DNA of 64,000 bases from Rhizaria sp. SCN 62-66 (taxonomy: Eukaryota): positions 248,001 through 312,000 of the forward strand of contig MEDY01000004.1 in assembly GCA_001724265.1 (NCBI GenBank), given 5' to 3'. Positions within the stretch are counted from its first letter, which is position 1. Each line of letters opens with the position of its first letter. The position numbers and the translations under genes are program-made. Shown here in pieces: positions 1 through 64,000 of this stretch. Below the pieces are notes generated by a model. The model made no database searches. It was not told the DNA's origin and was given only the letters and a program-made list of their open reading frames with translations.

Positions 1-3000
1 ATAGCGCCTCGTCGCGACCGCGGTGGCGGACCCCGATCCCGCGATCCGCCTCGTTATCCTGCGGCTCTTCGCGCGCGACTTTGATCCTTACCTGCTGCAG
101 CCGCGGTACTTGCACGCGCTGTTCGCGCTTGTGCGTGATGCCTCGACCGCGATTCGCCAGGCCGCTCTCGGCATCGTGTGTCGCATTGCGCGCCACTCGC
201 CGGCGTTCATCCTGCCCTTCCTGCAGCAGCTGCTGCTGGAGCTGCTCACCACGGTGCAGAGCGCCACGGAGCCGCGCGCGCGTGAAGAGGCCGCGGGGCT
301 GCTGGCATACATGGCGTCGTCTAACCTGGCGCCGATTCGGCCGTTCATCCCGCCCGTGCTGCGCGTGCTCACGCCTCTTACACCCGACGTGACCTCGGCC
401 GCGGTCACCACGGCGCTGCTGACTAGCATCGGCGCAATGTCGCAGCTAGGTGGCCGCGACGCGTTTCCCCATGTTGCCCCGCTTGTGCCGCTCGTCATCC
501 GCATTTTAATTCACAAGGAGGCCGCTGGAGCACTCTCTGTCGCTGCGGCTGCCGCAGCCTCGTCTTCCACGATGGGAGCTGGCGCTGCGCCCACCGTTCA
601 GTCCGGTATGGCTGCACGCATGGGTGGCGCCGCGCGCGGGGCCGGTGGCTTTGGCGTCGGCGTCGGTAGCCGCGACGTCACGGCTGCCTCGCTCGGCGGC
701 TGGGGCGGCATGGCGGCCGGCGCAGGTGGCTCTGGCCCCATGGTATCGGCGCAGGCGCTCGAGTCCTCGTGCACGATTGCTGCTGCGGCAGCTGCGGCTG
801 CTGCCTCCGCTGCGGCCGGCTACGCGGGCTCTGCTCCCGGCGCTGCGGCGTCGGCTGCTCAGCAACAGGCTGCCGCGTCTGCGGCTGAGCTCACGATGCG
901 CGTGCTGTCTGCGCCGTCACCGCTGCTGCAGGCTGTTCGCCACGACACTGCGCTGCGCACTCTGGCGCAGATCCTTGGTTCTACAGGCTGGGTCGTGTCT
1001 CCCTATTTTCACTTCCCGTACCTGCTCCCACTGCTGCTGATGTTGATCCAGACCACGACAAGTCTAAGTGTGCGTTCTGAGGCCGTCACTGTGCTCGCAA
1101 TCGCGGGTCCGCTGGACCCGCACACGGTGCGCACGCTGCAGTCCGCGGCCGCGTCGGCGCGGCTCTACCGCAACGTGCTACGCCAGGCGGACACGGGCGC
1201 TGCGGCGCTGGACCTGGAGGCGCTCGAGGACGAGGTGAATACGACGCTGCACATCGCTGAGCGCACTGCGGGTCAGCGCGAGTCCTCGCTGCGCTGGCAC
1301 GCTAATAAGGCGGCTGCAGTCGCCGCGGCTGCCGTCGCGAATGCAACCGCTGCTGCCGCAGCCGCAGCCGCGAACGCGCAGAACCTGGCTGCTGAGGAGC
1401 ACAAGCAGGCCGAGATATCGCATCATCACATGGGTACAACTGCTGCTGTCGCCGCCGTCGCGGCCGCCGCAGTTGCCGCCGTCCGCGCCGCAGGCGTCAC
1501 GGCAGTGCACGACGGCCACGCGGCGCGCGTGTACGAGCACACGCTGCGGCTGCGGCAGGCGCTGGCTGTTGTCCTCGCGCCCGGCGCACCGCTGCCCGCG
1601 CGCGGCGACGTCGTGCAGCGCGGGCCGAGCTTTATGGCGACATCGCACGCCGCTGCGCACGCTCGCTGGGTGCACGCCGTGACGGACGAGTCGGGCCACC
1701 AGCCCCCGCTGCGGTACCGCCACTACCAGCACCAGGTCGGCGCGTCCGCTGCCGGGGCCGGTCACGGTAGCCACGGCCACGTCGAGGACGGCCCTGCGGC
1801 CGCTGGCCCGACTGAGGCGTACGGCGCTATGGCGATGAACCCCGCCTCGCCGGTGCCGCAGCAGCCGTGGGAGAACGAGTACCAGGCGCGGCAGTTGGCT
1901 GCAGAGCAGTGGGCCGGCTCGCAGGGTTATGACGCCACTGCGTCGCCGTTGCCCCCGTCTGCGGCCACGCTGAACTCGACCGCACTGTCAAGTGAGAGCA
2001 AGACTGGCGAGGGTGCCGAGGACGAAGCCGTTGGCGAGGTCGTCGAGGGCCGCGGCCGTGGTCGTGGCGTGGCGTTTGCGCACGGCGACATCTCGCCCGC
2101 CACGGCCGCTGCTGGTGCGGCGGGCGAGCGCGCCGAGGACGTCGACGATCAAGAGGTGCGTGACGGCGAGCCCGGCGGCGACGGCGAGGGCGAGGGCGGC
2201 GACGGAGCCGAGTTCTGCGACGCGCGCTTTGAAGGCGAGTACGATACGCAGGACGATAACGGTGACGAAGACAACACGCGCGGTGGCGGTGACGACGGTG
2301 ACGCAGATGGTGCCGGTGCCAGCGGCGATCACGGGGAGGGTGAGGGCGACACCAACGAAGGCGACGGTGACGGTGATGGTGACGTCGATGCTGATACGGA
2401 GGGTGACGACCAACAGTTGTATGAACTTGACACGAGCACTGTGGACGCTGTTGCCTCCGTCCCCGTTTCCAATGTGATGCAGGCTTCCTCTGCTGCTCAG
2501 GTGCGTCTTGCCACGCTTAACACTGCAATTTCATCATCTGCCAGCTCAACTGCGGTCGCCCCAGTCTCGGTTGCAGGTGCCGGGCTTGTGCCCTTTGACC
2601 GCACTGCTCATCTTCCCTCGCGCCGTCGTGGGCGTAGCCAGCGCCGCGCACTGCTGCCCGTGCCGATGCTGCGCTCTGAGCTCCCGTCGCTGGTTCGCGC
2701 CCGTCTTACCACGGCTCTGTTTCAGGCCACGGGTGGGTCTGCACATGTGTATGTCCCGCAATACCACTACATCTCGCTTCTGAGTGCCGCCAACGCGAGT
2801 CTGGTTCCTTTTGCGGCCGCGCACGCCGGTGCAAATGCTGCTGCGCCTCACGCCGCGGGTCCTAACTCAGGTGCCGTCGTTCCCGGTGGCGCTGCCGCTG
2901 CGGGTTCTGGCGCAGTGTCTGTGCTTGAACCGAGTCTGCGCGCGTTCGACGATTCATACCACCGGCGCATTGCGCTCGAGGCGCTGCTGCACATTCTCGG

Positions 3001-6000
3001 TGATGCCGCTCTGGCGCACCACCACAAGAAGGTCGTCGAGGCTGTGATGTTCATCCTGCGGATGTACCCGCGCGACGCACCCGCGCTGCTGGCAGTGGTT
3101 GTGCCCGCGCTTGTGCGCGCTGCGTACGCGTACGACGACGTCATGCGACTCACGATCTGGGAGCAGCTACACGTCATCGTCGCAAGTACCAAGACGCTCT
3201 TCCGGCCGTACTTGCCGGCCGTGGTGCAGCTTTTGTTCGACTGCTGGGGCGCGCTGCATGTGATGCCCGTGCCGTTCCTGTCGCTGATCCAGCGCATGGC
3301 GGCCGTGCTGGGCGGCCACTTTGAGGTCTATCTCGCTGCGCTGATCCCGCGCCTGCTTGCTGCGCTGTCCACGGACGTGTCTCCTGAGAAGGTTGTGTCG
3401 CAGCACACGCTTCGCACTATCCAGTCCTTTGGCCCCGCCATTGCGCCGTATCTGCACATGCTGTTCCCTGCACTCGCGGGGCTTTGGTCGCTACAGGCGA
3501 CGTCGACGTCCCCAACGCTGCGCCTTGTTGCACTGCACACCACAGCCGTCGCAATGCACTCTGTGCCTTGTGGTGACCACGTTACGCGTCTTGTACTCCC
3601 GCTTCTGCAGCTCATCGACACCGCCGCGGTGTCCAACGCACTGCCGGGCAATGCCCAAGGCTCCGCAGCTGCTGCGGCAGCTGCTGCGGCAGCCGCTGCG
3701 ATGTCTGCTCCGTCTGGCGACAAGAGCTCTGGCCTCGCAGCCCTCATGGGCTTTGGTGGCCGCTCTGGCGCGCTAACCGCATCTATCAAGCGTGTGTCAT
3801 TGCGTGATGAGGCACTCCACACGCTCTGCGCACTGATCTATCAGCTTGGCCCTGCATACGCCCACTTCATTCCGCTAACGCACAAGGTGATCACGCGGCG
3901 CCACATTGCGCACCCGCCGCTGGAGTTGCTGCTGCGCCGTATCGTGCTGCAGCAACCGATCCGGCCCGAGGACCTGCCCGCGCCGCTTCCGGGCTGGCCC
4001 GACGCCGGCGCGATTGACCGCGGCGACGCCGAGAATGAGGCCGACACGGTGCTCGGTGCCGCCTTCTCGGCTGGCTCTATGGGCGGGAGCTCGGGCGCGG
4101 CACCGCGCCTGCGGTTGAGCGACCAGAACCAGCAAAGCCTGGTCAAGGTGTGGGACGCCTCGCAGCGCTCGACGGCGGACGACTGGAGCGAGTGGATGAG
4201 GCTCGTCGCCGTCCAACTGCTCAAGGAGTCGCCGTCGCCGCCGCTGCGCGCATGCTCTGTTCTGGCGCAGAAGCATACGCCGCTTGCATTCACTCTGTTC
4301 AACGCAGCCTTTATGTCGTGCTGGCTTGAGCTGTTCGACACCCTTCAGGACCAGCTTATTACTGCTATTGAGACTGCTCTGCGCGCGCCGTTGATTCCCG
4401 TCGAGGTTGTTACCATGCTTCTCAACCTAGTCGAGTTCATGGAGCGCTGCGATAAGCCGCTGCCGCTCGACACGCGTTCGCTTGCACAGTTAGCTGCCAC
4501 GCGCGCCCACGCTGTTGCCAAAGCACTGCGTCTCAAGGAGCAGGAATTCATGTCCTCCGCAAATCCTGCGGGTGCTCTGGAGGCTTTTTTGTCGATGCAC
4601 AGCAGTCTGCGCCAGCCGCAGTCCGCTGCGGGCATGCTCTCGCTCGCGTTGTCGCGCCCAGATCTCGGTATTACGTTGCAACAAAACTGGTACGAGCAGC
4701 TGGAGCTGTGGGACCGCGCTATCGTCGGCTACGAGTATCGTCAGCTCATCGAGCCTCTTGCGCAGGCGAGCGCCACCGGCACCATCTTCATCGAGGCTAG
4801 CTCCCCTGTTGCGGGCTCGCCACCCCCCGGGCTTGCACTTGCGCAGATGCCTCCGCGCCAGTCCGTCATGAGTCCGGCTGGGGGCTCGACCACCACAGTC
4901 GCTGGCGTTCCCGGCAGTGCGGGCTCCGTGCCTGGCGCGGGCTCCGGCTCAGGCGCTTCCGTCAGTAGCAGCACCGGTGGCGGTGTTGTTAGCACCGCGG
5001 TCCACACGCGTGACGGGTTCCACGCTGAGACTATTCTCGGCCGCATGCGCTGTCTCAATGCGCTGGGCGAGTTCAACCGCGTTCTACGTCTTGCTGCCGG
5101 GCTTTGGACTGCCCTTTTGCCGAATACCGACTTGGCTGCGTGGCACAACGTCAGCAGCGCCACTTCGAGCTCGTCCTCCGTGTCATCTACATCGCCAGTC
5201 ACCAGTTCCGTGTCCCCCGGTGCGACGCCTGCACAGGGCGCCGTGTCGCCATCGCTTGGCCCAATGGGTTCACCCGATTCGGGCGCAATGGGTCGCAGCA
5301 ACAGCTACCACGGCGGTGACGGCCTCCCTGGCAGTATCAGCAGCGGCGGGATCCTGACGTCGTTCGACCAGCAGCACCAGCAGGTCCCGTTTGCGGTGTT
5401 CACTGAGATCGCGACGCTGGCCGTCTCTGCGCTGCACCACTTGGGCTCTTGGGGCGACATGGCTCCCTACCTCACGGCGCTGCCAGAGGACTCGCTCGAC
5501 GGCAGTTTCTACCGCCTCATCTACCACGTGCACACACGCGATCTGGCCACAGCGGACCGCTTCCTCGGCAAGGCGCGCGCGTTGCTTGAAGGCGAGCTTG
5601 TTGCTGGTCTCGGTGAGGGATACGCTCGCGCTTACCCCACGATCACGCACCTGCAACAGGTTGTGATGCTTGAAGAGGTGATGCAGTACTGCCGGTTGCT
5701 GCCCCAAGCCGCTGAGCCCGGGCACTCGCCGACACCTCCGCAGGTCGTGCAGTGGCTGCAGCACGAGAGCCACGCGCGCAACACTGCGCTTGTCGCTCTC
5801 TCGCGTGCTGGCACCACAAGCTCTGCTGGTGCTGCGGCTGCTGCGCCCGCGTCTGTGGCTGAGGCTGCGACGCCGCTGCTGCCCCGTCCACTACGGGTTC
5901 TGTCGTTCGGCGAGGTGCCTGCTCCGCGTGTGCCGCCGCTGCCGGCTGGCATGGCCTACTCGGTACATCCCCCCGGCGCCTCTGGCTCCGCTGCGGGCGC

Positions 6001-9000
6001 TGGGCTGTACCCGGGTGCAAGCGAGCGAGCCGCTGCTGCAGCAGCCGCTGCGGCTGCAGTGGGACTTGCAGGCGCGGGCGCGACGCCGTTGCTCGAGCCC
6101 GGAGCCGACGCTGCGCAGGCGGCGCAGCACCGTGCGCTGATCCGCACCATGTGGCTGCGCCGCCTGGCGTGCGCGCCGCGCGATGTGTTTCTGTGGCGCA
6201 AGCTCCTGTCGATCCAGTCGCTGGTGCTGACGGACTCACAGAACACGATCACGTGGCTGCGGTTCGCCGAGCTGTGCCGCGTGCAGCGTCGCCACAACCG
6301 GTCGCTTAACGTCATCACGCGGCTGCTTGGACGCGACCCGCACCTTCCGCCTCCGGGCTTTCACTGGCAGCCCGAATCGGCGTACCAGTCGCCGATCACT
6401 GCCTCAGTGCTCACCGGCTGTCTCCACACGCACCTGCTGCCGTACGGGGCCAACGCGCGCGCTGCAGCAATCTCGGCCGTTGCCGGGTACACCACTCCGC
6501 ACGCTGGCCTTGTGCCTGTCGCACCTGTGACTGGCGGCGCCGGTGCCAGCCACCGTATCGCTGGCACTCGCGGCTCGGTTGTTAGTAGTACTGGATTCGC
6601 ACAAGGCGAGCTTGCGGCTAGCCTGCTGGCGCCGGCACCTAACTCCATGTTCGCCCCGGTCAATTCTGCCTTTTCTGCTATTGGGGCTGGCGGCGCGCGC
6701 GGTAGCGCCGTCTTTGTGCCCACTGGCGCGGGTGGCTATGCAAGTCCTGCCCCGGGCCCCAGCGCACCCCCGCTGCTGCAGCGCACGGGTTCGTCTCTCG
6801 CCGGTGCCGCCCCTGCGGCAGGTGGGCTCGGTGCCCCCAGCAGTGTCCACGTGCAGAGCGAGGGACAGTATGCGATGTACCCATGCCCTTGCGACGACCC
6901 ACGCGTGTCGCTGGGTTACTGCGAGCATCTCTGGGCCACTGGCCGCCGCACGGCAGCGCTGGACCGCGTGTACTATCTTGCGCACGTGCTCGAGTGCATG
7001 GCGGGCTACCACAACCACGTGCACGCAGGCCATGCCCTGCATCACTCCAAGAAGGCTGCAACCACAGGCAGCTTTGTGCCCGCGAAGGGCTTTGCCGCAG
7101 CGTGTGCTCAGACCCTTGCGGCGACTCAGTCAGCCGCTGCTGCCGTGGGCGAGCCCGCACCAAAGTGCGCTGCAGCGGCAAGCGAGTCAGTTTACGGCAA
7201 GGACGGCTATGCTGCTGCGCGTCGGCCGGTGGCCTGGCACAACGGCGGCGCGCCGCTGCAGGACGAGATCCATAATGTGGTGTACGTGCGTCACTTCCCG
7301 CACTGCCACTACCACCCCACGGCCACTGACGCACTGTTCCAGCCCCCGCCGGCGACGACGGCTGCGACTGCGGGCGCGTTTGCCACGCGCCTGCCTCCCG
7401 TGTGGAGCTATGGTATTCCCGAGCCTGCGATGTCTACGGGTTCCGCGTCTTCTGCGACCGCCGCGAGGCTTGCTGAGACGGCGGCCCACCCTGCAGGCCC
7501 CGGCAGTGGACTGGGCGTTGCGCCTGGACTGTACACTGGCCAGGCTGTGCCTGCGCTGCTTCCCGCGGACCCCGCGCGCTGGGCTGTCTGTAGCGTGTCG
7601 ATGTGCCCGCCTGTTGATGAGCATATTGCGGTAACCGGTCCGGCGCCGTCCGAGTGGGTTCCGCTGCCTCCGCTGAAGCCCGCTCAGCGCCGCCGTCTGC
7701 GGCTGCTCTGTGGTAAAGTGTGGTGCGCCATCGGCTCCTGGGCCTTTGAGCTTCTGTCTGACAACCTCGCCGTTGCTGCACAGAAGAAGGATGCTGCTGC
7801 TGCGGGCCGTTTTCCCACTGCGGCACCCGCTCCGATGGCTCCTTCTCCGACTTCTTTTGGTGGGGCTGCTGATGCAGTCGGAGCTGCTGCGAGTGCGGCC
7901 GCCGATGCTGCTGCCGCCGCAGCTGCTGCCTCGTCGGACCCCGCTGCGGGGCTTGCGGCCTGGTCCGTGTTCGTCGAGCGTGAGCGTGCTAAGCGTGCGC
8001 ACACGGTCACCGCACTCAACGGCGTGCTGCAGGCATACCGTCGCGCGGCGACGCACGCGCCCGACTGCTATGAGTCGTGGTACGGCTGGTCCGTGACCAA
8101 CTTCCGTCTCGTGCAACTTATGCAGCAGGTACACGCTGTACTGCTTTCGCACGCGTCGAATGTCATCGATGCCACTGCCGCTGCGGCTGCGTCAGTTCGC
8201 GCGCGCGGCGAGCTCCGTGTTGAGCGTGGGCCTGTGCCAGCGCCGCGCTCTGCCCAGACGGTGCGCTCTGCGCTCAGCACCCGGCTTGCTGGCCGCAAGT
8301 CTGCGGCCTCCGTTGTCGGAACCGATGTATCCGCGAGCAATAGCGGCGCTAATGCTCATACGAACGGTGCGCCTAATGCGAATAACTCGAACGACGCTGC
8401 AGTGCGTGTTAACACCGGCGTCGACGATGAGTCCGCGGCCGCAATTATGAACCGGCCGCATGTTCGCCACGGTTCTATGGTCACTGGGGCCGGCGTTTTC
8501 CACGCCGCACGCGGTGCCGAAGTGCCGAACCTTGCGGCGGCGCTGCCGGATGCCGGAGATGGTGAAGACGGTGACGGCGCCTCCGCCGTTGAGGCTGCTC
8601 TGGCGCTGCTTGAGTCTGAGTCGTCGCGCGCGCTGCGGATGGTGGCGAGCGAGATGCGTCGTCTGCGGTCTGAAGTTACACGGTACGTAGTGGCAGCCAG
8701 CAGTGGTTTCTTCCGCTCTATCCCGCTCACATCGGACCCGTCTGAGGCTATGCAAGACGTTTTGCGTGTTCTCACGCTGTGGTTCCGCTACGGTACTCGC
8801 GCATCTGTGCGTGCTGTGTTCCAGCATGGTTTTGCCACACTGTCCATCGACACGTGGATCCCCGTCATTCCGCAGATTATCGCGCGTATCGACTCGGCAC
8901 CGCCAGCCGTGCGCGCCATGGTTAAGGAGCTGCTCGTGCTTGTCGGTGTTGCACACCCGCAGGCGCTGGTGTACCCTCTGACGGTTGCTGCCAAGACCAA

Positions 9001-11881
9001 GCAGCAAGACCCTCTTGAGGCTGTGCTTAAGGCACACGGCCACGCAGGAGCCGCCGCTGCGCTCGGTGGTGGTGGTGGTGTGTCGGCGCTTTCGTTGGCC
9101 CGTCGCCACTGGACTGCGACCAACACTGCGGCCGAGATTATGTCGTGCCTGCAACAGGATTTCCCTCTGCTTGTTCATCAGGCCGCCGTCGTATCGCACG
9201 AGCTTATCCGCGTCGCATCGCTCTGGCACGAGATCTGGACTGAGGCCCTTGAAACTGCGTCACGTCAATGGTTTGGACAGCATGACGCACTCGCCATGCT
9301 TGCTACGCTGCTGCCACTGCATCACCAGCTGGAGACTGCGCCGGGACCGACGACAGCGAAAGAGCTCGCCTTTGTACAGGCCGTTGGTCGTGACCTTGCT
9401 GAGGCACACAACTGGTGCATGCGCTACCTGGCTGGTTACCTTCGTGGCCGTCCGTGCGATAGTGACATCGGCCAGACGTGGGAAGTGTATTGCTCTGTAT
9501 TCAAGCATCTCACACGTATGATGGTGGCTGCGCCGACTGAGCTCGATCTCCGTTCAGTGTCGCCGCAGCTGCTCGCTGCGCGCGATCTCGAGCTCGCTGT
9601 TCCGGGCACATACGATCCCGCGCAGGGCTCCAGCCGCGCGCGCGTCACACGCATTGCGTACTTCAAGCCGCTAGTGCGCGTGATTGAGTCGAAGCAAAGG
9701 CCGCGTAAGATGGCTCTGGTCGATGATCAGGGTGTTGAACACGCGTTCCTGCTCAAGGGCCACGAGGATCTGCGTCAGGATACGCGTGTCATGCAGCTGC
9801 TCAAGCTTGTCAATGGCTTGTTTGACTCTGACAAGGATGCGGGCACTCGCGAGCTAGATCTCTCTATTCGTGGCTACTCGGTCACCCCACTGTCACCCGT
9901 TGCGGGTCTCATTCAGTGGCTGTCTGGCTGCGACACATTACACGCGCTCATCAAGGAGTATCGCGAGGCGCGTGATGTCTTGCTGAACGTCGAGCACCGA
10001 CTCATGGTGTCGTTGGCACCCGACTGGCAACTGCTCACGGTTGCGCAAAAGGTCGAGGCGTTCGAGTACGCCATGATCAACATTTCTGGTCGCGATCTGG
10101 CCGAAGTCCTTTGGCTCAAAGCGCCCTCATGTGAGGCGTGGCTCGAACGTCGCTCGAACTACACGCGCTCGACAGCCGTGATGAGCATAGTAGGTTACAT
10201 CCTCGGCCTCGGCGACCGTCACCCTTGTAATATCATGATCGACCGCAAGTCCGGCCGCCTCATCCACATCGACTTCGGTGACTGTTTCGAGGTTGCGATG
10301 CACCGTGATAAGTTCCCTGAGCGCGTGCCGTTCCGCCTTACGCGCATGATGATCGGCGCCATGGAAGTGTCGGGCATTGAAGGGACGTATCGTCTTACAG
10401 CCGAAAGCGTGATGCGCGTGCTGCGCAGCAACAAGGAGTCTGTGATGGCGATGCTTGAGGCGTTTGTGTACGACCCACTCATCACGTGGCGTCTCTTTAA
10501 CGCCAACGACAAGAGCATGCACGACAACCCAGACTCAGAGCAGCAACAGGCGCAGCAACAGCAACAGCAGCAGGCGCAGGCGCAGCAGCAGAAGCAACAA
10601 CAGGCGCAGGCCCAGGCCCAGGCACAACAGCAGCAACAACAACAAAAACAGGCTGCAGCACAGGCTGCTGCGGCCGCGGCAGCGAGTCCGAGCGCTCATG
10701 GTGATTCTAACTCGAACGCGCGCCCTGCTACAGCTCAGTCCCCTGCCCTCAGTGGCGCTACAGGCGTTGGCGCGCTGCCTCCTGGTATGGCGGCTGCCAA
10801 CGCTGCCGTCGAGGCTCGCCGCGCGCGCGAGGCTGCCACAGCGGCCGCGGCTGCCGCATCTTCTGCTGCTCACGCAGCAGGTCACGATGCCGATCACAAC
10901 CACGACGGCGAGCGGCATGACCTGTTCCCGTACCCTACTGCTCTCGACACCGGCGATGGTGACGGTGAGAACCTTAGCGATGCCGACGAAGACGAGGACG
11001 AGGATCGCGTCGCTAGCGCTGACGCTGCGGCGGACCTGCTCGAAGCTGCTGCGAACGCCGAAGCCGAAACTCTGGCTGGGCTCACGTCCGCGCTGGGCCA
11101 GCGTGGTGAAGAAGAGGTTGCGCGCTTCGTCGGTACCCTTAAAGTCGTGCGTGGACTTTACGAGGAGTCCGATGACAACGGTGCCAGCGCTAACGCGAAT
11201 GCGACTAACACCATCACTGGCACTGAAGACGCTGATGGCGTCGCTACAGCGGCGCCTGGTGACAAGGACGTTTCACTGAGCAAGGGCCGAGCGGCGCAGG
11301 CCGCTGTGGCTGCTGCATCGGCCGCTGCAGTGGCGGCGGCGACGGCGGCCAGCGAGGCAGCACAGCAGCAGGGCATGGGTGCCAATGCTGCTGCTGTGGC
11401 TGCTGGTGTGGCTAATACGGCCGCCGGTGCCGCTGCTGGCGTACAACCTTCACCTCGGGCCAGCACTGTCAACGGCGCACCTGCTGCCGCTGCCACCGCA
11501 GCTGCAGATGAGGCTGGGAGCGAGGATGACGACGACGACGGTGGTGACATTGGCGACGAAGACGATGATAGCTCTGAGATGCTCAACGCCAAGGCATTGA
11601 GCGTCATTGCTCGTGTTGAGAAGAAGCTCGTCGGGCGTGACTTCTCTGAGATCGCAGCGAGCTCATCAGCCGGTGTTTCAGTCACCATGTTTCTGCCAGT
11701 GGCGGCCCCAGCGGCGGGCAAGAAGCTCGACCTGGAGGGCGACGCGGCCGCGGGCGCTGGTGCGCTGGGCGGTGACGAAGACACGCTGACTGTGGAGGCG
11801 CAGGTTGACAGGCTGATTCAGGAGGCCACCTCTGTTATCTACCTCGCGCAATGTTACATCGGTTGGTGTGGCTTCTGGTAA
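1..11881 (+). CDS. TOR: Target of rapamycin Ser/Thr kinase (PIKK family), 5'-partial; HEAT repeats, FAT, FRB, kinase, FATC
   Basis: Motifs: ADPDPAIR (HEAT), WDASQRSTADDWSEWMR, LLKESPSPPLRAC, FRB WHEIWTEALETASRQWFG, kinase LLKGHEDLRQD / GLGDRHPCN / IHIDFGDCFE, and FATC VEAQVDRLIQEATS...CYIGWCGFW followed by TAA 11879-11881. The frame (codons start at 2) begins mid-protein, so the N-terminus lies upstream of the window. Confidence 0.97.
10541..10651 (+). repeat. CAG/CAA/GCG-rich repeat encoding a poly-Gln / Gln-Ala tract between the TOR kinase and FATC domains
   Basis: QQQAQQQQQQQAQAQQQKQQQAQAQAQAQQQQQQQKQ. Confidence 0.85.
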
Positions 11882-12297
11882 ACAAGCTTCTTCAGCACTT
11901 ATCTATTATCCTTACACATTTAAGCGTTGTATTATGATTTAAATTCTAATTATGTATTCGTATTCCCAGTTCTAAATAGATAACCCTTAATATCACTAAG
12001 AAAAACTCGGTATTTGTAATCTGACCACAAATGTTTCAAATGCAAGGCGACGAGGCCAACAGGATGGGCCACGAGCTTGATGAAAAAAGACACAATTGTT
12101 TACTTGCACCTCATATCGTCAACAAGTTTGGTTGATTGATCTATCTATCTAGAAGTTTATTAACCCACACACCTATTTCTATCTTTGACAACGGAGTTTG
12201 TGATGACAACTATTCATGCTTGGCGTCTCGTCATCTCACAACGGCCCCTTCGATCTGTCTTCTTTTGAGCCTCACCTGGCTACAGAGCTGTATAACC

Positions 12298-12825
12298 ATG
12301 GTTGAGATTTCTCGTACCGTGCTTTTCGTTCTGTCGACCATCTGTCTGTCAGTTGGCCTTGCTCTCATCATTCTAGGTGTACGTCCGCACACATAGTCGT
12401 TCTCTTTGATCAACACTACCCTCAACTCTCACTGAAGATTCTCGTGACGTGAGCATGCTTCAGTCCTGAAACAACGTCTCACACCACTACTCATCTTCCT
12501 CTACACATGCGTTGTTCCTTACATTTTTTTTCAGGCTGCCGTCGACAAGGCCTACTGGCTTTTCGCGATCTTCATCCCTCTCTTCCTTGTCCTCGTGCCA
12601 CTACTCTTTTGCCGTCCCCGCGCTGATGGTGAGCCCAGTTTCCTCGAGACATTAGGATACTTCACGCTTGGTGCCCTCCTTGTGTCCATCTTCGCGCCTA
12701 TTGTTGTCATGAGTCGTGTTGACGCGATCACCATGCTCGCAACGGGTCTGGGTATTGTGGGGGCGGTGTTCATGCTCGCTGCAGGCGGCCTTGGTGCCTG
12801 GGCCTCCACTAAGGATTCATATTAA
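12298..12825 (+). CDS. VPS55: Vps55/LEPROT family small four-TM endosomal protein, 2 exons (12298-12378, 12535-12825), 123 aa
   Basis: A phase-0 intron 12379-12534 (GTACGT...TTTTTTCAG) joins MVEISRTVLFVLSTICLSVGLALIILG to AAVDKAYWLFAIFIPLFLVLVPLLF...LGYFTLGALLVSIFAPIVVM. The pattern matches Vps55 (LGCAL..YWP.F....P.P; FLT.G.VVS.F..P.V). Stop is TAA. Confidence 0.8.
12379..12534 (+). other. Spliceosomal intron (Vps55)
   Basis: GTACGT donor, polypyrimidine tract and CAG acceptor; restores the frame. Confidence 0.85.
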
Positions 12826-14579
12826 AACGTGTATGAGCTAAACGTACATTGCTGCAGCATCACGGTGTGTTTTCATTGGCACGTGTCTTTGATCGCGTTT
12901 GACGCCCGTTTCAAGTGATTATGATGCTCAGTTGAGTATGGATGGGTATAGCGCGTGTCAGGTTACGGCGTGTGCCGAACTGTGTGCATAACTTTGGTGT
13001 TTATCTTCAACTTGATCCGAGATAGTTTGCAGGTTACTTAGTTTTATGATTGTGTAAATTGATGGTTACTCGTCGTACTCTGTTGATACTAGGTGTATTT
13101 ACTTGGTTTGCTTTTGAGAGAGTAACACTTAATGCAGCCCGAGGCATGAGGAAAATAAAGGAGTTGCGTTGTGTTTAAACCAATGATAATGTATTGCAGT
13201 GTTGTTCGTAGATTGTTTTGTAAAGAACGATGCTAAATTGAGTCAGAGATAGTGTTGGGGGTGACGAGGTAAAGTTGGATGTGAGGTCGTGATAGTGACT
13301 TAAGGCGAATGAATGAGCATGGATTGTTCGTGCACTGGAATATTGACTTTGTTATTAAAGTATTAAACGTGGTGTTTAGGAATTAATATACTAACTAAAG
13401 TTATACGTTTTACAACTTATAGAGAAAACAAAACCAGCACGCACGAGACGAAACGAAAACAAAACGAAGCAAAGTAAAGTAGGGCCTAACAGCGGAAAGG
13501 CATACGTAGTACATAAACGCAATCACTTAAGCAATCGAGGGGACAAAGACAGAGTGGTGGAGTCAGAGTCAAAGTCAAAGACAGACAAATAAACGAGCGT
13601 ATGTGACAGCAAATACCGTAGCAACGACAACGGGGTGAATTGAAGGTTGTACAAAACAAAGCAAGACAAATGACAGAGACAGCGCCGAGGCAAAATGAAA
13701 CGAAGTACGCGCAGATGCACACACGCACCACTGACTGAGTGAAGCTAACGTACATTACAGCACAGTGAACATAACCCATGTTTTAAGACAAACAAGTGGG
13801 AGGTGGGAGACATCAACAGCACAATACTAGAGAGGGTAGACTGAAAGCAGGTCGTGTCCAAAGAGTTGCACACGTCTGAATTACGAGTGTTCTAGCCAGT
13901 CAAATAAAAGTACCGTCATGAGAAACCACAAAGTGCTCGCGTATTGACGAGAAGAAATGCGGGGCTGCGTACGTGCATGTGGAACAAAGACATATCAAAA
14001 GAGGAAGAACAAGACAGTCAGGCGGAGAGACAAACAGAGACACAGATACAAACATACATACGATGACTGTGACAGAGACAGTAGCAAATACAAAAGATAA
14101 ACGACTTGTTGCAAACGCAGTACAGTCCGACTGCGGGGTGAGTTGAATGCCGGAAGCCAGTCAATGACTGAGGAGTAGTGTAGTTAATACTCGCACCGTA
14201 AACTGCAACTGAGACCAATGTGCTAAAATCAAAGATGCTATGAAAGCACATAAACACTAGCAAAAAATAAACGCAAATAAAGATAGATGCAAAATAGGAC
14301 TAAGATATAGCTAACATGAAACAAAAGAAAAGTATCTGGATCTGCACTGCACTCCACTGAACGAACAGAGGAATCTTGAAACCACAACAGTTCATACCAA
14401 GCTGACACGGAGTGCACAGGATCTGCATCAAATAACAATGCACTCAAATAGCAATGGATAACTTGATGCGAAAGCTGAGATCACAGGTGGCAAAATCTAT
14501 CATCACACTGCCATCCTTTCACGCGACTTACTCAACTCGCAATACGTATACAGAACAGCACGAAACGACGACTGCGACG

Positions 14580-16520
14580 TTACGCAAACGCAGTGTCACC
14601 GTCCTCGTCAATCGCCGCCCGCGCAGCGCGATCTTTCTTCTTTTGCTTGCGCGCGCGCGCCTCTGCCGCAGCCTTCTCGAGCGCGGCCACGCGCGCCGCC
14701 GCGCGTTTGAGCTCGTCGTCGAGCGTGGACTCGTCCTCGCGCAGCGCCGAGGGCGTGGCGATGGGCCGGCCCTCGGGCGCGCTTAGTGGAACCGACGGCG
14801 CAAGTAGCGCGGCGTGCTGCGTCGCCGCGCTCGCAGTGGGGCTGGCCAAGTCGGAGGAGCGCGAGACCATGGAGCTGCCGGCGCCGGACAGCGTGCTCAC
14901 GCGGCGCTTATGGCCGCTGTCCGACACGCCTGAGCCGCCGGCGAGGGAGTCGGCGCTGACGCCAGAGCCAGACGCCGACGCCGCCGCCGCGGCGGAGGGC
15001 GCAAGGCGGACGCGGCCCGGCTTGTTGGAGACTGAGGCCAGGAGCGCGTCGAGCGAGTCGCCGCCGTTCGCCGTGGCACCGCTGGCGCTCGTGCTGCTTG
15101 CGGCCGCACTGCTGCTGCTGCTGCTGCTGTTGAGCGGTGCAACGGCGACCGGGGGCACGGACGCAGGGTCAACGCCGCGCAGCTGCGCGCGCGAGCGGCG
15201 CGAGGCCTCGATCTCGGCCTCGATCTGAGCGCGGTGGGTAAGCAGGTCAGCCGTTGTGGCCGCGGCAGAGAGCTTACGCCCGTGCGTGGGCGTGACAAAG
15301 CCCGAACCCAGCGCCGCGTTGGTCGGCGACGCGGGGCCCTCGCCGCCGCTGTAGGAGCCGGGCAGGCTACCAGCTGGGCGCGGTGACGAGACGAGCGAAA
15401 GTTGCGCGGCTGTGGAGCCCGGGCCAGGGCGGCGCGCGGAGGCGGGGCCACCGCCGGCCGCGGCGGGCTTGTTAAACGATGCGAGCTGCGCGCGCAGCGA
15501 CTCGATCTCGCTGCGGCGCGCGGCGCCGAGGCGATCGAGCTCCACGGCCTCCGAGGCCAGGCGCGTCGCCATCGCCGTGGTTTGCGCAGAGGAAGGGGAC
15601 ATAGACAGCGAGGGGTTCACTGTCAGCGCGGGTGGCGGCGCCAGAGAGCTCCCACTATGGCCATGACTGTGCGCGCTGCCATTCAGGGCACCGTTGGCAA
15701 CGGCGAAGTCGTACGTGGGCGGCTGGATGAGCGTGTCCGCATGCTCTGCGCCCAGCACCAGCCCCGCGGGGCGCGAGCGGAAAGAGGACAGACCTGCCGC
15801 CAGCGATGATGCCGAGCCGGGGGCGGGCGCCGCAGACGTACCGTACTTGGCTTTGTGGTCCGCGAGTGCGGTGGCCATCGCAGCTTGGATCTGTGACATG
15901 GTCGTGCTCGTTTTGCGCGTCATAGTAGCTATGTCCGACGGCTGCGCGGCATCAGCGTCGCTAGTCGAGTGATGCCCCGAGCCCGCGCCAGCGGAAGACG
16001 AGGACGCAGTGTGAGTGGCAGCCGCAGCGGCGGCCCCGCGCGCGCTGGCGAGCTGCTGCTTCTGCTGGTGTTCCTCGGCTTTGCGCAGCAGCGCGTCCAT
16101 GCGGTTGTTTAGCTCCTGCAGACTGTTGAAGACGTCCTGGTTGCTCGCGCCACCGTTTGGGGATGCGGTGCTAATGCGCGCGGGGCGGTGCGAGCCAGCG
16201 CCAGCAGGCTGCGCGCCAGGCGGCGGCTGGGGGGCGCGGAGGCGGCCAGGGGACGTCACTCCTGGCTCTGGTGGGCGCGCATGGGCCGCCGAGGGCGCGG
16301 TCACAAAGGACGATGACTTTAGCACTGGTAGGGCGGCTCCAGGTGGCTCAGCACCGTACGCGGCGTCGCCGGATATGTCTTGAATTGGCGCATGCTTGTC
16401 GGCGTACTCGATCAAGACAGGCGGTGCGGTGGGACGCGTCGGAGTTGCGGCTGGGGGAGCAGCCGACGCGTAGTCTGAGGGTTCGGAAGGGGGCATGGCG
16501 GTTGAGCCTCCTCCACCCAT
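14580..16520 (-). CDS. Hypothetical Ala/Ser/Pro-rich protein with short coiled coils, 646 aa; possible N-myristoylation (MGGGGS)
   Basis: Long GC-rich ORF ending in TAA, with coiled-coil-like segments (VFNSLQELNNRMDALLRKAEE; LDDELKRAAARVAALEKAAAE). TTTCTCAG immediately before GC-ATG suggests an upstream intron, so the true 5' end is uncertain. Confidence 0.7.
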   Translation of the reverse strand: MGGGGSTAMPPSEPSDYASAAPPAATPTRPTAPPVLIEYADKHAPIQDISGDAAYGAEPPGAALPVLKSSSFVTAPSAAHARPPEPGVTSPGRLRAPQPPPGAQPAGAGSHRPARISTASPNGGASNQDVFNSLQELNNRMDALLRKAEEHQQKQQLASARGAAAAAATHTASSSSAGAGSGHHSTSDADAAQPSDIATMTRKTSTTMSQIQAAMATALADHKAKYGTSAAPAPGSASSLAAGLSSFRSRPAGLVLGAEHADTLIQPPTYDFAVANGALNGSAHSHGHSGSSLAPPPALTVNPSLSMSPSSAQTTAMATRLASEAVELDRLGAARRSEIESLRAQLASFNKPAAAGGGPASARRPGPGSTAAQLSLVSSPRPAGSLPGSYSGGEGPASPTNAALGSGFVTPTHGRKLSAAATTADLLTHRAQIEAEIEASRRSRAQLRGVDPASVPPVAVAPLNSSSSSSSAAASSTSASGATANGGDSLDALLASVSNKPGRVRLAPSAAAAASASGSGVSADSLAGGSGVSDSGHKRRVSTLSGAGSSMVSRSSDLASPTASAATQHAALLAPSVPLSAPEGRPIATPSALREDESTLDDELKRAAARVAALEKAAAEARARKQKKKDRAARAAIDEDGDTAFA

Positions 16521-17167
16521 GCCTGAGAAAGCCCGGTGACGAGTGCTACTCGGCAGAAAGTGGGCACGTTAAGAGTCCCACTCTCAATCGATGGGGCAAT
16601 ATAAAGCTGTCCAAGAGCACGGGACGCCAAGAAACAAACGCTTTGGGTCTACATGTCAAGGAGGGCAGAGAGCGAACGATGATTAATAAGATGGTGTAGA
16701 CCGTGAGGTGAAAAAAGCAAGAATGCACATGAGAGAAAATAGAGAAATCAAACTATACACTTTACGTCATATCCATCTAGCCTTCTCTGGACCTCGCTGA
16801 GGAGCCGTTTCTAGGAAGCTCGCTTTCAGTGAACGTTTTTTAGCCTCCTTCGAACTTTTTTTCGGCCCTGCGCGCTGCCCGTTGCGCTGCCGCGAGAGAC
16901 GTTGGTTTGAGTTGGATCGATCATTGAGGTCCTGGACATATTCCGTCGTCAATAACAATTTATGACATTTGTCTCGTTTTGATCGGGTGTGTTGGAATAT
17001 ATATATTTTTTAGCTCTCTCTTTTGTGTCGTATATATGTCAGATCGAAGTACTTTTTATCCCACCTCAAACAGCTCTCATCAAGCCCAGCATTCATCGCA
17101 CCGTCGCAGTTCCACTTCTTCCCTTCATTCAGTTCCAGCACTACTGGCTGTGCTTTGCTTGCCCGCC

Positions 17168-20100
17168 ATGGATGCCGCCTTTGCGCGCCTGATCCAGTGC
17201 TTGGACACGATTTATAACCCGACGACGCCAAACGACGCGCGCACCGCAGAGTATGCTGTGCTCGACAAGTTCAAGGCCTCGAACCCGCCCGACGTGGCAC
17301 GCATCGCTTTCGAGCTGATCGCACGTCCCGATCTTCCGCTGCACTCGCGTTTCTTTGGCGCCCAAGCCCTCAGCCACATCATTAAGGTTGTGCTCGCGCC
17401 CGTCGACGACGCGCATAGCGCCATCGCCGATATCTGCACTCAGACCTGCGCGCTGCTCGCGTCGCCGGCGTTGGACCTCGCCACGTCCGGGCAGCCCGCC
17501 AAAGTGCTCGCAACGCGCCTTGTAGCTGTGCTCCTTGACGGCGCCAAGGCGGTCTGGCCTACGCACTGGCCCACGCTCTTGGCGGATGTCTCCGCGCTCT
17601 CGGCCACTGGCCCCACCGGTGCGCTCGCTGCGATGACCTTCATCAACGATCTCACCGACGCCGCGTTCAACGCAACGCCTTCTCTCACGCCCGCGCGCCG
17701 CTTGCAGCTGACTGACGCACTCGACGACTCGCTCGAGGACGAACTGCTTCCCGCCATCGTTCGCACCGCCTGCGCCGCGCTTGTGCTCGCTGGGGTCGAC
17801 TCGAGCGCATTCGCCGCCGCCGTGCCTGCCGCCAACGCGCCGGGGTCCGAGCTGCTGGCGCGTCTGGCCTCCGCGGCCTCGGCGCCCTGGTTGGTGTCGG
17901 CGCTGGTCTCCGCCTCGGCCTCCGCGCTGGGCGCCGCGGCCCCCTGCACGACCCCCGCGACCCTGCGTGAGTCGGGCGCGTGGGCCGTTTTGCAAGCGCT
18001 GCTGCTAGAGCCTGTCACCAGCGTTGCCGCCAACGCAACGGCTGCGGCGCTGCTGTCGCGGCGCATCAAGCGCGCGTCGATGTTTGGCGCCGAGTTCGTG
18101 GAGCTCTGGCAGACTGTACTGCGGCTTCTCACGTTGTCCTCGGCGCCTGAGGCGAGGAACAACCTCGGCCGCGGCGCGCAGACGCGCATCCTGTGCGCGG
18201 CGCTGCGCACGGCGACGCTGCTGGTGCGCGACTGCCACGACGCACTGACTGTGCTCCCGCGGACCGGCAGCGGCGCCGGCGACGGCGGCGCGCTGCTCGA
18301 GAGTGTCGTGACCAACACGCTCGGCGCCGCGCTGGCGCTGGCCGAGTTCGACTCGCGCCGCGTCGTGCTTGAGGCTGGAGAGCTTGCGCTCGCAGTGGCC
18401 GAGGCCAGGCTGCTGGTTAACCACACCGGCGCGCCCGCGCAGGCACTGCGGACCGCGCTGCCGCCTCTCGTTGCTCTCACGCTGCGGCTCGCGTCCCGGC
18501 TGCCGGTGCGGCCGCGCGACGCTGAGGAAAGCGACGACGAAGATGAGGGCTGTTTCGATGCAGAAGAGGAGACTGCGCGCGACTTGCAGTGGGAGCGCAA
18601 TGGCCGCGCGACCGCGGGGCGGTTGTGCATGGCACTCGCGGCCACCACGCCGTCGGGCCTACTTGCCGCGTTCATGCAGGAGACTGGCCGCGCAGTCGTT
18701 GACTTTCAGGTACGCAACATGTGATGTTTATTTTGACTTCAAAACATGAACAAATAATGATCATACTTGGTCTATTACATTATCTATTCTTTGAGCTCAC
18801 ATGTGATGTTGTCCCTCTAATTGCAAACGTATTATGTCAGACTGCTGACGCGTCTTGTGCGCCTACGGTTGCAACGCGCTTTCCGCTGCGCTCCTACGAC
18901 GTGCCGTTTAGTGCCGAGTTTAACGCCACCGCCGCGCCACAGAAGGCTGGCACGACGGCTTGCGACTGCGACGGCTACTTCCGCTTCGACGCCGCCGCTT
19001 CTCTGGTTGTTGACATCGTGAGCGCGCTCGGCCATCTGTGGCGCCCGCTCTCAGCGCAGGCCGCCGCGGCCGAGGGCGCCGCTGCCGCCGCGGGGACTGG
19101 CGCGGGCGAGCGCACCGTGGTGGACTACTGTCACCCGCGCGGCGCCGCAGCCCCGCTGTCGGAGGTGCTGGCGATGGTGCGGTCCGAGCTCAAGGCGCTG
19201 TTCGACGCCGCGCGCGAGCTCGAGTCCCGGGAACTCATGGGCTACGTGCCCAAAGTACGCCTGCTCACGCAGCTTATCCCGGTCTACAACGCCGGCGACG
19301 CGACGCCCGCGGCGCTGGTGACCGCGCTGGCCCCGCTGTTCCTGATCTCGGCCTCGCTGCCGCCCGCGGCCGAGGCTGCGCGCGTGCTGGGCGAGCTCCA
19401 GCGCAAGGCGGCTTACCTTCTTGAGGCCGCCATGAAGCGCGTGGCCGCCTCAGCCCCGTTGGGCGCCGCGCCTGGGGAGGTCGCCGCGCTGCTTGAGCGC
19501 TGCAGCTCCGCCGCGGCGGCCGCGGCTGCGGGTGGCGCGTCGTGCGCTACGACGCTGCACACGACGGCGCTGGTGGTGCTATGCCGCTACGGCAGCGCGG
19601 CGGAGCAGCAGGCGGCGCTGCAGCCGCGCGTGGAGCAGGCGCTTACGGCCTGGGACGCCGCGACGCAGGGTGTGCTTGCGCAGTCGCCCGCCGACGTCCT
19701 GGGCGAGGGCGCGGAGGAGCAGGCGCTGACGGCGGCGCAGGCGGCGGCGTGGCCGGCGGTGCTGGGCGGCGTCCCCGGGGCCGCGCAACCGCCCGTGAAC
19801 GACTCTGCGGCGCACCGCGCGCGCACAAACGCGGACCGCGCGATGATCGAGCTCTCGGTTGCGCTGCGCTCTCTCGTGGTTTACACCGCGCCCACGGCCA
19901 CCGCGCCCGCCGCAGCCACCAGTGATACCGGCGACAGCATGGGCGACACCGCCGAGAGCGCGAAGGAGGCCGCGGGCAGCACGAACCACGGCGGCGACAG
20001 GCTTGGTACGGGTCTGTCCGCGCTCATTGGCGCGCCGGGCGGCAAGGGCGAGTCCTTCGCGCCCAACATCCCGGCGATTCTGACAGTCGCGCTGCCCACT

Positions 20101-21676
20101 GTCGTGGCCGCGCTGGCGTGGCTACTGCGCGCACACACGACAGCCGCGGCGCAGGAGCGCGGGCCCGCGCTGGCCATCATTGCGGCGCCGTCGCTTGCGC
20201 ACGCGCAGTGGCTGCTGAGGTGGGACGCGTTCCACACTGTGGGGTCAGTCGATGCGGCGCCGACTGAAGCGGGGCGTTACGTTCCGCTTGAGGTCAACGG
20301 GTACGTTTCACACATTATCTAAGGCAGAATTAGATTGGTATGTCGAGTTTTTATTTGCTAATTGAATTGAATACTGTTTAAAAATTCACGAAACTGAACT
20401 CATTTTGTTCATTTTCAATCCTATCCATTTGTGACACGCAACCCGCAGCTGGCTGATCCGCTCGCAGCAGGCCGCGGCGCAGATCGTTTCCGCCGCGCAT
20501 CTCGGCGGCGACGCCTTCTATCAGGCGCAGGCGGGCGCGCTGGCCCCGCTCGTGCCACTAGTGTCCCTGCTTTCGCTTTCGCAGCTCGACACGCTGTGGC
20601 GCAAGGTCCTCGTCCCGCTCATCTACGACTGCCCACACTGGGCCTACCAGGCCTTTTTCGGAACCCTTGTCACGGACACGCTTGCCGCGATGCGCGACTC
20701 ATTTGCCTGCGCGTACAACAACCCCGCCGCGGCTGTTAACGTGGACGCCATCGCGCCGCCGACCTTCGCCGCGCTGCTGGCTCGCGTGCGTGGACCAGCA
20801 CGGCTGTTGCACGGTGCCACCCGCGGCGGCGGCGCCGAGGCCTCAGAGCTGCTGACCGAGCTGGAGATCCTGGAGGACGCGGACTGCGCCGATGTCCTCA
20901 CCCGCGGGCTTGACTCGCTGCTTACGTTACTGCAGCTGGCCCCGCATGGGCAGCGCGCCTTCGACCGCGCCGTGACCGACAAGGTCAACGCGTTCGGTGG
21001 CAGCGCGGCGGTATCGGCTTCCGCAGCTGTCGCGGCCGCGGCAGTTGGCAACGGCGCCGCAGCCAACGCGCTGATGATGTTCCCGGCGTCCCCGCCGCTC
21101 GCACTTTTGGCGTCCGACTTAAACGCGACGATCGGGTTCCTCGTCGTCGCGGCCGAGGGTCCGGTGGTGCCCGCGAGCATCAAGGCCGTGCGCGTGCTCC
21201 GCGCGCTCGGCGTCGCCGCCTGCCGCGCGGGCGAAGAGGCCACCGCCACGGCCGTGCTGGGCGCGGCGGAGCGGCTGCTGTGCGGATGGGCGGCTGAGAC
21301 CGCGGCGACGATCGCGGCCGGCGCGGACCGGCGCCGCGGCTCGAGCGTATCATGTCATGGCGACAAGGGCGTGTACGCAGAGGAGGTGTGCGCGATGCTG
21401 CGCGATCTGCTCGTGTGCTTCCATGGCGTGTCGCGCACGGCAGTTGACATGGCGCTGCGGCTGCCGAACATGACCGCGGATCACGTGGGGAACCTGCTGA
21501 ACCTCGCAGCCGGCGACGGCGCGCACTGGGCGCTGCCGGGCGAAGTGGAGAAGGAACAGAAGCTCGCGCGCGCGCTGGGCGCGGCTAAGGCAAGCATCAA
21601 CGCTAAGACCAGGAAGCAGTTCCAAAGCTATCTCACGCAGGTGCTTGTGCCAAGCTCTGTGGCTGGACAGGACTGA
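17168..21676 (+). CDS. XPO5: Exportin-5/HASTY/Msn5-like importin-beta family protein, 3 exons (17168-18709, 18841-20300, 20449-21676), about 1409 aa
   Basis: N-terminal LIQCLDTIYNP...RFFGAQALSHIIK (cf. XPO5 RHFGLQILEHVVK) and VWPTHWPTLL. C-terminal half has LGGDAFY and VLVPLIYDCP. Introns 18710-18840 (GTACGC..CTAAT..CAG, phase 0) and 20301-20448 (GTACGT..CAG, phase 2) join the three ORFs in frame. Stop is TGA. Confidence 0.8.
18710..18840 (+). other. Spliceosomal intron 1 (exportin-5)
   Basis: GTACGC donor, AT-rich body, CTAAT branch-like motif, CAG acceptor. Confidence 0.85.
20301..20448 (+). other. Spliceosomal intron 2 (exportin-5)
   Basis: GTACGT donor, AT-rich body, CGCAG acceptor, phase 2. 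Confidence 0.85.
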
Positions 21677-22290
21677 AATGATAATTATCGTGAATGTGAG
21701 TGTTATTTTGAATCAGGCGTGACATCGTGCATTGTCATAGATATTGCTTGGACACTTGTGTCTGTGTCTGACTGAGCGTGCTATTTAAGTTTTCCTTTGG
21801 GGGACAGATACATATTTAACGTATTATTCAAATATAACTTGGCTTGACGTCGCAGGAGATTTATGAAGTTGGGCGTGGCATGTGTGCCAGTGACAGGTCG
21901 GGTTGCAAAGTCCGAATTTTCACGAACCGGCCGAGCCCCAAAGAACCACCCCAAGCTTTGGAGGCCATCTTTTGGAGCCCGATTTCTTCGTGTTATATGT
22001 GACGTGCAGGACACTGTGTAGATTGATATAGTAGAACGAGTGGATATGTATTTGGAATTTTGATCGCATGTAATCAAGTAGTCACAAATTTGTGCTACGA
22101 TGTCTGACTGAGTTCGCCCATATTCGAGCAACCTATCTTGATTTTTTCACTCTAACCAGTTCAAACCCACCCCTGTCGTTGTTCCTGTTCTCTTGTATCA
22201 CTATGTAACGCACTGGCACATCTTTCACAGCCCCTCAGCGACTTAGTTCACACCGGCTGAGACTCTCGTCGGGGCACTTTTGCAGCCAAG

Positions 22291-25200
22291 ATGGACAGCA
22301 ACCTGAGGGGGGCGAATGCGCCCCCGCTGTTCCCGGCGCCCGCGCCTGACGGCAACCGACCTTCACAACCGCTTGCACCGCCAGGCCGCGCAGGGTCGAG
22401 TCAGTCGATGCGCGCTGGGCCGCCATACGCCCCAACGCCTTCGTCCTCACCATCTCAGTCAACTCATACAACGCTCATGCCACAGGGCACTTCACTGCGG
22501 TCCCTCCAGAGCTTGCAGGCTGGCTCCTCCATCCCTTCGGCCCTGGGCGGCTACGTGCCCGACTTTTCCGCGCACGGCGCCTCTGAGGCGTCCGACGACT
22601 CGCTATCCTTCCAGGCACATCTGCAGCACGAGTCGCTGCCAGTCTCCCCGACCAGCCGCGGCGTCTTCGCCCACCTGCACCACTCGGCGCGCCCCGGGGG
22701 GCTGACCTCCGTCGTCATCACCGCCGGCGCCGCCGCAGGGGCCGCTGACCGCGCTACTACACGTTCTGCGATGCGTCAAATCTCTGCGCGCGCGCCGCCC
22801 GGCTTTTTCGACCTGCCCTCGCTGCCGCACACTGCGACCACTGCCGCCGCCACGGCTGGCGCAAGCAATGGCAAGGACGCTCTCGCGTGCCGCAGCTACG
22901 ACGACCACCGGAACGTGCCCAGCAACGCGGCGGACAGCAGCAACACGAACCCTGCGGAGTTTATGCTGAGCCACGCGTCGTTGGAGGCCGCGCTCGAGGC
23001 CGATGCGCTCTGCATCGATGGCTCCGCAGCCGCAGCCGCAGCCGCCGCGGCCCCCGCGCACGCCCCCGCGTGCCCCATAGACTTCCCGCGCCCCGCGATG
23101 ACTGCCACCAGCTCCAGCAGCACTGGCACAGGCGCGGGGGCAGGCGTGGGGCATGATGAGGGCGCTGGCGCCAGTGAGGCTGACGATGTGTTCGTCATCA
23201 CACCGCGGTCGCCGATCGTCACCGCGACGTCGGCGGCGGCCGCGCACAACACGGGTGCGTCAGATTACGCGCGGTTCGGCCAGTATGAGCAGTACGGCCG
23301 CGGACCTGGACATCATGGCAACTCCCGCACCAACAGTGGCGACCCTCCCAGCGACGACAGTCTCGCGCTGCCCTTCGACCACCACGTGCACGGCCACATG
23401 CACGTACATGGCCACGGTGCGGGCATGATGTCGTCGTTCCCCGACGACTCGGACGACCACGTTGAGTCGCAATCACGCCCGCAGTCGCACTCTCGGTCTC
23501 AAGTGCGGCTCGCGACCAGCGTCGGGACAGACCCCGATCTGGACCAGCAGCAGTTCGTCGCGACCGCCAACGCCGAGGCCGCCAACAGGGCCATTGCGGC
23601 CGACGCATCCAAGGCGCCCACGCCCGCGTCCGACTCGGCCGGCGCCGCGGGCGCCGCGGCCGGCGAGGCCGCGGGTGGTGAGACCGCCGCACCCAACCTG
23701 GCCCCGGCCGCGCCCGCGTTCGCGGCCGTCGCGCCCGCGCGCGTGGTGTTCGCGGCGCCCAACGGCCACGCGCCCGACGCCGCGATCCTCAAGCACACGT
23801 GCCGCGCGCACGCGCACTGCGCGCCGGGTCATAGACACGAGTCGGTGCGCGGCAGCGAGATGGCCGCGTTGGCCTCGCTCGACGCCGCCGCCGCCACCGT
23901 CGCCGCCACGGCCGCCGTTGAGGACGCCGCCGCAGCCTAGACCGGCTCTGGCGCCGGCGCTCTCGCCGGCAGCTCGGCCACCAGCGCGGCGGTCGCGGCG
24001 GCCGCACAGCTCGGCGCCGGCCCCGGCGGACTCCCGCTGTCACGCGCACTGCCCGTGGCCGAGGGCGACGACCCCAACTGTCTGGCTTGCGCGTTCGCGC
24101 TTGATTGCTCGATGTTGCCCGCCGCAGGCGCCACAGCCGGCTCGGTCACGCTCGCCACGCTGCGCGCCGCCGTCGCCCATGCCGAGGCTGCCACGGGCGC
24201 CGCGGCCGGGCACCTCATCATCCCGGGCGTCGTGCCTTTGCTCCGCGTCCACAACGCTGCGCACGCGCATGACGCTGCGGTGACCCACCGCGCCGCGATG
24301 CAGGACACAACGTCCGCTGCGGGCGCTGGCGAGGGCTCCGCAGTGACTCTGGAGCTGGTCCCGCCCACGGCGGACCCAGTTCACACTGCGCTGGGCCCCG
24401 CGGACCGCTGGGAGTTCGAGGCCGAGGAGCGCGCCGCGGCCGCGGCCTCGGGCCTTGCCGCCGCAGCCGCCGCAGCCGCCACTGCGGTTGCCGCGGGCAC
24501 CGCTTGCGCGCCCGCTCAGGCGCACACGCACGCACTGGCGATGGCGGCGGTGGCCGCGGGGGCGGGCGGGTCGCCCTCGCACGGCGCCTGGCCGGCCGAG
24601 GGTACGCTCAGCAACAGTAACAGCTACAGCTACTACGGCTCCGCCTCGGCCAGCGCCGCGCTCAGCGCCGCGCCCGCCGGTGCCACGGTCCAGACGCGCG
24701 CGCGCGCCGGCAGCGCCGCCGGCTCTACGCCCTACGCCGGGCCCGCGAGCGCCAGCGCCAGCGGCCTGTGCGGCCCCGCGAGCGGCACTGCGCTAGCGGC
24801 GCTGTATGGCAACAACCGCGCTCACCACACGTACTCAGCGGTGGGGTTCCGCCAGCTGCAGCAGCAGCAACAGCAGCACCTGCAGCAGCTCCAGTTTCAG
24901 CAACAGCAGCAGCAGCACCAACACGAGGCCGACTGCGCGGGCGACGACGGGCTCGTGGTGCTGCCGTACGCGCCGACCCCGCCCTACGGCGCGATCGCGC
25001 TCTCGAGCGGCGGGCCCGTGGCATCGGCCGCCACGGGCGCGCTCTCGGCGCTGCACGACCGCTCGCCCTCGGTCACGCCCAGCCTCCACGGTTACGGCCC
25101 CGCGCCGGCGCCCGCGGGCGCGCATCACCACCTTGCGCTCGCGCACTCGCACTCGGCGCTTGCGGGGGCCTCCAGCGCCAGCTCCGCGGCGGGTAACGCC

Positions 25201-28200
25201 GCCCCCGGCGCCGCAGCCGCGCCCGCGCTCGGGCCCGGGCAGCTCTCGGTCGCGCAGGCCGCAGCCGCACTCAGCGCCGCGCGCGTGGAGGTGGAGCGAC
25301 TGGCCCCGCTGCTGCCCGACGTGCGGCCGCTGGGCCCCGTGTGGCGGCAACTTGCCGTCGCGGGCGCCGGGGCGGCCGATTTCGTCCCCCCGCCAGAGTT
25401 CAACGGCGGCGCCGGAGGCGGCGCCGCGGGGAGCTCGCTGCTGCCGACCATCACGAACGCCACTGCTAGCGCCGTCTCGGCCGCGTCGGCCGCAGCGACC
25501 GCCGCCGCGCTGCCGTCCGCGGCCCCACTGCTGCACGGCGGCGCGCCCTATGGCCCCCTGCGCGGACACATCACGCGCATCGGGTCCTACGTGCCGCCGC
25601 GGCCGCTGGGCCCGCTGGACCCCGTCCCGGCCTTCCAGCCCGTGCGCTGCTGCCTGGTCGAGACCTGTGACCTCGAAGCCGTGGTCAACGACTTCTGCCC
25701 TGTACACGCGTTCGTGTCGACCCAGGCACGCACCGACGACGCCGCCGTGCGCCTGCGGGCAGCGCTCAAGGAGGAGGCGCGCGCCGCTGCGTACGCCACT
25801 GCAGACGCTGAGATGAGCGCTAACAACTCTAACACGGGCCTTGTGGTGAGCTACGGCAACAACAACGGGCAGTCACAGCCTCCGTCGGCGCCTGTGCTGG
25901 TGCGTTCGCTGTCTCCCCCGCCTCTGCCGCCGCTGTCCCCGTCGTCGTCGTTGCGGCAGATCTCGCACCACTGGACGCTGCGCGTGTCGGACAACCCCGT
26001 CTACGCGCAGAACGCGTACGCCTTCATCGTGCGCAACCGCGCTCACAGCATCGCCGTGGCCTTCGACAAGCTCACCGGCGCGCTCCGCGTCGTCGTCGAC
26101 GGCGTGCGCATTCTGTCCCGCCGCCTCGACCTCGACGTCGCCGCCCTGCTCGCGCGCGCCCACGGCGTCCCCGCCGCGGCGCCCGCCGCCGTCGCGCTCC
26201 ACGCGCCCGCGCACCTGGACGCGGGCCGCTCGCTGCCCTGGGGCGGCTCGCCGCTGCGCCTCACCGGCCCGCCCCAGACGCTGGCCGCACTGACCACGTT
26301 GCGGCTGCCCGTCGGCGTCGCGGTCACGGCCGCAGCCGACGCGGGCTCCGCTGCGGCCTCCTTCTCCGACGCGGCCGCAGTCTCGGGCGGTGCCTCGAAC
26401 GCCAATGGGGCGGACGCCGCGCCCTGGGCCGCCGTGCCGCGCCTTCTCCCGCGCGCGGGCCCGCGCGGCCCCTCGGCGGCCCCGCTGGACCCAGTGCTGC
26501 ACTTCAACCCGCACGCCGTGGACCGCGCGCGGAGGGCCTTCGCGGCGACCGCGTTGGCCGAGCGCGTGGCCGCCGCTGCCACCAGGGCCAACGACGCCGC
26601 GCTCGTCGCCGCAGCGCTCGCCGCGGCGGGCCACGCGCCCGACCAGACCGCCGCACTTGCGGCGGGCCACGCGCAGCTCGTGCAGCAGCAACAGCAACAG
26701 CAAACTGTTCCGCTGGCTGGCGACCTGTCTGCGAGCGCGTATCCGTCATATGCCGCCTCCGTGTCCCCGTCGCCGTCGCCTAACAACGCCGGCGGCCACA
26801 GCTACAACCCCGCCGCCGCCAACGCGAGCGCCAGCAGAGGCAGCAGCAGCGGCAACGGGCTGTCAGGAGCGATGACGTGGACCGGCGCCGCGGTCGGCGC
26901 CGGCGCACTGCCAGTGTCCGTGGTTCAGATGGCTGAGGCCGCGGCCGCAGTCAACGTGCTGACGTTTCCCTTCGCGTTCAGCCTCCGTGGCGAGCGCACG
27001 CTCGAGACGTCGCAGTGCTGGCTACTGCTTTTCATCGAGCCCGACTCCGTGCTGCCCTCCGTCGCCGCCGCTGCGCCCGCCTTCGCTGCCTCCGCCGCGG
27101 CCGCGAACGCGAACACGGCCGCCAGTACCAGCGCCGCGAGGCTCGGGATGGGCGACGAGCACATCAACGTCAGCGCTGACGCTGCTGCGGCCAACAAGCC
27201 GCCGGTGACTGCCGAGGCCGCTGCCGCCGCCGCCGCCGCCGCCGCCGTGGCCGCGACGGGTGCCGACGCGGTCAACGTGTCCACTGCGCTGCCGCTGCTG
27301 CTGGGCGCGGTGCAGCGCCAGCTCGCGCTGCCCGCCGCGGCCGCCGCGACCTGCGGCGCCGCCGCGGCGCTGCAGCTGACGGCCCCGGGTGCGGCCGCGC
27401 TGCCGGCCTGGGTTCACACCGCGCCCGCCGCCTTCGCTGGGCTCGGCTACGCGCTGCCTGCGGACGGACCCGGCGCCGCCCCACGCGCGCTGCCGTCGCT
27501 GCGTGTGCGCTTCGAGCTCTTTATCGACGACGCGCCCTTTGCTGCGGCCCGCGCGCGCGCGCTGCGCTGCGTGCGCCGCATCGTCTTTGCCGACGATAAG
27601 CTCGTGCACCCCGGCGTCACCACGGCCGCCAACATCGCCGCCGCTGCTGCTGCCGCGGCCGCCGCGAGCAATGCCGCCAGCGCCGCTGCCGTGGCTGCGG
27701 GCCAGTACCCCGGCGCTCCGCTGGCGCCACGCGCGCTGCCCGTCTCGTAGCGCACGGCCGCGGTCCCCGGCGGCGACGGCGGCGACGGCGGCGACTGCAT
27801 CGAGCCCGCGCTGCTGCAGTACCACAGCCACGGCCACGAGGGACAGCTGGACGACGACCCGCTTGCGCTGCCCGCCGCGGCCACCGCGCCCGCCGGCGCC
27901 TCCCTGGCCGGGCGCTCGCGCTCCGTCGTCACCGTGCCCCCGGCCGCCGCACACGCGCATGCACAGGCGCTGGCGCAAGCGCAGGCGCAGGGCCGGATCA
28001 TGGCCGACGTGGCAGCCGCGGCAGGCCCGCTGCCGCCCGGCACGGCCACTCCGGGGACCGTGTTGGCTGCCGTTTCCTCCGCTGCGTCCCACATCGCAGC
28101 CGGTGGCTCCAGTGGCTGGTCCGGCCCTGGCGGGCTCAACGTCTCGCTGACGGCGGCCCCCATGCACAGCGGCTACGGTGCGCAGCAGCAGCACGCGCAC

Positions 28201-31200
28201 CAGCACCTCTACCAGACGCGGTCGCGCGTAGGCACGCCGACGGCGCAGCTCTCGGCGCTGCGGCTGGGCACCCCCACGCCGCCGCCGGGCTCGGGCGCGC
28301 TCGTCGCCATCGCCACCGGCGCCGCCGCCGGGGCCGCGGGCGCGGGCTCGGGTGCGGGCACGCCCGGACTGGGGCCGGACCGCGGACAGGCCACGCTGCG
28401 CCGCCTGCGCACGCGCAGCTCGCTATCCACCGCGCTCAGCGCCGCGTTGCCCGGCGGCCTCAACGCCACCGCGGCCGCGGCTGCGACCGGCGTCCCGGGC
28501 GTTGCCAGCAACAGCGCGGTGCCGCCGCTCGCGCCGTCGGGGCCGGCGTCCGCGATCTCCGCCGCGGCGGCCGCTGCCGCTCCGAGCATGGCCCTGGCGC
28601 CGTCGAGCCTAGGCCACCGGTCGCTGTCGGCGTCGTGCATGCCGCCGCCCCCCGCGGGCGCGCTTGTGCTAGCCAACTCGTACGCCAGCGGCAACAACGC
28701 CAACGCGTTCGCGGGCTGCCCCGTGTCGCCCGTGCCCGGCTTCGGCATCAACTTCCCCTACAACGCCAGCGCGAGCGTATGCCCGCTGCCGCTCGCGGCG
28801 CCGTGGCCTCTCATCGCCGCCCCCGGCGCGCAACAGCCGCCGCCGTGGCTGTTCGCGCTGGTCCGCTCGCACCTGCTGGCCGCGGCGCGCGTGCTGCCCG
28901 CGCTGCCGCGCCTCCCGCAGCGCCGCGGCTACTCGCCCTTCCTGCCCGCGACGCGCGCCGCGCTTCTGGGCCCGCACCTGCGCCCCGCGCGCGCCTGGGC
29001 CGCCGCCCGGTGGAGCCGCACGTCTCTGGTCGCGCTGCGCGCGTCGTCGGGCCCCGCGGGCGGGCTGCTGCTGCCGCTACCGTCAGTGCCCGTCGAGGTC
29101 TTCGCGGGCGCGGCCAGCGAGCGCCACGTGCTGCACCCGCTCTTCACGCCCACGGCCACCACGGCGCCGCTCGCGCGCGTGGGCCACGGCGCGCTCGCCG
29201 ACGCCGCCGCGGCGACCGCGGTCGCGGCCGCCATCCTCGCGGCAGCGCCCGGCGCGGCCGCGGCGGCTGTGCCCGGCTTTAACACCGGCCCGAACGGCAA
29301 CAGTGGCGGCTACACTGCGGGCGGCTTCGCGAGCAGCAGCAGCAGCAGCAGCAGCAGCACCTATGGCTCTGGTTACGCGTATGGCGGCGCCAATGGCTAC
29401 ACCAGCTACGGCCCGTCCAATTCGCCCCCGCCTCCGTCCTATGGCGCTAACTTGGCCGCGGCCACGCCGCTGGTGCCGCTCTACAGCTTCGCGGCCGCCG
29501 AGGTCGCCGCCGCCAGCGCCGCGGCCGACACCACCATGGACGACCCGTTCCCGCCGCTCTCGCCGCAGTCGAGCACCTTCACCGCGCCCGGCTGCGCCCC
29601 GGTCACCACCGCTGGATTCGCTAAGAGCTCGGCCTCTGCGTCGGCCGCCGCGTCGGCGGCTGCGGCGGCCGCGGCCTCTGCCGCCGGGCTCGGCGCCGCG
29701 TCCGTGGCGATGCTCACGGCGGGGCGCGCGCGCAACATGTGCTTGGGCTCGTTCCCCGCTCACCACGTCTTCGCCAGCGCCGCCGCCGTCGTGCCCGTGG
29801 CGTCGACCGCGGCCGCCGCGGTCGCCGCGCTGCCCGTGCCCGCGAACGCGCTCATCGTCTTCGCGCCCTCGGCCACGTCGTCCCCGTTCCACAACGACCA
29901 TGGCGCCGGAGGCTCCGCGGCCGGCAGCAGCGCGCCAGCGTCGCCCCCGCCCGCGGGCCCCGGCGCCGCGCGCGTGTTGTCGCTGACAGCGGCCGCGGGC
30001 GCGGTGTGGTGCGTGACGTGGCGCCTCACCGTGGGCCACCGCGCGCACTCGGTGACGCTGCTGCACGACGAGGCGCAGGCCATCGCACAACTCGTCGTCG
30101 ACTCGGTGCTCGGCCCGCTCGTCCAGCTCACCTCGGCCGCCGTCGACGTGCCCGGTGCGCTTCTCGCCGCGCTGGCGGCGCCCAACGCGGCCGCCGCAGC
30201 CGCAGCCGCAGCCGCGACGGCCGCGTCGGACTCGGCCGCGCACGCCGCGCCCGTGTCACTGACGGTCACGCTGGAGGAAGACACGCGCATCCAGGTGACC
30301 ATCGCGCCCAAGCGCCGCCGCACGCTGGCCCGCATCTCGGTCGACACCGCGGTCGCCTCCGCGGCCACGGCGGCGGCCAGAGCGGCGGCCGCGACCATCG
30401 CGTTTCCTCCATCCAACTACGCCAACGGCGGCGGCAACCGCGGTTCGGTGAGCGGCGTCGGTGTGTACAGCCTCACCCACGGCGCGAGCGCGTACGACCG
30501 CCCCGAGTCGTGCCCGCCGCACCAGCAGACCGCGCCGCCCGCGCTCTCGCTCGCGCACCACAACAGCTTCGGCCCCGGCTTTTCCTCCTCTGGCGCCGGC
30601 GCCGGACCCAGTGCTAGCGCGAGCGCGAGTGCAGCGCCCGGCACTGCGCCCGCGCTGGCGAGCTGCGCGAGCGACTGGTCTGGCGCCAGCGCCGCCGTCG
30701 CCGGTGCCGCCATTTCGCCCGCCACGTCGCCCGCCGCCGCCGCGATGGCCGCCACAGCCGCCGCGGCGGCGGGCGCGAGCGACTGCCCCGCGCGCGTCGG
30801 CGCTGCGCTGCTGCTAAGCTCGCTACTGCCCGCGCCGCCCGTCTCGCCCCCGCAGCACCTCGCGCTGCACCACCTGGGCGCTCCCGGCGCCGGCGCGGGC
30901 ACCGGTGCGGGGGGCTTCGGCGGCTCCGTCGCGGGCTCCGTCGCGCCGTCGCACGTGTCGCTGGGGGGCACGCCGCCGCGGCCACAGTCGCGCCAGCTGC
31001 TGCGCGCGTCGCCGCCCGGCCCGCAGTCCTCCTCAGGCTTCGTCCCCTCTGCCGCGTCCAGCGCCTCAGACTCGCAGCAGCTCTACGTCTCCCAACTGCA
31101 GCAGCAACAGCACCAGTCGCAGCAGCCGAGCGGGGTTCAGGCGCAGCAGCCGCTGGTGGCGCGCCACTCGCGGCTGCGGCTGGCAGCGCTTAATGTCGCC

Positions 31201-31223
31201 GACACCGACGCCTACCCGGACGA

Positions 31224-31274
<51 letters not shown>

Positions 31275-33273
31275 GGTCAGTCCCACTGGCGAGCACCAGC
31301 TCTCCGCGGGCCCCGCCCTGCCGCCCGGCGCATCGGGCAACACGCCGCTGATGGCGACCATGTCGCTCGCCGCGCGCGGGCTGCCGCCGGTGCAGTCGCC
31401 GCCGCTGCCGCCCGCGCAGCAGGTCGGTGGCGCAGTCAGCCGCCGCTTCCTCACTACCGCTGCCACGGCCGGCGGCTCCGCGGGCGGCCCGCAGGCGGCG
31501 GCGTACGTGCCGCGCTCGCTCTCCCGTGGCGGCTCCGTGCCCGCGCCCTCGCTCGTGTCCCCGCAGGCGGCGGCGCTCTCCACCGCCTCGGCCCTGGCCA
31601 CCGCAGCGGCCGCCGCGCCCCCGGGCTCGCTGCAGGCCATCGCCGCCGCCGCAGCCACCGCGGCCGCCGCCGCCGTCGCTGCAGCGTCGTCCTCGTCCTC
31701 CGCGTCCTCGGGCGCGGCGCGACGCGGCCGGCGGTCGACGCTCGCGGCCTGGCTGGCGGGCCCCTCGACGCTCTCTGCGGCGCTGCTGACGGCGATGTCC
31801 TCGTTGGCCGCCGACCCCACGGTCGCGGCGGCTCTGGCCGCGCGCTCGGGCCCGGCCCCCGGCGCGGGCGCGCGGCGCATGCAGTCGCTGGCCGTGCTGC
31901 CGGGGCTCAAAGCGCAGTCGCGGCCCGTGACGCCGGTGCTGGGCTCGCAGCCGACGACGTCGCTGCGGTACCCGTACCCGTGGCCGCTTAAGGGCGAGAG
32001 CCTCACCGTCGAGTTTGTCGACTGGCTCACCGCCTCACATGGGCTCATCGACCCCGAGTACTGCGTCGCCTACAACAACTACCACACCGGCGACGGCCCG
32101 GCCCCGCGCGACCCCGCCGCGGCGGCCGCGGCCCACAACGCGACCGTGGCACAGATCCTCTCAGGGCGCCGCGACGCGCCGACGCTGGCGGCGCCGCTGC
32201 AGGGCGAGTCTGTCCGCAGCTTCCTGCGCGCGCGCAACGGGCCCGTGCGGTACCGCTCGCTCATGGCACAGCTGGGACTGTTGCTGCCCGACGTTCGCGC
32301 GCAGGTCGCCGTCCCCACGGCCGGACCCTTCCTGCTCCTAGCGCAGCAGCAGCAACAGCAGCTGCAGCAGCAGCAGCAACAGGCAGCGGTGCTGCAGGCC
32401 GCGCACAACGCAGCCGGACAGATGCTGCAGCTGCACCCGCACTATTACCAGCAGCGCCACTCGGGCTCCGCCTCGAGCTACGGCAGCGGCGGCGGCGCGC
32501 CGGGTCCGCTCGCGCTGATGCCGCCGCAGCCGGCGCACTCGGCGTCCACTGCGACGGGTCCGACCGCGGCGTCAGGCGCGCTCGTGGCGGCCCACGCGCA
32601 CCGCGTGACCACGCCGCGCCTCGCGCCGCGCACGCCCGGGTCATCGGTGTCGCGCAAGCGCAGCAGCTCGTCCGTGACGGCGCCGCACTTTAACTTCGAC
32701 GCAGTACTGCACTACAACAACCTTATTAACGGTATCAGCGACGGCCCCGCGGCGCCCAGCGCCGGCGCCGGTGTGGGGTTCCTGGCAAACTACGGAAGCA
32801 GCAGCTCCAGCGCGAGCAACGCCGGTGTGAGCGCCGAGGAAGACGCGGCGCGCGCGAGTCTGGTCTCCATCGCCAGCTCGGGCTCGTCGCACATGCCCAC
32901 CACCTCCGACGGCTCCGGCTCCGGTTCCGGCTCTGGTGCGGTCAACCACAGCAACAGCGGCAGCCACGGCAACTCCGCCTCCGCCACGGCCGCTGCGGCG
33001 CTGCACGACCTCTACGGCGGGCCCGTGCCCGGCTCGCCCGTGGTGCGCCACCGCGCCGACTCGGCCGCGGGCGCGCCGTCGGGCGCGGCGCTGCTGGGAC
33101 CTGCGCGCGAGCCTCCCGCGGCGGGCACAGTGCAGTGCATTAGCAAGAAGCAGGCCCAGGCCGTCGAGCGAGGCGTACGCGCAGCGTGTCCGTTTGAGTA
33201 CGACTTGCTGATCGACGGTGTGAGCTTCGCGGCGATGGTGCACCTTATCACTGGCGATGACGTCGACTATTAA
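22291..33273 (+). CDS. Giant low-complexity protein (about 3660 aa if TAG 23938-23940 and TAG 27748-27750 are read as sense) with two FAIM-like beta-sandwich modules
   Basis: ORFs 22291-23940, 24055-27750 and 27934-33273 share one frame and are interrupted only by single TAG codons. GC content and Ala-codon periodicity continue through both, and AT-richer sequence starts only after TAA 33271-33273. Repeated module: W-x-L-x-V...RAHS[IV]...VVD...[FY][ED]L[FL]ID[DG]xxFAA. Confidence 0.7.
31225..31272 (+). repeat. Perfect (GCC)n coding microsatellite encoding poly-Ala
   Basis: About 16 consecutive GCC units visible in the sequence. Confidence 0.9.
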
Positions 33274-35452
33274 GGTCGAAAACCGCATCCGTGTTGCCTT
33301 GCTCGAACGCAGATGTGGCCGATGTACGCGCACAATGTGTTTGGACAACGTCGGTCCCCTGATTTGTCTTTTGAAAAGTACAACGTGTCTTTATGTTTGT
33401 CTTATCAACTAAGCTTTGCTTTGCACACGTGTCTCCCAACTAACCAAAGATGCACTGCAGTCTTCGCATCACTCCTCATCTTACGCACGCCACACAGCTT
33501 GCGCTCACGAGTCTGACACACATCGTGCACAATCAGCAGGTGCACTCGCGCACTGACGCACACAACAATAACAAGCTGGCGTGAGTGTCGCGGGCCCGCC
33601 TGTCTGCGGTTCGGCGGTGACAAAAAGTGATTGAACAACACGCCGCGCATGTCGGTGTTTGGTGTTCGTTATTAGTTGTCATATAGTTGGACAGCTATAT
33701 GTTCCTTCTCTTCTCATTTATCTTTTGTTTGTCCGTTTGTACTAATAGTTTTTTTTCTGAGTTTGGAATTAGTCATTAGTAATTTCGTGTTATCTATATC
33801 AATCCTCTTTTTTATGTTGCCTCCTCTAATCTTGTGTATTTCCGTCTCCTATTTTACCGTGTTCCTTTTTTGTTGTGTTCTTTTTCTTTTCATTATCCTA
33901 TTGCATCGTTCTTGTTCGACTTTGTCGGTTCACCGCGCTTACACCGTTTCGTCCGTCGCTCCCTTGACACCACACACCATTATGTCTCGCGTGCCTGTCT
34001 TGCGCTGTCTCTTTACCTTTTCTCCTTCACTACATTCATCCTGCACCCTGTTTTATCCTGATTGTCAAACCACGTTCTATCACCTGACCTTGCTCGGTGC
34101 TGCGCAGGGCCTTCGTGCCGCCTGTCACGAGTGCGTGCTCACGCATCGAGCTGTAACAGCGATGGTGCAAGCGCGGGGACATAATGCCGGCCCACTGCTC
34201 TCTACAGCGGAAGTGCCTCTTTGTCCCCAGCACGCAGCACGCGCTGCGCTGGTCGTGTGGATCTTGCGGTTCTTGATCAGGGTGGACACAGAAGGACTCC
34301 TCTCTCCTGGCACGATTGGCCTCAGTGTCGTTGTTCTTGTCTTATCGCTGTCTGTTTCCTTTTATGTGTGTGCTTTTCGCTGTGTTTTTAACGCGTTACA
34401 TGTACCGGTATACTTCGAGCGCTACTTAACAAGATCCCGTGTTTTAGCCTAATCATATCATGTCATGTTTCTCGCTCCGACTAACTCTCATCTGTCTTGC
34501 TTGTGAGACGAGCTTGGCACTGAGGGTGGTGTGGAGTAATAACAGATGGTTTACTGGTCGAATGTTAGCGGTGTCTCACTTTCGTTAACACTGACGTCTT
34601 TTGTACCCAGCCAACAATATCATAGTCACATTCAAACTCTCGCTCACGCACACAGATGTGATCACATTCGAAGTCCAACTAATTCTTTCCTCCATCGAAA
34701 CTTACTGTCACGAATCCTCATAGCACTACTAAGCGTTCCCTCGACTCCTGAAGTCGCGCTTGCTGACTCGGCGTACGGTGCTTCATTTGCTGCGTTGAGC
34801 AGTTCCAACATTGCTTACTTTTGCGTTCGCAATCATGTTGACCGTGAAACGACGCAGCTGATCGTATGTCAGCAGCCATTCAACCACTTGTTCGACCACC
34901 AAAGTCACATCCTTCGCGACTGTATCAACAACCTTCACACTCACCAGAGAAAAACAACTCACATATCGTAAAGATTTGCTCAATTCCGACAAATTAAATA
35001 TTAAGAAGACGAATATTAATACACTTCACGTTTACAACCATTGGACGTTCGACGACGCTAAAATCGAGGGATGGTTGTTTCGTTATTGAAAGAAGGGAAA
35101 CGCCACTCAGAACAAAACTTGGTGTATGACTCTATATATTATATTGCACGCAAACAACATGTCAGCAAGACAGTAAGATATAACGATCAGAACAGGATGG
35201 CAGTCGAGTGTGATACAACAAGCGCAAGTGTCGGTATGGACTCACAAAGAAACGTCGGAGTTAAGGACAACAAAATAACATTAGATCTGCAAAAAATAGT
35301 CAAACAATAACAAAAGCACTAATGAACAAAACAAAGAATAACAGAACAGCAGAACATCATAGTGGCAGTCAAACAAGCGCCGTGACACAAATGTGTGGGG
35401 TACTAGAGTGCAGTCACCCCATGTGATCGCAGCTCCACGCCTCATCAAATGC

Positions 35453-36835
35453 TTAGTTGCGCGGCTTGAGCCCGAGCTTACGGCGGTAGCTGGCCGGCTC
35501 GCTAAGCGCGTGGTAGAAAAGCTCGCCCACGGCGTCCATGTTAGCCTTCTCGCCGCCAAAGCGCTTGTTGGAGGGCGCGTCGCGGTGCACGGTGATGTTG
35601 ACGGCGTCGAACTCGGGGGACATGACCGTGGAGAAGGTCGTCCAGTCGTTGCGGGTCGGCTGCTGGTTCAGCGCGTACAGAACGGAGGATACGTCAATGC
35701 TGGCCTGGCCGATGGCGGACATGTTGTCGTTGATCGCGGCGCGGCGCTTGTCGCGCGGCGCGTCCCAGTGGTCCTCGTTGGTCTCGGCGCGGAACCATGA
35801 GCTGTTGCCGCGGCTCGCAAAGCGGTCGTCGCGCACGGGGGCCGTGGGCTCGATGCTCCACACAGCGTTCTCCTTACCATGCGAGAGGTCCAGCCCGAAG
35901 CGGTTGCGCGTCAGCACGGCGCCCTCGCCGTCGCGCGCGCCGGCCACGATGAGGTACACGGGAGCGGGCAGCACCTGCGTCGAGAGCTTCTCCACGGCCT
36001 GCGCGTAGGTCGGGATGTTGAGAAGCGAGTCGCGGAGGAAGACGCCCGTGGACTCGGCGCCCGAGAGGAAGGCGATAAGGTTGGTGATGATGTGGAACTC
36101 CTCGTGCGTCCACCAGTGACGGTTGCGCTGGTTGACCGACACGGACCAGCCGCCGCGGCGCTGGCCCGTGAGTACGCCGACGTAGCCGGCGTAGAAGACG
36201 CCCGTCGCGATGGTCTCGTCGCCGCGCACCATGTGCACGACCGAGGTGACGTTGGCGAGGCCCGGGATGGGGAAGTCGAGGTTGCGGCCGTGGATGGGCA
36301 CGGGGCGCGTTGCGTTCGCGCACTCGCGCGGCGCGTTAGGTTGGGACGACAGCGGCCGGCGGCAGTAGCGCGGGGACGTGGAGGCCGCGACGACTGAGGT
36401 GCAGCCCGCGGTGACGTCGTAGAACATGTTGAGCAGCACGAGACGGCCCAGGGTCATGCGCTTGGAGTACTTTTCAAAGACGGAGTAGATGCCCTGAATC
36501 TCGGCAAAGACCTCCGAGTGCAGGAAGCGCTCGCCCATGGCCACGAGCGTGGTCTCGAGGGTGTCGATAATCTCCTTGCCATGAGGCAGATCGTACTCAA
36601 TGAAGTCAAGCACCTTGCCGTAGGAGTTGTCGAAGCCGTTGTAGTCAAGCACGGCAGTAATTAGCTCGGTCCAGCGATCGCGCGCGGGCAGATTGAAGTC
36701 AATCGAAGTGTAGAACGGCTCGGTAGGGCTGCTCGGGGGGATGACAATGGCGTTGGCAGGAGAAAGAACGCAAAGGAGGCTCGAAAGTGCCAGCAGTGCC
36801 GTAGCAGCGCTGAATAGTTGCGAGAGCAAACGCAT
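35453..36835 (-). CDS. Acid ceramidase / N-acylethanolamine acid amidase (Ntn-hydrolase, choloylglycine hydrolase family), with signal peptide, 460 aa
   Basis: Signal peptide MRLLSQLFSAATALLALSSLLCVLSPANA. Motifs IDFNLPARDRW, autocleavage/nucleophile AG|CTSVVA, HGRNLDF, GYVGVLTG, SVSVNQR, EGAVLTR and ETNEDHW. ASAH1 versus NAAA is not resolved. Stop is TAA. Confidence 0.93.
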   Translation of the reverse strand: MRLLSQLFSAATALLALSSLLCVLSPANAIVIPPSSPTEPFYTSIDFNLPARDRWTELITAVLDYNGFDNSYGKVLDFIEYDLPHGKEIIDTLETTLVAMGERFLHSEVFAEIQGIYSVFEKYSKRMTLGRLVLLNMFYDVTAGCTSVVAASTSPRYCRRPLSSQPNAPRECANATRPVPIHGRNLDFPIPGLANVTSVVHMVRGDETIATGVFYAGYVGVLTGQRRGGWSVSVNQRNRHWWTHEEFHIITNLIAFLSGAESTGVFLRDSLLNIPTYAQAVEKLSTQVLPAPVYLIVAGARDGEGAVLTRNRFGLDLSHGKENAVWSIEPTAPVRDDRFASRGNSSWFRAETNEDHWDAPRDKRRAAINDNMSAIGQASIDVSSVLYALNQQPTRNDWTTFSTVMSPEFDAVNITVHRDAPSNKRFGGEKANMDAVGELFYHALSEPASYRRKLGLKPRN

Positions 36836-37402
36836 GGTGAAATGCGCCGCTGTAGTAGGAAACAAATCGATAGTCGTAATGGCGGTTGAAACAACAAAGT
36901 TGATTTACATGTGAGAGTGATTTGTTGCAAGTGAGGTGGCGACGAAGGGGGACCGAAGACGTGTGGGAAAGATTTCCTCCAAACTGGATGTCAAAACAAC
37001 GAATCCCCAAGGTATAAAAAGATGGCAATACGAAAGAAACGGCAAACTACTCGTGAAGCTATCATCAATCCATTAACACGATGAACTCATCGAAAATATT
37101 GACAGATAAGTTAGCTCGTCGTTCTGTCTCCGTCATCTCTCCCGAAGAAGGAGAAGACGAGAGTAGTGTATTAACAAAACCGGTGACTGTCCTCAGTTCT
37201 CACAAAGTGTGTAAATTTCAGTGTGGGATTATCGCCAAACTGACTGTTGTGTACATATTTGTAATCTATGTGTGCTTTTAACTCCATATTGCAACATTAA
37301 TTTTCAAAATAGTTTGCATATCTATCGCAAAGTCCGATCGCTCACCGCCCATCTTTCTATCCGTTGGCTGGCATCACCCCAATCATGTTAACAGCTCCTT
37401 CC

Positions 37403-39517
37403 ATGTCTTCTAGCCGTCTAGAAGCGACCCTGGCGCGCGCAAGTACTCTTCTTGCGCGCGCTGCCAACTCTGACTGGCCACTGATTGTTGCTGCGACGGG
37501 TGAGTCCGTCGCAACAGTCCCACCTGGCGCCATCAGCGAGCTCCCCACAGTCCGCGAAGCCACTGCAGAAGAAGTCCGCGTCTACCGCAAGTCTCTCACT
37601 GCCACAGCGGCCTTTGCCGAGAGCGCCGCGATGTCGGCCGTGCGCGCGCTGCCGTCGCCGCCCGCCACCTTCGACGACGCCTTGCTATACCTCGCCACGG
37701 CGCTCGTGGTCCCGGGTTTGCCCGCTCTCGGCGCGCCCCAGGCCCTCTACGGCAAGAATGTCAAGCACAACAACAGCGAGAGCAGCAGCAGCAGCAGCGC
37801 GAGTGTTGCCTTGCCCGTAAGCGTGCCGAGCCCCGCAGAGGTCGAGGTTGCTCTGAGCAACGCCGCCGCGGCTGACGAAGACGTTGACGACGACGATGAC
37901 AACGACGATGATGATGACGCAAACGACAACGATGAAGAGGAGGACGACGAGCACGACCCCGACCTCCACGACGACAGCGAGGAGGCCCGCGCACGCTTCG
38001 GCCGCAAGCGCGCGCTGCGCCCGCTGTTCCGCCTTACGAAGCGCGCGCGCCGGACGTGGGCTGCGCGCGCGCTCGACATGCTGCAGTCGCACCGCTCGCT
38101 GGCGCAGTCGGCTGCGGCGCTCGCGCGCGAGCTGTCAGTGTTGCAGCAGTTTGCGCTCGACGGCGGCGCGCTGCTGGCGGACGCCGCGGCGGAGCCCTCG
38201 ATCTCCGCGCGTGCGCTGGCGTACTTCACCGTGGTGCGCGAGCTCGGCCACGCGGGGCTGCGCGAGATGCAGCTGGCCACGCAGGCCGCGCGACCGGACC
38301 TGCACGCCGCCGTGCAGGCCGCGGCGGCGCGGCGCGACGAGGCCGCGGCGGCCGTGGCGGCGCGCGCGGCAGCGCTGGCGGCGCGCGAGGCCGAGATGGG
38401 CGCCATGGAGGCCGTACTCGGCGACGCCGCGCGGCTGCGGCGCGACTGGGACCGCGCGCGCGCCGACGCGGGCAAGAGCGAAGAGGCGGCGGAGGAGCTG
38501 CGCGCGGCGTGCGCGGCGCTGCGAGCTGCTGTGGCGAGGGAGAAGGCACGCCTGGACCGGCTGGGCGAGGCCGCGCGTGGCGCCGAGGCCGAGGCGCGCG
38601 GCAAGGAAGCTGCCGAAGCGCGGGAGCTCTGCGCAAGGCTCCGCGCCAAGCGGGACGAGACCAGGGCTAGGGTTGCTGTTGCACGTGCGAAGCTGAGCCA
38701 GAGCAGTAACACTGCTGCTGTTGACACGAGCTTGATGTGCGAGGGCGATGTCTCAGTCATCATTCCCATCACGACCGACCGCAATAACGACGAGACCGAG
38801 AACAAGAGCGGCGGCGCTGGTGCTGCAGGGTCGAAGCGGCTGAGTGACGGCGAGAGCTTCGCGGTGAACGGCACGGGCGCCAGCACCGGCGGCAGCGACA
38901 GCGTTGTCCGCAGTCTAGGCCTTGACGACGTCGACGCGTTCCTAGACTCCGACGCCGAAGACAACGCCAACACAAACGCCAACGTCGGCAAGGCGGGCGC
39001 CGCGAACACGAGCGTGGCCGAGGCGGACGCGTCGCTGCTGCTCAATGTGAGCGTCAACGAGAGCGTGGATCCCGCGACGGCGGCTGCCGAGGCCGAGGCG
39101 CTGGGCGCGGAGGCGAGGCGCGCATGGGCGGGGCTGGCGCGCGCGCAGGGGCAGGCCGCGGCCGCCGGGGTACGTGAGGCCGCGCTGCGCACGCTGCTGC
39201 GCGCCGTCGCTGCCACTGCGGGCTCAGCTGCGACTGCGAGCGCGACTCTGAGCGCGAGTTCGAGTGAGAGTCAGGAGAGCGCCACCGCTGCTGCGGCGTC
39301 GGTAGCAGTGATGTCTGTGCTCGCGCGCGGGCCGACACTGCGCAGCGCGGTGTTGCGGGAGGTTGCTGCGGCGCGCAGTGTGGCGCTGGCGGCGGGCAGG
39401 GCGACTGTGGGTGCGGCTGAGTGGTTTGATGCAGCTGAGAAGGCAGTTGCAGCCCTGGTTGAGAGTGGTGTCATTTCGACCTCTGGAGACGCACATGACT
39501 ACTTGCTATCGATTTGA
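37403..39517 (+). CDS. Hypothetical protein with acidic tract, long central coiled coil and small C-terminal helical domain
   Basis: GC-rich ORF with a D/E tract at about 37875-37980 and a heptad-like A/E/R-rich region at about 38320-38700. The start could be ATG 37385 or 37403. Stop is TGA. Confidence 0.7.
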   Translation: MSSSRLEATLARASTLLARAANSDWPLIVAATGESVATVPPGAISELPTVREATAEEVRVYRKSLTATAAFAESAAMSAVRALPSPPATFDDALLYLATALVVPGLPALGAPQALYGKNVKHNNSESSSSSSASVALPVSVPSPAEVEVALSNAAAADEDVDDDDDNDDDDDANDNDEEEDDEHDPDLHDDSEEARARFGRKRALRPLFRLTKRARRTWAARALDMLQSHRSLAQSAAALARELSVLQQFALDGGALLADAAAEPSISARALAYFTVVRELGHAGLREMQLATQAARPDLHAAVQAAAARRDEAAAAVAARAAALAAREAEMGAMEAVLGDAARLRRDWDRARADAGKSEEAAEELRAACAALRAAVAREKARLDRLGEAARGAEAEARGKEAAEARELCARLRAKRDETRARVAVARAKLSQSSNTAAVDTSLMCEGDVSVIIPITTDRNNDETENKSGGAGAAGSKRLSDGESFAVNGTGASTGGSDSVVRSLGLDDVDAFLDSDAEDNANTNANVGKAGAANTSVAEADASLLLNVSVNESVDPATAAAEAEALGAEARRAWAGLARAQGQAAAAGVREAALRTLLRAVAATAGSAATASATLSASSSESQESATAAAASVAVMSVLARGPTLRSAVLREVAAARSVALAAGRATVGAAEWFDAAEKAVAALVESGVISTSGDAHDYLLSI

Positions 39518-40046
39518 AAACTCAGTATAATGTGAATCTATGTTTATCTTATTGTTTGAGACCGGTATATTTGCTAGATGGAGTGGTTCTGTGCTGAAAA
39601 TAACCTGAAGATGATGCATTCGGTTGTTTTGCTCTTGCGCGTGGCACAGGAGAGAGCTTCGGTTGATTGTGGTTGGAGCGACAAAAAGGTGGAGAGAGGG
39701 TCATATTATCGTTAACTAGGGATATCGTTTCTTAATATAGAGTTTAATTTTCATCAAATGAATGAAAATCATATTTTAATTATCATATTCGATCTCCAAA
39801 CCAACGATCCAGACCTGCTTTTCAATCCTTGGTTGGCTGACTCAAGTTGAGATTCAGTTCATCCAACTGCGTTCTGCGAGCAACTCACGCTCGTTAGTTC
39901 GCAATGCCACACGGCTCAGGAATATTTCCCTATGTACTCTTACATCATGCTTGTGAGAAACGCATTGAAACCCTCACCAACCTTCTCAATATCCTTTCCC
40001 CTGTTGCTCTGCCCGCTTAACACGTTCACTCTTCCAAGAAATACAG

Positions 40047-40332
40047 ATGAGCGCTCCTGGCGGTGGCTACAACCACGGCTACCCGCCCGCGGCCGGCTAT
40101 GGCGTGCCTCCCTCTGGCCCTCCTTCTGGTCTATACGGCTACGACGCCCTCGGCCCGCCGCCCGGCCGCGGCAACAACTGGTCCGGCTACTCCTACGGCC
40201 CTCCCTCCGGGCCCCCCATGGACGGCCCGCAGCAGCCCTACTACGCGCCAGCGTATCCCCCGCCGCCCTCACAGGGCTACCCGTCCCCGCAGCAGTACGG
40301 CGGCGCCCCGCAAACCAGCTCCAGTAGCAGCT

Positions 40333-40363
<31 letters not shown>

Positions 40364-42026
40364 CGGCGGCGGCGGCAGCAGCGCGCCAGAGCACGCGCTG
40401 TCACCACAGGCCGAGCGCTTGAATCTCGCGCACGTGGCGCTGACGTCGAGCGGCCAGCGCTACAACAGTCCCGACAAGCTTGCGCACGACCTCGCGGACC
40501 TGCTGAGCCCCGGCTCGGGCTACTAGCTCGTGACGCGCGCCGTTGTGCTGCCGCTCGACCAGTACGGCGTGGGCGGCACCCACGCGCCCACAGTCATGGT
40601 CGGGCTCGCCACCGTCTGCCCCGGACGCGCCGGCGTCACGCCCACGCCGCTGGGGATCTATTTCCCGCCCGGCTACCCCGCGCAGGCGCCCTACGTTGTG
40701 GTCGAGCCGCTGCCGCGCCAGCGCCTGGCGTGCAACAACGCTATTGCACCTGCCACGGGCGCCGTAAACCTCAGGTACCTGCAGCAGTGGGACGCGCGCA
40801 ACAGCACGCTCAGCGAGCTCGTCACCTTCGTGTCCTCGCTCTTCTACTCAGCCTCGGGCGTCGAGGGCGACAACACTGGCGGCGGCAACGGCGGCGACTG
40901 GGGCCGCGGTGAGGCGGCGGCGGGCGCGGGGGTCACCAGCCGCAACAGCGCCGTCCGGCAGCCTCCCGCCGTCTCCGCGGCCCCGCTGCGCCCCGGCACT
41001 GCGGGCACCGGCACCGGCGGCACCGGCATCGGCGGCGGCGGCGGCGGCGTGGAGTCGGAGGACGAGCAATTGGCAGTCGCGCTGTCGCGTTCGCTCGCCG
41101 ACGTGAGCCTCTACTCGTCCGTCTCGAACCTCTCCACCCACTCCAGCGCCAAGTACGCCGTCCCCGCCTCCAGCTCGGGCTCGAACGCTGGCGCTGGGTC
41201 GGGCGCTGGTTCGGGCCGAGGCATGTTTGCCACTGCGTCCGACGTCGCCATCCCGGGCCCCGCACCGCTCTCCACCCGCAGCGGCAACCTCGGCACCACT
41301 GGCGCGGGCGCGGGCGCCAAGCTAAGCGCGGAGGACGAGGCCGAGCGCGCGGGGCTGGAGCAGATTGTCGCCGTCAAGGCCGAGACTGCGCTCAACGCAC
41401 ACGCGCGCGCCGCCACGGCCGAGGCGCAGGACCTGGCCGCCGCGGGCCGCGCGCTCGCCGCCGTCGCCGCCGCCGCCACGGCCGCTGCGCGGGCCCGCGA
41501 GGACGCCGCGGGCGCGCTGGCGTCCGCGCAGGCCGGCGCCGACGCGCAGGTGCGCGAGCTGCGGGCCTGGGTCGCTGCGCACGAGCAGGCCCTCGCCAGC
41601 TCCAACACCACTGCCAGCGCCAATGCAGCAGGCGCCAAATCTGCCGCGGGCGGGCCGGACGTGAACGCGAGCGTGGCGTGGGGCGACCCGATTGCGGCGG
41701 CGCTGGCAGGTGCGGTGTGCGACGACATGGCCGCCGAGGACGCGCTGACTGCGCTCGACGAGCTGCTTGAGGACGAGTGCGTCGACGTCACCGAGTACCT
41801 CAAGGAGGTGCGCAAAGTGGCCAAGCAGCAGTTCCTTGCACGGGCCGCGCAGGGCCGCGTGGCGCAGGTGCAGCGCGAGGCGCTGGCCACGCAGGCGCGC
41901 GTGCGCGAACAGATGCGCGCGCAGCAGCTGGGAGGCCCGGGCGGACAGGGCGGACAGCTGCAGGGGCTGGGGCAGGGGCAGCAGGCTGGGGCGATGCCGG
42001 GGCAGGGGCAGTACCAGATGCGGTGA
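40047..42026 (+). CDS. TSG101: ESCRT-I subunit Vps23/TSG101 (Pro/Gly/Tyr-rich N-terminus, UEV domain, UIM-like motif, coiled coil, steadiness box), 659 aa reading through TAG 40524-40526
   Basis: UEV: YNSPDKLAHDLADLL..GY*L...PLGIYFPPGYPAQAPYVVVEP...GAVNLRYLQQW...STLSELVTFVSSLF. Steadiness box: DDMAAEDALTALDELLEDECVDVTEYLKEVRKVAKQQFLARA. The two listed ORFs are in the same frame and separated only by TAG-CTC. Stop is TGA. Confidence 0.88.
40323..40381 (+). repeat. (AGC)n(GGC)n coding microsatellite (poly-Ser then poly-Gly) in the TSG101 N-terminal extension
   Basis: Direct inspection of the sequence. Confidence 0.8.
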
Positions 42027-42477
42027 AGGAGTGATGCGCGTGGAGATATATCAATGACAACGCAGGGCCAGAGATATGGCTTGATCATGATGGCACGATC
42101 ATTATATCGTGAGCCCTTTCAATAGACTATGACTTTTCGCTTCGAAGCTCTTGTAGAAATTGTAAACTATCACACTTTTCTTCGTTTTTTCGACGATAAG
42201 CTTACTCCAGCTTCCGATCTGGATCACTGAAGACGATATACTCGACTAGTATTTTGCTCGAACTTCTACTAGTGACCATGGAACATCGAAAAGCGAGGTG
42301 AGAAACGGCTCTAAATCATCAACAGTTGTGGCATGTAGAATCCGTTGTTGGGAAAATCATTGAACTATGAAGTGATTCCTAAATCAAATACCATAAAAAT
42401 TATTCTTGCAAACGCTCTACTTGTGTACCTCTTTCTGTAGACCTCGTTAAAGCTCTGTTGTCTGACACTTCGCAAAC

Positions 42478-45400
42478 ATGAGCCAGGCGAACGTGGATCC
42501 GTCGCCGATGGCGCCAAGCATGTCGCTTTACGAGCCCCGTGCGCGGACTCTTGCTCCACCCACGCTTGATGTAACGAAGTCCTCCGCGATGTCCTTTCAT
42601 GGCCCCGAGCTGCCTCCCAACTCGTTGCCTTTCCTCCCTGCTGTTACACCTCGCTCTTCTCGAGTCCTCTCCACCTCATCTGCCTCTGCCGCTGCCGCTG
42701 CAACTACAAGCACTCCACGTGGTTTTAGTCTTAGTGCACGGGGCACGCTTGCTCCCGCTGGTGCGGGTGTGGTTGGCGCTCAAAACCGCGGAACGTCCCT
42801 CACCCGCACGCTCACTCGCACCCAAGGCGTGGCTGGCCGCACACTGCGCGACTGTTTCCCGAACATGCCCTTCAGTCCCGAACTCGACACCCCACTGCGC
42901 CCCGCCGACCTCGCCGCGACTCTCCCGCTTGTTCTCACTACCGGAAGTGGGCTTGGCGCGAAGACGGCTACATTTGCGCTCTCCAGTGCGCCACACGCAC
43001 TTGCTGTCGAGCCCTCCCCGTTTCCCCTTCCCTCTGCGCCTCTGACCGCGACGGCGACGCAGACACGGCACGACAACGCGACTGCGCTGCGCCTCGCCAC
43101 ACAGTACGCCTCAGCGCGGGACCAGCTTGCCTCCAGCACGATGAACAGCGCGTTCGGTCTCCTCGGCGGCGGCGGCAGCGGCGGCGATGCGAGCGTGTCC
43201 AGCGTCGGCCGCAGCGCGATCCACGCGCGCCTCGCCACCGCCGTGGCCGCCGCGGAGGGCAGCGACCCGTACAGCGCGCCCATCGTGGCCAGCGTGCTGG
43301 GCCTACCCACGCCAGCCGCCATCGCACAGCTCCCGCTGCCGTTTCCGCCCCCGCGCCTCGTCTTCGTGCCCGCCGACGCGCTTAACAACAGCGGCGGCAG
43401 TGCGAAAAGCTGCGCGAATGCGCACAGTGCGGGCCTGAGCGCGGCCGCTTGCGCCGGGCTTGTGCAGGGCGCGGGCGGCGTTGCGGGCCACTGGGAGTGG
43501 CGCCAAGCGCATCCGCTCTACCGCACCGCGACCGCCGTGCACTCGTCCGCGCCTGGCCAGCTGCTCGCCGCGGTCGGCGTGACGCCCCTTGTGCACTGGT
43601 TTGCGCGCGTGCACCTGTCGGCCGTGCAGGGCGCGCTGTGGCGCGAGGACGCCCCGCTGCCCGCGACCGACACGGACGCGCTGCTCGCGCTGCTCACCCT
43701 CAGCCCGCACGCCGCCGCCGCCGCAGCGGCCAACGGGGCTCAGTCAGAGTCTGGGTCTTTTGCCGCGGCCGACAGTGTGAGCGCCGAGGCCGACGCGGTC
43801 GTGGAGAAGCTGTGCCAGGTCGCGTTTGAGTCGCTGTCCTCGGTCCTCGCCGCGCGCGCCACGGGTCCTGCGGTCGGCGCGTTCGCTGCGTTCCTCTGGC
43901 GCACGTGGAGCGCGGTGCTCGCCCGCCGCGCGGATCGCCGCGTCGCGCACGCCGTGGCCGTCGCCGCCGCGCAACTGTCCGCGCAGTCCGAGGCGCTACT
44001 CGCCGACGCGCGCGCGGACGCCGCGGAGCTGCGCGTGAGGTGCGCCGCGCTCGACGTTGCCGTGCGCGTGGGCGACGCGCGGTCCGCGGCGCAGCGCGGC
44101 TCGCTCGCGCTAATGCACAAGGTCGACGCGGCGAGTGCGGCGGACCACGCGCGCATGCAGCTGCGGCAGGCCGCTGCCGTGCGCACCGCCGAGGCCGACA
44201 CCACGACGGCGCGCGCGGCGGCCGCGACGGCGGGGCAGCGCGCCGAGGCGCTCGCAGCCAAGGCCGCAGCGCTCGAAGCCGAGCTGGGCCGCGTGCGCGC
44301 GGCGCGCGACGGACTGGCGCGGCGGCTTGTTGCGTGGCGGCGCGCCGTGCACGCGTACGTGCAGTCCCCCGCGGGGCTGTCGCCGGGCATCCTGCGCGTG
44401 CTGGCCGTGGCGCCAACCCACCAGCCCGCGGGCGCGGGCGACGCGGTCGTGCTCGACGGCGCTGCGGCCGGAATCGCCGGCGGGCTGCCGGGCGGCGCGC
44501 TCACCGCGGGTGGGCCCGCTGTGGACGGCAAGATCACCGTCACGATCAGTCCGCGCAAGGCGCAGCCGTCGTCGGCCTTGATGGGCGCCGCGACGGCGAT
44601 GGGCATGACAAGCGCAAACAGCACGAATGCAGCCTTTAGCGTGAGCGGACTGTTGCCTTACAGCGCGAGCAATTCCCAGAACTCTGGTAGCTTATCGGCT
44701 TCTGCGCGCGCCCCGCTGCCGTCGCCGTCTCACGCGCTGGCCCAAGGCGCTGCTGCGGCGACGCTGGCCGCTGCCACAGCACCCGGTGCGCCCCTCGCCC
44801 CGGCGCTGGCGCGACTCTCCGCGCGCGAACTGGCCGCAGCGGTGCCATCCCTGTACGAAGTGCTGCGCGGCGAGTGGGATGAGGAAGCTATAATTGGGGA
44901 CGGCTTCGGTGTCTACAATACTGACAAGGCCACGCAGACCGTTGCGGCACCACAAGACCCTGGTGCGCTATGGGGACAGCTTAACTTTGGCGACGCCGAT
45001 AGTGATAACAACAACAGCAACACGGATTTCTGGGGGCAGCAGCAGGCGCCGGCGGCGGGTGCGAAGGCCGGCTCGCTACTCCTGCAGAGCCCTGTGACCG
45101 TGTTTGGGGACATCGAGGACGACGACCGGCGCGTGCTGTCATCGCGCGACGCGAGCGCCCGCGCCGTGGCGTCCGTCACCGCAGCAGGCTCCGCGGTTGC
45201 GAACCGCGCCCGCGGCAGCGGTGTGGCGCGTCCTCCGAGCGGACATGACAATCACCGGCCTAACAGCAGGCAACGGCTCAGCCGAACCAGCACTGCCACT
45301 GGTCCCCCCACGACTTCGGCCTCGAGCTCGAACGGCATTCCTAACAGCAACAGTAACCCGAGCAAGCCTACGTCGCGCTCCGGCGCGCGCAACGGTGCCA

Positions 45401-48400
45401 CGTCGTCTCCCACCCCCGGGCCTGGCCCCGCGCCGGTGCCCGTCTTCGTGGGTTCTCCTGTGAAGCTCACTGTGGACGTGAACGCCGACAAGGCTTGGCG
45501 CAGCGGCAGCGCGCGCAGGGGCCGCAGCGCGGGCCGTACGCATCCCGCGGACGCGAACGCAGTGGCCAAGGGGCGGGTCGGCAGCCCTGACGGCGTCGTA
45601 GCGCAAAGTGTGACTGGCAGCGATGCCGGCGACGACAGCTACGCGATCGGCGCTGCGCCGGAGCTGGTGTCGCCCAGGTCACTGGCGAGCCCGGTGAGCA
45701 GCAGCAGCACGGCCAGCGCCGCCGTTGCTGGTGCGACCGCTGCCACTGCAAATTTGGGCGCGGGGTCACGGAATAGATCAAATCACACGAGGTCTCCGTC
45801 AGTGTCTTCGCTCGCGGCTCCCAGCAGCTCGAGCGCGCAAGGGCACGGACAGGGGGCTGGGTTTGGCGCGCGGCCGCCGCTGTCGCCGTCGCTGTCGCTG
45901 TCTCCTTCGGCGCGGTCTAGCACCCGCAGTGTGGCGCGCCACTCGAGGCAGTCATCGCACCACGCCCTCTCGCACTCGCACGCGGGCTCGCTCTCCCCGC
46001 GGTCCCGGGCCGCCGCCGGGACAGGAGCGGGGAGCAACGGCGTGGCTGTGACGGCAGCGGCCGCCGCAGTCGCCGCACGGACGTTCGGTCCGATGTTATT
46101 CGGGGTTCCCGATACCAAGCCGACGGCTGACGCCACGTTCACCGCTGACAACTCCGATGACGTGAAGAACTTTGCGCATGCGCCGGTTGCAGTCTCCGCA
46201 TCTGCTAGCAACGGCACCAGCAGTGGTGCGCTGGCCGCGGCGGCGGGTATGCACGACCTCACTGTCGCGCAGGCACCGGACGGCTCGATGTGGCTGGCCC
46301 TGCCGCCTGCGGCGACTGCGGCAACTGTTGGCGCCGCCGCTGCTGCGCTGCGCGGCGCATCTGTTCTTGACAACTCCAGTGTGGTGTCGGTGAGCATGAC
46401 TCCAGCGGACGCGGTGTCTCGTCCGACCACCAGTGGAAGCATGCGCCCGCAACAACGGCGTCAGTCTCATGTTGTCGTCAACAGCCACGTGCCTCGCTCA
46501 CTCGCCTCATTTCTCACCCCCAGCGCATTACACGCGCTCTCTGCGCAGCACATGCAGCAACACCTCGTGCACAGCCGTGCCGCGGCGCTGACCCCGCCTG
46601 CGCTGTCCCGGTTGCTGCGCACGCTGCTGCGCCAGGCGCTCGGCCACCGCGACGCAACCCCTGCTGCCGCCACGCTGTCAGTCGCCGCCGTGCGCGCGCC
46701 GCCGCCGGGCACTGCTGCTGCGGCCGCGCTCGTCCCTGGCCGCGCGTGGGGCCCCGTGCGTGTTGTCGCTGCCGCGGACGCTGCCGCGCGTCGGCACGCG
46801 CGCCACCGCTCGATCTGCACGTTCAACGCATTCGCCGCATCCGCACCCGGCAGCCCTCTGGCCGCTGGAGTGGCCAATGGTCGCGGTTTTGTCCCTGTGC
46901 CCGCCATGACTGCCCCTGCCGGTGGTGATAGCGGCGTGCTGCGGCTAGCGACGCGCATTGTGTTTGCGCCTGCGACGCCCGCGATTGGTGAGTTCTTGCC
47001 CTTACGCTACCTGATTGTCTCCGGTGGCGCTGTCCTCCCTGCTCTGCGTGCGCTGTGTGAGCACGCCGCCGCCGTGGCTACCGCGGCCGCTAACGCCGAG
47101 GCCGCGGCGGAAGCTACGGACGGACGCGAAGTGATGTCGGCAGCTTTGGCCGCTACTCTGCTACCACGACTCTGCGCGCGTTATTTGGACGAAACACTCT
47201 CGCCCGCCGCCGTCAAGGCAGCGCACAGCACGATGTATGCGGCTTCTCCGGCGCTCCCGGGCTCGGCTGCTGCGATCAACGCTGCTGCTGGCGCTGCGCT
47301 CGCCAGTGCCGCGCTAGCTCGTGGTGCTCCGCTGCCGCCGCTGCGCTCAGCCTTTGCGGCTGCTGCTGCCGCTGAGGCTGCCGCGGCTGCGGCAGGCTCC
47401 GCTGTGGTGGGACGCGGTGGCGGCGCTGTGCGTGGCATGTCGCTGCAGACGGAGTCGTACTCGCCTTCGCCTATGTCGTCTACAACGTCATCTTCGTCGG
47501 ACCTTTTTGCAAATGCCGCTGCAGCTGCAAAGGTTCGTTTGCCTATTCCAGTGGCGCCGCCGCTTGAGTCGCTACTGCTGTCGTCGCCGCCCCCGTCTGC
47601 AGCGGCGCACGGTCCTCGTGGCGCTGCAGAGCGGTCTTGGCAGTTCTTTACGCGACTCTGGGCGGCACTTGATGCACCCGACGTTGTCCTTAGCAACACT
47701 GGCAGTGACAATTCGTCACCGAAGGGTGCTGGTCGACTGCCGCCCTGGGGCGATTTGCCCTTCACTGCTAGTGGCGCTACTAGCAATAGCACGGGCAACG
47801 CTACAGCACCTCGTGAGCCGACGCTCGCGCTCGTTCTATCGAACGCTGTAACAGGACTTTCTCTCGCTTTCTCTGGTGCTAGTACTGTTGATGCAGATGT
47901 TATTCACACTGCGTCGATGCGCCTTGCGCGCGCGGAGATGCCTCTGCAGCCCCCGGGATCAAGCTCTTGTGCGAGTTCTGCCGCAGATGCGGCGGTGGCC
48001 ACTGCGGCTGGCACACTTGTCAACGGCGTGCTGCTGCGGTCCTTGTGGGCTTTGCCGTCGCCGCCAACGTCCACGCGCTCCCGTCCTCTTGCCAACGGCC
48101 CGAGAGCTGGCGCCCCGGCGTCCGAAGCGGTGCCCGAGTCAGCCGTGCCTTGTGAGGCCGTGGCGATGGTGCTGGTCGACGTGTTCGAGCTGCTCGACGC
48201 CAGGGTGCACTGCAGGTGGGTGCGGCGTGCGCGGACTCACCTGGTCGAGTTCCTTGCGCTGAACAATGCGGTCATGAACAATGGCAATGCTAACTCGAAC
48301 GCGAAAACTCCCAGTCTCGGTCACAGCAACTCACGCAGTGAAGAAGATGGAGGCGATGAATGCGAGATTGACGATTGGACTGAGGACACTGTTCCTGCTG

Positions 48401-49350
48401 CTGCGGTTTCACTGCCGTGGGCTACGGCCTTCCTCCGCGCTGCTCTCTTGCCTTGGCTTGTCCTTCCCGCAGACACTGATGTGCGCGTGCACTCCAGCCC
48501 TCCTGACAGCGTCGGCGACGGCTTTGGCGACACAGTCACTGTTGCCGCTGGCGTTGCTGTTGTGCCCGATAGGCTCGCGGCTGAACTTCTCTCAGCGATT
48601 GCGACTCAAGCCGCCACAGTGCTGCGTGCAGCCGTGCTGTTACTCTGCGCCCGTCCCGACTCATCCTGTCACTCCCACAGCGACGCGCACAACAGCTCGT
48701 CGCGTGCTCCTTCTCGCGGCGCATCAGTGAGTGCTGACGCCTTTGAAGACTCCTCTTCCACCGCATCTGCATGGGGCGCTAGCGCTGCGGTGGACGCGTT
48801 TGTATGTGCAGTGCGCTCGCATGTGTTCCCGCCCACGTTCATCCACGACATTGCTCTTGCAACCGCGCTCTACGCGCCTGGTCGTGGTGTTGAGCCCGCT
48901 GCCGCCTCCGCGTTGGCTGCGCTCGCTGCATCTGCAACGGGCGACACTGCTGCCGTGATAGCTGCTAACGTGGCGGCGGCAGAGGCGCTCGCTGGCTGCA
49001 CCGGCGCTCGCTCTGGCACAGTGACTGGTGTTAGTATGAGTGGTGGCACTGCAGCGACGTTCGCGTTTGTCAACGGCAGCGCGCGTGGGCTGTTCTCTGA
49101 TACAGGCCACTTTGCGCCCGTACCGGTGAGCTGGGAGACTCTGGATCCCCCCGCTGGGCCGATCAGAGGTAGACACGCCGACCATCTGAAACTGCTGGGA
49201 CCTGCGGCTGCTGCGCGGACCGTGGCTCGGTCTGAGGCGTTTGCGGCTGACCCAGCTGCTGGTGGGAGCGAAGATGAGGGTGGCGCTGATGCGGCACTGT
49301 TTGACTGGCGGAATCCTGCGCTACACAACTACAATGGCGATGATGCGTAA
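42478..49350 (+). CDS. Hypothetical 2290-aa Ala/Ser-rich protein with a coiled-coil region (about 43930-44360)
   Basis: Single uninterrupted GC-rich ORF from ATG to TAA, flanked by AT-richer spacers. No family recognised with confidence. Confidence 0.75.
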   Translation: MSQANVDPSPMAPSMSLYEPRARTLAPPTLDVTKSSAMSFHGPELPPNSLPFLPAVTPRSSRVLSTSSASAAAAATTSTPRGFSLSARGTLAPAGAGVVGAQNRGTSLTRTLTRTQGVAGRTLRDCFPNMPFSPELDTPLRPADLAATLPLVLTTGSGLGAKTATFALSSAPHALAVEPSPFPLPSAPLTATATQTRHDNATALRLATQYASARDQLASSTMNSAFGLLGGGGSGGDASVSSVGRSAIHARLATAVAAAEGSDPYSAPIVASVLGLPTPAAIAQLPLPFPPPRLVFVPADALNNSGGSAKSCANAHSAGLSAAACAGLVQGAGGVAGHWEWRQAHPLYRTATAVHSSAPGQLLAAVGVTPLVHWFARVHLSAVQGALWREDAPLPATDTDALLALLTLSPHAAAAAAANGAQSESGSFAAADSVSAEADAVVEKLCQVAFESLSSVLAARATGPAVGAFAAFLWRTWSAVLARRADRRVAHAVAVAAAQLSAQSEALLADARADAAELRVRCAALDVAVRVGDARSAAQRGSLALMHKVDAASAADHARMQLRQAAAVRTAEADTTTARAAAATAGQRAEALAAKAAALEAELGRVRAARDGLARRLVAWRRAVHAYVQSPAGLSPGILRVLAVAPTHQPAGAGDAVVLDGAAAGIAGGLPGGALTAGGPAVDGKITVTISPRKAQPSSALMGAATAMGMTSANSTNAAFSVSGLLPYSASNSQNSGSLSASARAPLPSPSHALAQGAAAATLAAATAPGAPLAPALARLSARELAAAVPSLYEVLRGEWDEEAIIGDGFGVYNTDKATQTVAAPQDPGALWGQLNFGDADSDNNNSNTDFWGQQQAPAAGAKAGSLLLQSPVTVFGDIEDDDRRVLSSRDASARAVASVTAAGSAVANRARGSGVARPPSGHDNHRPNSRQRLSRTSTATGPPTTSASSSNGIPNSNSNPSKPTSRSGARNGATSSPTPGPGPAPVPVFVGSPVKLTVDVNADKAWRSGSARRGRSAGRTHPADANAVAKGRVGSPDGVVAQSVTGSDAGDDSYAIGAAPELVSPRSLASPVSSSSTASAAVAGATAATANLGAGSRNRSNHTRSPSVSSLAAPSSSSAQGHGQGAGFGARPPLSPSLSLSPSARSSTRSVARHSRQSSHHALSHSHAGSLSPRSRAAAGTGAGSNGVAVTAAAAAVAARTFGPMLFGVPDTKPTADATFTADNSDDVKNFAHAPVAVSASASNGTSSGALAAAAGMHDLTVAQAPDGSMWLALPPAATAATVGAAAAALRGASVLDNSSVVSVSMTPADAVSRPTTSGSMRPQQRRQSHVVVNSHVPRSLASFLTPSALHALSAQHMQQHLVHSRAAALTPPALSRLLRTLLRQALGHRDATPAAATLSVAAVRAPPPGTAAAAALVPGRAWGPVRVVAAADAAARRHARHRSICTFNAFAASAPGSPLAAGVANGRGFVPVPAMTAPAGGDSGVLRLATRIVFAPATPAIGEFLPLRYLIVSGGAVLPALRALCEHAAAVATAAANAEAAAEATDGREVMSAALAATLLPRLCARYLDETLSPAAVKAAHSTMYAASPALPGSAAAINAAAGAALASAALARGAPLPPLRSAFAAAAAAEAAAAAAGSAVVGRGGGAVRGMSLQTESYSPSPMSSTTSSSSDLFANAAAAAKVRLPIPVAPPLESLLLSSPPPSAAAHGPRGAAERSWQFFTRLWAALDAPDVVLSNTGSDNSSPKGAGRLPPWGDLPFTASGATSNSTGNATAPREPTLALVLSNAVTGLSLAFSGASTVDADVIHTASMRLARAEMPLQPPGSSSCASSAADAAVATAAGTLVNGVLLRSLWALPSPPTSTRSRPLANGPRAGAPASEAVPESAVPCEAVAMVLVDVFELLDARVHCRWVRRARTHLVEFLALNNAVMNNGNANSNAKTPSLGHSNSRSEEDGGDECEIDDWTEDTVPAAAVSLPWATAFLRAALLPWLVLPADTDVRVHSSPPDSVGDGFGDTVTVAAGVAVVPDRLAAELLSAIATQAATVLRAAVLLLCARPDSSCHSHSDAHNSSSRAPSRGASVSADAFEDSSSTASAWGASAAVDAFVCAVRSHVFPPTFIHDIALATALYAPGRGVEPAAASALAALAASATGDTAAVIAANVAAAEALAGCTGARSGTVTGVSMSGGTAATFAFVNGSARGLFSDTGHFAPVPVSWETLDPPAGPIRGRHADHLKLLGPAAAARTVARSEAFAADPAAGGSEDEGGADAALFDWRNPALHNYNGDDA

Positions 49351-49592
49351 CAGCAACAACACACAAATGATGGTTGAATTATGAATGTCAAATTATGAAT
49401 GTCATGGTTGAGTTGCATGTACTTCGACTATGTATTGTATGAAGCGAATATTAGAATTAGAGTAGATAATTGGGGCTATATAAAGGTATTATATAATATT
49501 ATATAACTATGAAGAATACAGACTATAAGATTCATGATTTTTCAACGCTTAGTTGCTTGTTGTCGCATGGTCTTGCGACCGTCACAATGCCG

Positions 49593-52500
49593 TTACACAC
49601 ACCTATCTGGGATTGACCGGAGCGTGTAGAGCGCTGAGAGCAAAAGTATGCATGAAAGTAGTCCACCAATAACGTCAATAATGAACTTAGGTGCAAATAC
49701 TGCCCAAACCATCAAATGGCGCCGCTGAAAAAGTAAAGAAAAGGGAGACAAAGCAAAGACGGTAATATCGATTAGTGAAAGAGCTGTGTCAATATGGTGG
49801 CAGTGCGTACGCCAGCAAAATGTCACAAGAATAGAAGGAATAGTTCAAAAATTGTGGGGTGAGAATGACTTACGTGCAGCGCGACGTTAGCAGCAGATAG
49901 CACTGCTTTAAACACGTTCAAAGTCATGAACGTAATCGCTGCAATACGCGCAGACGCAACGATGCCACTTACATCTGTTGTAGCAGCGGGCTTACCAAGC
50001 GTCATCATCGCAGCGCAGACAGAACTTTGTACACGGGCAGCTGTAGTCGTACTGACGGGGTTTGACTCGGCGAATGAGACAAACTGTAGAAGATGAAGCA
50101 GTCGGTGGCCCCATAATGCGCTGACAGCCAATGTGCACAATAATGGTCCTGAAAACGTGTTCAATAACACCGAACTCGCAGAGTAGCTATTTAAGTAATA
50201 GGACAGTATGCAGCAATGAAATTCATGTTAGATGTTAAGACATTGATAACTCAGTTAAACTATAAGCGATGCCATCATATTGCATCATTTTTTGATTTGA
50301 ACGTACACAAAGCTGAATTTGTCTTCAAAAATAAATGCAGCCGTGGTGTGCAGATCGGAGAATCGGTGTGAATGCCCCGTTGCGTAAAATAAATATTGGC
50401 CTAGGCACCATAAAAACGCTGCCTCTGTCGCTGTAAAAGCGTACACGGCCTTTGAGCCCAAGTGACCCGGTGTGAGTTCTGTCATCACGTGCCATGCAAG
50501 CAGCGCCATCACAACTGGAGCTGCAGCAAGTGGACCTAGGGTGGTACATATCAGCGGCGCAGACACCATTAGCGCTCCAACCAACAGCTGAGCCCGTGCT
50601 CGTGTTTTCGCAATCGGACTGTTGCCGTTTCGAAGTGCAGTGAATAGAAGTGGAAGGCCATTCGCCACAGCGATAATGACAAATGAAAGAAGTTGGGCTT
50701 TAGGAGCCGCAATGGTCACAGTGTCTCGCATGGCAGCGATTTGTGGTGCATCAAGAGAAAACAGCAATGGTTGTTGAAGTAAGACAAGCCGCAGCGCCAC
50801 AATAATCGCTATGGCGGCAAGCGAAGGACACCAATACGTTGCAAGTGGAAGAAGAAGTGCAAGGCGACAGACCCACGACGGGAGCGCAAATCGCACAGCA
50901 GTGTTGTTCCAGGAACGCGAGTGGCGCAAAAACAACATATCGCGTCGGCACTCAAGTGCTAGAAGCAATGATAGTAGTAAGACCAATACGAGTACGTGAG
51001 GCACCGAAACAATCTCGGCAATAGCAGCCTCGGCAGCCGTCGCGGTAGTAGTCTGCCCCGTGATACTTGATGAAGCTGACATCAACGATGTCGCACTGGA
51101 ATGGGCAAAGTAGTGTGAACCATCAAGCTTAAGTAGCGGGCTGAATGCTACAGTGAGCTCACGAACGGAAAGCGGCGCGACAGCTGCTGAGTTAGAATTA
51201 CCAGTTGTAGGTGTTGGTGCTGCCAACTTGTCGGCCGAACGCACTGTGTAAACGCTGGATAGATTGTCTGAAGTGATATCGTCAAGTCTCTCACTGTGTG
51301 AAGAGTCAACGACATGATTGTGCTCATGTGAGTGTTCGTCTGATTCAGGCTCAGAGACTCCGTGGATGTGGTCAGTGCTGTGGCCGTGCACGTGATCCCC
51401 GCGTGGCACCACGGGCACGCGCACACCCGACGCAGCCACTGTCGCTCTCGCCTCAGCTGCGTCAGCATCAAGTGCTACTGCGTCGCCCTCGTGCGCGAGC
51501 TCGCCATCTGTAAGATCAAAGCTTAGCCGTGTTGCCTGCATCGTGCCATCGGCCGCAACGCGCGCACTTACAGTTACCCCACTGCTGCTCTGCCCAACCG
51601 GAACAGTCACAGTTGAGCCAGGTGGCGTCGCTGTCCCTGCCACAGCAGCTGTGACGAGAGCACGCGTCAGAGTATCGCCAAAAGCGGGTGCTTGAGAAAG
51701 CGAGAGCTCAAAACCCGCAAACGCAGTTAGTAGTGGAAGTGCCACAACCAACCAAAAGAGCATGCGCATGCGAGTCGCAGTCACAACAACAGGCGCAGGT
51801 GTGTGAGTGCCGCGACTGGGCGCAACAAGTGCCGGCAACTTTGCAAGGTCGCGCGCATAGAGAGCTGCAAGTGAAAGTGCGAGTGACACGGCAAGAAAAC
51901 GTGACTGAGCGTCATCATTGATAATGCAAGAGTTTGAAAAACTCCCGTGGGCCACTGCGGCAGCAGTAAGCACGACTGGCAACAGCTGCATCGCGAAGGG
52001 CCACTGTGGTTGCTTTGCGTCAGCAGCAATAGAAACAGTCGCACGGGAGTGTGCAATCCTAACTAAATCTTGTGATGTAGATGTCAGCAGCGGTTCGTGC
52101 TCGTCGTCGTTGAGAATGGTGTTGGCGTTATCTTTGCTATGTACCACATTACACACCTTCGCTGAAATAAGGCGTGCGTTGTCATTGCATTTGCCACTCC
52201 AGTTCGAATGCATGCTCCAGAATATTAACAACAAAAATGTGCCAATAGAACACGCCAGCATCCACTCCAACGGCCCGAGTCGTGACTCAGCAACGATCTC
52301 TGCCGCCGCAGACACAGCCTCAGTGACAGGGGCAGACAGTAACCCATTTGTGTCAAGTGCAGCGAGCAGCTGCAGCGCGTATCTCGCTATAACAACTCCT
52401 GTCACGCCAAATGAAAGCGATACAACGATGCTATGCAAACTCGCAACAGTGAACCAAAGCGGATATTCAGGCATAAGCTCGTTGCGTGTACTGACACGTG

Positions 52501-55500
52501 TGCAGAGTGACACTGCAGTTGCACCAATGGCTGTTAGTGTGGCGAACGAAAGCACAAGTCCCAGCACCATCGCTGCGCCGTCGAACTGGGTCCACTGCTG
52601 CCTGAACGCACGCGCCACGCGATCGTGCCAGTGCGACAGCTCGAGGATAGATTCTTCGAGCTCGCGCTCCCAGTGAAGGGCAAACCTGCGCTCTGCGGCA
52701 GCAAACGCAGTGTTGAAATCAGCAGACGCAACGGCCGCACGCGCGGCTGCAGCGTCGTCATCAATAGTAATACTGTGCGGAGTTGTCGGTTGGCGCTGAC
52801 TTAGGGCGAGAGTGGCGCAGAGTGACTCAGCAGGCGCCAACGCACCATCTGCAACCACAGCGGCGCGGGCAAGTGCACGCACTGCTGACGCGCGCGCGTC
52901 TGCAAGCACTGCGCGCGGAAACGAGCGCGCGGCAGCCGTATAGCTCGCAGTGTATCGCAGCACCTGGAGCAGCGTAGTGCGGTGCAGGGACAACACGGAG
53001 AGTAGAGAGCGATAGCGCGTCGCGGCGGCAGTGACAAGCGCGACATCCACGTCGGCAGCACTGTCATGCGAAACGGACTTCGGAACACTCATGCTGGTTA
53101 GGGTCATATTTTGCGCGTTGTTGCGAAGCACGCGTGCCACCAAAGGGCACAGTGGCACCGTTGCAAGAGCGGCTCGTGACGGTGTCGGGACGTAAGGCTG
53201 CGCAACGTGGCGGAAAGCAGCATCCCTATCTCTGCTGTCAGCGTTACTCGTAATGCGTTGCTTCTCCTGTGACGGCATGAGAAGATCCGCAATCGGCTTG
53301 CCCAGCGAGCCAAATGGCACTGGAAGACCGAGTAGCAGCGACAGCGTTGGCACGATATCAATTTGGCTCACCTCTAGCGCAGCATCAGTCGCGGACCGCG
53401 GAATCGGCGGTTTCTTCGCGTGGCTATCATAGTTAGCAATATTGACAGTGTGTCCGTCGTCCTGATGCTCACAAATACCGAGTTCGCAGTCAACATGTCC
53501 AGAGCCACTCTCACGGTGAGTCTCGGACTCGTGCTCCCAGTACCTGTGCTTGTGAGCGTGTTTTGTGCGCAGCCCCTGCAGAGGCACCGACGAGTACGCC
53601 CACAGCCCCGCGTGCGTCTCCTCCGCGCTGCCGCCGCCGTGGTTGCCACCTCCGGTCATGCCGTGATCGCCCATCACAAGCAGCAGCGTGCGGCCATGCT
53701 TCGCGCGTGCACGGCCAGCACTGCGCGTTGATGTGTCCTCAGATAGAACCCGTGGACAATGTGTGCGGCGCCAGCCACCCATAAGGCTCTTATCGGCCAT
53801 GTTATTGCGCTGATCGTCACGGTCATCTGCCAGCTCCTCTGCCACTGCGTCAACATATTCGATGAGCCGCGCAATGTCTGCGTCGACCTCGCTAAGCTTA
53901 GCCGCCATGCGGCTGTGAGCCGGGCCAAACCGGTGGCCAACGTGGTCGACACCAAGCATGTGCGCGACAATGAGACCCCATCCCTGGTCGTCATCGGTCC
54001 TCGTGTTGAAGGGGTCGCTCCAGAGAGGGTGCTCAGGCCCCCAGCCTTGCAAACGCAACAGCGTCCCTGTTGAAGCGGCATCAGCCTCAGCCTCGGCAGC
54101 GCGGCCCTGAACAAGGGGCGCGGTGAGAAACGACTCAGAGTCCATGTCGCCGCCTGAGACCACTGACTGGGAATGTGATTGGGAATGCGAAAGTGACCGT
54201 GGCAGTGCGTCCCCGCACAGAGCACGGCGCAGTCCGCGGCGGGTGCCCGCGTCCACTGTGTCCAGATCGGCCACGTCAAACGAGGGATACGGCTCGGAGC
54301 GCGAGAAGTGGTTCGGGAACATCGACATCCACGTGTCGTCGCCCACGAAAAAGCTGCGCAAAGTGCGTCCACATTGACCGCAACCGTGTAGAGCGGGCGT
54401 GTGGCTGTGTGGCGCGGGTCCAGACTAGCTGGCCTGCTCACAGTCACTCGCACGCTCGCGGTCGCCCGCCAGGCACTGACCGTGCTGTTGTTGTTGCCGC
54501 GCAAACGCCGCCGCGAGCTGCGCCGGCCACGAGTCGTCGCCCACTGCGGCCGAGTTGAAGTTGCGGCCGATGTCGAGGAACGTCGGTAGCCCGCCCGTGG
54601 TAAGGCCCTTAAGCCGCTGCATCGTAACTGTGGGCGCGTCGGCGACAAAGCGGAACAGGCGCGACCGCGCCGGCTGCATAGCGAGCGCGCGGGCCACGCT
54701 CGGGAGCTTGTTAGCCCAAGCAGGCAGCGGCGGCGCAGTCACGTTCCCATCACGAGTGCTGCTGTTATAAGAGCTGTCACCGTGTGTGTGTTGTGCTCGG
54801 GGCTCCTGGTCGGCGAGATTGTGAGTATCTTTGTCTGAGCGAGACTGTTTCTGCAGCTCTAGTTGAAGTTGCTGCTCCTGTGTGAGAGCGGTGGCGTTGG
54901 GAGCGAGGAAATCGAACCGTAGAGCGTCGACCATGAGAACGATCACGCGGTCGAACAGGCGCGGGGACCAGCACGACGTGCTGTCACCGTCGGCGCCGCA
55001 ACCGGCGTTGTCGGGGGAAGAATGTGAGCAGGAGCTCGACTGGGCACATGTGCGGACAGCGTCTGTGTCCAGACGTGCTTTTGTTGTTCGTGAGGTTGGG
55101 TGGCCTGAGATCGCGTCAAGAATAGGTGTGGCTGCAGGGATATCTGGCAGGGTAGTATGGCGTCGTGCATTCGCATCATGAGAATGTCCTGACTCTGCTG
55201 TGTCAGCAACAGTGGACGCGGAGTCAGAATGAAGCTCAATTGAACTGTCATCAAAGAGCGTTGTCCACTGGGACGGTACGGAAGATATCTCACATGTCGA
55301 AACATCGGGAAGCTCATATCGATTAAGGAAAAAGCCTATGGTAACATACAGAAAAAAACTCGGCCAATGTATGAGTGTACGACAGAAATTAGAGAAAGTT
55401 AGACATTCAAGACAACGCGTGTGTGGAGACGAACCTGTGATGAAGATATAGAGCGCAAAGGTTTGGGCTGCAAGCAACACCAGCACAAGACGACATATTA

Positions 55501-55603
55501 TGTTTCGGGGTTGTTGCGTGGGAGATGGCGCGACGCTTGGAGCAGCAACGTCGATGTGTGACGCGACGGGGGAGACCCGACGTCCAGAGGAATCGTCTCT
55601 CAT
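49593..55603 (-). CDS. PIGO: GPI ethanolamine phosphate transferase 3 (PIG-O/Gpi13), 4 exons (55603-55435, 55335-50307, 50186-49874, 49724-49593), about 1880 aa reading through TAG 54427-54425
   Basis: Motifs GFFLNRYEL, VIVLMVDALRFDF, FVADAPTVTMQRLKGLTTGGLPTFLDIGRNF, FFVGDDTWMSMFP, PYPSFDVADLDTVD, AHMLGVDHVGHRFGPAH, MGDHGMT.GGNHGG, VSQIDIVPTLSLLLGLPVPFGSLG, FYATGH and RRHLMVWAVFAPKF. Three introns with GTTCGT, GTACGT and GTAAGT donors restore the frame. Stop is TAA. Confidence 0.93.
49725..49873 (-). other. Spliceosomal intron 3 (PIG-O)
   Basis: CAC|GTAAGT...TTTTCAG|CGG gives LH-RRHLMVW. Confidence 0.88.
50187..50306 (-). other. Spliceosomal intron 2 (PIG-O)
   Basis: GT|GTACGT...AAATAG|C, AT-rich, phase 2. 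Confidence 0.8.
55336..55434 (-). other. Spliceosomal intron 1 (PIG-O), 99 nt, in frame and stop-free
   Basis: ACAG|GTTCGT...CCATAG|GC. Removal gives the conserved ITGFFLNRYEL. Confidence 0.8.
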
Positions 55604-56950
55604 CGAGACCTGGAGAGGCAGATGCTGGTGTGGAATGTAAAAGGCTCTATAGACTATACAAAAAGAAAAAAGAAAACAATGTATATTTAATTATGTGTTA
55701 CTTCTGTTGCACTGTCAACGACGGATACCTGAACTCAATACAGAGGATAGCGTATTGAACAACATTGGATCGTCAACGGCGACGAAGTGAGTCCCATTGT
55801 TGCGAGTTAACTATTCAAGGTCGATATCTGCACATAGCAGTTAGATTTAGGAGACTTTTTTGGAATAATCGACCATCAACAAGATTTTGTACATTTTGCT
55901 TGTTTTTATGGTATAGGTGTTGTCTACCTTGCCTCATTTTACGCCATTGATAAATACAGTCACCCAAGTATCGCTCCGCGAAGTTAGTCTTTATCACACA
56001 CCAACAACATAATGTAAGCAACCCTCAACATATATTTAATATATACGGCAGCGCATATCATGTGCATACTCTAATATTGCGATATCACCTTAGCACAACA
56101 AGGAATGTGCTCGCAAAATCTTTGTACTGCGCGTCCTTAAAGTAGCGTAATAAGGACAGATCTAGCGGCGCGTAGATACTGGATGTCAAGCTACGAATGT
56201 ACTGAAGCATTTATCATGTGCATCACTGAGAGTCCAACTGTGTGGCAGTTGAATCTCTGGACATTTTGAGTAGTATATCTTCGCAAGAAACAAGCGAGGT
56301 ACGTTGTGAAATAGCATGTAAAACTCAAGTATACATTGGCATAACTGTCAGAGTTAGTATTGAAAACATTATTATATGATACAACACATAAATCTTTGTG
56401 CTGCATCCGAAGAACACATAAAAATATCAAGTCTTTAAGTTGTTATCAATGATTTAATGTGGTTAGCCACAAACGCTTTTGGGCGCGTGCAACCGGACGG
56501 ATGGCGGGAGCGAAGGTGCCCAAACAGCACGCGACCATTAAAGAATAGCCACGGTGCGCTACTTAGCCAATATCCGTGCATGTTTCGTTGATGTATTCGG
56601 AGTTAAGTGTCTTGTTTTTATGTATTTTAATAATGCATTTCGTTATGAACCGAAGAGCGAGCGTGAATGACATCCTTGATTTAAACTTGCCTCACTCCCT
56701 GCCCCGCTTCTCAACATCTGATATCACCCCGTCTGCTCCTGTCCCCACGCTTCTGCTGAGCAAAGCCACTCGAGGGCGCATACAACAACTTGGTTTTGTT
56801 CCGCCCATTTGTTTTTCCTTGCAGCTCCCTCTCACATTGAAGAGCTCGTGCGAAGGTTCTCAAGCTCTCGCTGCAACGGGTGTCCAGGCCCTCCCCCTCT
56901 CACCCACTCGCCCCACGCTCGCACTCCAGAAGCCACCCCGCGCGCCCGTC

Positions 56951-59567
56951 ATGTCAGCGCTTGATCACCCCCTGGGGCTAGAGATTTCCCCCAACGACCC
57001 GACGGATGTGTTCGAGCTGCAGGCGAAGCTCGGCGAGGGCAGCTACGGCTGCGTGTACGAAGCTGTCGACCGCCGCGACGGCCAGATCGTCGCCGTCAAG
57101 GTCCTCGACGTCGGCGCCGAAGACATGTCCGACATCAAGAACGAGATCAACATCCTTAAGAACTGCTCCAGCCCTTACATCGTCGCCTACAAGGGCTGCT
57201 TTCTGTACCACTCGCAGCTCTGGATCGCGATGGAGTACTGCTCCGCCGGCTCCGTCGGCGACTTGATGGCCATCTGTGACCGCACGCTGCACGAGACGCA
57301 CATCGCGGCGCTCATGTACCTCTCCCTGCGCGGGCTTGAGTACCTGCACACGCACAAGATGCTGCACCGCGACATCAAGTCGGCGAACCTGCTCCTCACG
57401 TCGAGCGGCGAGTGCAAGCTGGCCGACTTCGGCGTCTCGGCCGAGCTCACGCACACGCTCGCGCGCCGCAACACGGCCATCGGCACGCCCTATTGGATGG
57501 CGCCCGAGGTGCTCAAGTCTACGGCCTACGACGCCAAGTCCGACATCTGGTCGCTGGGCATCACCGCGTACGAGCTCGCGGTCGGAGAGCCGCCGCACGC
57601 GGACGTGCACCCGATGCGCGTTATCTTCATCATCCCCAGCGCGCCGCCGCCGACGCTGCCGGAGCCGCACCGCTGGTCCAGGGAGTTCCACGACTTCCTC
57701 GCTCGCTGTCTCACTAAGGAGGTACGTCGCAAAGCATGCCGCGACAGCGACAAAAACAGCGAACGAAGCTACACAAAGTGCCACGCTGATGCACGATCTC
57801 CAAGCCACTCTGACTACCTCCATATGTTCATGCAATGATCTCAATTCTCTTTCTAACATCACTCTCATCCATGCATGTCTGTCCTTTGCCCTCCACTCTG
57901 CCCACGCCGCCCGCAGCCCGAGGACCGTCCGTCGGCGACGGCGCTGCTCTCGCACCCTTTTCTGGCCGCGCACGCGCGCGACGCCGGCGCAGCCCGCGTG
58001 GATCCGCGCGCCGTGCTGGCCGGGCTCGTCGCAGACGCGCTGCCGGAGATCCACCAGTTCCGCGCCGCCGAGACGCTCGAGGCCGACATAAAGGCCGCCG
58101 AACAGCTCCAGCAACAGCAACAGCCGCATCAGCAGCAGTTCGAGCAGCAGCCAGCGGGTGTGAGCGTCAACGTGACGGACGCGGACGGTGTGGGCGACGC
58201 GTGGGGCGGCGGCGGCACCGTGCGCGTGCGCTCCTCGCCCTCGGCCGGCAGCACCACGGGCACCGCGGGCGGCACGCTGGCCGCGGGCGTGTTTAACGCC
58301 ACAGGCACTATGCTCATCACGCCCAAGGCTGCCTCCAACGCCAACAACGTCTTCAGCAGCAGCGGCAGCAGTGCCGGGAACGGCGCGTCTGTGGCTGCGG
58401 TCACTGTGGCGGCGGCCTCGGTCTCGGCCGGTGGCGAGCTCCCCACCTCGCCGCCCCCGCCTGCACGTCGGCCACCACTGCAACAGCAACAGCAGCAGCA
58501 GGCGCCCGCCCCCGCCCCCGCCGTGCTGCCGCCCACGCCATCGGGGTCGTCCCACGGCCCGCAGCGCGCCGCCCCGCGCACGCCGCTCAACCACAGCATC
58601 ACCAACACCAGCGCCAGTGCGAGCTCTGCAGCGGCGGCGGCTGCGGGGGTGGGCATGAGTCCGCAGCAGCTGCGGCTCGCCGCCGTGGCCGCCGCCGCGA
58701 GCGCCAACGGCGGCGCCGGCGCGGACGCGGGCACGGGCACCACGGTCATTGCGCCGGGCGGCGGCGGCGGCGCCAACTGCTCCTTCACGGCGGGCATCAG
58801 TCCGTCCAACGGCGGCCTGCACAACCCCGCCGGCACGAGCTTCGCGAGCCTGACGGGCACGGTCAAGGCGCCGTTGTCGCTGCTGAGCCAGACGGGCGGC
58901 GGCTTCCTACCTGACGACCTCAGCGCGCCGTCGACGCCCTCAGCCGCGTCTGGGCCGGCCTCGACGACGGCCAACAGCGACACCGGCGCCGCGGGCACGC
59001 TCCGCCGCCGCGGGTTCCGCAGCCGCCTGTCTGGGCTGCAGGCCGCCGCGCTCGACGGGGACCCCGCGGGCGACGCCGCCTACGCCGCGGCCGCCGCCAA
59101 CGGCCCGCAGCAGCAACAACAGACGCAGGCGCAGACACACACTGCGGCTGCGGATGTCGCTAGCAACCCCTTCCTGGCCGGGATGATCGCAGACGTCACG
59201 GCCTTCCGCGAGCAAGTCAGCCAGCACGGCGCCGGCGCCCCCGGCCCCGCGACGGGCACACTGCGCGGGGGCCGCGTCGCCGCCGCCGCGTCCGCGTACG
59301 CCTCAGCCGTCGCAAACAGCAACAACAGCAGCCACAGCAGCTTCGGCTCCCCGGGCCCCGCCGCCACCGCGCTCTCCCCGGCCAACAGCAACGGCGGCGG
59401 CAGCGGAGGCGGCGGCGGTGACACGACGCCCCGTGCACCGCGCGCGCCGGCCCCGCGCCGGTCGATCGCGGCCGCGGTGGCGAGCGCCACGAGCGGCGGC
59501 ATCAGCGCGCACCCGGGTGTGATGCCGCTGTCGCCCACGGCGCACGCGCACGTAACCGCCGCCGCCT

Positions 59568-59598
<31 letters not shown>

Positions 59599-60352
59599 GC
59601 ACTGCCAGAGCACGGTGGGCACGACGTGCGAGGCGCCCAAGGTCGAGCGCGCAGTAACACGCCACAGCGTCGGCCCCGCGGACCAACACCTCGCTGCCAC
59701 GGCCGCAGCCACGGTGACGGGAGCGGCAGCGGCGAGGGCGGCGCCGACTGCGAGCGCACGGGGCAGCGTGAGCGGCGCGGGCGTGCCGCCGCCGCCGCCG
59801 CCGCGGCCGCGCGGGCGGCGCGACTACACGCAGGGCACGTCGCGGCTCAGCACGTACTTCGGCACCCTCAAGGCCGGCACGCTCAACAGCAACATCAGCA
59901 ACGGCAGCACCGCCTCCGCGTCGGATGTGCGCCAGGAGAGCCTGTTGGAGCGCGCCGAGCGCGAGGACGCCGCCGCCGCCGCTGCCGCGAAGGCTGAGGC
60001 GGAGGCGCGGCAGCGCGCTAACGCCGCCGCCGCCGCTGCCGCTGCTGCCGCTGCTGAGGCGGCCGCAGCCGCCGAGGCTGAGCGCGCGCGACAGGCCGAG
60101 CTGGACGCGGCGGCGTGCGCGGGCGACGGGAGCGCGTACGAGCCTCTGTTCTCTGACCGCGTGGCGGCCGACGATCTGCCGGTGTTGGCGACGCCGGGGG
60201 AGTTCACCGAGACCGAGCTGCAGGAGTGCATCGACGCGCTCGACGTCAACAAGGAGCTCGAGATGGCCGCGCTCAAGGCCTACTACGCCGGGCTCACGCG
60301 CAGGCTCAAGCAGGAGATGACGCGGCGCACCGGCAAACAGTACCCGGAGTGA
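56951..60352 (+). CDS. STE20-family MST1/2 (Hippo/Krs)-like Ser/Thr kinase with C-terminal SARAH-like coiled coil, 2 exons (56951-57721, 57917-60352), about 1068 aa
   Basis: KLGEGSYGCVY, VAVK, LWIAMEYCSAGSV, HRDIKSANLLL, KLADFGVS, RRNTAIGTPYWMAPE, HPMRVIFIIP. Intron 57722-57916 (GTACGT..CGCAG, phase 0) gives KE|PEDRPSATALLSHPFL. Stop is TGA. Confidence 0.92.
57722..57916 (+). other. Spliceosomal intron (MST-like kinase)
   Basis: GAG|GTACGT...CCGCAG|CCC completes kinase subdomain XI. Confidence 0.88.
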
Positions 60353-60785
60353 GACAATGTGTGAATCGCTGGCATGTGATGTCACGAAGCAAGCTCTGTT
60401 ACTCGTCGCCTAAACAATGTCATTTTTTCTATATTCTAATATATATGGTCAAACGAGTGATTTAATTTCATATAACATTTTTTGCGCGTGATTAGAGCAC
60501 TAATACAATAATATTTTTTACATCCAGTTTGTGTGAAAACTCATGTTGGCGATTTCGCAATCTCACCACAAACGAAGTTGTCTTATCGCAATGAGGTCTG
60601 ATCAACGAACAACTAATCTTCGAGATACTGAGTCCAAACATCCGAAGTGAAAGATCTCCTACGAATATCACACTTAACCGCTACTACAATATAACGACAC
60701 AAAATCACACCCTCTGATAAGCTACTTAAACACATATCCTGACCCTTGCTTGGCGCCTGCATTTCGCGTGTTCAAACGCAGATCC

Positions 60786-63353
60786 ATGTGGAACAGCAGT
60801 GGCTTCCTGGCGCGCGCCAATGACGCCAGCCGCGGTACGTTCACGCTGGCCGCGCAACCCATCGCGCACTCTGACAGTGCGCGGCTGCGGAACTACACCG
60901 GTCACCGCATCACGGTTCCCGAGACTGTTTTGCTCAAGATCACCGCGATCATGGGCAACGCGCCTTTGCCTTTCCCCATCACGTTCGAGCTCACCACCCC
61001 CGACGGTGCTGCCGCCACGCACTGCTCCGTGCTCGAATTCCACGATGCCGCCGACGAGCGCGTGTTCCTGCCGCCTGCGGTCATGGAGACGCTCGGCGTC
61101 GCGCCCGGCACGCGTCTGCGCCTGCGCCTGCGCCAGCTGCCCTCGGCGCGCCGCATCGTGCTGCGCCCAGAGTCGGAGGCCTTCGTGCGCGCCGCGCAGA
61201 ACCCACAGGCGACTCTCTCGCACGCCTTCAGCGCGCTGGCGTGCGTGACCGAAAACGACGTGATCACTGTGAATGTCGCCAGCAACGAGTACCGCCTCAT
61301 AGTCGCCCAGGCGCTGCCGCAGCTCGCCACGCCCGCCGCCGTCGCCGCCGCCGCGCGCGCCGCCGCCTCGGCCCGCGCGCCCGCACCGCGCGCGTCGGGG
61401 TTTACAGCCGGCGCCACTGCGACTGCGGCATCGCTCGCGTCCGACGAGCCCGAGCGGCCGCTGTTCACGGTCCTTGCAGTAACCACGGTCACCAAGCCGC
61501 GCCGCGTGCCGCTGCCCAGCCCCGACGCCGCCGCCAACAAGGGCCAGGGCAACGCCGCCGCGGTGGAGCGCGAACGCGAGGCGCCCGGCGGCCCGGTGTA
61601 CCTCTCCGCCGTGAGCCTGATTGACTGCGACGTCGAGGTCGACTTCATGGCCGCGCCCGATGCCGCTGTTTACAACGCCAACAACAGCGGCAGCAGCGCC
61701 AGCGCCAACGCCGCCAACGGCAACGCGAGCGGCGCCAGCGCCGGCGGCGCGGCGTCGGACGGGTCCACCTCGCAGCCGCTGGTGGCGGGCGCGGCGCAGG
61801 CGGTCGCGCTGCCCGCGGGCGGGGCTGCTCTGTTCCGGTTCAAGCCCAGCGTAGCGGGCGGTGGGATAGACGGCGCCGCGTTCGAGCTCGCCGTCACCGC
61901 GGGCGAGGCCGACTTGTACGTTAGTGCCGCGCACACGGCGCCCACGGCCGCGCTGAGCGAGTGGCACCTCTGGCCCGCGCTCACCGCGCCGGTCACGTTC
62001 CCCGCCCCGGCCCCTGCCAACGCCCCCGCGACCGCCAGTGCTGGCGCGAGTGCGGCGCGGCCGCAGGTGCAGTATCCCCACGCAGCCACGCTCTACATCG
62101 CGCGTCAAGATCCTGCGTATCCTTCCTCTTCCTCATCATCCTCGTCGTCGTCGTCTTCATCGTCTTCTGCGGCCACCGGCGCTGTTAACGCGGGTTCCGG
62201 TGTGACCGCCGCCGGCGCCGGCGCCGCCGTTGTCGCCCCGTGGCTGTACCTGGCTGTGCGCGCGCACGGCCCCGCGCCCGCCGCGGCGCGCCTCACCGCG
62301 CGCGGGCTCGCCGCGGGCTCCGCTGACCACAACAGCGCGCTCGAGGCAGTTAAACTCTCGCGCGGGCTCGCCCACAGCGACGGTGCCAGCAGCCCCGTCG
62401 CCGTCGCGGCGCCCGCCCCGGGGCCCGGTGACTGCGCCAACTGCGGTGCCGCTGTGCCTGCGGCCGCGATGACGATGCACCGGCTGCAGTGCGCGCGGCT
62501 CAACTTCCGCTGCCCCGACCCACGGTGCGGCGTGGTGCTCGAGGCCCGGCTCAAGGCCGACCACGGCCACTGCCCGCACTGCGCGCTGCCCGTCCCGCCG
62601 CGCCTGCTGCAGAAGCACGTCGCGCTGCTGCACGAGCCCGCGCGCTGCGGCGCGTGCGACGCGGCCGTGGCGCCGCCGCGCGCGCTCGCGGAACACCTGC
62701 GGCACGCGTGCCCGCTGCGACTGCGCGCGTGCGGGTCGTGCGGCGCCGACTTCCCCAGCCGGGACCTCGCGGCGCACGAGCAGGCGTGCAGCGCCAAGAC
62801 GCGCCCATGCCGTGTGTGCGGCGCGCGAGTAACGGGGTTGGCGATGCCTACACACCTCGCGCTCGAGCACGGCGTGCTGGCCGACGGCAGCGCGGACCTG
62901 CACGGCGCGCCGGCCGCGGGCGCCAACGGCAGCGCTGGCGTCGGCGCTGGTGCGGGCGAGAGCGGGATCGACGACCTGCTAAGCGACCCGAGGTACGTGG
63001 AGTTCCTCTCGAGCTCGGTGCAGAGCCCCACTGCTCAGAGCTCCACTGCAGCAAACGGCAGTGCGAACGGCGCTCCGAGCTCCAGTTCTATCTCGAGTGC
63101 TAAGTTGGCGGCCGGCATCAGCGGTGTCTCTTTGGCGTCCCCTACGCCCGCCGCCGCTGCCGCTGCTGCTGCGGCTGCTGCAGTCGTGACGAGTCCCTTC
63201 GCGGCCGCGGGCGGCGACGACGACAGCTGGGGCGACGGCGCCGCGGCCGCCGCGGAGGGCGTGTGCACGTACTGCGGACTCGCGGGGCTCGGCTACGATG
63301 CGCTCGTGGACCACATGGAGGTCTGCGCCGCCGCTGGGGACGACGGGTTTTGA
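60786..63353 (+). CDS. UFD1-domain protein with C-terminal TRAF-type/Cys-His zinc-finger array, about 855 aa
   Basis: UFD1-like GHRITVPETVL, PITFEL, THCSVLEFHDAADERVFLP and AVSLIDCDVEVDF. Followed by repeated CxxC...H...C units (CANC..MHRLQCAR, HCPHC..KHVALLH, CGAC..HLRHACP, CGSC..HEQAC, CRVC..HLALEH) and a terminal CTYC..HMEVC. Stop is TGA. Confidence 0.85.
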   Translation: MWNSSGFLARANDASRGTFTLAAQPIAHSDSARLRNYTGHRITVPETVLLKITAIMGNAPLPFPITFELTTPDGAAATHCSVLEFHDAADERVFLPPAVMETLGVAPGTRLRLRLRQLPSARRIVLRPESEAFVRAAQNPQATLSHAFSALACVTENDVITVNVASNEYRLIVAQALPQLATPAAVAAAARAAASARAPAPRASGFTAGATATAASLASDEPERPLFTVLAVTTVTKPRRVPLPSPDAAANKGQGNAAAVEREREAPGGPVYLSAVSLIDCDVEVDFMAAPDAAVYNANNSGSSASANAANGNASGASAGGAASDGSTSQPLVAGAAQAVALPAGGAALFRFKPSVAGGGIDGAAFELAVTAGEADLYVSAAHTAPTAALSEWHLWPALTAPVTFPAPAPANAPATASAGASAARPQVQYPHAATLYIARQDPAYPSSSSSSSSSSSSSSSAATGAVNAGSGVTAAGAGAAVVAPWLYLAVRAHGPAPAAARLTARGLAAGSADHNSALEAVKLSRGLAHSDGASSPVAVAAPAPGPGDCANCGAAVPAAAMTMHRLQCARLNFRCPDPRCGVVLEARLKADHGHCPHCALPVPPRLLQKHVALLHEPARCGACDAAVAPPRALAEHLRHACPLRLRACGSCGADFPSRDLAAHEQACSAKTRPCRVCGARVTGLAMPTHLALEHGVLADGSADLHGAPAAGANGSAGVGAGAGESGIDDLLSDPRYVEFLSSSVQSPTAQSSTAANGSANGAPSSSSISSAKLAAGISGVSLASPTPAAAAAAAAAAAVVTSPFAAAGGDDDSWGDGAAAAAEGVCTYCGLAGLGYDALVDHMEVCAAAGDDGF

Positions 63354-64000
63354 CGGCAGTGAAAGTACGGTTATTGTGCTTTTGTGATGCCATATTGGAA
63401 GTGGTCGTCCGGATGACTTGTGAAATCATATGTTCGCTTTGATGACTAAGAGCCCTGGACTTCGGCACTGTGTAATACATGTGCATCTGTATTTAGTCGC
63501 ATGGAAGGGAGTGACCTCGTGCATATCGTGGATAAATCGTCGAGTGTATGAAGCGTGCACTGGCCGCAAATCGTATCATTCTGGCGATATCTGGGATAAG
63601 TCGAAGTTTATTGATCTGCGTTTCAGTAGGAGCATGGTTGGACGTGCTTTTCCCAACCTCGACGGCTTCTCTCGAAAGGTGGAAACTGCACTGACGTGTA
63701 TCCAAAACTGCGTACACTACGTCGTGTAAAGTAAACTGACACTGGTGAAACTAGCCTACAAGTTAGCCTACAAGTCTCACCAAATGATGACACAAGCTCC
63801 GCACATACCGATGACAAAAAACATCTCAGCGATGCTGACAAGCACGTGATCTTCGACTCGGCGACGAGCGAATAACTGAAACAGCGACAAATAAAATGTA
63901 GGTCTTCCAAATTTCCTGTTCGAAACACTATCGTCACAAATGCGACACTTGCAGCTTCAATAAAGATCGATGTTCGTCCCGTTTCACGGGCAAAGAGCAA

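Follow-up and report, generated by a model that had tools for sequence, protein, structure and literature searches.

In the organism from which this DNA derives, the codon UAG is most likely a sense codon, and UAA and UGA remain as stops. The window, by which we mean the whole 64-kb stretch of DNA that was analysed, has four in-frame TAGs in three genes, one of them within the UEV domain of the ESCRT-I subunit TSG101/Vps23. Domain structure and coding signal continue across these codons, TAG-containing sequence was recovered from an RNA library and from other strains, and TAG terminators are absent from the window. From these observations we infer the decoding of UAG, the identity of its amino acid and the accompanying changes in tRNA and eRF1. 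UAG would be decoded as an amino acid across nuclear genes, with UAA and UGA as the sole terminators, and the TAG of Vps23 would be an ordinary, if rare, sense codon for the first residue of the UEV strand β-1. The full 659-residue ESCRT-I subunit would be made by reading UAG, presumably by means of a tRNA with the anticodon CUA and an eRF1 that no longer terminates at this codon.

The window consists of eukaryotic nuclear DNA in which coding regions of 60-78% GC are separated by AT-richer spacers. Its sequence originates from bioreactor, wastewater and activated-sludge samples, and the organism, which has few introns, is an uncultured eukaryote without a close relative in the databases searched. 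A total of 12 genes were counted, six of which, including the Ala-rich 3,660-codon ORF, have no Pfam family (Table 1). Two spliceosomal introns are evident, one of 131 nt in the exportin-like gene and one of 195 nt in the STE20-like kinase gene, both on the + strand; they start with GTACG, end with CAG, and have a GC content of 0.33 and 0.52, respectively. The latter intron links the kinase domain to an 825-codon ORF that was at first taken as separate. The TOR kinase, of 3,856 residues, exceeds the usual length by a factor of about 1.5, contains long insertions rich in Ala and has no in-frame TAG. Two TAA-ended ORFs on the + strand, 33814-34452 and 34546-34971 (212 and 141 amino acids, no Pfam family), are located within a spacer of about 52% GC and perhaps form a single small intron-containing gene. 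A protein atlas search with the product of the orphan gene at 37385-39517 gave no usable match. Neither ARAGORN nor Rfam detected any tRNA gene in the 64-kb window, which also lacks genes for eRF1 and for the ESCRT-I partners Vps28, Vps37 and Mvb12.

Table 1. Coordinates of the named genes, the in-frame TAGs and the Vps23 domain features in the window.
Feature	Coordinates	Strand	Details
TOR kinase	311-11881	+	
Exportin-like gene	17036-20322		intron 18710-18840
Ala-rich ORF	22291-33273	+	3,660 codons, 75-78% GC, no Pfam family
In-frame TAG	23938..23940	+	GCC TAG ACC, 3,660-codon ORF
In-frame TAG	27748..27750	+	TCG TAG CGC, 3,660-codon ORF
Predicted Vps23/TSG101 (ESCRT-I)	40047-42026	+	659 codons + TGA, one in-frame TAG
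UEV domain region	40380..40916	+	residues 112-290, spans the TAG
In-frame TAG	40524..40526	+	Vps23 codon 160; in the model, UEV strand β-1 starts here
Pfam UEV match	40641-40841	+	PF05743
Vps23 core ('steadiness box')	41685..41846	+	PF09454, E 2e-12
Predicted PIG-O/Gpi13 (GPI ethanolamine-phosphate transferase 3)	50285-55603	-	1,772 codons, one in-frame TAG
In-frame TAG	54425..54427	-	AGC TAG TCT, PIG-O/Gpi13
STE20-like kinase	56646-60352		intron 57722-57916
UFD1	60786-63353		

The reading frame of the Vps23 gene begins with the ATG at 40047, includes a single in-frame TAG (40524-40526, codon 160) and ends with the TGA at 42024-42026, and the peptide around the TAG reads, just as the preliminary description of this DNA gives it, ...DLADLLSPGSGY-TAG-LVTRAVV.... 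Read-through of this TAG joins 159 and 499 codons. The UEV family PF05743 was matched with 34.9 bits (cut-off 27) by residues 199-265, which correspond to profile positions 49-114 of 121, and the Vps23_core family PF09454 with 47.3 bits (cut-off 26.8) by residues 547-600. Both matches are located downstream of the TAG, and a Pfam search with the pre-TAG pieces by themselves produced no match; the first 48 positions of the UEV profile, which remained unmatched, fall by offset on residues at either side of the TAG. A HMMER search of 1.84 billion representative proteins with residues 112-290 (E <= 1e-3) produced 49 matches. One of these was the window's own post-TAG product, and 21 of the other 48 continue unbroken across the TAG position, the best non-self match having 33% identity. 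Two alignments were built, a first one with 19 of the 21 TAG-spanning homologues (P0021 and P0036 were left out) and a second one with 25 homologues. In the numbering in which the TAG is position 49, residues Y28, R33, D37 and L41 before it and the next residue, L50, are either invariant or conserved to at least 90%. A profile made from the second alignment, i.e. the window sequence and the 25 homologues, matches the human TSG101 UEV domain with an E value of 5.5e-43 and sets the TAG column against the D of the human Y-K-D-L.

An AlphaFold (AF2) model of the UEV region (pLDDT 82.2, pTM 0.77) has two helices before the TAG, at positions 9-24 and 31-42, and a strand at 49-56, corresponding to β-1, that starts at the TAG residue itself. 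When this model was compared to the PDB using Foldseek the top match was the TSG101 UEV domain (E 1.3e-7, target TM 0.78), and the yeast Vps23 UEV domain was matched with an E value of 1e-5. As both the alignments and the model place the TAG within the UEV domain, termination at this codon would split one folded domain. It would leave a 159-residue stub, and the next ATG (M184) lies beyond β-1. With a UEV domain, a predicted UEV fold across the TAG and a Vps23 core all present, the gene is, on sequence and model, a predicted TSG101/Vps23. The preliminary description of this DNA had located the TAG within the UEV domain, in the Y-x-x-L turn, with a helix region before it and the β-strands and the steadiness box after it in the same frame, and had held that termination there would destroy the protein; each of these points agrees with the alignments, the profile matches and the model.

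Two other characteristics of the protein can be mentioned. As we read the first alignment, the segment GAVNLRYL is found opposite GxVYxPYL of the homologues, which would put an Asn at what we take to be the position of the E2 active-site Cys. The UEV domain is preceded by about 110 residues (40047-40379, + strand) that are rich in Pro, Gly and Tyr and include a Ser run, with an (AGC)n repeat at 40321-40388; the proline-rich region of TSG101 comes after the UEV domain.

The 3,660-codon ORF is composed of ORFs of 549, 1,269 and 1,840 codons in one frame with TAGs alone between them. In the PIG-O gene, read-through of the TAG joins 392 and 1,379 codons. Its alkaline-phosphatase-type catalytic domain (PF01663) was matched with 33 bits (cut-off 23), and of the 441 homologues found at E <= 1e-5 many carry the name PIG-O/Gpi13. 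Invariant blocks are located before the TAG (VDALRFDF and FVADxPTVTxQRxKGxTTGxLPTFxD) as well as after it (FxGDDTW and HxLGVDHxGH), and the TAG itself is in a linker of variable length between invariant catalytic blocks. Judging from the catalytic domain and these conserved blocks, the gene is a predicted GPI ethanolamine-phosphate transferase 3. Two more TAGs, at 56546 and 56564, were considered as coding and rejected, since the kinase gene has them in its AT-rich 5' leader.

The joining of long ORFs by TAG read-through in three genes is more than chance. Read-through of TAA or TGA lengthened coding-frame ORFs at their ends only and joined no long ORFs. The 12 genes terminate in TAA (six) or TGA (six) and none of them in TAG, and no other ORF with coding signal in the window ends in TAG. 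TAA terminates half of the genes despite a coding GC3 of 0.7-0.9. The 100 nucleotides that follow the 12 true stops have a GC content of 0.27-0.53, and those that follow the four internal TAGs one of 0.62-0.83; the GC1/GC2/GC3 phase is unchanged across each internal TAG. In-frame TAG is found four times in 17,456 codons, or 0.23 per 1,000, as compared to 27 per 1,000 for CAG, and from codon counts we put the share of random coding changes that make a TAG at about 1.4%. If TAG were expected to account for 15-35% of terminators, the probability of finding none in 12 would be 0.006-0.14. With a sample of 64 kb, 12 genes and four TAGs these statistics are weak one at a time, and the case for UAG as a sense codon stands on the agreement of several lines. 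Recoding of UAG had been proposed in the preliminary description, with the Vps23 site as the strongest single one; the three further in-frame TAGs and the lack of TAG terminators point in the same direction.

Four sequencing runs were compared to the window over 38500-56000 in the form of assembled contigs. Run X5 is a polyA metatranscriptome, X3 is DNA, X7 is labelled cDNA though classed by the software as probable DNA, and the type of X4 is unrecorded. An X5 contig spanning 40389-40666 and an X7 contig spanning 40389-40790 align to the window without gaps and keep the TAG. Their sole difference from it, 40426 T>G (Leu127Arg in Vps23), is common to both and serves as the marker of a second strain. 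The colinearity of the two contigs indicates that the Vps23 TAG is unspliced and unedited and that it occurs in a second strain and, outside the source study, in two others. The RNA evidence consists of contigs at a depth of 2.9-5, and the compared stretch is without an intron and hence without a splicing control. X5 had zero depth in mainly intergenic bins, in which X3 and X4 had a depth of 4-8, and this fits real RNA. An X3 contig covering 52388-55725 has no differences from the window, showing that independent DNA has the PIG-O TAG as well. Among the pieces listed, the Vps23 TAG is covered by X5 and X7 and by neither X3 nor X4, and the PIG-O TAG by X3 and by no RNA run; these gaps are a matter of coverage only.

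These results bear on two explanations that place the TAG outside the translated message. Sequencing or assembly error is hardly credible when the Vps23 TAG is found in contigs of two other studies and the PIG-O TAG in an independent DNA run, and when an identical 498-amino acid post-TAG product is called on five contigs; nothing specific speaks for such an error apart from the nearby (AGC)n repeat (40321-40388), which breaks the contigs of other runs. It is very improbable that RNA editing or the splicing of an unusual in-frame intron takes the TAG out of the mRNA. Introns do occur in this genome (18710-18840 and 57722-57916), and homologues lack the insertion that contains the PIG-O TAG, but the two evident introns start with GTACG and have a GC content of 0.33 and 0.52 against 0.62-0.83 around the TAGs, and the X5 contig from the RNA library is colinear and unedited over 40389-40666. 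In-frame GT..AG introns with five types of donor (GTACG, GTAAG, GTGAG, GTATG and GTAGG) were tried around each TAG and rejected, as every candidate would remove conserved residues. The preliminary description had noticed no AT-rich intron or GTACG-type donor in the vicinity of the Vps23 TAG, and none was seen here.

The possibility that the TAGs are true nonsense mutations, in pseudogenes or in decaying alleles of the assembled population, is one that we consider quite improbable. By mutational opportunity TAG accounts for 62-64% of the nonsense changes in the GC-rich coding sequence of the window, and the probability that four of four would be TAG is therefore about 0.15-0.17; furthermore, all four sites are weakly constrained, as decay might have it. 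Against this, there are no frameshifts, TAAs or TGAs in the 17,456 codons (the absence of the two stops in frame follows from the definition of an ORF), the codon phase is intact at either side of each TAG, and three of 12 adjoining genes would have to be defunct although the genome is compact. A second strain, marked by a linked SNP and found in two other studies, has the same Vps23 TAG, the region of which is present in the polyA RNA library. No intact Vps23 paralogue was found in the protein searches (word index and HMMER); the word-index search with the UEV region returned only the window's 498-amino acid post-TAG product. Strain differences in PIG-O are synonymous in four of eight cases downstream of the TAG and in one of seven upstream, a difference that is not significant; the downstream figure is consistent with constraint on the part of the gene that follows the TAG.

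Readthrough under the standard code, in which near-cognate tRNAs would pass UAG in a leaky or programmed manner and TAG would be avoided as a terminator without formal reassignment, is improbable. The four TAG sites are poorly conserved, being found in a variable alignment column, a variable linker and low-complexity runs, where insertion of any amino acid by low-level readthrough would also be tolerated. The great rarity of TAG (four in 17,456 codons), its restriction to positions tolerant of any residue, and the lack of a tRNA(CUA) gene in the window, itself devoid of any tRNA gene, would all suit it. However, three of the 12 genes would need an inefficient process to be expressed, and two of the three are conserved housekeeping genes; the four TAG contexts have no motif in common and a known readthrough motif is absent from them; none of the 12 terminators is TAG; and a CAG-to-TAG change between strains resembles the exchange of synonymous codons.

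This last change was found in run X4, in which a C>T transition at 39272 turns a CAG (Gln 630 of the gene at 37385-39517, + strand) into TAG at 39272..39274. It rests on one X4 contig (39112-39918) with eight differences in 807 bases and a depth of 4.98. Of the 54 strain differences, 40 were classified, and 28 of these 40 are in coding sequence. The 39272 CAG/TAG difference is possibly a synonymous change that segregates between strains, and such a swap is what would be expected of a synonymous Gln codon. The other indication of the amino acid comes from the Vps23 site, the sole alignable one of the four for this purpose. Among the 25 homologues the TAG column has Thr in eight, His in eight, Asn in two, one each of Gln, Tyr, Ala, Ser, Gly and Asp, and one gap. 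It is polar and never Leu, which favours a polar residue over Leu, as the preliminary description had expected; Gln is found in one homologue of the 25. A single alignable site is too little to name the amino acid, which on this evidence may also be Glu. Taken together, the CAG/TAG polymorphism and the polar alignment column suggest that UAG probably codes for Gln.

A related view is that UAG has been captured very recently, or is still ambiguous, in a deep-branching, GC-rich eukaryote without sequenced relatives, for which we see an outside but real chance. UAG would be already gone from gene ends and just appearing at tolerant positions, at 0.2 per 1,000 codons, brought in by CAG-to-TAG transitions that still segregate between strains. 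If so, the window would be a natural snapshot of an intermediate stage of stop-codon reassignment, taking place under GC rather than AT pressure.

The matches to the TOR kinase have at most 63% identity and belong to many unrelated groups, and two long environmental TOR sequences (P0056 and P0080) are no closer to it than a chytrid TOR is. In a tree of PIG-O the window sequence groups solely with environmental sequences, on long branches. The best named homologue of the UEV region is from a diatom, which is a hint only. A metagenome scan with the Vps23 product gave 596 pattern matches and no confirmed one. A scan with the PIG-O homologue P0184 led to the environmental contig L001:1-23330, which carries a PIG-O homologue, has a GC content of 52% and is not from a close relative; it has dense long ORFs that end in TAA or TGA and none joined by TAG, and is uninformative on the organism of the window. 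Gene calling with the standard code splits or shortens the genes of this organism. The databases carry just the 498-amino acid post-TAG piece of Vps23 and a 1,286-amino acid piece of PIG-O, and annotation and phylogenomics of the lineage will be wrong until its code is set.

At the level of the protein, the predicted Vps23 resembles human TSG101 and yeast Vps23 (PDB 2f0r, 7zlx, 3r3q and 1uzx) in having a UEV domain, a long linker and a Vps23 core, with target TM values of 0.77-0.80, and differs from them in the approximately 110 Pro/Gly/Tyr- and Ser-rich residues before the UEV domain and in an identity to homologues of about 33% at most.

Nuclear codes in which UAG alone has become a sense codon are known. 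Two reports on such codes that keep UAA as a stop describe two cases outside the ciliates and a few within them, and see in them a break with the supposed coupling of UAA to UAG (PMC5304391, PMC11687900). In the fornicate Iotanema spirale UAG codes for Gln and UAA and UGA are stops, and in the rhizarian exLh (Sainouroidea) UAG codes for Leu (PMC5304391). Among phyllopharyngean ciliates, UAG is read as Gln by Hartmannula sinica as well as by Trochilia petrani and as Leu by three TARA lineages that have a tRNA-Sup(CUA); UAG usage is widespread in the phyllopharyngeans, and UAA is the preferred stop in ciliates with reassigned UAG (PMC11687900). Condylostoma and the karyorelicts have codes in which stop or sense depends on context (PMC11687900). 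In the literature, supplementary files aside, we found no report in which UAG is reassigned by a GC-rich eukaryote of wastewater or in the nucleus of a stramenopile.

The window fits the pattern of NCBI table 15, the Iotanema type, with UAG in conserved genes, retained in an RNA contig and not used as a terminator. As in Iotanema, UAG alone has apparently been taken over, the UAA stop is kept and Gln is the likely amino acid; unlike Iotanema, the organism is GC-rich (65-78%), intron-poor and from wastewater, its UAG is much rarer, and its tRNA, eRF1 change and amino acid are putative (PMC5304391). With exLh the window shares a non-ciliate origin, UAG as a probable sense codon, UAA and UGA as stops, and a derivation from mixed-organism sequence data, whereas Leu would fit neither the Vps23 column (none of 25) nor the CAG/TAG polymorphism (PMC5304391). 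As in the phyllopharyngeans, UAG alone appears to be reassigned and UAA is a frequent stop (six of 12 here), but UAG is found at 0.23 per 1,000 codons as opposed to widespread use in those ciliates, and the Leu of the TARA lineages is disfavoured at the one alignable site of the window (PMC11687900). In our judgement the composition of the window and its long, intron-poor genes are not ciliate-like. As in Condylostoma and the karyorelicts, one codon could serve as both sense and stop, and a stage that is early or ambiguous would be in keeping with how rarely UAG is used here; unlike them, the window has no TAG gene ends, and in-frame TAA or TGA does not occur in it (PMC11687900). UAG-alone nuclear codes are rare, and a further case would bear independently on the way in which such changes begin. 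What sets this one apart is the organism, with about 70% GC, few introns and no close relative, together with its very low UAG usage, the pattern of the code itself being already known.

Follow-up and report, generated by a model that had tools for sequence, protein, structure and literature searches.

Only a handful of lineages, namely exLh, Iotanema and a few ciliates, are known to have a nuclear genetic code with UAG as the one stop turned into a sense codon (PMC5304391, PMC11687900). The rhizarian exLh is a sainouroid with a UAG-to-Leu nuclear code (Panek et al. 2017, PMC5304391). In that report every one of the 384 in-frame stops in 71 exLh genes is UAG, and the genes terminate in UAA (56) or UGA (15). 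UAG is translated as Gln, with UAA still a stop, in Iotanema spirale, Protocruzia tuzeti and some phyllopharyngean ciliates (PMC5304391, PMC11687900). Intact genes with an in-frame UAG that needs recoding are also found in Fusarium and Neurospora, where the stop is corrected by A-to-I editing (PMC11156358, PMC5496914). The literature searched contained no second rhizarian case of UAG as a sense codon and no case from wastewater protists.

The DNA analyzed here is a stretch of 64 kb, referred to as the window, from an uncultured protist. The starting point was a TAG inside a homologue of PIG-O. The window has at least three more in-frame TAGs, which makes four or more in all (Table 1). The presence of at least four in-frame TAGs, together with the absence of TAG from the gene ends, turns an oddity of a single gene into a probable translational property of the organism. 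Judged from these sequences, UAG is probably translated in this organism; the change would be a stop-to-sense change of UAG only, with UAA and UGA still serving as stops. The situation resembles that of exLh in that UAG alone interrupts genes, in that the terminators are UAA and UGA only, with UAA the commoner, and in that the two protists are uncultured and are assigned to Rhizaria, here by one TOR tree. It differs in frequency, with 384 UAG codons in 71 genes of exLh versus 4 in about 14 genes here (0.22 per 1000 codons), and in the residue, since the Leu of the exLh code is absent at both sites that can be aligned (18 Vps23 and 3 TOR homologues; exLh data from PMC5304391). The codes of Iotanema, Protocruzia and the phyllopharyngean ciliates are also UAG-only changes, and their Gln would agree with the polar residues found at the columns that can be aligned. 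These are, however, unrelated lineages in which UAG is a regular Gln codon, whereas it is extremely rare here.

Table 1. Features of the 64-kb window discussed in the text (positions are those of the window).
Feature	Position	Strand	Details
TAG directly 5' of the first readable TOR codon, window edge	2..4	+	1 nt upstream in window
In-frame TAG no. 1, 3,660-codon Ala-rich gene	23938..23940	+	gene 22291-33273, TAA end
In-frame TAG no. 2, 3,660-codon Ala-rich gene	27748..27750	+	own-frame flanks, GC profile
In-frame TAG in UEV domain of Vps23/TSG101 homologue	40524..40526	+	gene 40047-42026, TGA end
PIG-O / GPI ethanolamine-phosphate transferase 3 homologue	49593..55603	-	4 exons, 1,894 codons, TAA 49595-49593
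Span of the 3 real PIG-O introns and the 2 short exons between them	49725..50306	-	introns 50306-50187, 49995-49939, 49873-49725
Candidate in-frame intron, unsupported	54354..54476	-	123 nt, GTGCCT...TTGCGCAG, GC 0.67
In-frame TAG, codon 393 of PIG-O/GPI13 homologue	54425..54427	-	letters t54427-a54426-g54425; own-frame flank scores

The gene with the first of these TAGs to be noticed is built like PIG-O/Gpi13: a catalytic domain of the alkaline-phosphatase type comes first, a long, multi-pass C-terminal part comes after it, and conserved motifs flank the TAG on either side. At 1,894 aa it is about 1.7 times as long as usual (about 1,000-1,100 aa for the family); the extra length is made up of numerous low-complexity insertions in loops, and the TAG is inside one of these. 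The exon model begins with the ATG at 55603, comprises exons 55603-50307, 50186-49996, 49938-49874 and 49724-49593, and closes with TAA. All three introns are of the GT-AG type; they measure 120 nt (GTACGT..AAATAG), 57 nt (GTAAGC..TTGCAG) and 149 nt (GTAAGT..TTTCAG), with a GC content of 0.31, 0.54 and 0.40 respectively. The TAG is the sole internal stop in this model, which bears out the view of the sequence-only reading that the rest of the gene is intact with three canonical introns. It splits one frame into two stop-to-stop ORFs, 55690..54425 (421 aa) and 54424..50285 (1379 aa), so that the frame 3' of the TAG is open for 1,379 codons.

The same reading had put the TAG in frame between an LPTFLDIGRNF..DSWPAQL block and an FFVGDDTW block, in an insertion within the catalytic domain. 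We reproduced this order, the frame and the quoted peptide exactly. The motifs DALRFDF and TVTMQRLKGLTTG are upstream of the TAG and DHVGH and GDHGM downstream; we take them to be catalytic motifs of the alkaline-phosphatase superfamily. The TAG is within the catalytic part, in a lineage-specific, non-conserved loop insertion. A codon-usage scan scored the own frame of the gene best in the flanks of the TAG at both 150 and 240 nt. The part after the TAG matches PF01663 in Pfam (E 3.9e-8, 33.7 bits with a cut-off of 23), while the 421-aa part before it had no Pfam match when searched alone. The C-terminal membrane part is conserved and closes with an RRHLMVW..FAPKF motif, which is encoded in exon 4 and is also present in the homologues P0003, P0004, P0005, P0011 and P0019. 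The homologue search returned 839 proteins at E<=0.001. Among the best 120 of these the named ones are mostly called 'GPI ethanolamine phosphate transferase 3' or 'phosphatidylinositol glycan class O', the remaining names are generic ('hypothetical', 'unnamed', 'AlkP superfamily'), and PIG-N or PIG-G do not occur. The assignment to PIG-O rather than to PIG-N or PIG-G is thus made by the names of matches with an identity of just 26-46%. Apart from the gene's own database call, the search found no relative closer than 46% identity. From the sequence, the gene is most likely functional rather than a pseudogene.

The TAG in PIG-O is genuine and is present in three assemblies, one of them from a second strain. 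A DNA contig of run X3 spans 52388-55725 with 0 differences from the window, although the window may itself derive from X3. In run X4 a contig spanning 54084-54434 differs only at 54379; hence the TAG is kept in X4. The substitution sites listed over 7.5 kb number 29, with 27 in X4 and the other two in X5. Because the X4 contigs cover introns and spacers, with record 10 reading through all three real PIG-O introns unspliced, and because they differ at 27 of the 29 listed sites, we read X4 as DNA of a second strain. Among metagenome contigs, locus L001 has the same sequence, including an identical 29-nt context around the TAG; two further related loci have 29-31% identity. A base-call error had been named as an outcome that would overturn the TAG. 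The contigs X3, X4 and L001 were inspected for this and the TAG is present in all of them. No support was found for a sequencing or assembly error, and with the identical TAG sequence in X3, L001 and the X4 contig of the second strain such an error is extremely improbable.

Next to PIG-O, the whole window was considered. All stops on both strands were scanned for codon usage with flanks of 90, 150 and 240 nt. With 150 as well as 240 nt, the stop's own frame scores best on both sides at exactly four stops, each of them a TAG (23938, 27748, 40524 and 54425); not a single TGA or TAA in the window has this property. The scan with 90 nt adds weak TAA and TGA matches at gene edges. The 14 ORF pieces, with 17,918 codons, contain 4 in-frame TAG, 0 TAA and 0 TGA codons, and the ORFs of 3,958, 3,660 and 2,294 codons are free of frameshifts. 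The 12 stops judged to be true gene ends comprise 7 TAA, 5 TGA and 0 TAG, with a downstream GC content of 0.28-0.50; homology backs the ends of TOR, Vps23 and PIG-O only, and 9 of the 12 were set by the end of the ORF and the fall in GC. Downstream of the four sense ORFs that end with TAG the GC content is 0.61-0.82 and the frame carries on. Simple arithmetic gives 1/1820 for the table of 4/0 versus 0/12. With 0.22 per 1000 codons TAG is about 6 times rarer than TTA, which with 25 occurrences is the rarest of the tabulated codons, and its usage is far lower than in exLh. The case rests on four sites (plus the TAG at the edge of TOR) and 12 terminators in 64 kb. A common motif after the four TAGs, as in a readthrough context, was not found; the next base is T, C, A and C. 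The other in-frame TAGs and the TAG-free gene ends had escaped the sequence-only reading.

The TAG in the Vps23/TSG101 homologue is in an alignable domain. A word-based search retrieved the gene's own database call alone; the homologues came from an exhaustive phmmer search, which gave 47 matches, of which the 18 spanning the TAG site were aligned. The column of the TAG holds a residue in all 18 proteins (H8 N3 T3 Y1 A1 S1 G1) and neither Leu nor Trp in any of them. The surroundings are invariant at Y27, D36 and L40 before the TAG and at L49 immediately after it. No in-frame intron with a passable donor could be proposed within 300 nt of this TAG (0 candidates). The database gene call P0242 begins directly 3' of the Vps23 TAG and P0001 begins well 3' of the PIG-O TAG, which means that the database calls already truncate both genes.

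The remaining two TAGs of the scan are in a giant Ala-rich gene for which Pfam gave no family. Its GC content is steady at 0.67-0.83 without an AT-rich dip at the TAG sites, and neither an AT-rich spacer nor an intron signal was found at the two TAGs. Intron candidates there all start with a GTGCGC donor, and their removal would take out sequence that has a high codon score in frame (0.40-0.59). The two TAGs of this gene and that of PIG-O, i.e. 3 of the 4 sites, are in low-complexity sequence that cannot be aligned. A likeness of the gene to FAIM-type modules was considered and dropped. At the edge of the window another TAG precedes the readable part of TOR. The residues after it align from residue 643 of Paulinella TOR and from residue 1396 of P0127, and the position of the TAG itself is occupied by E, H and E in three homologues. 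This TAG is possibly a fifth in-frame case or else the end of an intron.

Could the TAGs be true nonsense alleles, either sheltered by an intact second allele in a protist that is asexual and diploid or polyploid, or rescued by no more than weak near-cognate readthrough? If so, the proteins encoded by the assembled haplotype would be truncated. In the GC3-rich coding sequence of these genes about 62-64% of random nonsense changes would be TAG, so that the finding that all four are TAG is by itself weak (p about 0.15). By our estimate a divergence of about 0.4% would bring ~200 differences, and four nonsense sites in this number would be near the neutral share; contigs also omit minority alleles. 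However, the PIG-O TAG is common to two strains that otherwise differ at 27 listed sites in 7.5 kb, the 17,918 codons have no frameshift, TGA or TAA beside the four TAGs, and TAG is found at 0 of the 12 terminators. Furthermore, the 13 strain differences 3' of the PIG-O TAG include 7 synonymous and 6 non-synonymous ones for an expected synonymous share of 0.26; this synonymous excess (p about 0.03, binomial, transition bias not corrected) also speaks against nonsense alleles. Vps23 and PIG-O, two genes that are as a rule indispensable, are among those affected. On balance we regard nonsense alleles as unlikely.

A further alternative is an unusual in-frame spliceosomal intron that excises the TAG of PIG-O only, with the remaining TAGs due to another cause. 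The sequence-only reading had pointed to an intron with a GTGCCT donor that could formally remove the TAG in frame, with the reservation that it does not resemble the other introns of the gene. Such a segment exists. The donor G54476 can be paired with the AG at 54355-54354 (123 nt) or with that at 54406-54405 (72 nt); both pairs are in frame and spare the conserved PIG-O blocks. The acceptor TTGCGCAG of the longer one is acceptable. The 123-nt segment has a negative codon score in all three frames, i.e. no coding signal, and its removal would shorten the loop from 78 to 37 residues, which is near the family mode of 31. One of the real introns is likewise short (57 nt) with a GC content of 0.54. 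The GTGCCT donor, however, differs from GTACGT, GTAAGC and GTAAGT in that it has no G at +5, a base common to all three real donors. Donors that look better, GTCAGT (54480) and GTGAGC (54441), do not share a frame with any of the three AGs found between the TAG and the FFVGDDTW block, and the in-frame acceptors for donor 54441 would delete this block too. As to the length of the loop, more than 45 and up to 90 residues are present at this site in 21 of 105 homologues; these long translated loops mean that the 78-residue loop of PIG-O requires no intron.

The RNA contigs were also inspected. Four poly(A) contigs of X5 are in exon 1 of PIG-O; the nearest one, record 20 (54168-54363), stops short of the TAG. 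It continues for 10 nt beyond the 54354 acceptor and is unspliced, with neither a joint nor a loose end, which speaks against the 123-nt intron; the contig might nevertheless derive from pre-mRNA or from carried-over DNA, and the 54405 acceptor is outside its reach. X13 has one contig of 166 nt in 49000-56500. Across these 7.5 kb the contigs of four runs contain no spliced joints, a weak result at this low depth. The unlike donor together with the unspliced X5 contig makes the doubt about the candidate intron stronger. Introns are also unable to account for the TAGs in Vps23 and in the giant gene. We consider it quite unlikely that an intron removes the TAG of PIG-O. Among our observations the position of this TAG in a non-conserved loop, the negative-scoring 123-nt segment and the in-frame GT..AG pair count against reassignment.

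An A-to-I change in the mRNA at the A of UAG would produce UGG (Trp), as in the stage-specific, ADAT-dependent correction in filamentous ascomycetes. Stop-codon editing in ascomycetes favours a U at -1 and hairpin loops, so that it often affects UAG (PMC11156358). The U at -1 is given by the UAG codon itself. In PIG-O and at TAG no. 1 of the Ala-rich gene the A is in a hairpin loop of 5-6 nt with flanks of 15, 20 and 30 nt. With 20-nt flanks this placement is found for 4 of 4 sites compared with 27 of 98 background TAGs (28%). It is not robust, since the numbers are 3 of 4 versus 37 of 98 (38%) at 15 nt and 2 of 4 at 30 nt. Trp is present in 0 of the 18 homologues at the column of the Vps23 TAG, and editing leaves the absence of TAG terminators unexplained. 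The Fusarium/Neurospora editing acts on mRNA, is specific for the sexual stage and is known from ascomycetes only, and it predicts no loss of TAG terminators (PMC11156358, PMC5496914); the organism studied here is outside Fungi in the TOR trees. Editing is therefore a very unlikely source of sense at these TAGs.

Under the preferred reading, i.e. a UAG-only reassignment, UAG would no longer, or only inefficiently, serve as a termination signal. We infer that the ribosome inserts a residue at the TAGs. In the simplest case a tRNA with the anticodon CUA would insert an amino acid at UAG, and the release factor eRF1 would have stopped reading this codon. The 64-kb window contains no tRNA genes of any kind according to ARAGORN, no Rfam matches and no eRF1 that we could see. 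The TAG of PIG-O would be an ordinary sense codon, though a very rare one, within a lineage-specific insertion in a surface loop, and translation would give the complete enzyme of 1,894 residues. The inserted residue may be polar, for instance Gln or Glu; this guess comes from the alignable sites, which face H/N/T (Vps23) and E/H (TOR) in the homologues. A more specific and tentative version is that we see an early or ambiguous capture of UAG in a free-living, GC-rich, Rhizaria-affiliated protist of activated sludge. UAG would then have been purged from gene ends and be tolerated inside genes, while remaining rarer than every other sense codon (about 0.2 per 1000); the event would be independent of, or basal to, that of exLh. 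If reassignment is confirmed, gene callers with the standard code truncate or split a noticeable share of the genes of this organism. If it is true, the very low usage of UAG informs on how stop-codon reassignments begin, and early capture would provide a natural snapshot of a stop codon that is changing its meaning.

The phylogenetic position of the organism was estimated from TOR. The protein is in a clade with 100% support, in which the cercozoan Paulinella is the sole named member; the placement with Rhizaria thus comes from a single TOR tree and a single named neighbour. A scan of genome contigs with TOR gave no match. On these sequences the organism is placed with Paulinella and not with fungi. 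A chytrid affinity, which the top TOR bit scores (Rhizoclosmatium, Entophlyctis) had suggested, was rejected by two TOR trees, in both of which the TOR of the window falls outside a clade of Fungi, Rozella and an aphelid with 99% support. The high bit scores with chytrids are probably due to shared long low-complexity inserts.

The trinucleotide t54427-a54426-g54425 on the minus strand is a TAG that links two stop-to-stop ORFs in one frame, of 421 codons before it and 1,379 open codons past it. The peptide quoted in the sequence-only reading was recovered exactly on this strand, together with both conserved blocks, LPTFLDIGRNF..DSWPAQL upstream and FFVGDDTW downstream. The gene model starting at ATG 55603 comprises 1,894 codons in four exons with three GT-AG introns, and it ends at a TAA; codon 393 is its sole internal stop. 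The earlier view of an in-frame TAG in an otherwise intact gene with three canonical introns is thus upheld. The part downstream of the TAG matches Pfam PF01663, and a motif at the C-terminus (RRHLMVW..FAPKF) is common to the homologues, which number 839 at E≤0.001. Where the 120 top-scoring of these 839 bear a name, it is mostly GPI ethanolamine-phosphate transferase 3, and the names PIG-N and PIG-G do not occur. Judged from its sequence, the gene is a PIG-O/GPI13 homologue. What we take to be the metal and nucleophile site motifs of the superfamily occur both upstream and downstream of the TAG, so that neither half should make an enzyme by itself. A small hairpin (54415-54436, minus strand) is predicted around the TAG, which lies in its loop of 5 nt (CUAGU); the stem has 4 bp (CCAG/CUGG) and two further pairs beyond a bulge, and the prediction was the same with flanks of 15, 20 and 30 nt.

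The window is part of a bioreactor or wastewater metagenome. In sequencing run X3, which may itself have yielded the window, a Logan DNA contig spans 52388-55725 with no differences, and the contig L001 from a different metagenome assembly has an identical 29-nt context around the TAG. A contig of run X4 (54084-54434) also retains the TAG and differs only at 54379. X4 was read as DNA because it covers introns and spacers without joints, and as a second strain because 27 of the 29 substitution sites recorded over 7.5 kb set it apart from the window; the remaining two belong to run X5. With the TAG present in the X3, L001 and X4 contigs, a sequencing or assembly error as its source is extremely improbable. 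Twenty of the 29 strain differences, those in exon 1, were classified; of the others, which were left aside, three are in exon 2 and six precede the gene. Downstream of the TAG, seven of 13 are synonymous and six non-synonymous, where a synonymous share of 0.26 is expected, an excess with a binomial estimate of ~0.03 without correction for transition bias. The seven upstream differences (one synonymous, six non-synonymous) lie in the low-complexity N-terminal region.

An in-frame intron could remove the TAG, and would do so in PIG-O only. Between the conserved blocks only three AGs (54425, 54405 and 54354) follow the first base of the TAG, and the in-frame GT donors that spare the blocks are GTTTGC (54506) and the previously proposed GTGCCT (54476). 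The latter is indeed in frame and leaves both blocks intact; it is also, as had been remarked, unlike the real donors GTACGT, GTAAGC and GTAAGT. Neither GTCAGT (54480) nor GTGAGC (54441), which look better as donors, is in frame with any of the three AGs, and in a wider scan 54441 found in-frame partners only past FFVGDDTW, a block that would then be deleted. Two features favour the 123-nt candidate intron: its codon score is negative whichever of the three frames is read, and its removal would shorten the loop from 78 to 37 residues, the family mode being 31. However, the loop is a hot spot of insertion. Among 105 homologues with both flanking motifs it has 31 residues in 74 and more than 45 in 21, with a maximum of 90; a translated loop of 78 residues would thus not be out of the ordinary for the family. 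A single poly(A) RNA contig reaches the area, X5 record 20 (54168-54363); it ends short of the TAG but continues 10 nt beyond the 54354 acceptor without a joint or loose end. This carries little weight, since the contig has a depth of ~4, is possibly pre-mRNA, and bears on the 54354 acceptor, not on 54405. No splice joints were reported across the 7.5 kb with placed reads. Taken together, we consider removal by an intron improbable.

A listing of all stops that join two long ORFs of the same frame revealed TAGs beyond the one in PIG-O. Every stop on both strands was then tested with a codon log-odds score trained on eight long ORFs, a pass meaning that, of the six frames, the one of the stop itself gave the best score on both flanks. 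With flanks of 150 nt, and likewise with 240 nt, exactly four stops passed, all of them TAG (at 23938, 27748, 40524 and 54425), and no TGA or TAA did. Flanks of 90 nt gave a few weak TAA and TGA passes at gene edges and lost the PIG-O site; in a cruder scan, for which the flanks were 120 nt, one TGA on the strand antisense to the Ala-rich gene came up as well.

Coordinates and details of the PIG-O exons and introns, the additional in-frame TAGs and the homology-backed gene ends
Feature	Position	Strand	Detail
PIG-O exons	55603-50307, 50186-49996, 49938-49874, 49724-49593	-	exon model
PIG-O intron 1		-	120 nt, GTACGT..AAATAG
PIG-O intron 2		-	57 nt, GTAAGC..TTGCAG
PIG-O intron 3		-	149 nt, GTAAGT..TTTCAG
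TAG	23938	+	11-kb Ala-rich reading frame
TAG	27748	+	11-kb Ala-rich reading frame
TAG	40524	+	Vps23/TSG101 homologue
TOR end			FATC domain; homology-backed terminator
Vps23 end			core domain nearby; homology-backed terminator
PIG-O end			C-terminal motif; homology-backed terminator

In-frame stops in 17,918 codons (14 ORF pieces) were four TAG, no TAA and no TGA. Each TAG is followed by DNA of GC 0.61-0.82, in which the same frame carries on. The 12 presumed gene ends, a small sample of which three are backed by homology and nine were judged at the ORF level, use TAA seven times, TGA five times and TAG never, and GC then is 0.28-0.50. TAG is very rare in comparison with TTA (4 versus 25), and ORFs of 3,958, 3,660 and 2,294 codons run without a frameshift. 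Such stops might also be nonsense alleles sheltered by an intact second allele, or be passed by leaky readthrough alone. A random nonsense change in these GC3-rich genes would produce TAG in 62-64% of cases, and the TAG-only pattern alone has p ~0.15; on the whole we regard this explanation as unlikely. TAA is the commonest terminator although the GC content is 64.6%, and a C precedes the TAG (CTAG) at three of the four in-frame sites.

The Vps23 gene, the informative case among the four sites, starts at ATG 40047, after an AT-rich spacer, and 159 codons precede its TAG; the Pfam UEV match begins just past the TAG, at profile position 49. A 176-residue piece, in which the TAG was read as X, was compared exhaustively with 1.84 billion representatives by phmmer and gave 47 matches. 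Eighteen span the X and were aligned; the other 29, in which the match begins past X, were excluded. Y27, D36 and L40 upstream of X and L49 immediately after it are invariant, and none of the 18 has a gap in the X column, which holds H in eight, N in three, T in three, and Y, A, S or G in one each. No in-frame GT..AG pair within 300 nt of this TAG has a donor that fits the consensus even loosely. The filled column and the lack of a usable intron indicate that the TAG fills precisely one codon position in a conserved domain.

The Ala-rich gene (22291-33273, plus strand) has a GC content of 0.67-0.83 throughout, including both TAGs, and the spacers outside it 0.45-0.50. Its intron candidates have only GTGCGC or GTGTGC donors, and the sequence that they would remove scores 0.40-0.59 in frame, higher than the coding mean of 0.29. 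GC3 in this gene is 0.81-0.91; no Pfam family was found in its 3,660 codons, and its few non-repetitive islands resemble two copies of one module. Another TAG occupies positions 2-4 (plus strand), immediately followed by TOR sequence (5-11881, 3,958 visible codons, GFW-TAA end) that aligns from residue 643 of the Paulinella protein and residue 1396 of the homologue P0127. The residues aligned to this TAG in three homologues are E, H and E. With one upstream base visible, it could equally close an intron or be the fifth in-frame case.

The simplest single cause of these data would be that UAG is translated in this organism. We consider this probable, with moderate confidence, since 64 kb of DNA are the whole basis. 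UAG would then be read as an amino acid, with UAA and UGA as terminators. Our guess for the inserted residue is Gln or Glu, because the Vps23 and TOR sites, both alignable, face polar residues; neither Leu nor Trp occurs among the 18 and three homologues at these two sites. Editing of the ascomycete type (A-to-I, UAG to UGG) is quite unlikely: the organism is not a fungus, and a hairpin-loop test for editing was not robust. The meaning is thus wider than one odd gene: this uncultured protist from wastewater probably reads UAG in a non-standard way. No tRNA genes were found in the 64-kb window, and none of the RNA contigs placed on the 7.5 kb spans a TAG.

A chytrid affinity, suggested by TOR bit scores, was rejected since two maximum-likelihood trees disagree with it. 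The TOR sequence falls outside the clade of Fungi, Rozella and an aphelid (99% support) and within a clade of seven rows (100% support), the only named member of which is the cercozoan Paulinella chromatophora (P0125, EukProt EP00457); its sister is P0127, with 4,646 residues (99% support). The tree contains no stramenopile or alveolate TOR, and the affiliation with Rhizaria is therefore a lead rather than a placement. According to PMC5304391, the sainouroid rhizarian exLh has 384 in-frame UAGs over 71 genes, read as Leu; as in the window, UAG is the sole in-frame stop, and UAA and UGA are the sole terminators, UAA being commoner. PMC11687900 describes UAG as Gln, with UAA still a stop, in Iotanema, Protocruzia and some phyllopharyngean ciliates. 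A limited literature search found no further case of a code change in chytrids, Chytridiomycota, Rhizaria or Cercozoa. The organism probably joins the known codes with UAG reassignment, and the unusually low usage of UAG in the window could be the mark of an early stage.

Public protein calls on this DNA begin past the TAGs: P0001 at an internal Met well past the PIG-O TAG, ending at a TGA within intron 1, and P0242 at a GTG immediately past the Vps23 TAG. With such prokaryote-style calls, the public protein sets of this organism are therefore truncated. The proteins are 1.5-2x the usual length through low-complexity inserts (TOR 3,958+ codons, PIG-O 1,894, Vps23 659). Introns are few, and most of them, like the spacers, are AT-rich (GC 0.3-0.5, versus 0.6-0.8 in coding DNA). 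A kinase ORF (56567-57838) and an ORF at 57857-60352 (plus strand) share a frame across an 18-nt gap with two stops and a CTAAC-like motif; this gap (57836-57856) could mark the border between two genes or be a short intron that keeps the frame. An exportin-like gene (16928-21676, plus strand; Pfam Xpo1) extends over three ORFs in differing frames, separated by AT-rich gaps that are presumably introns.
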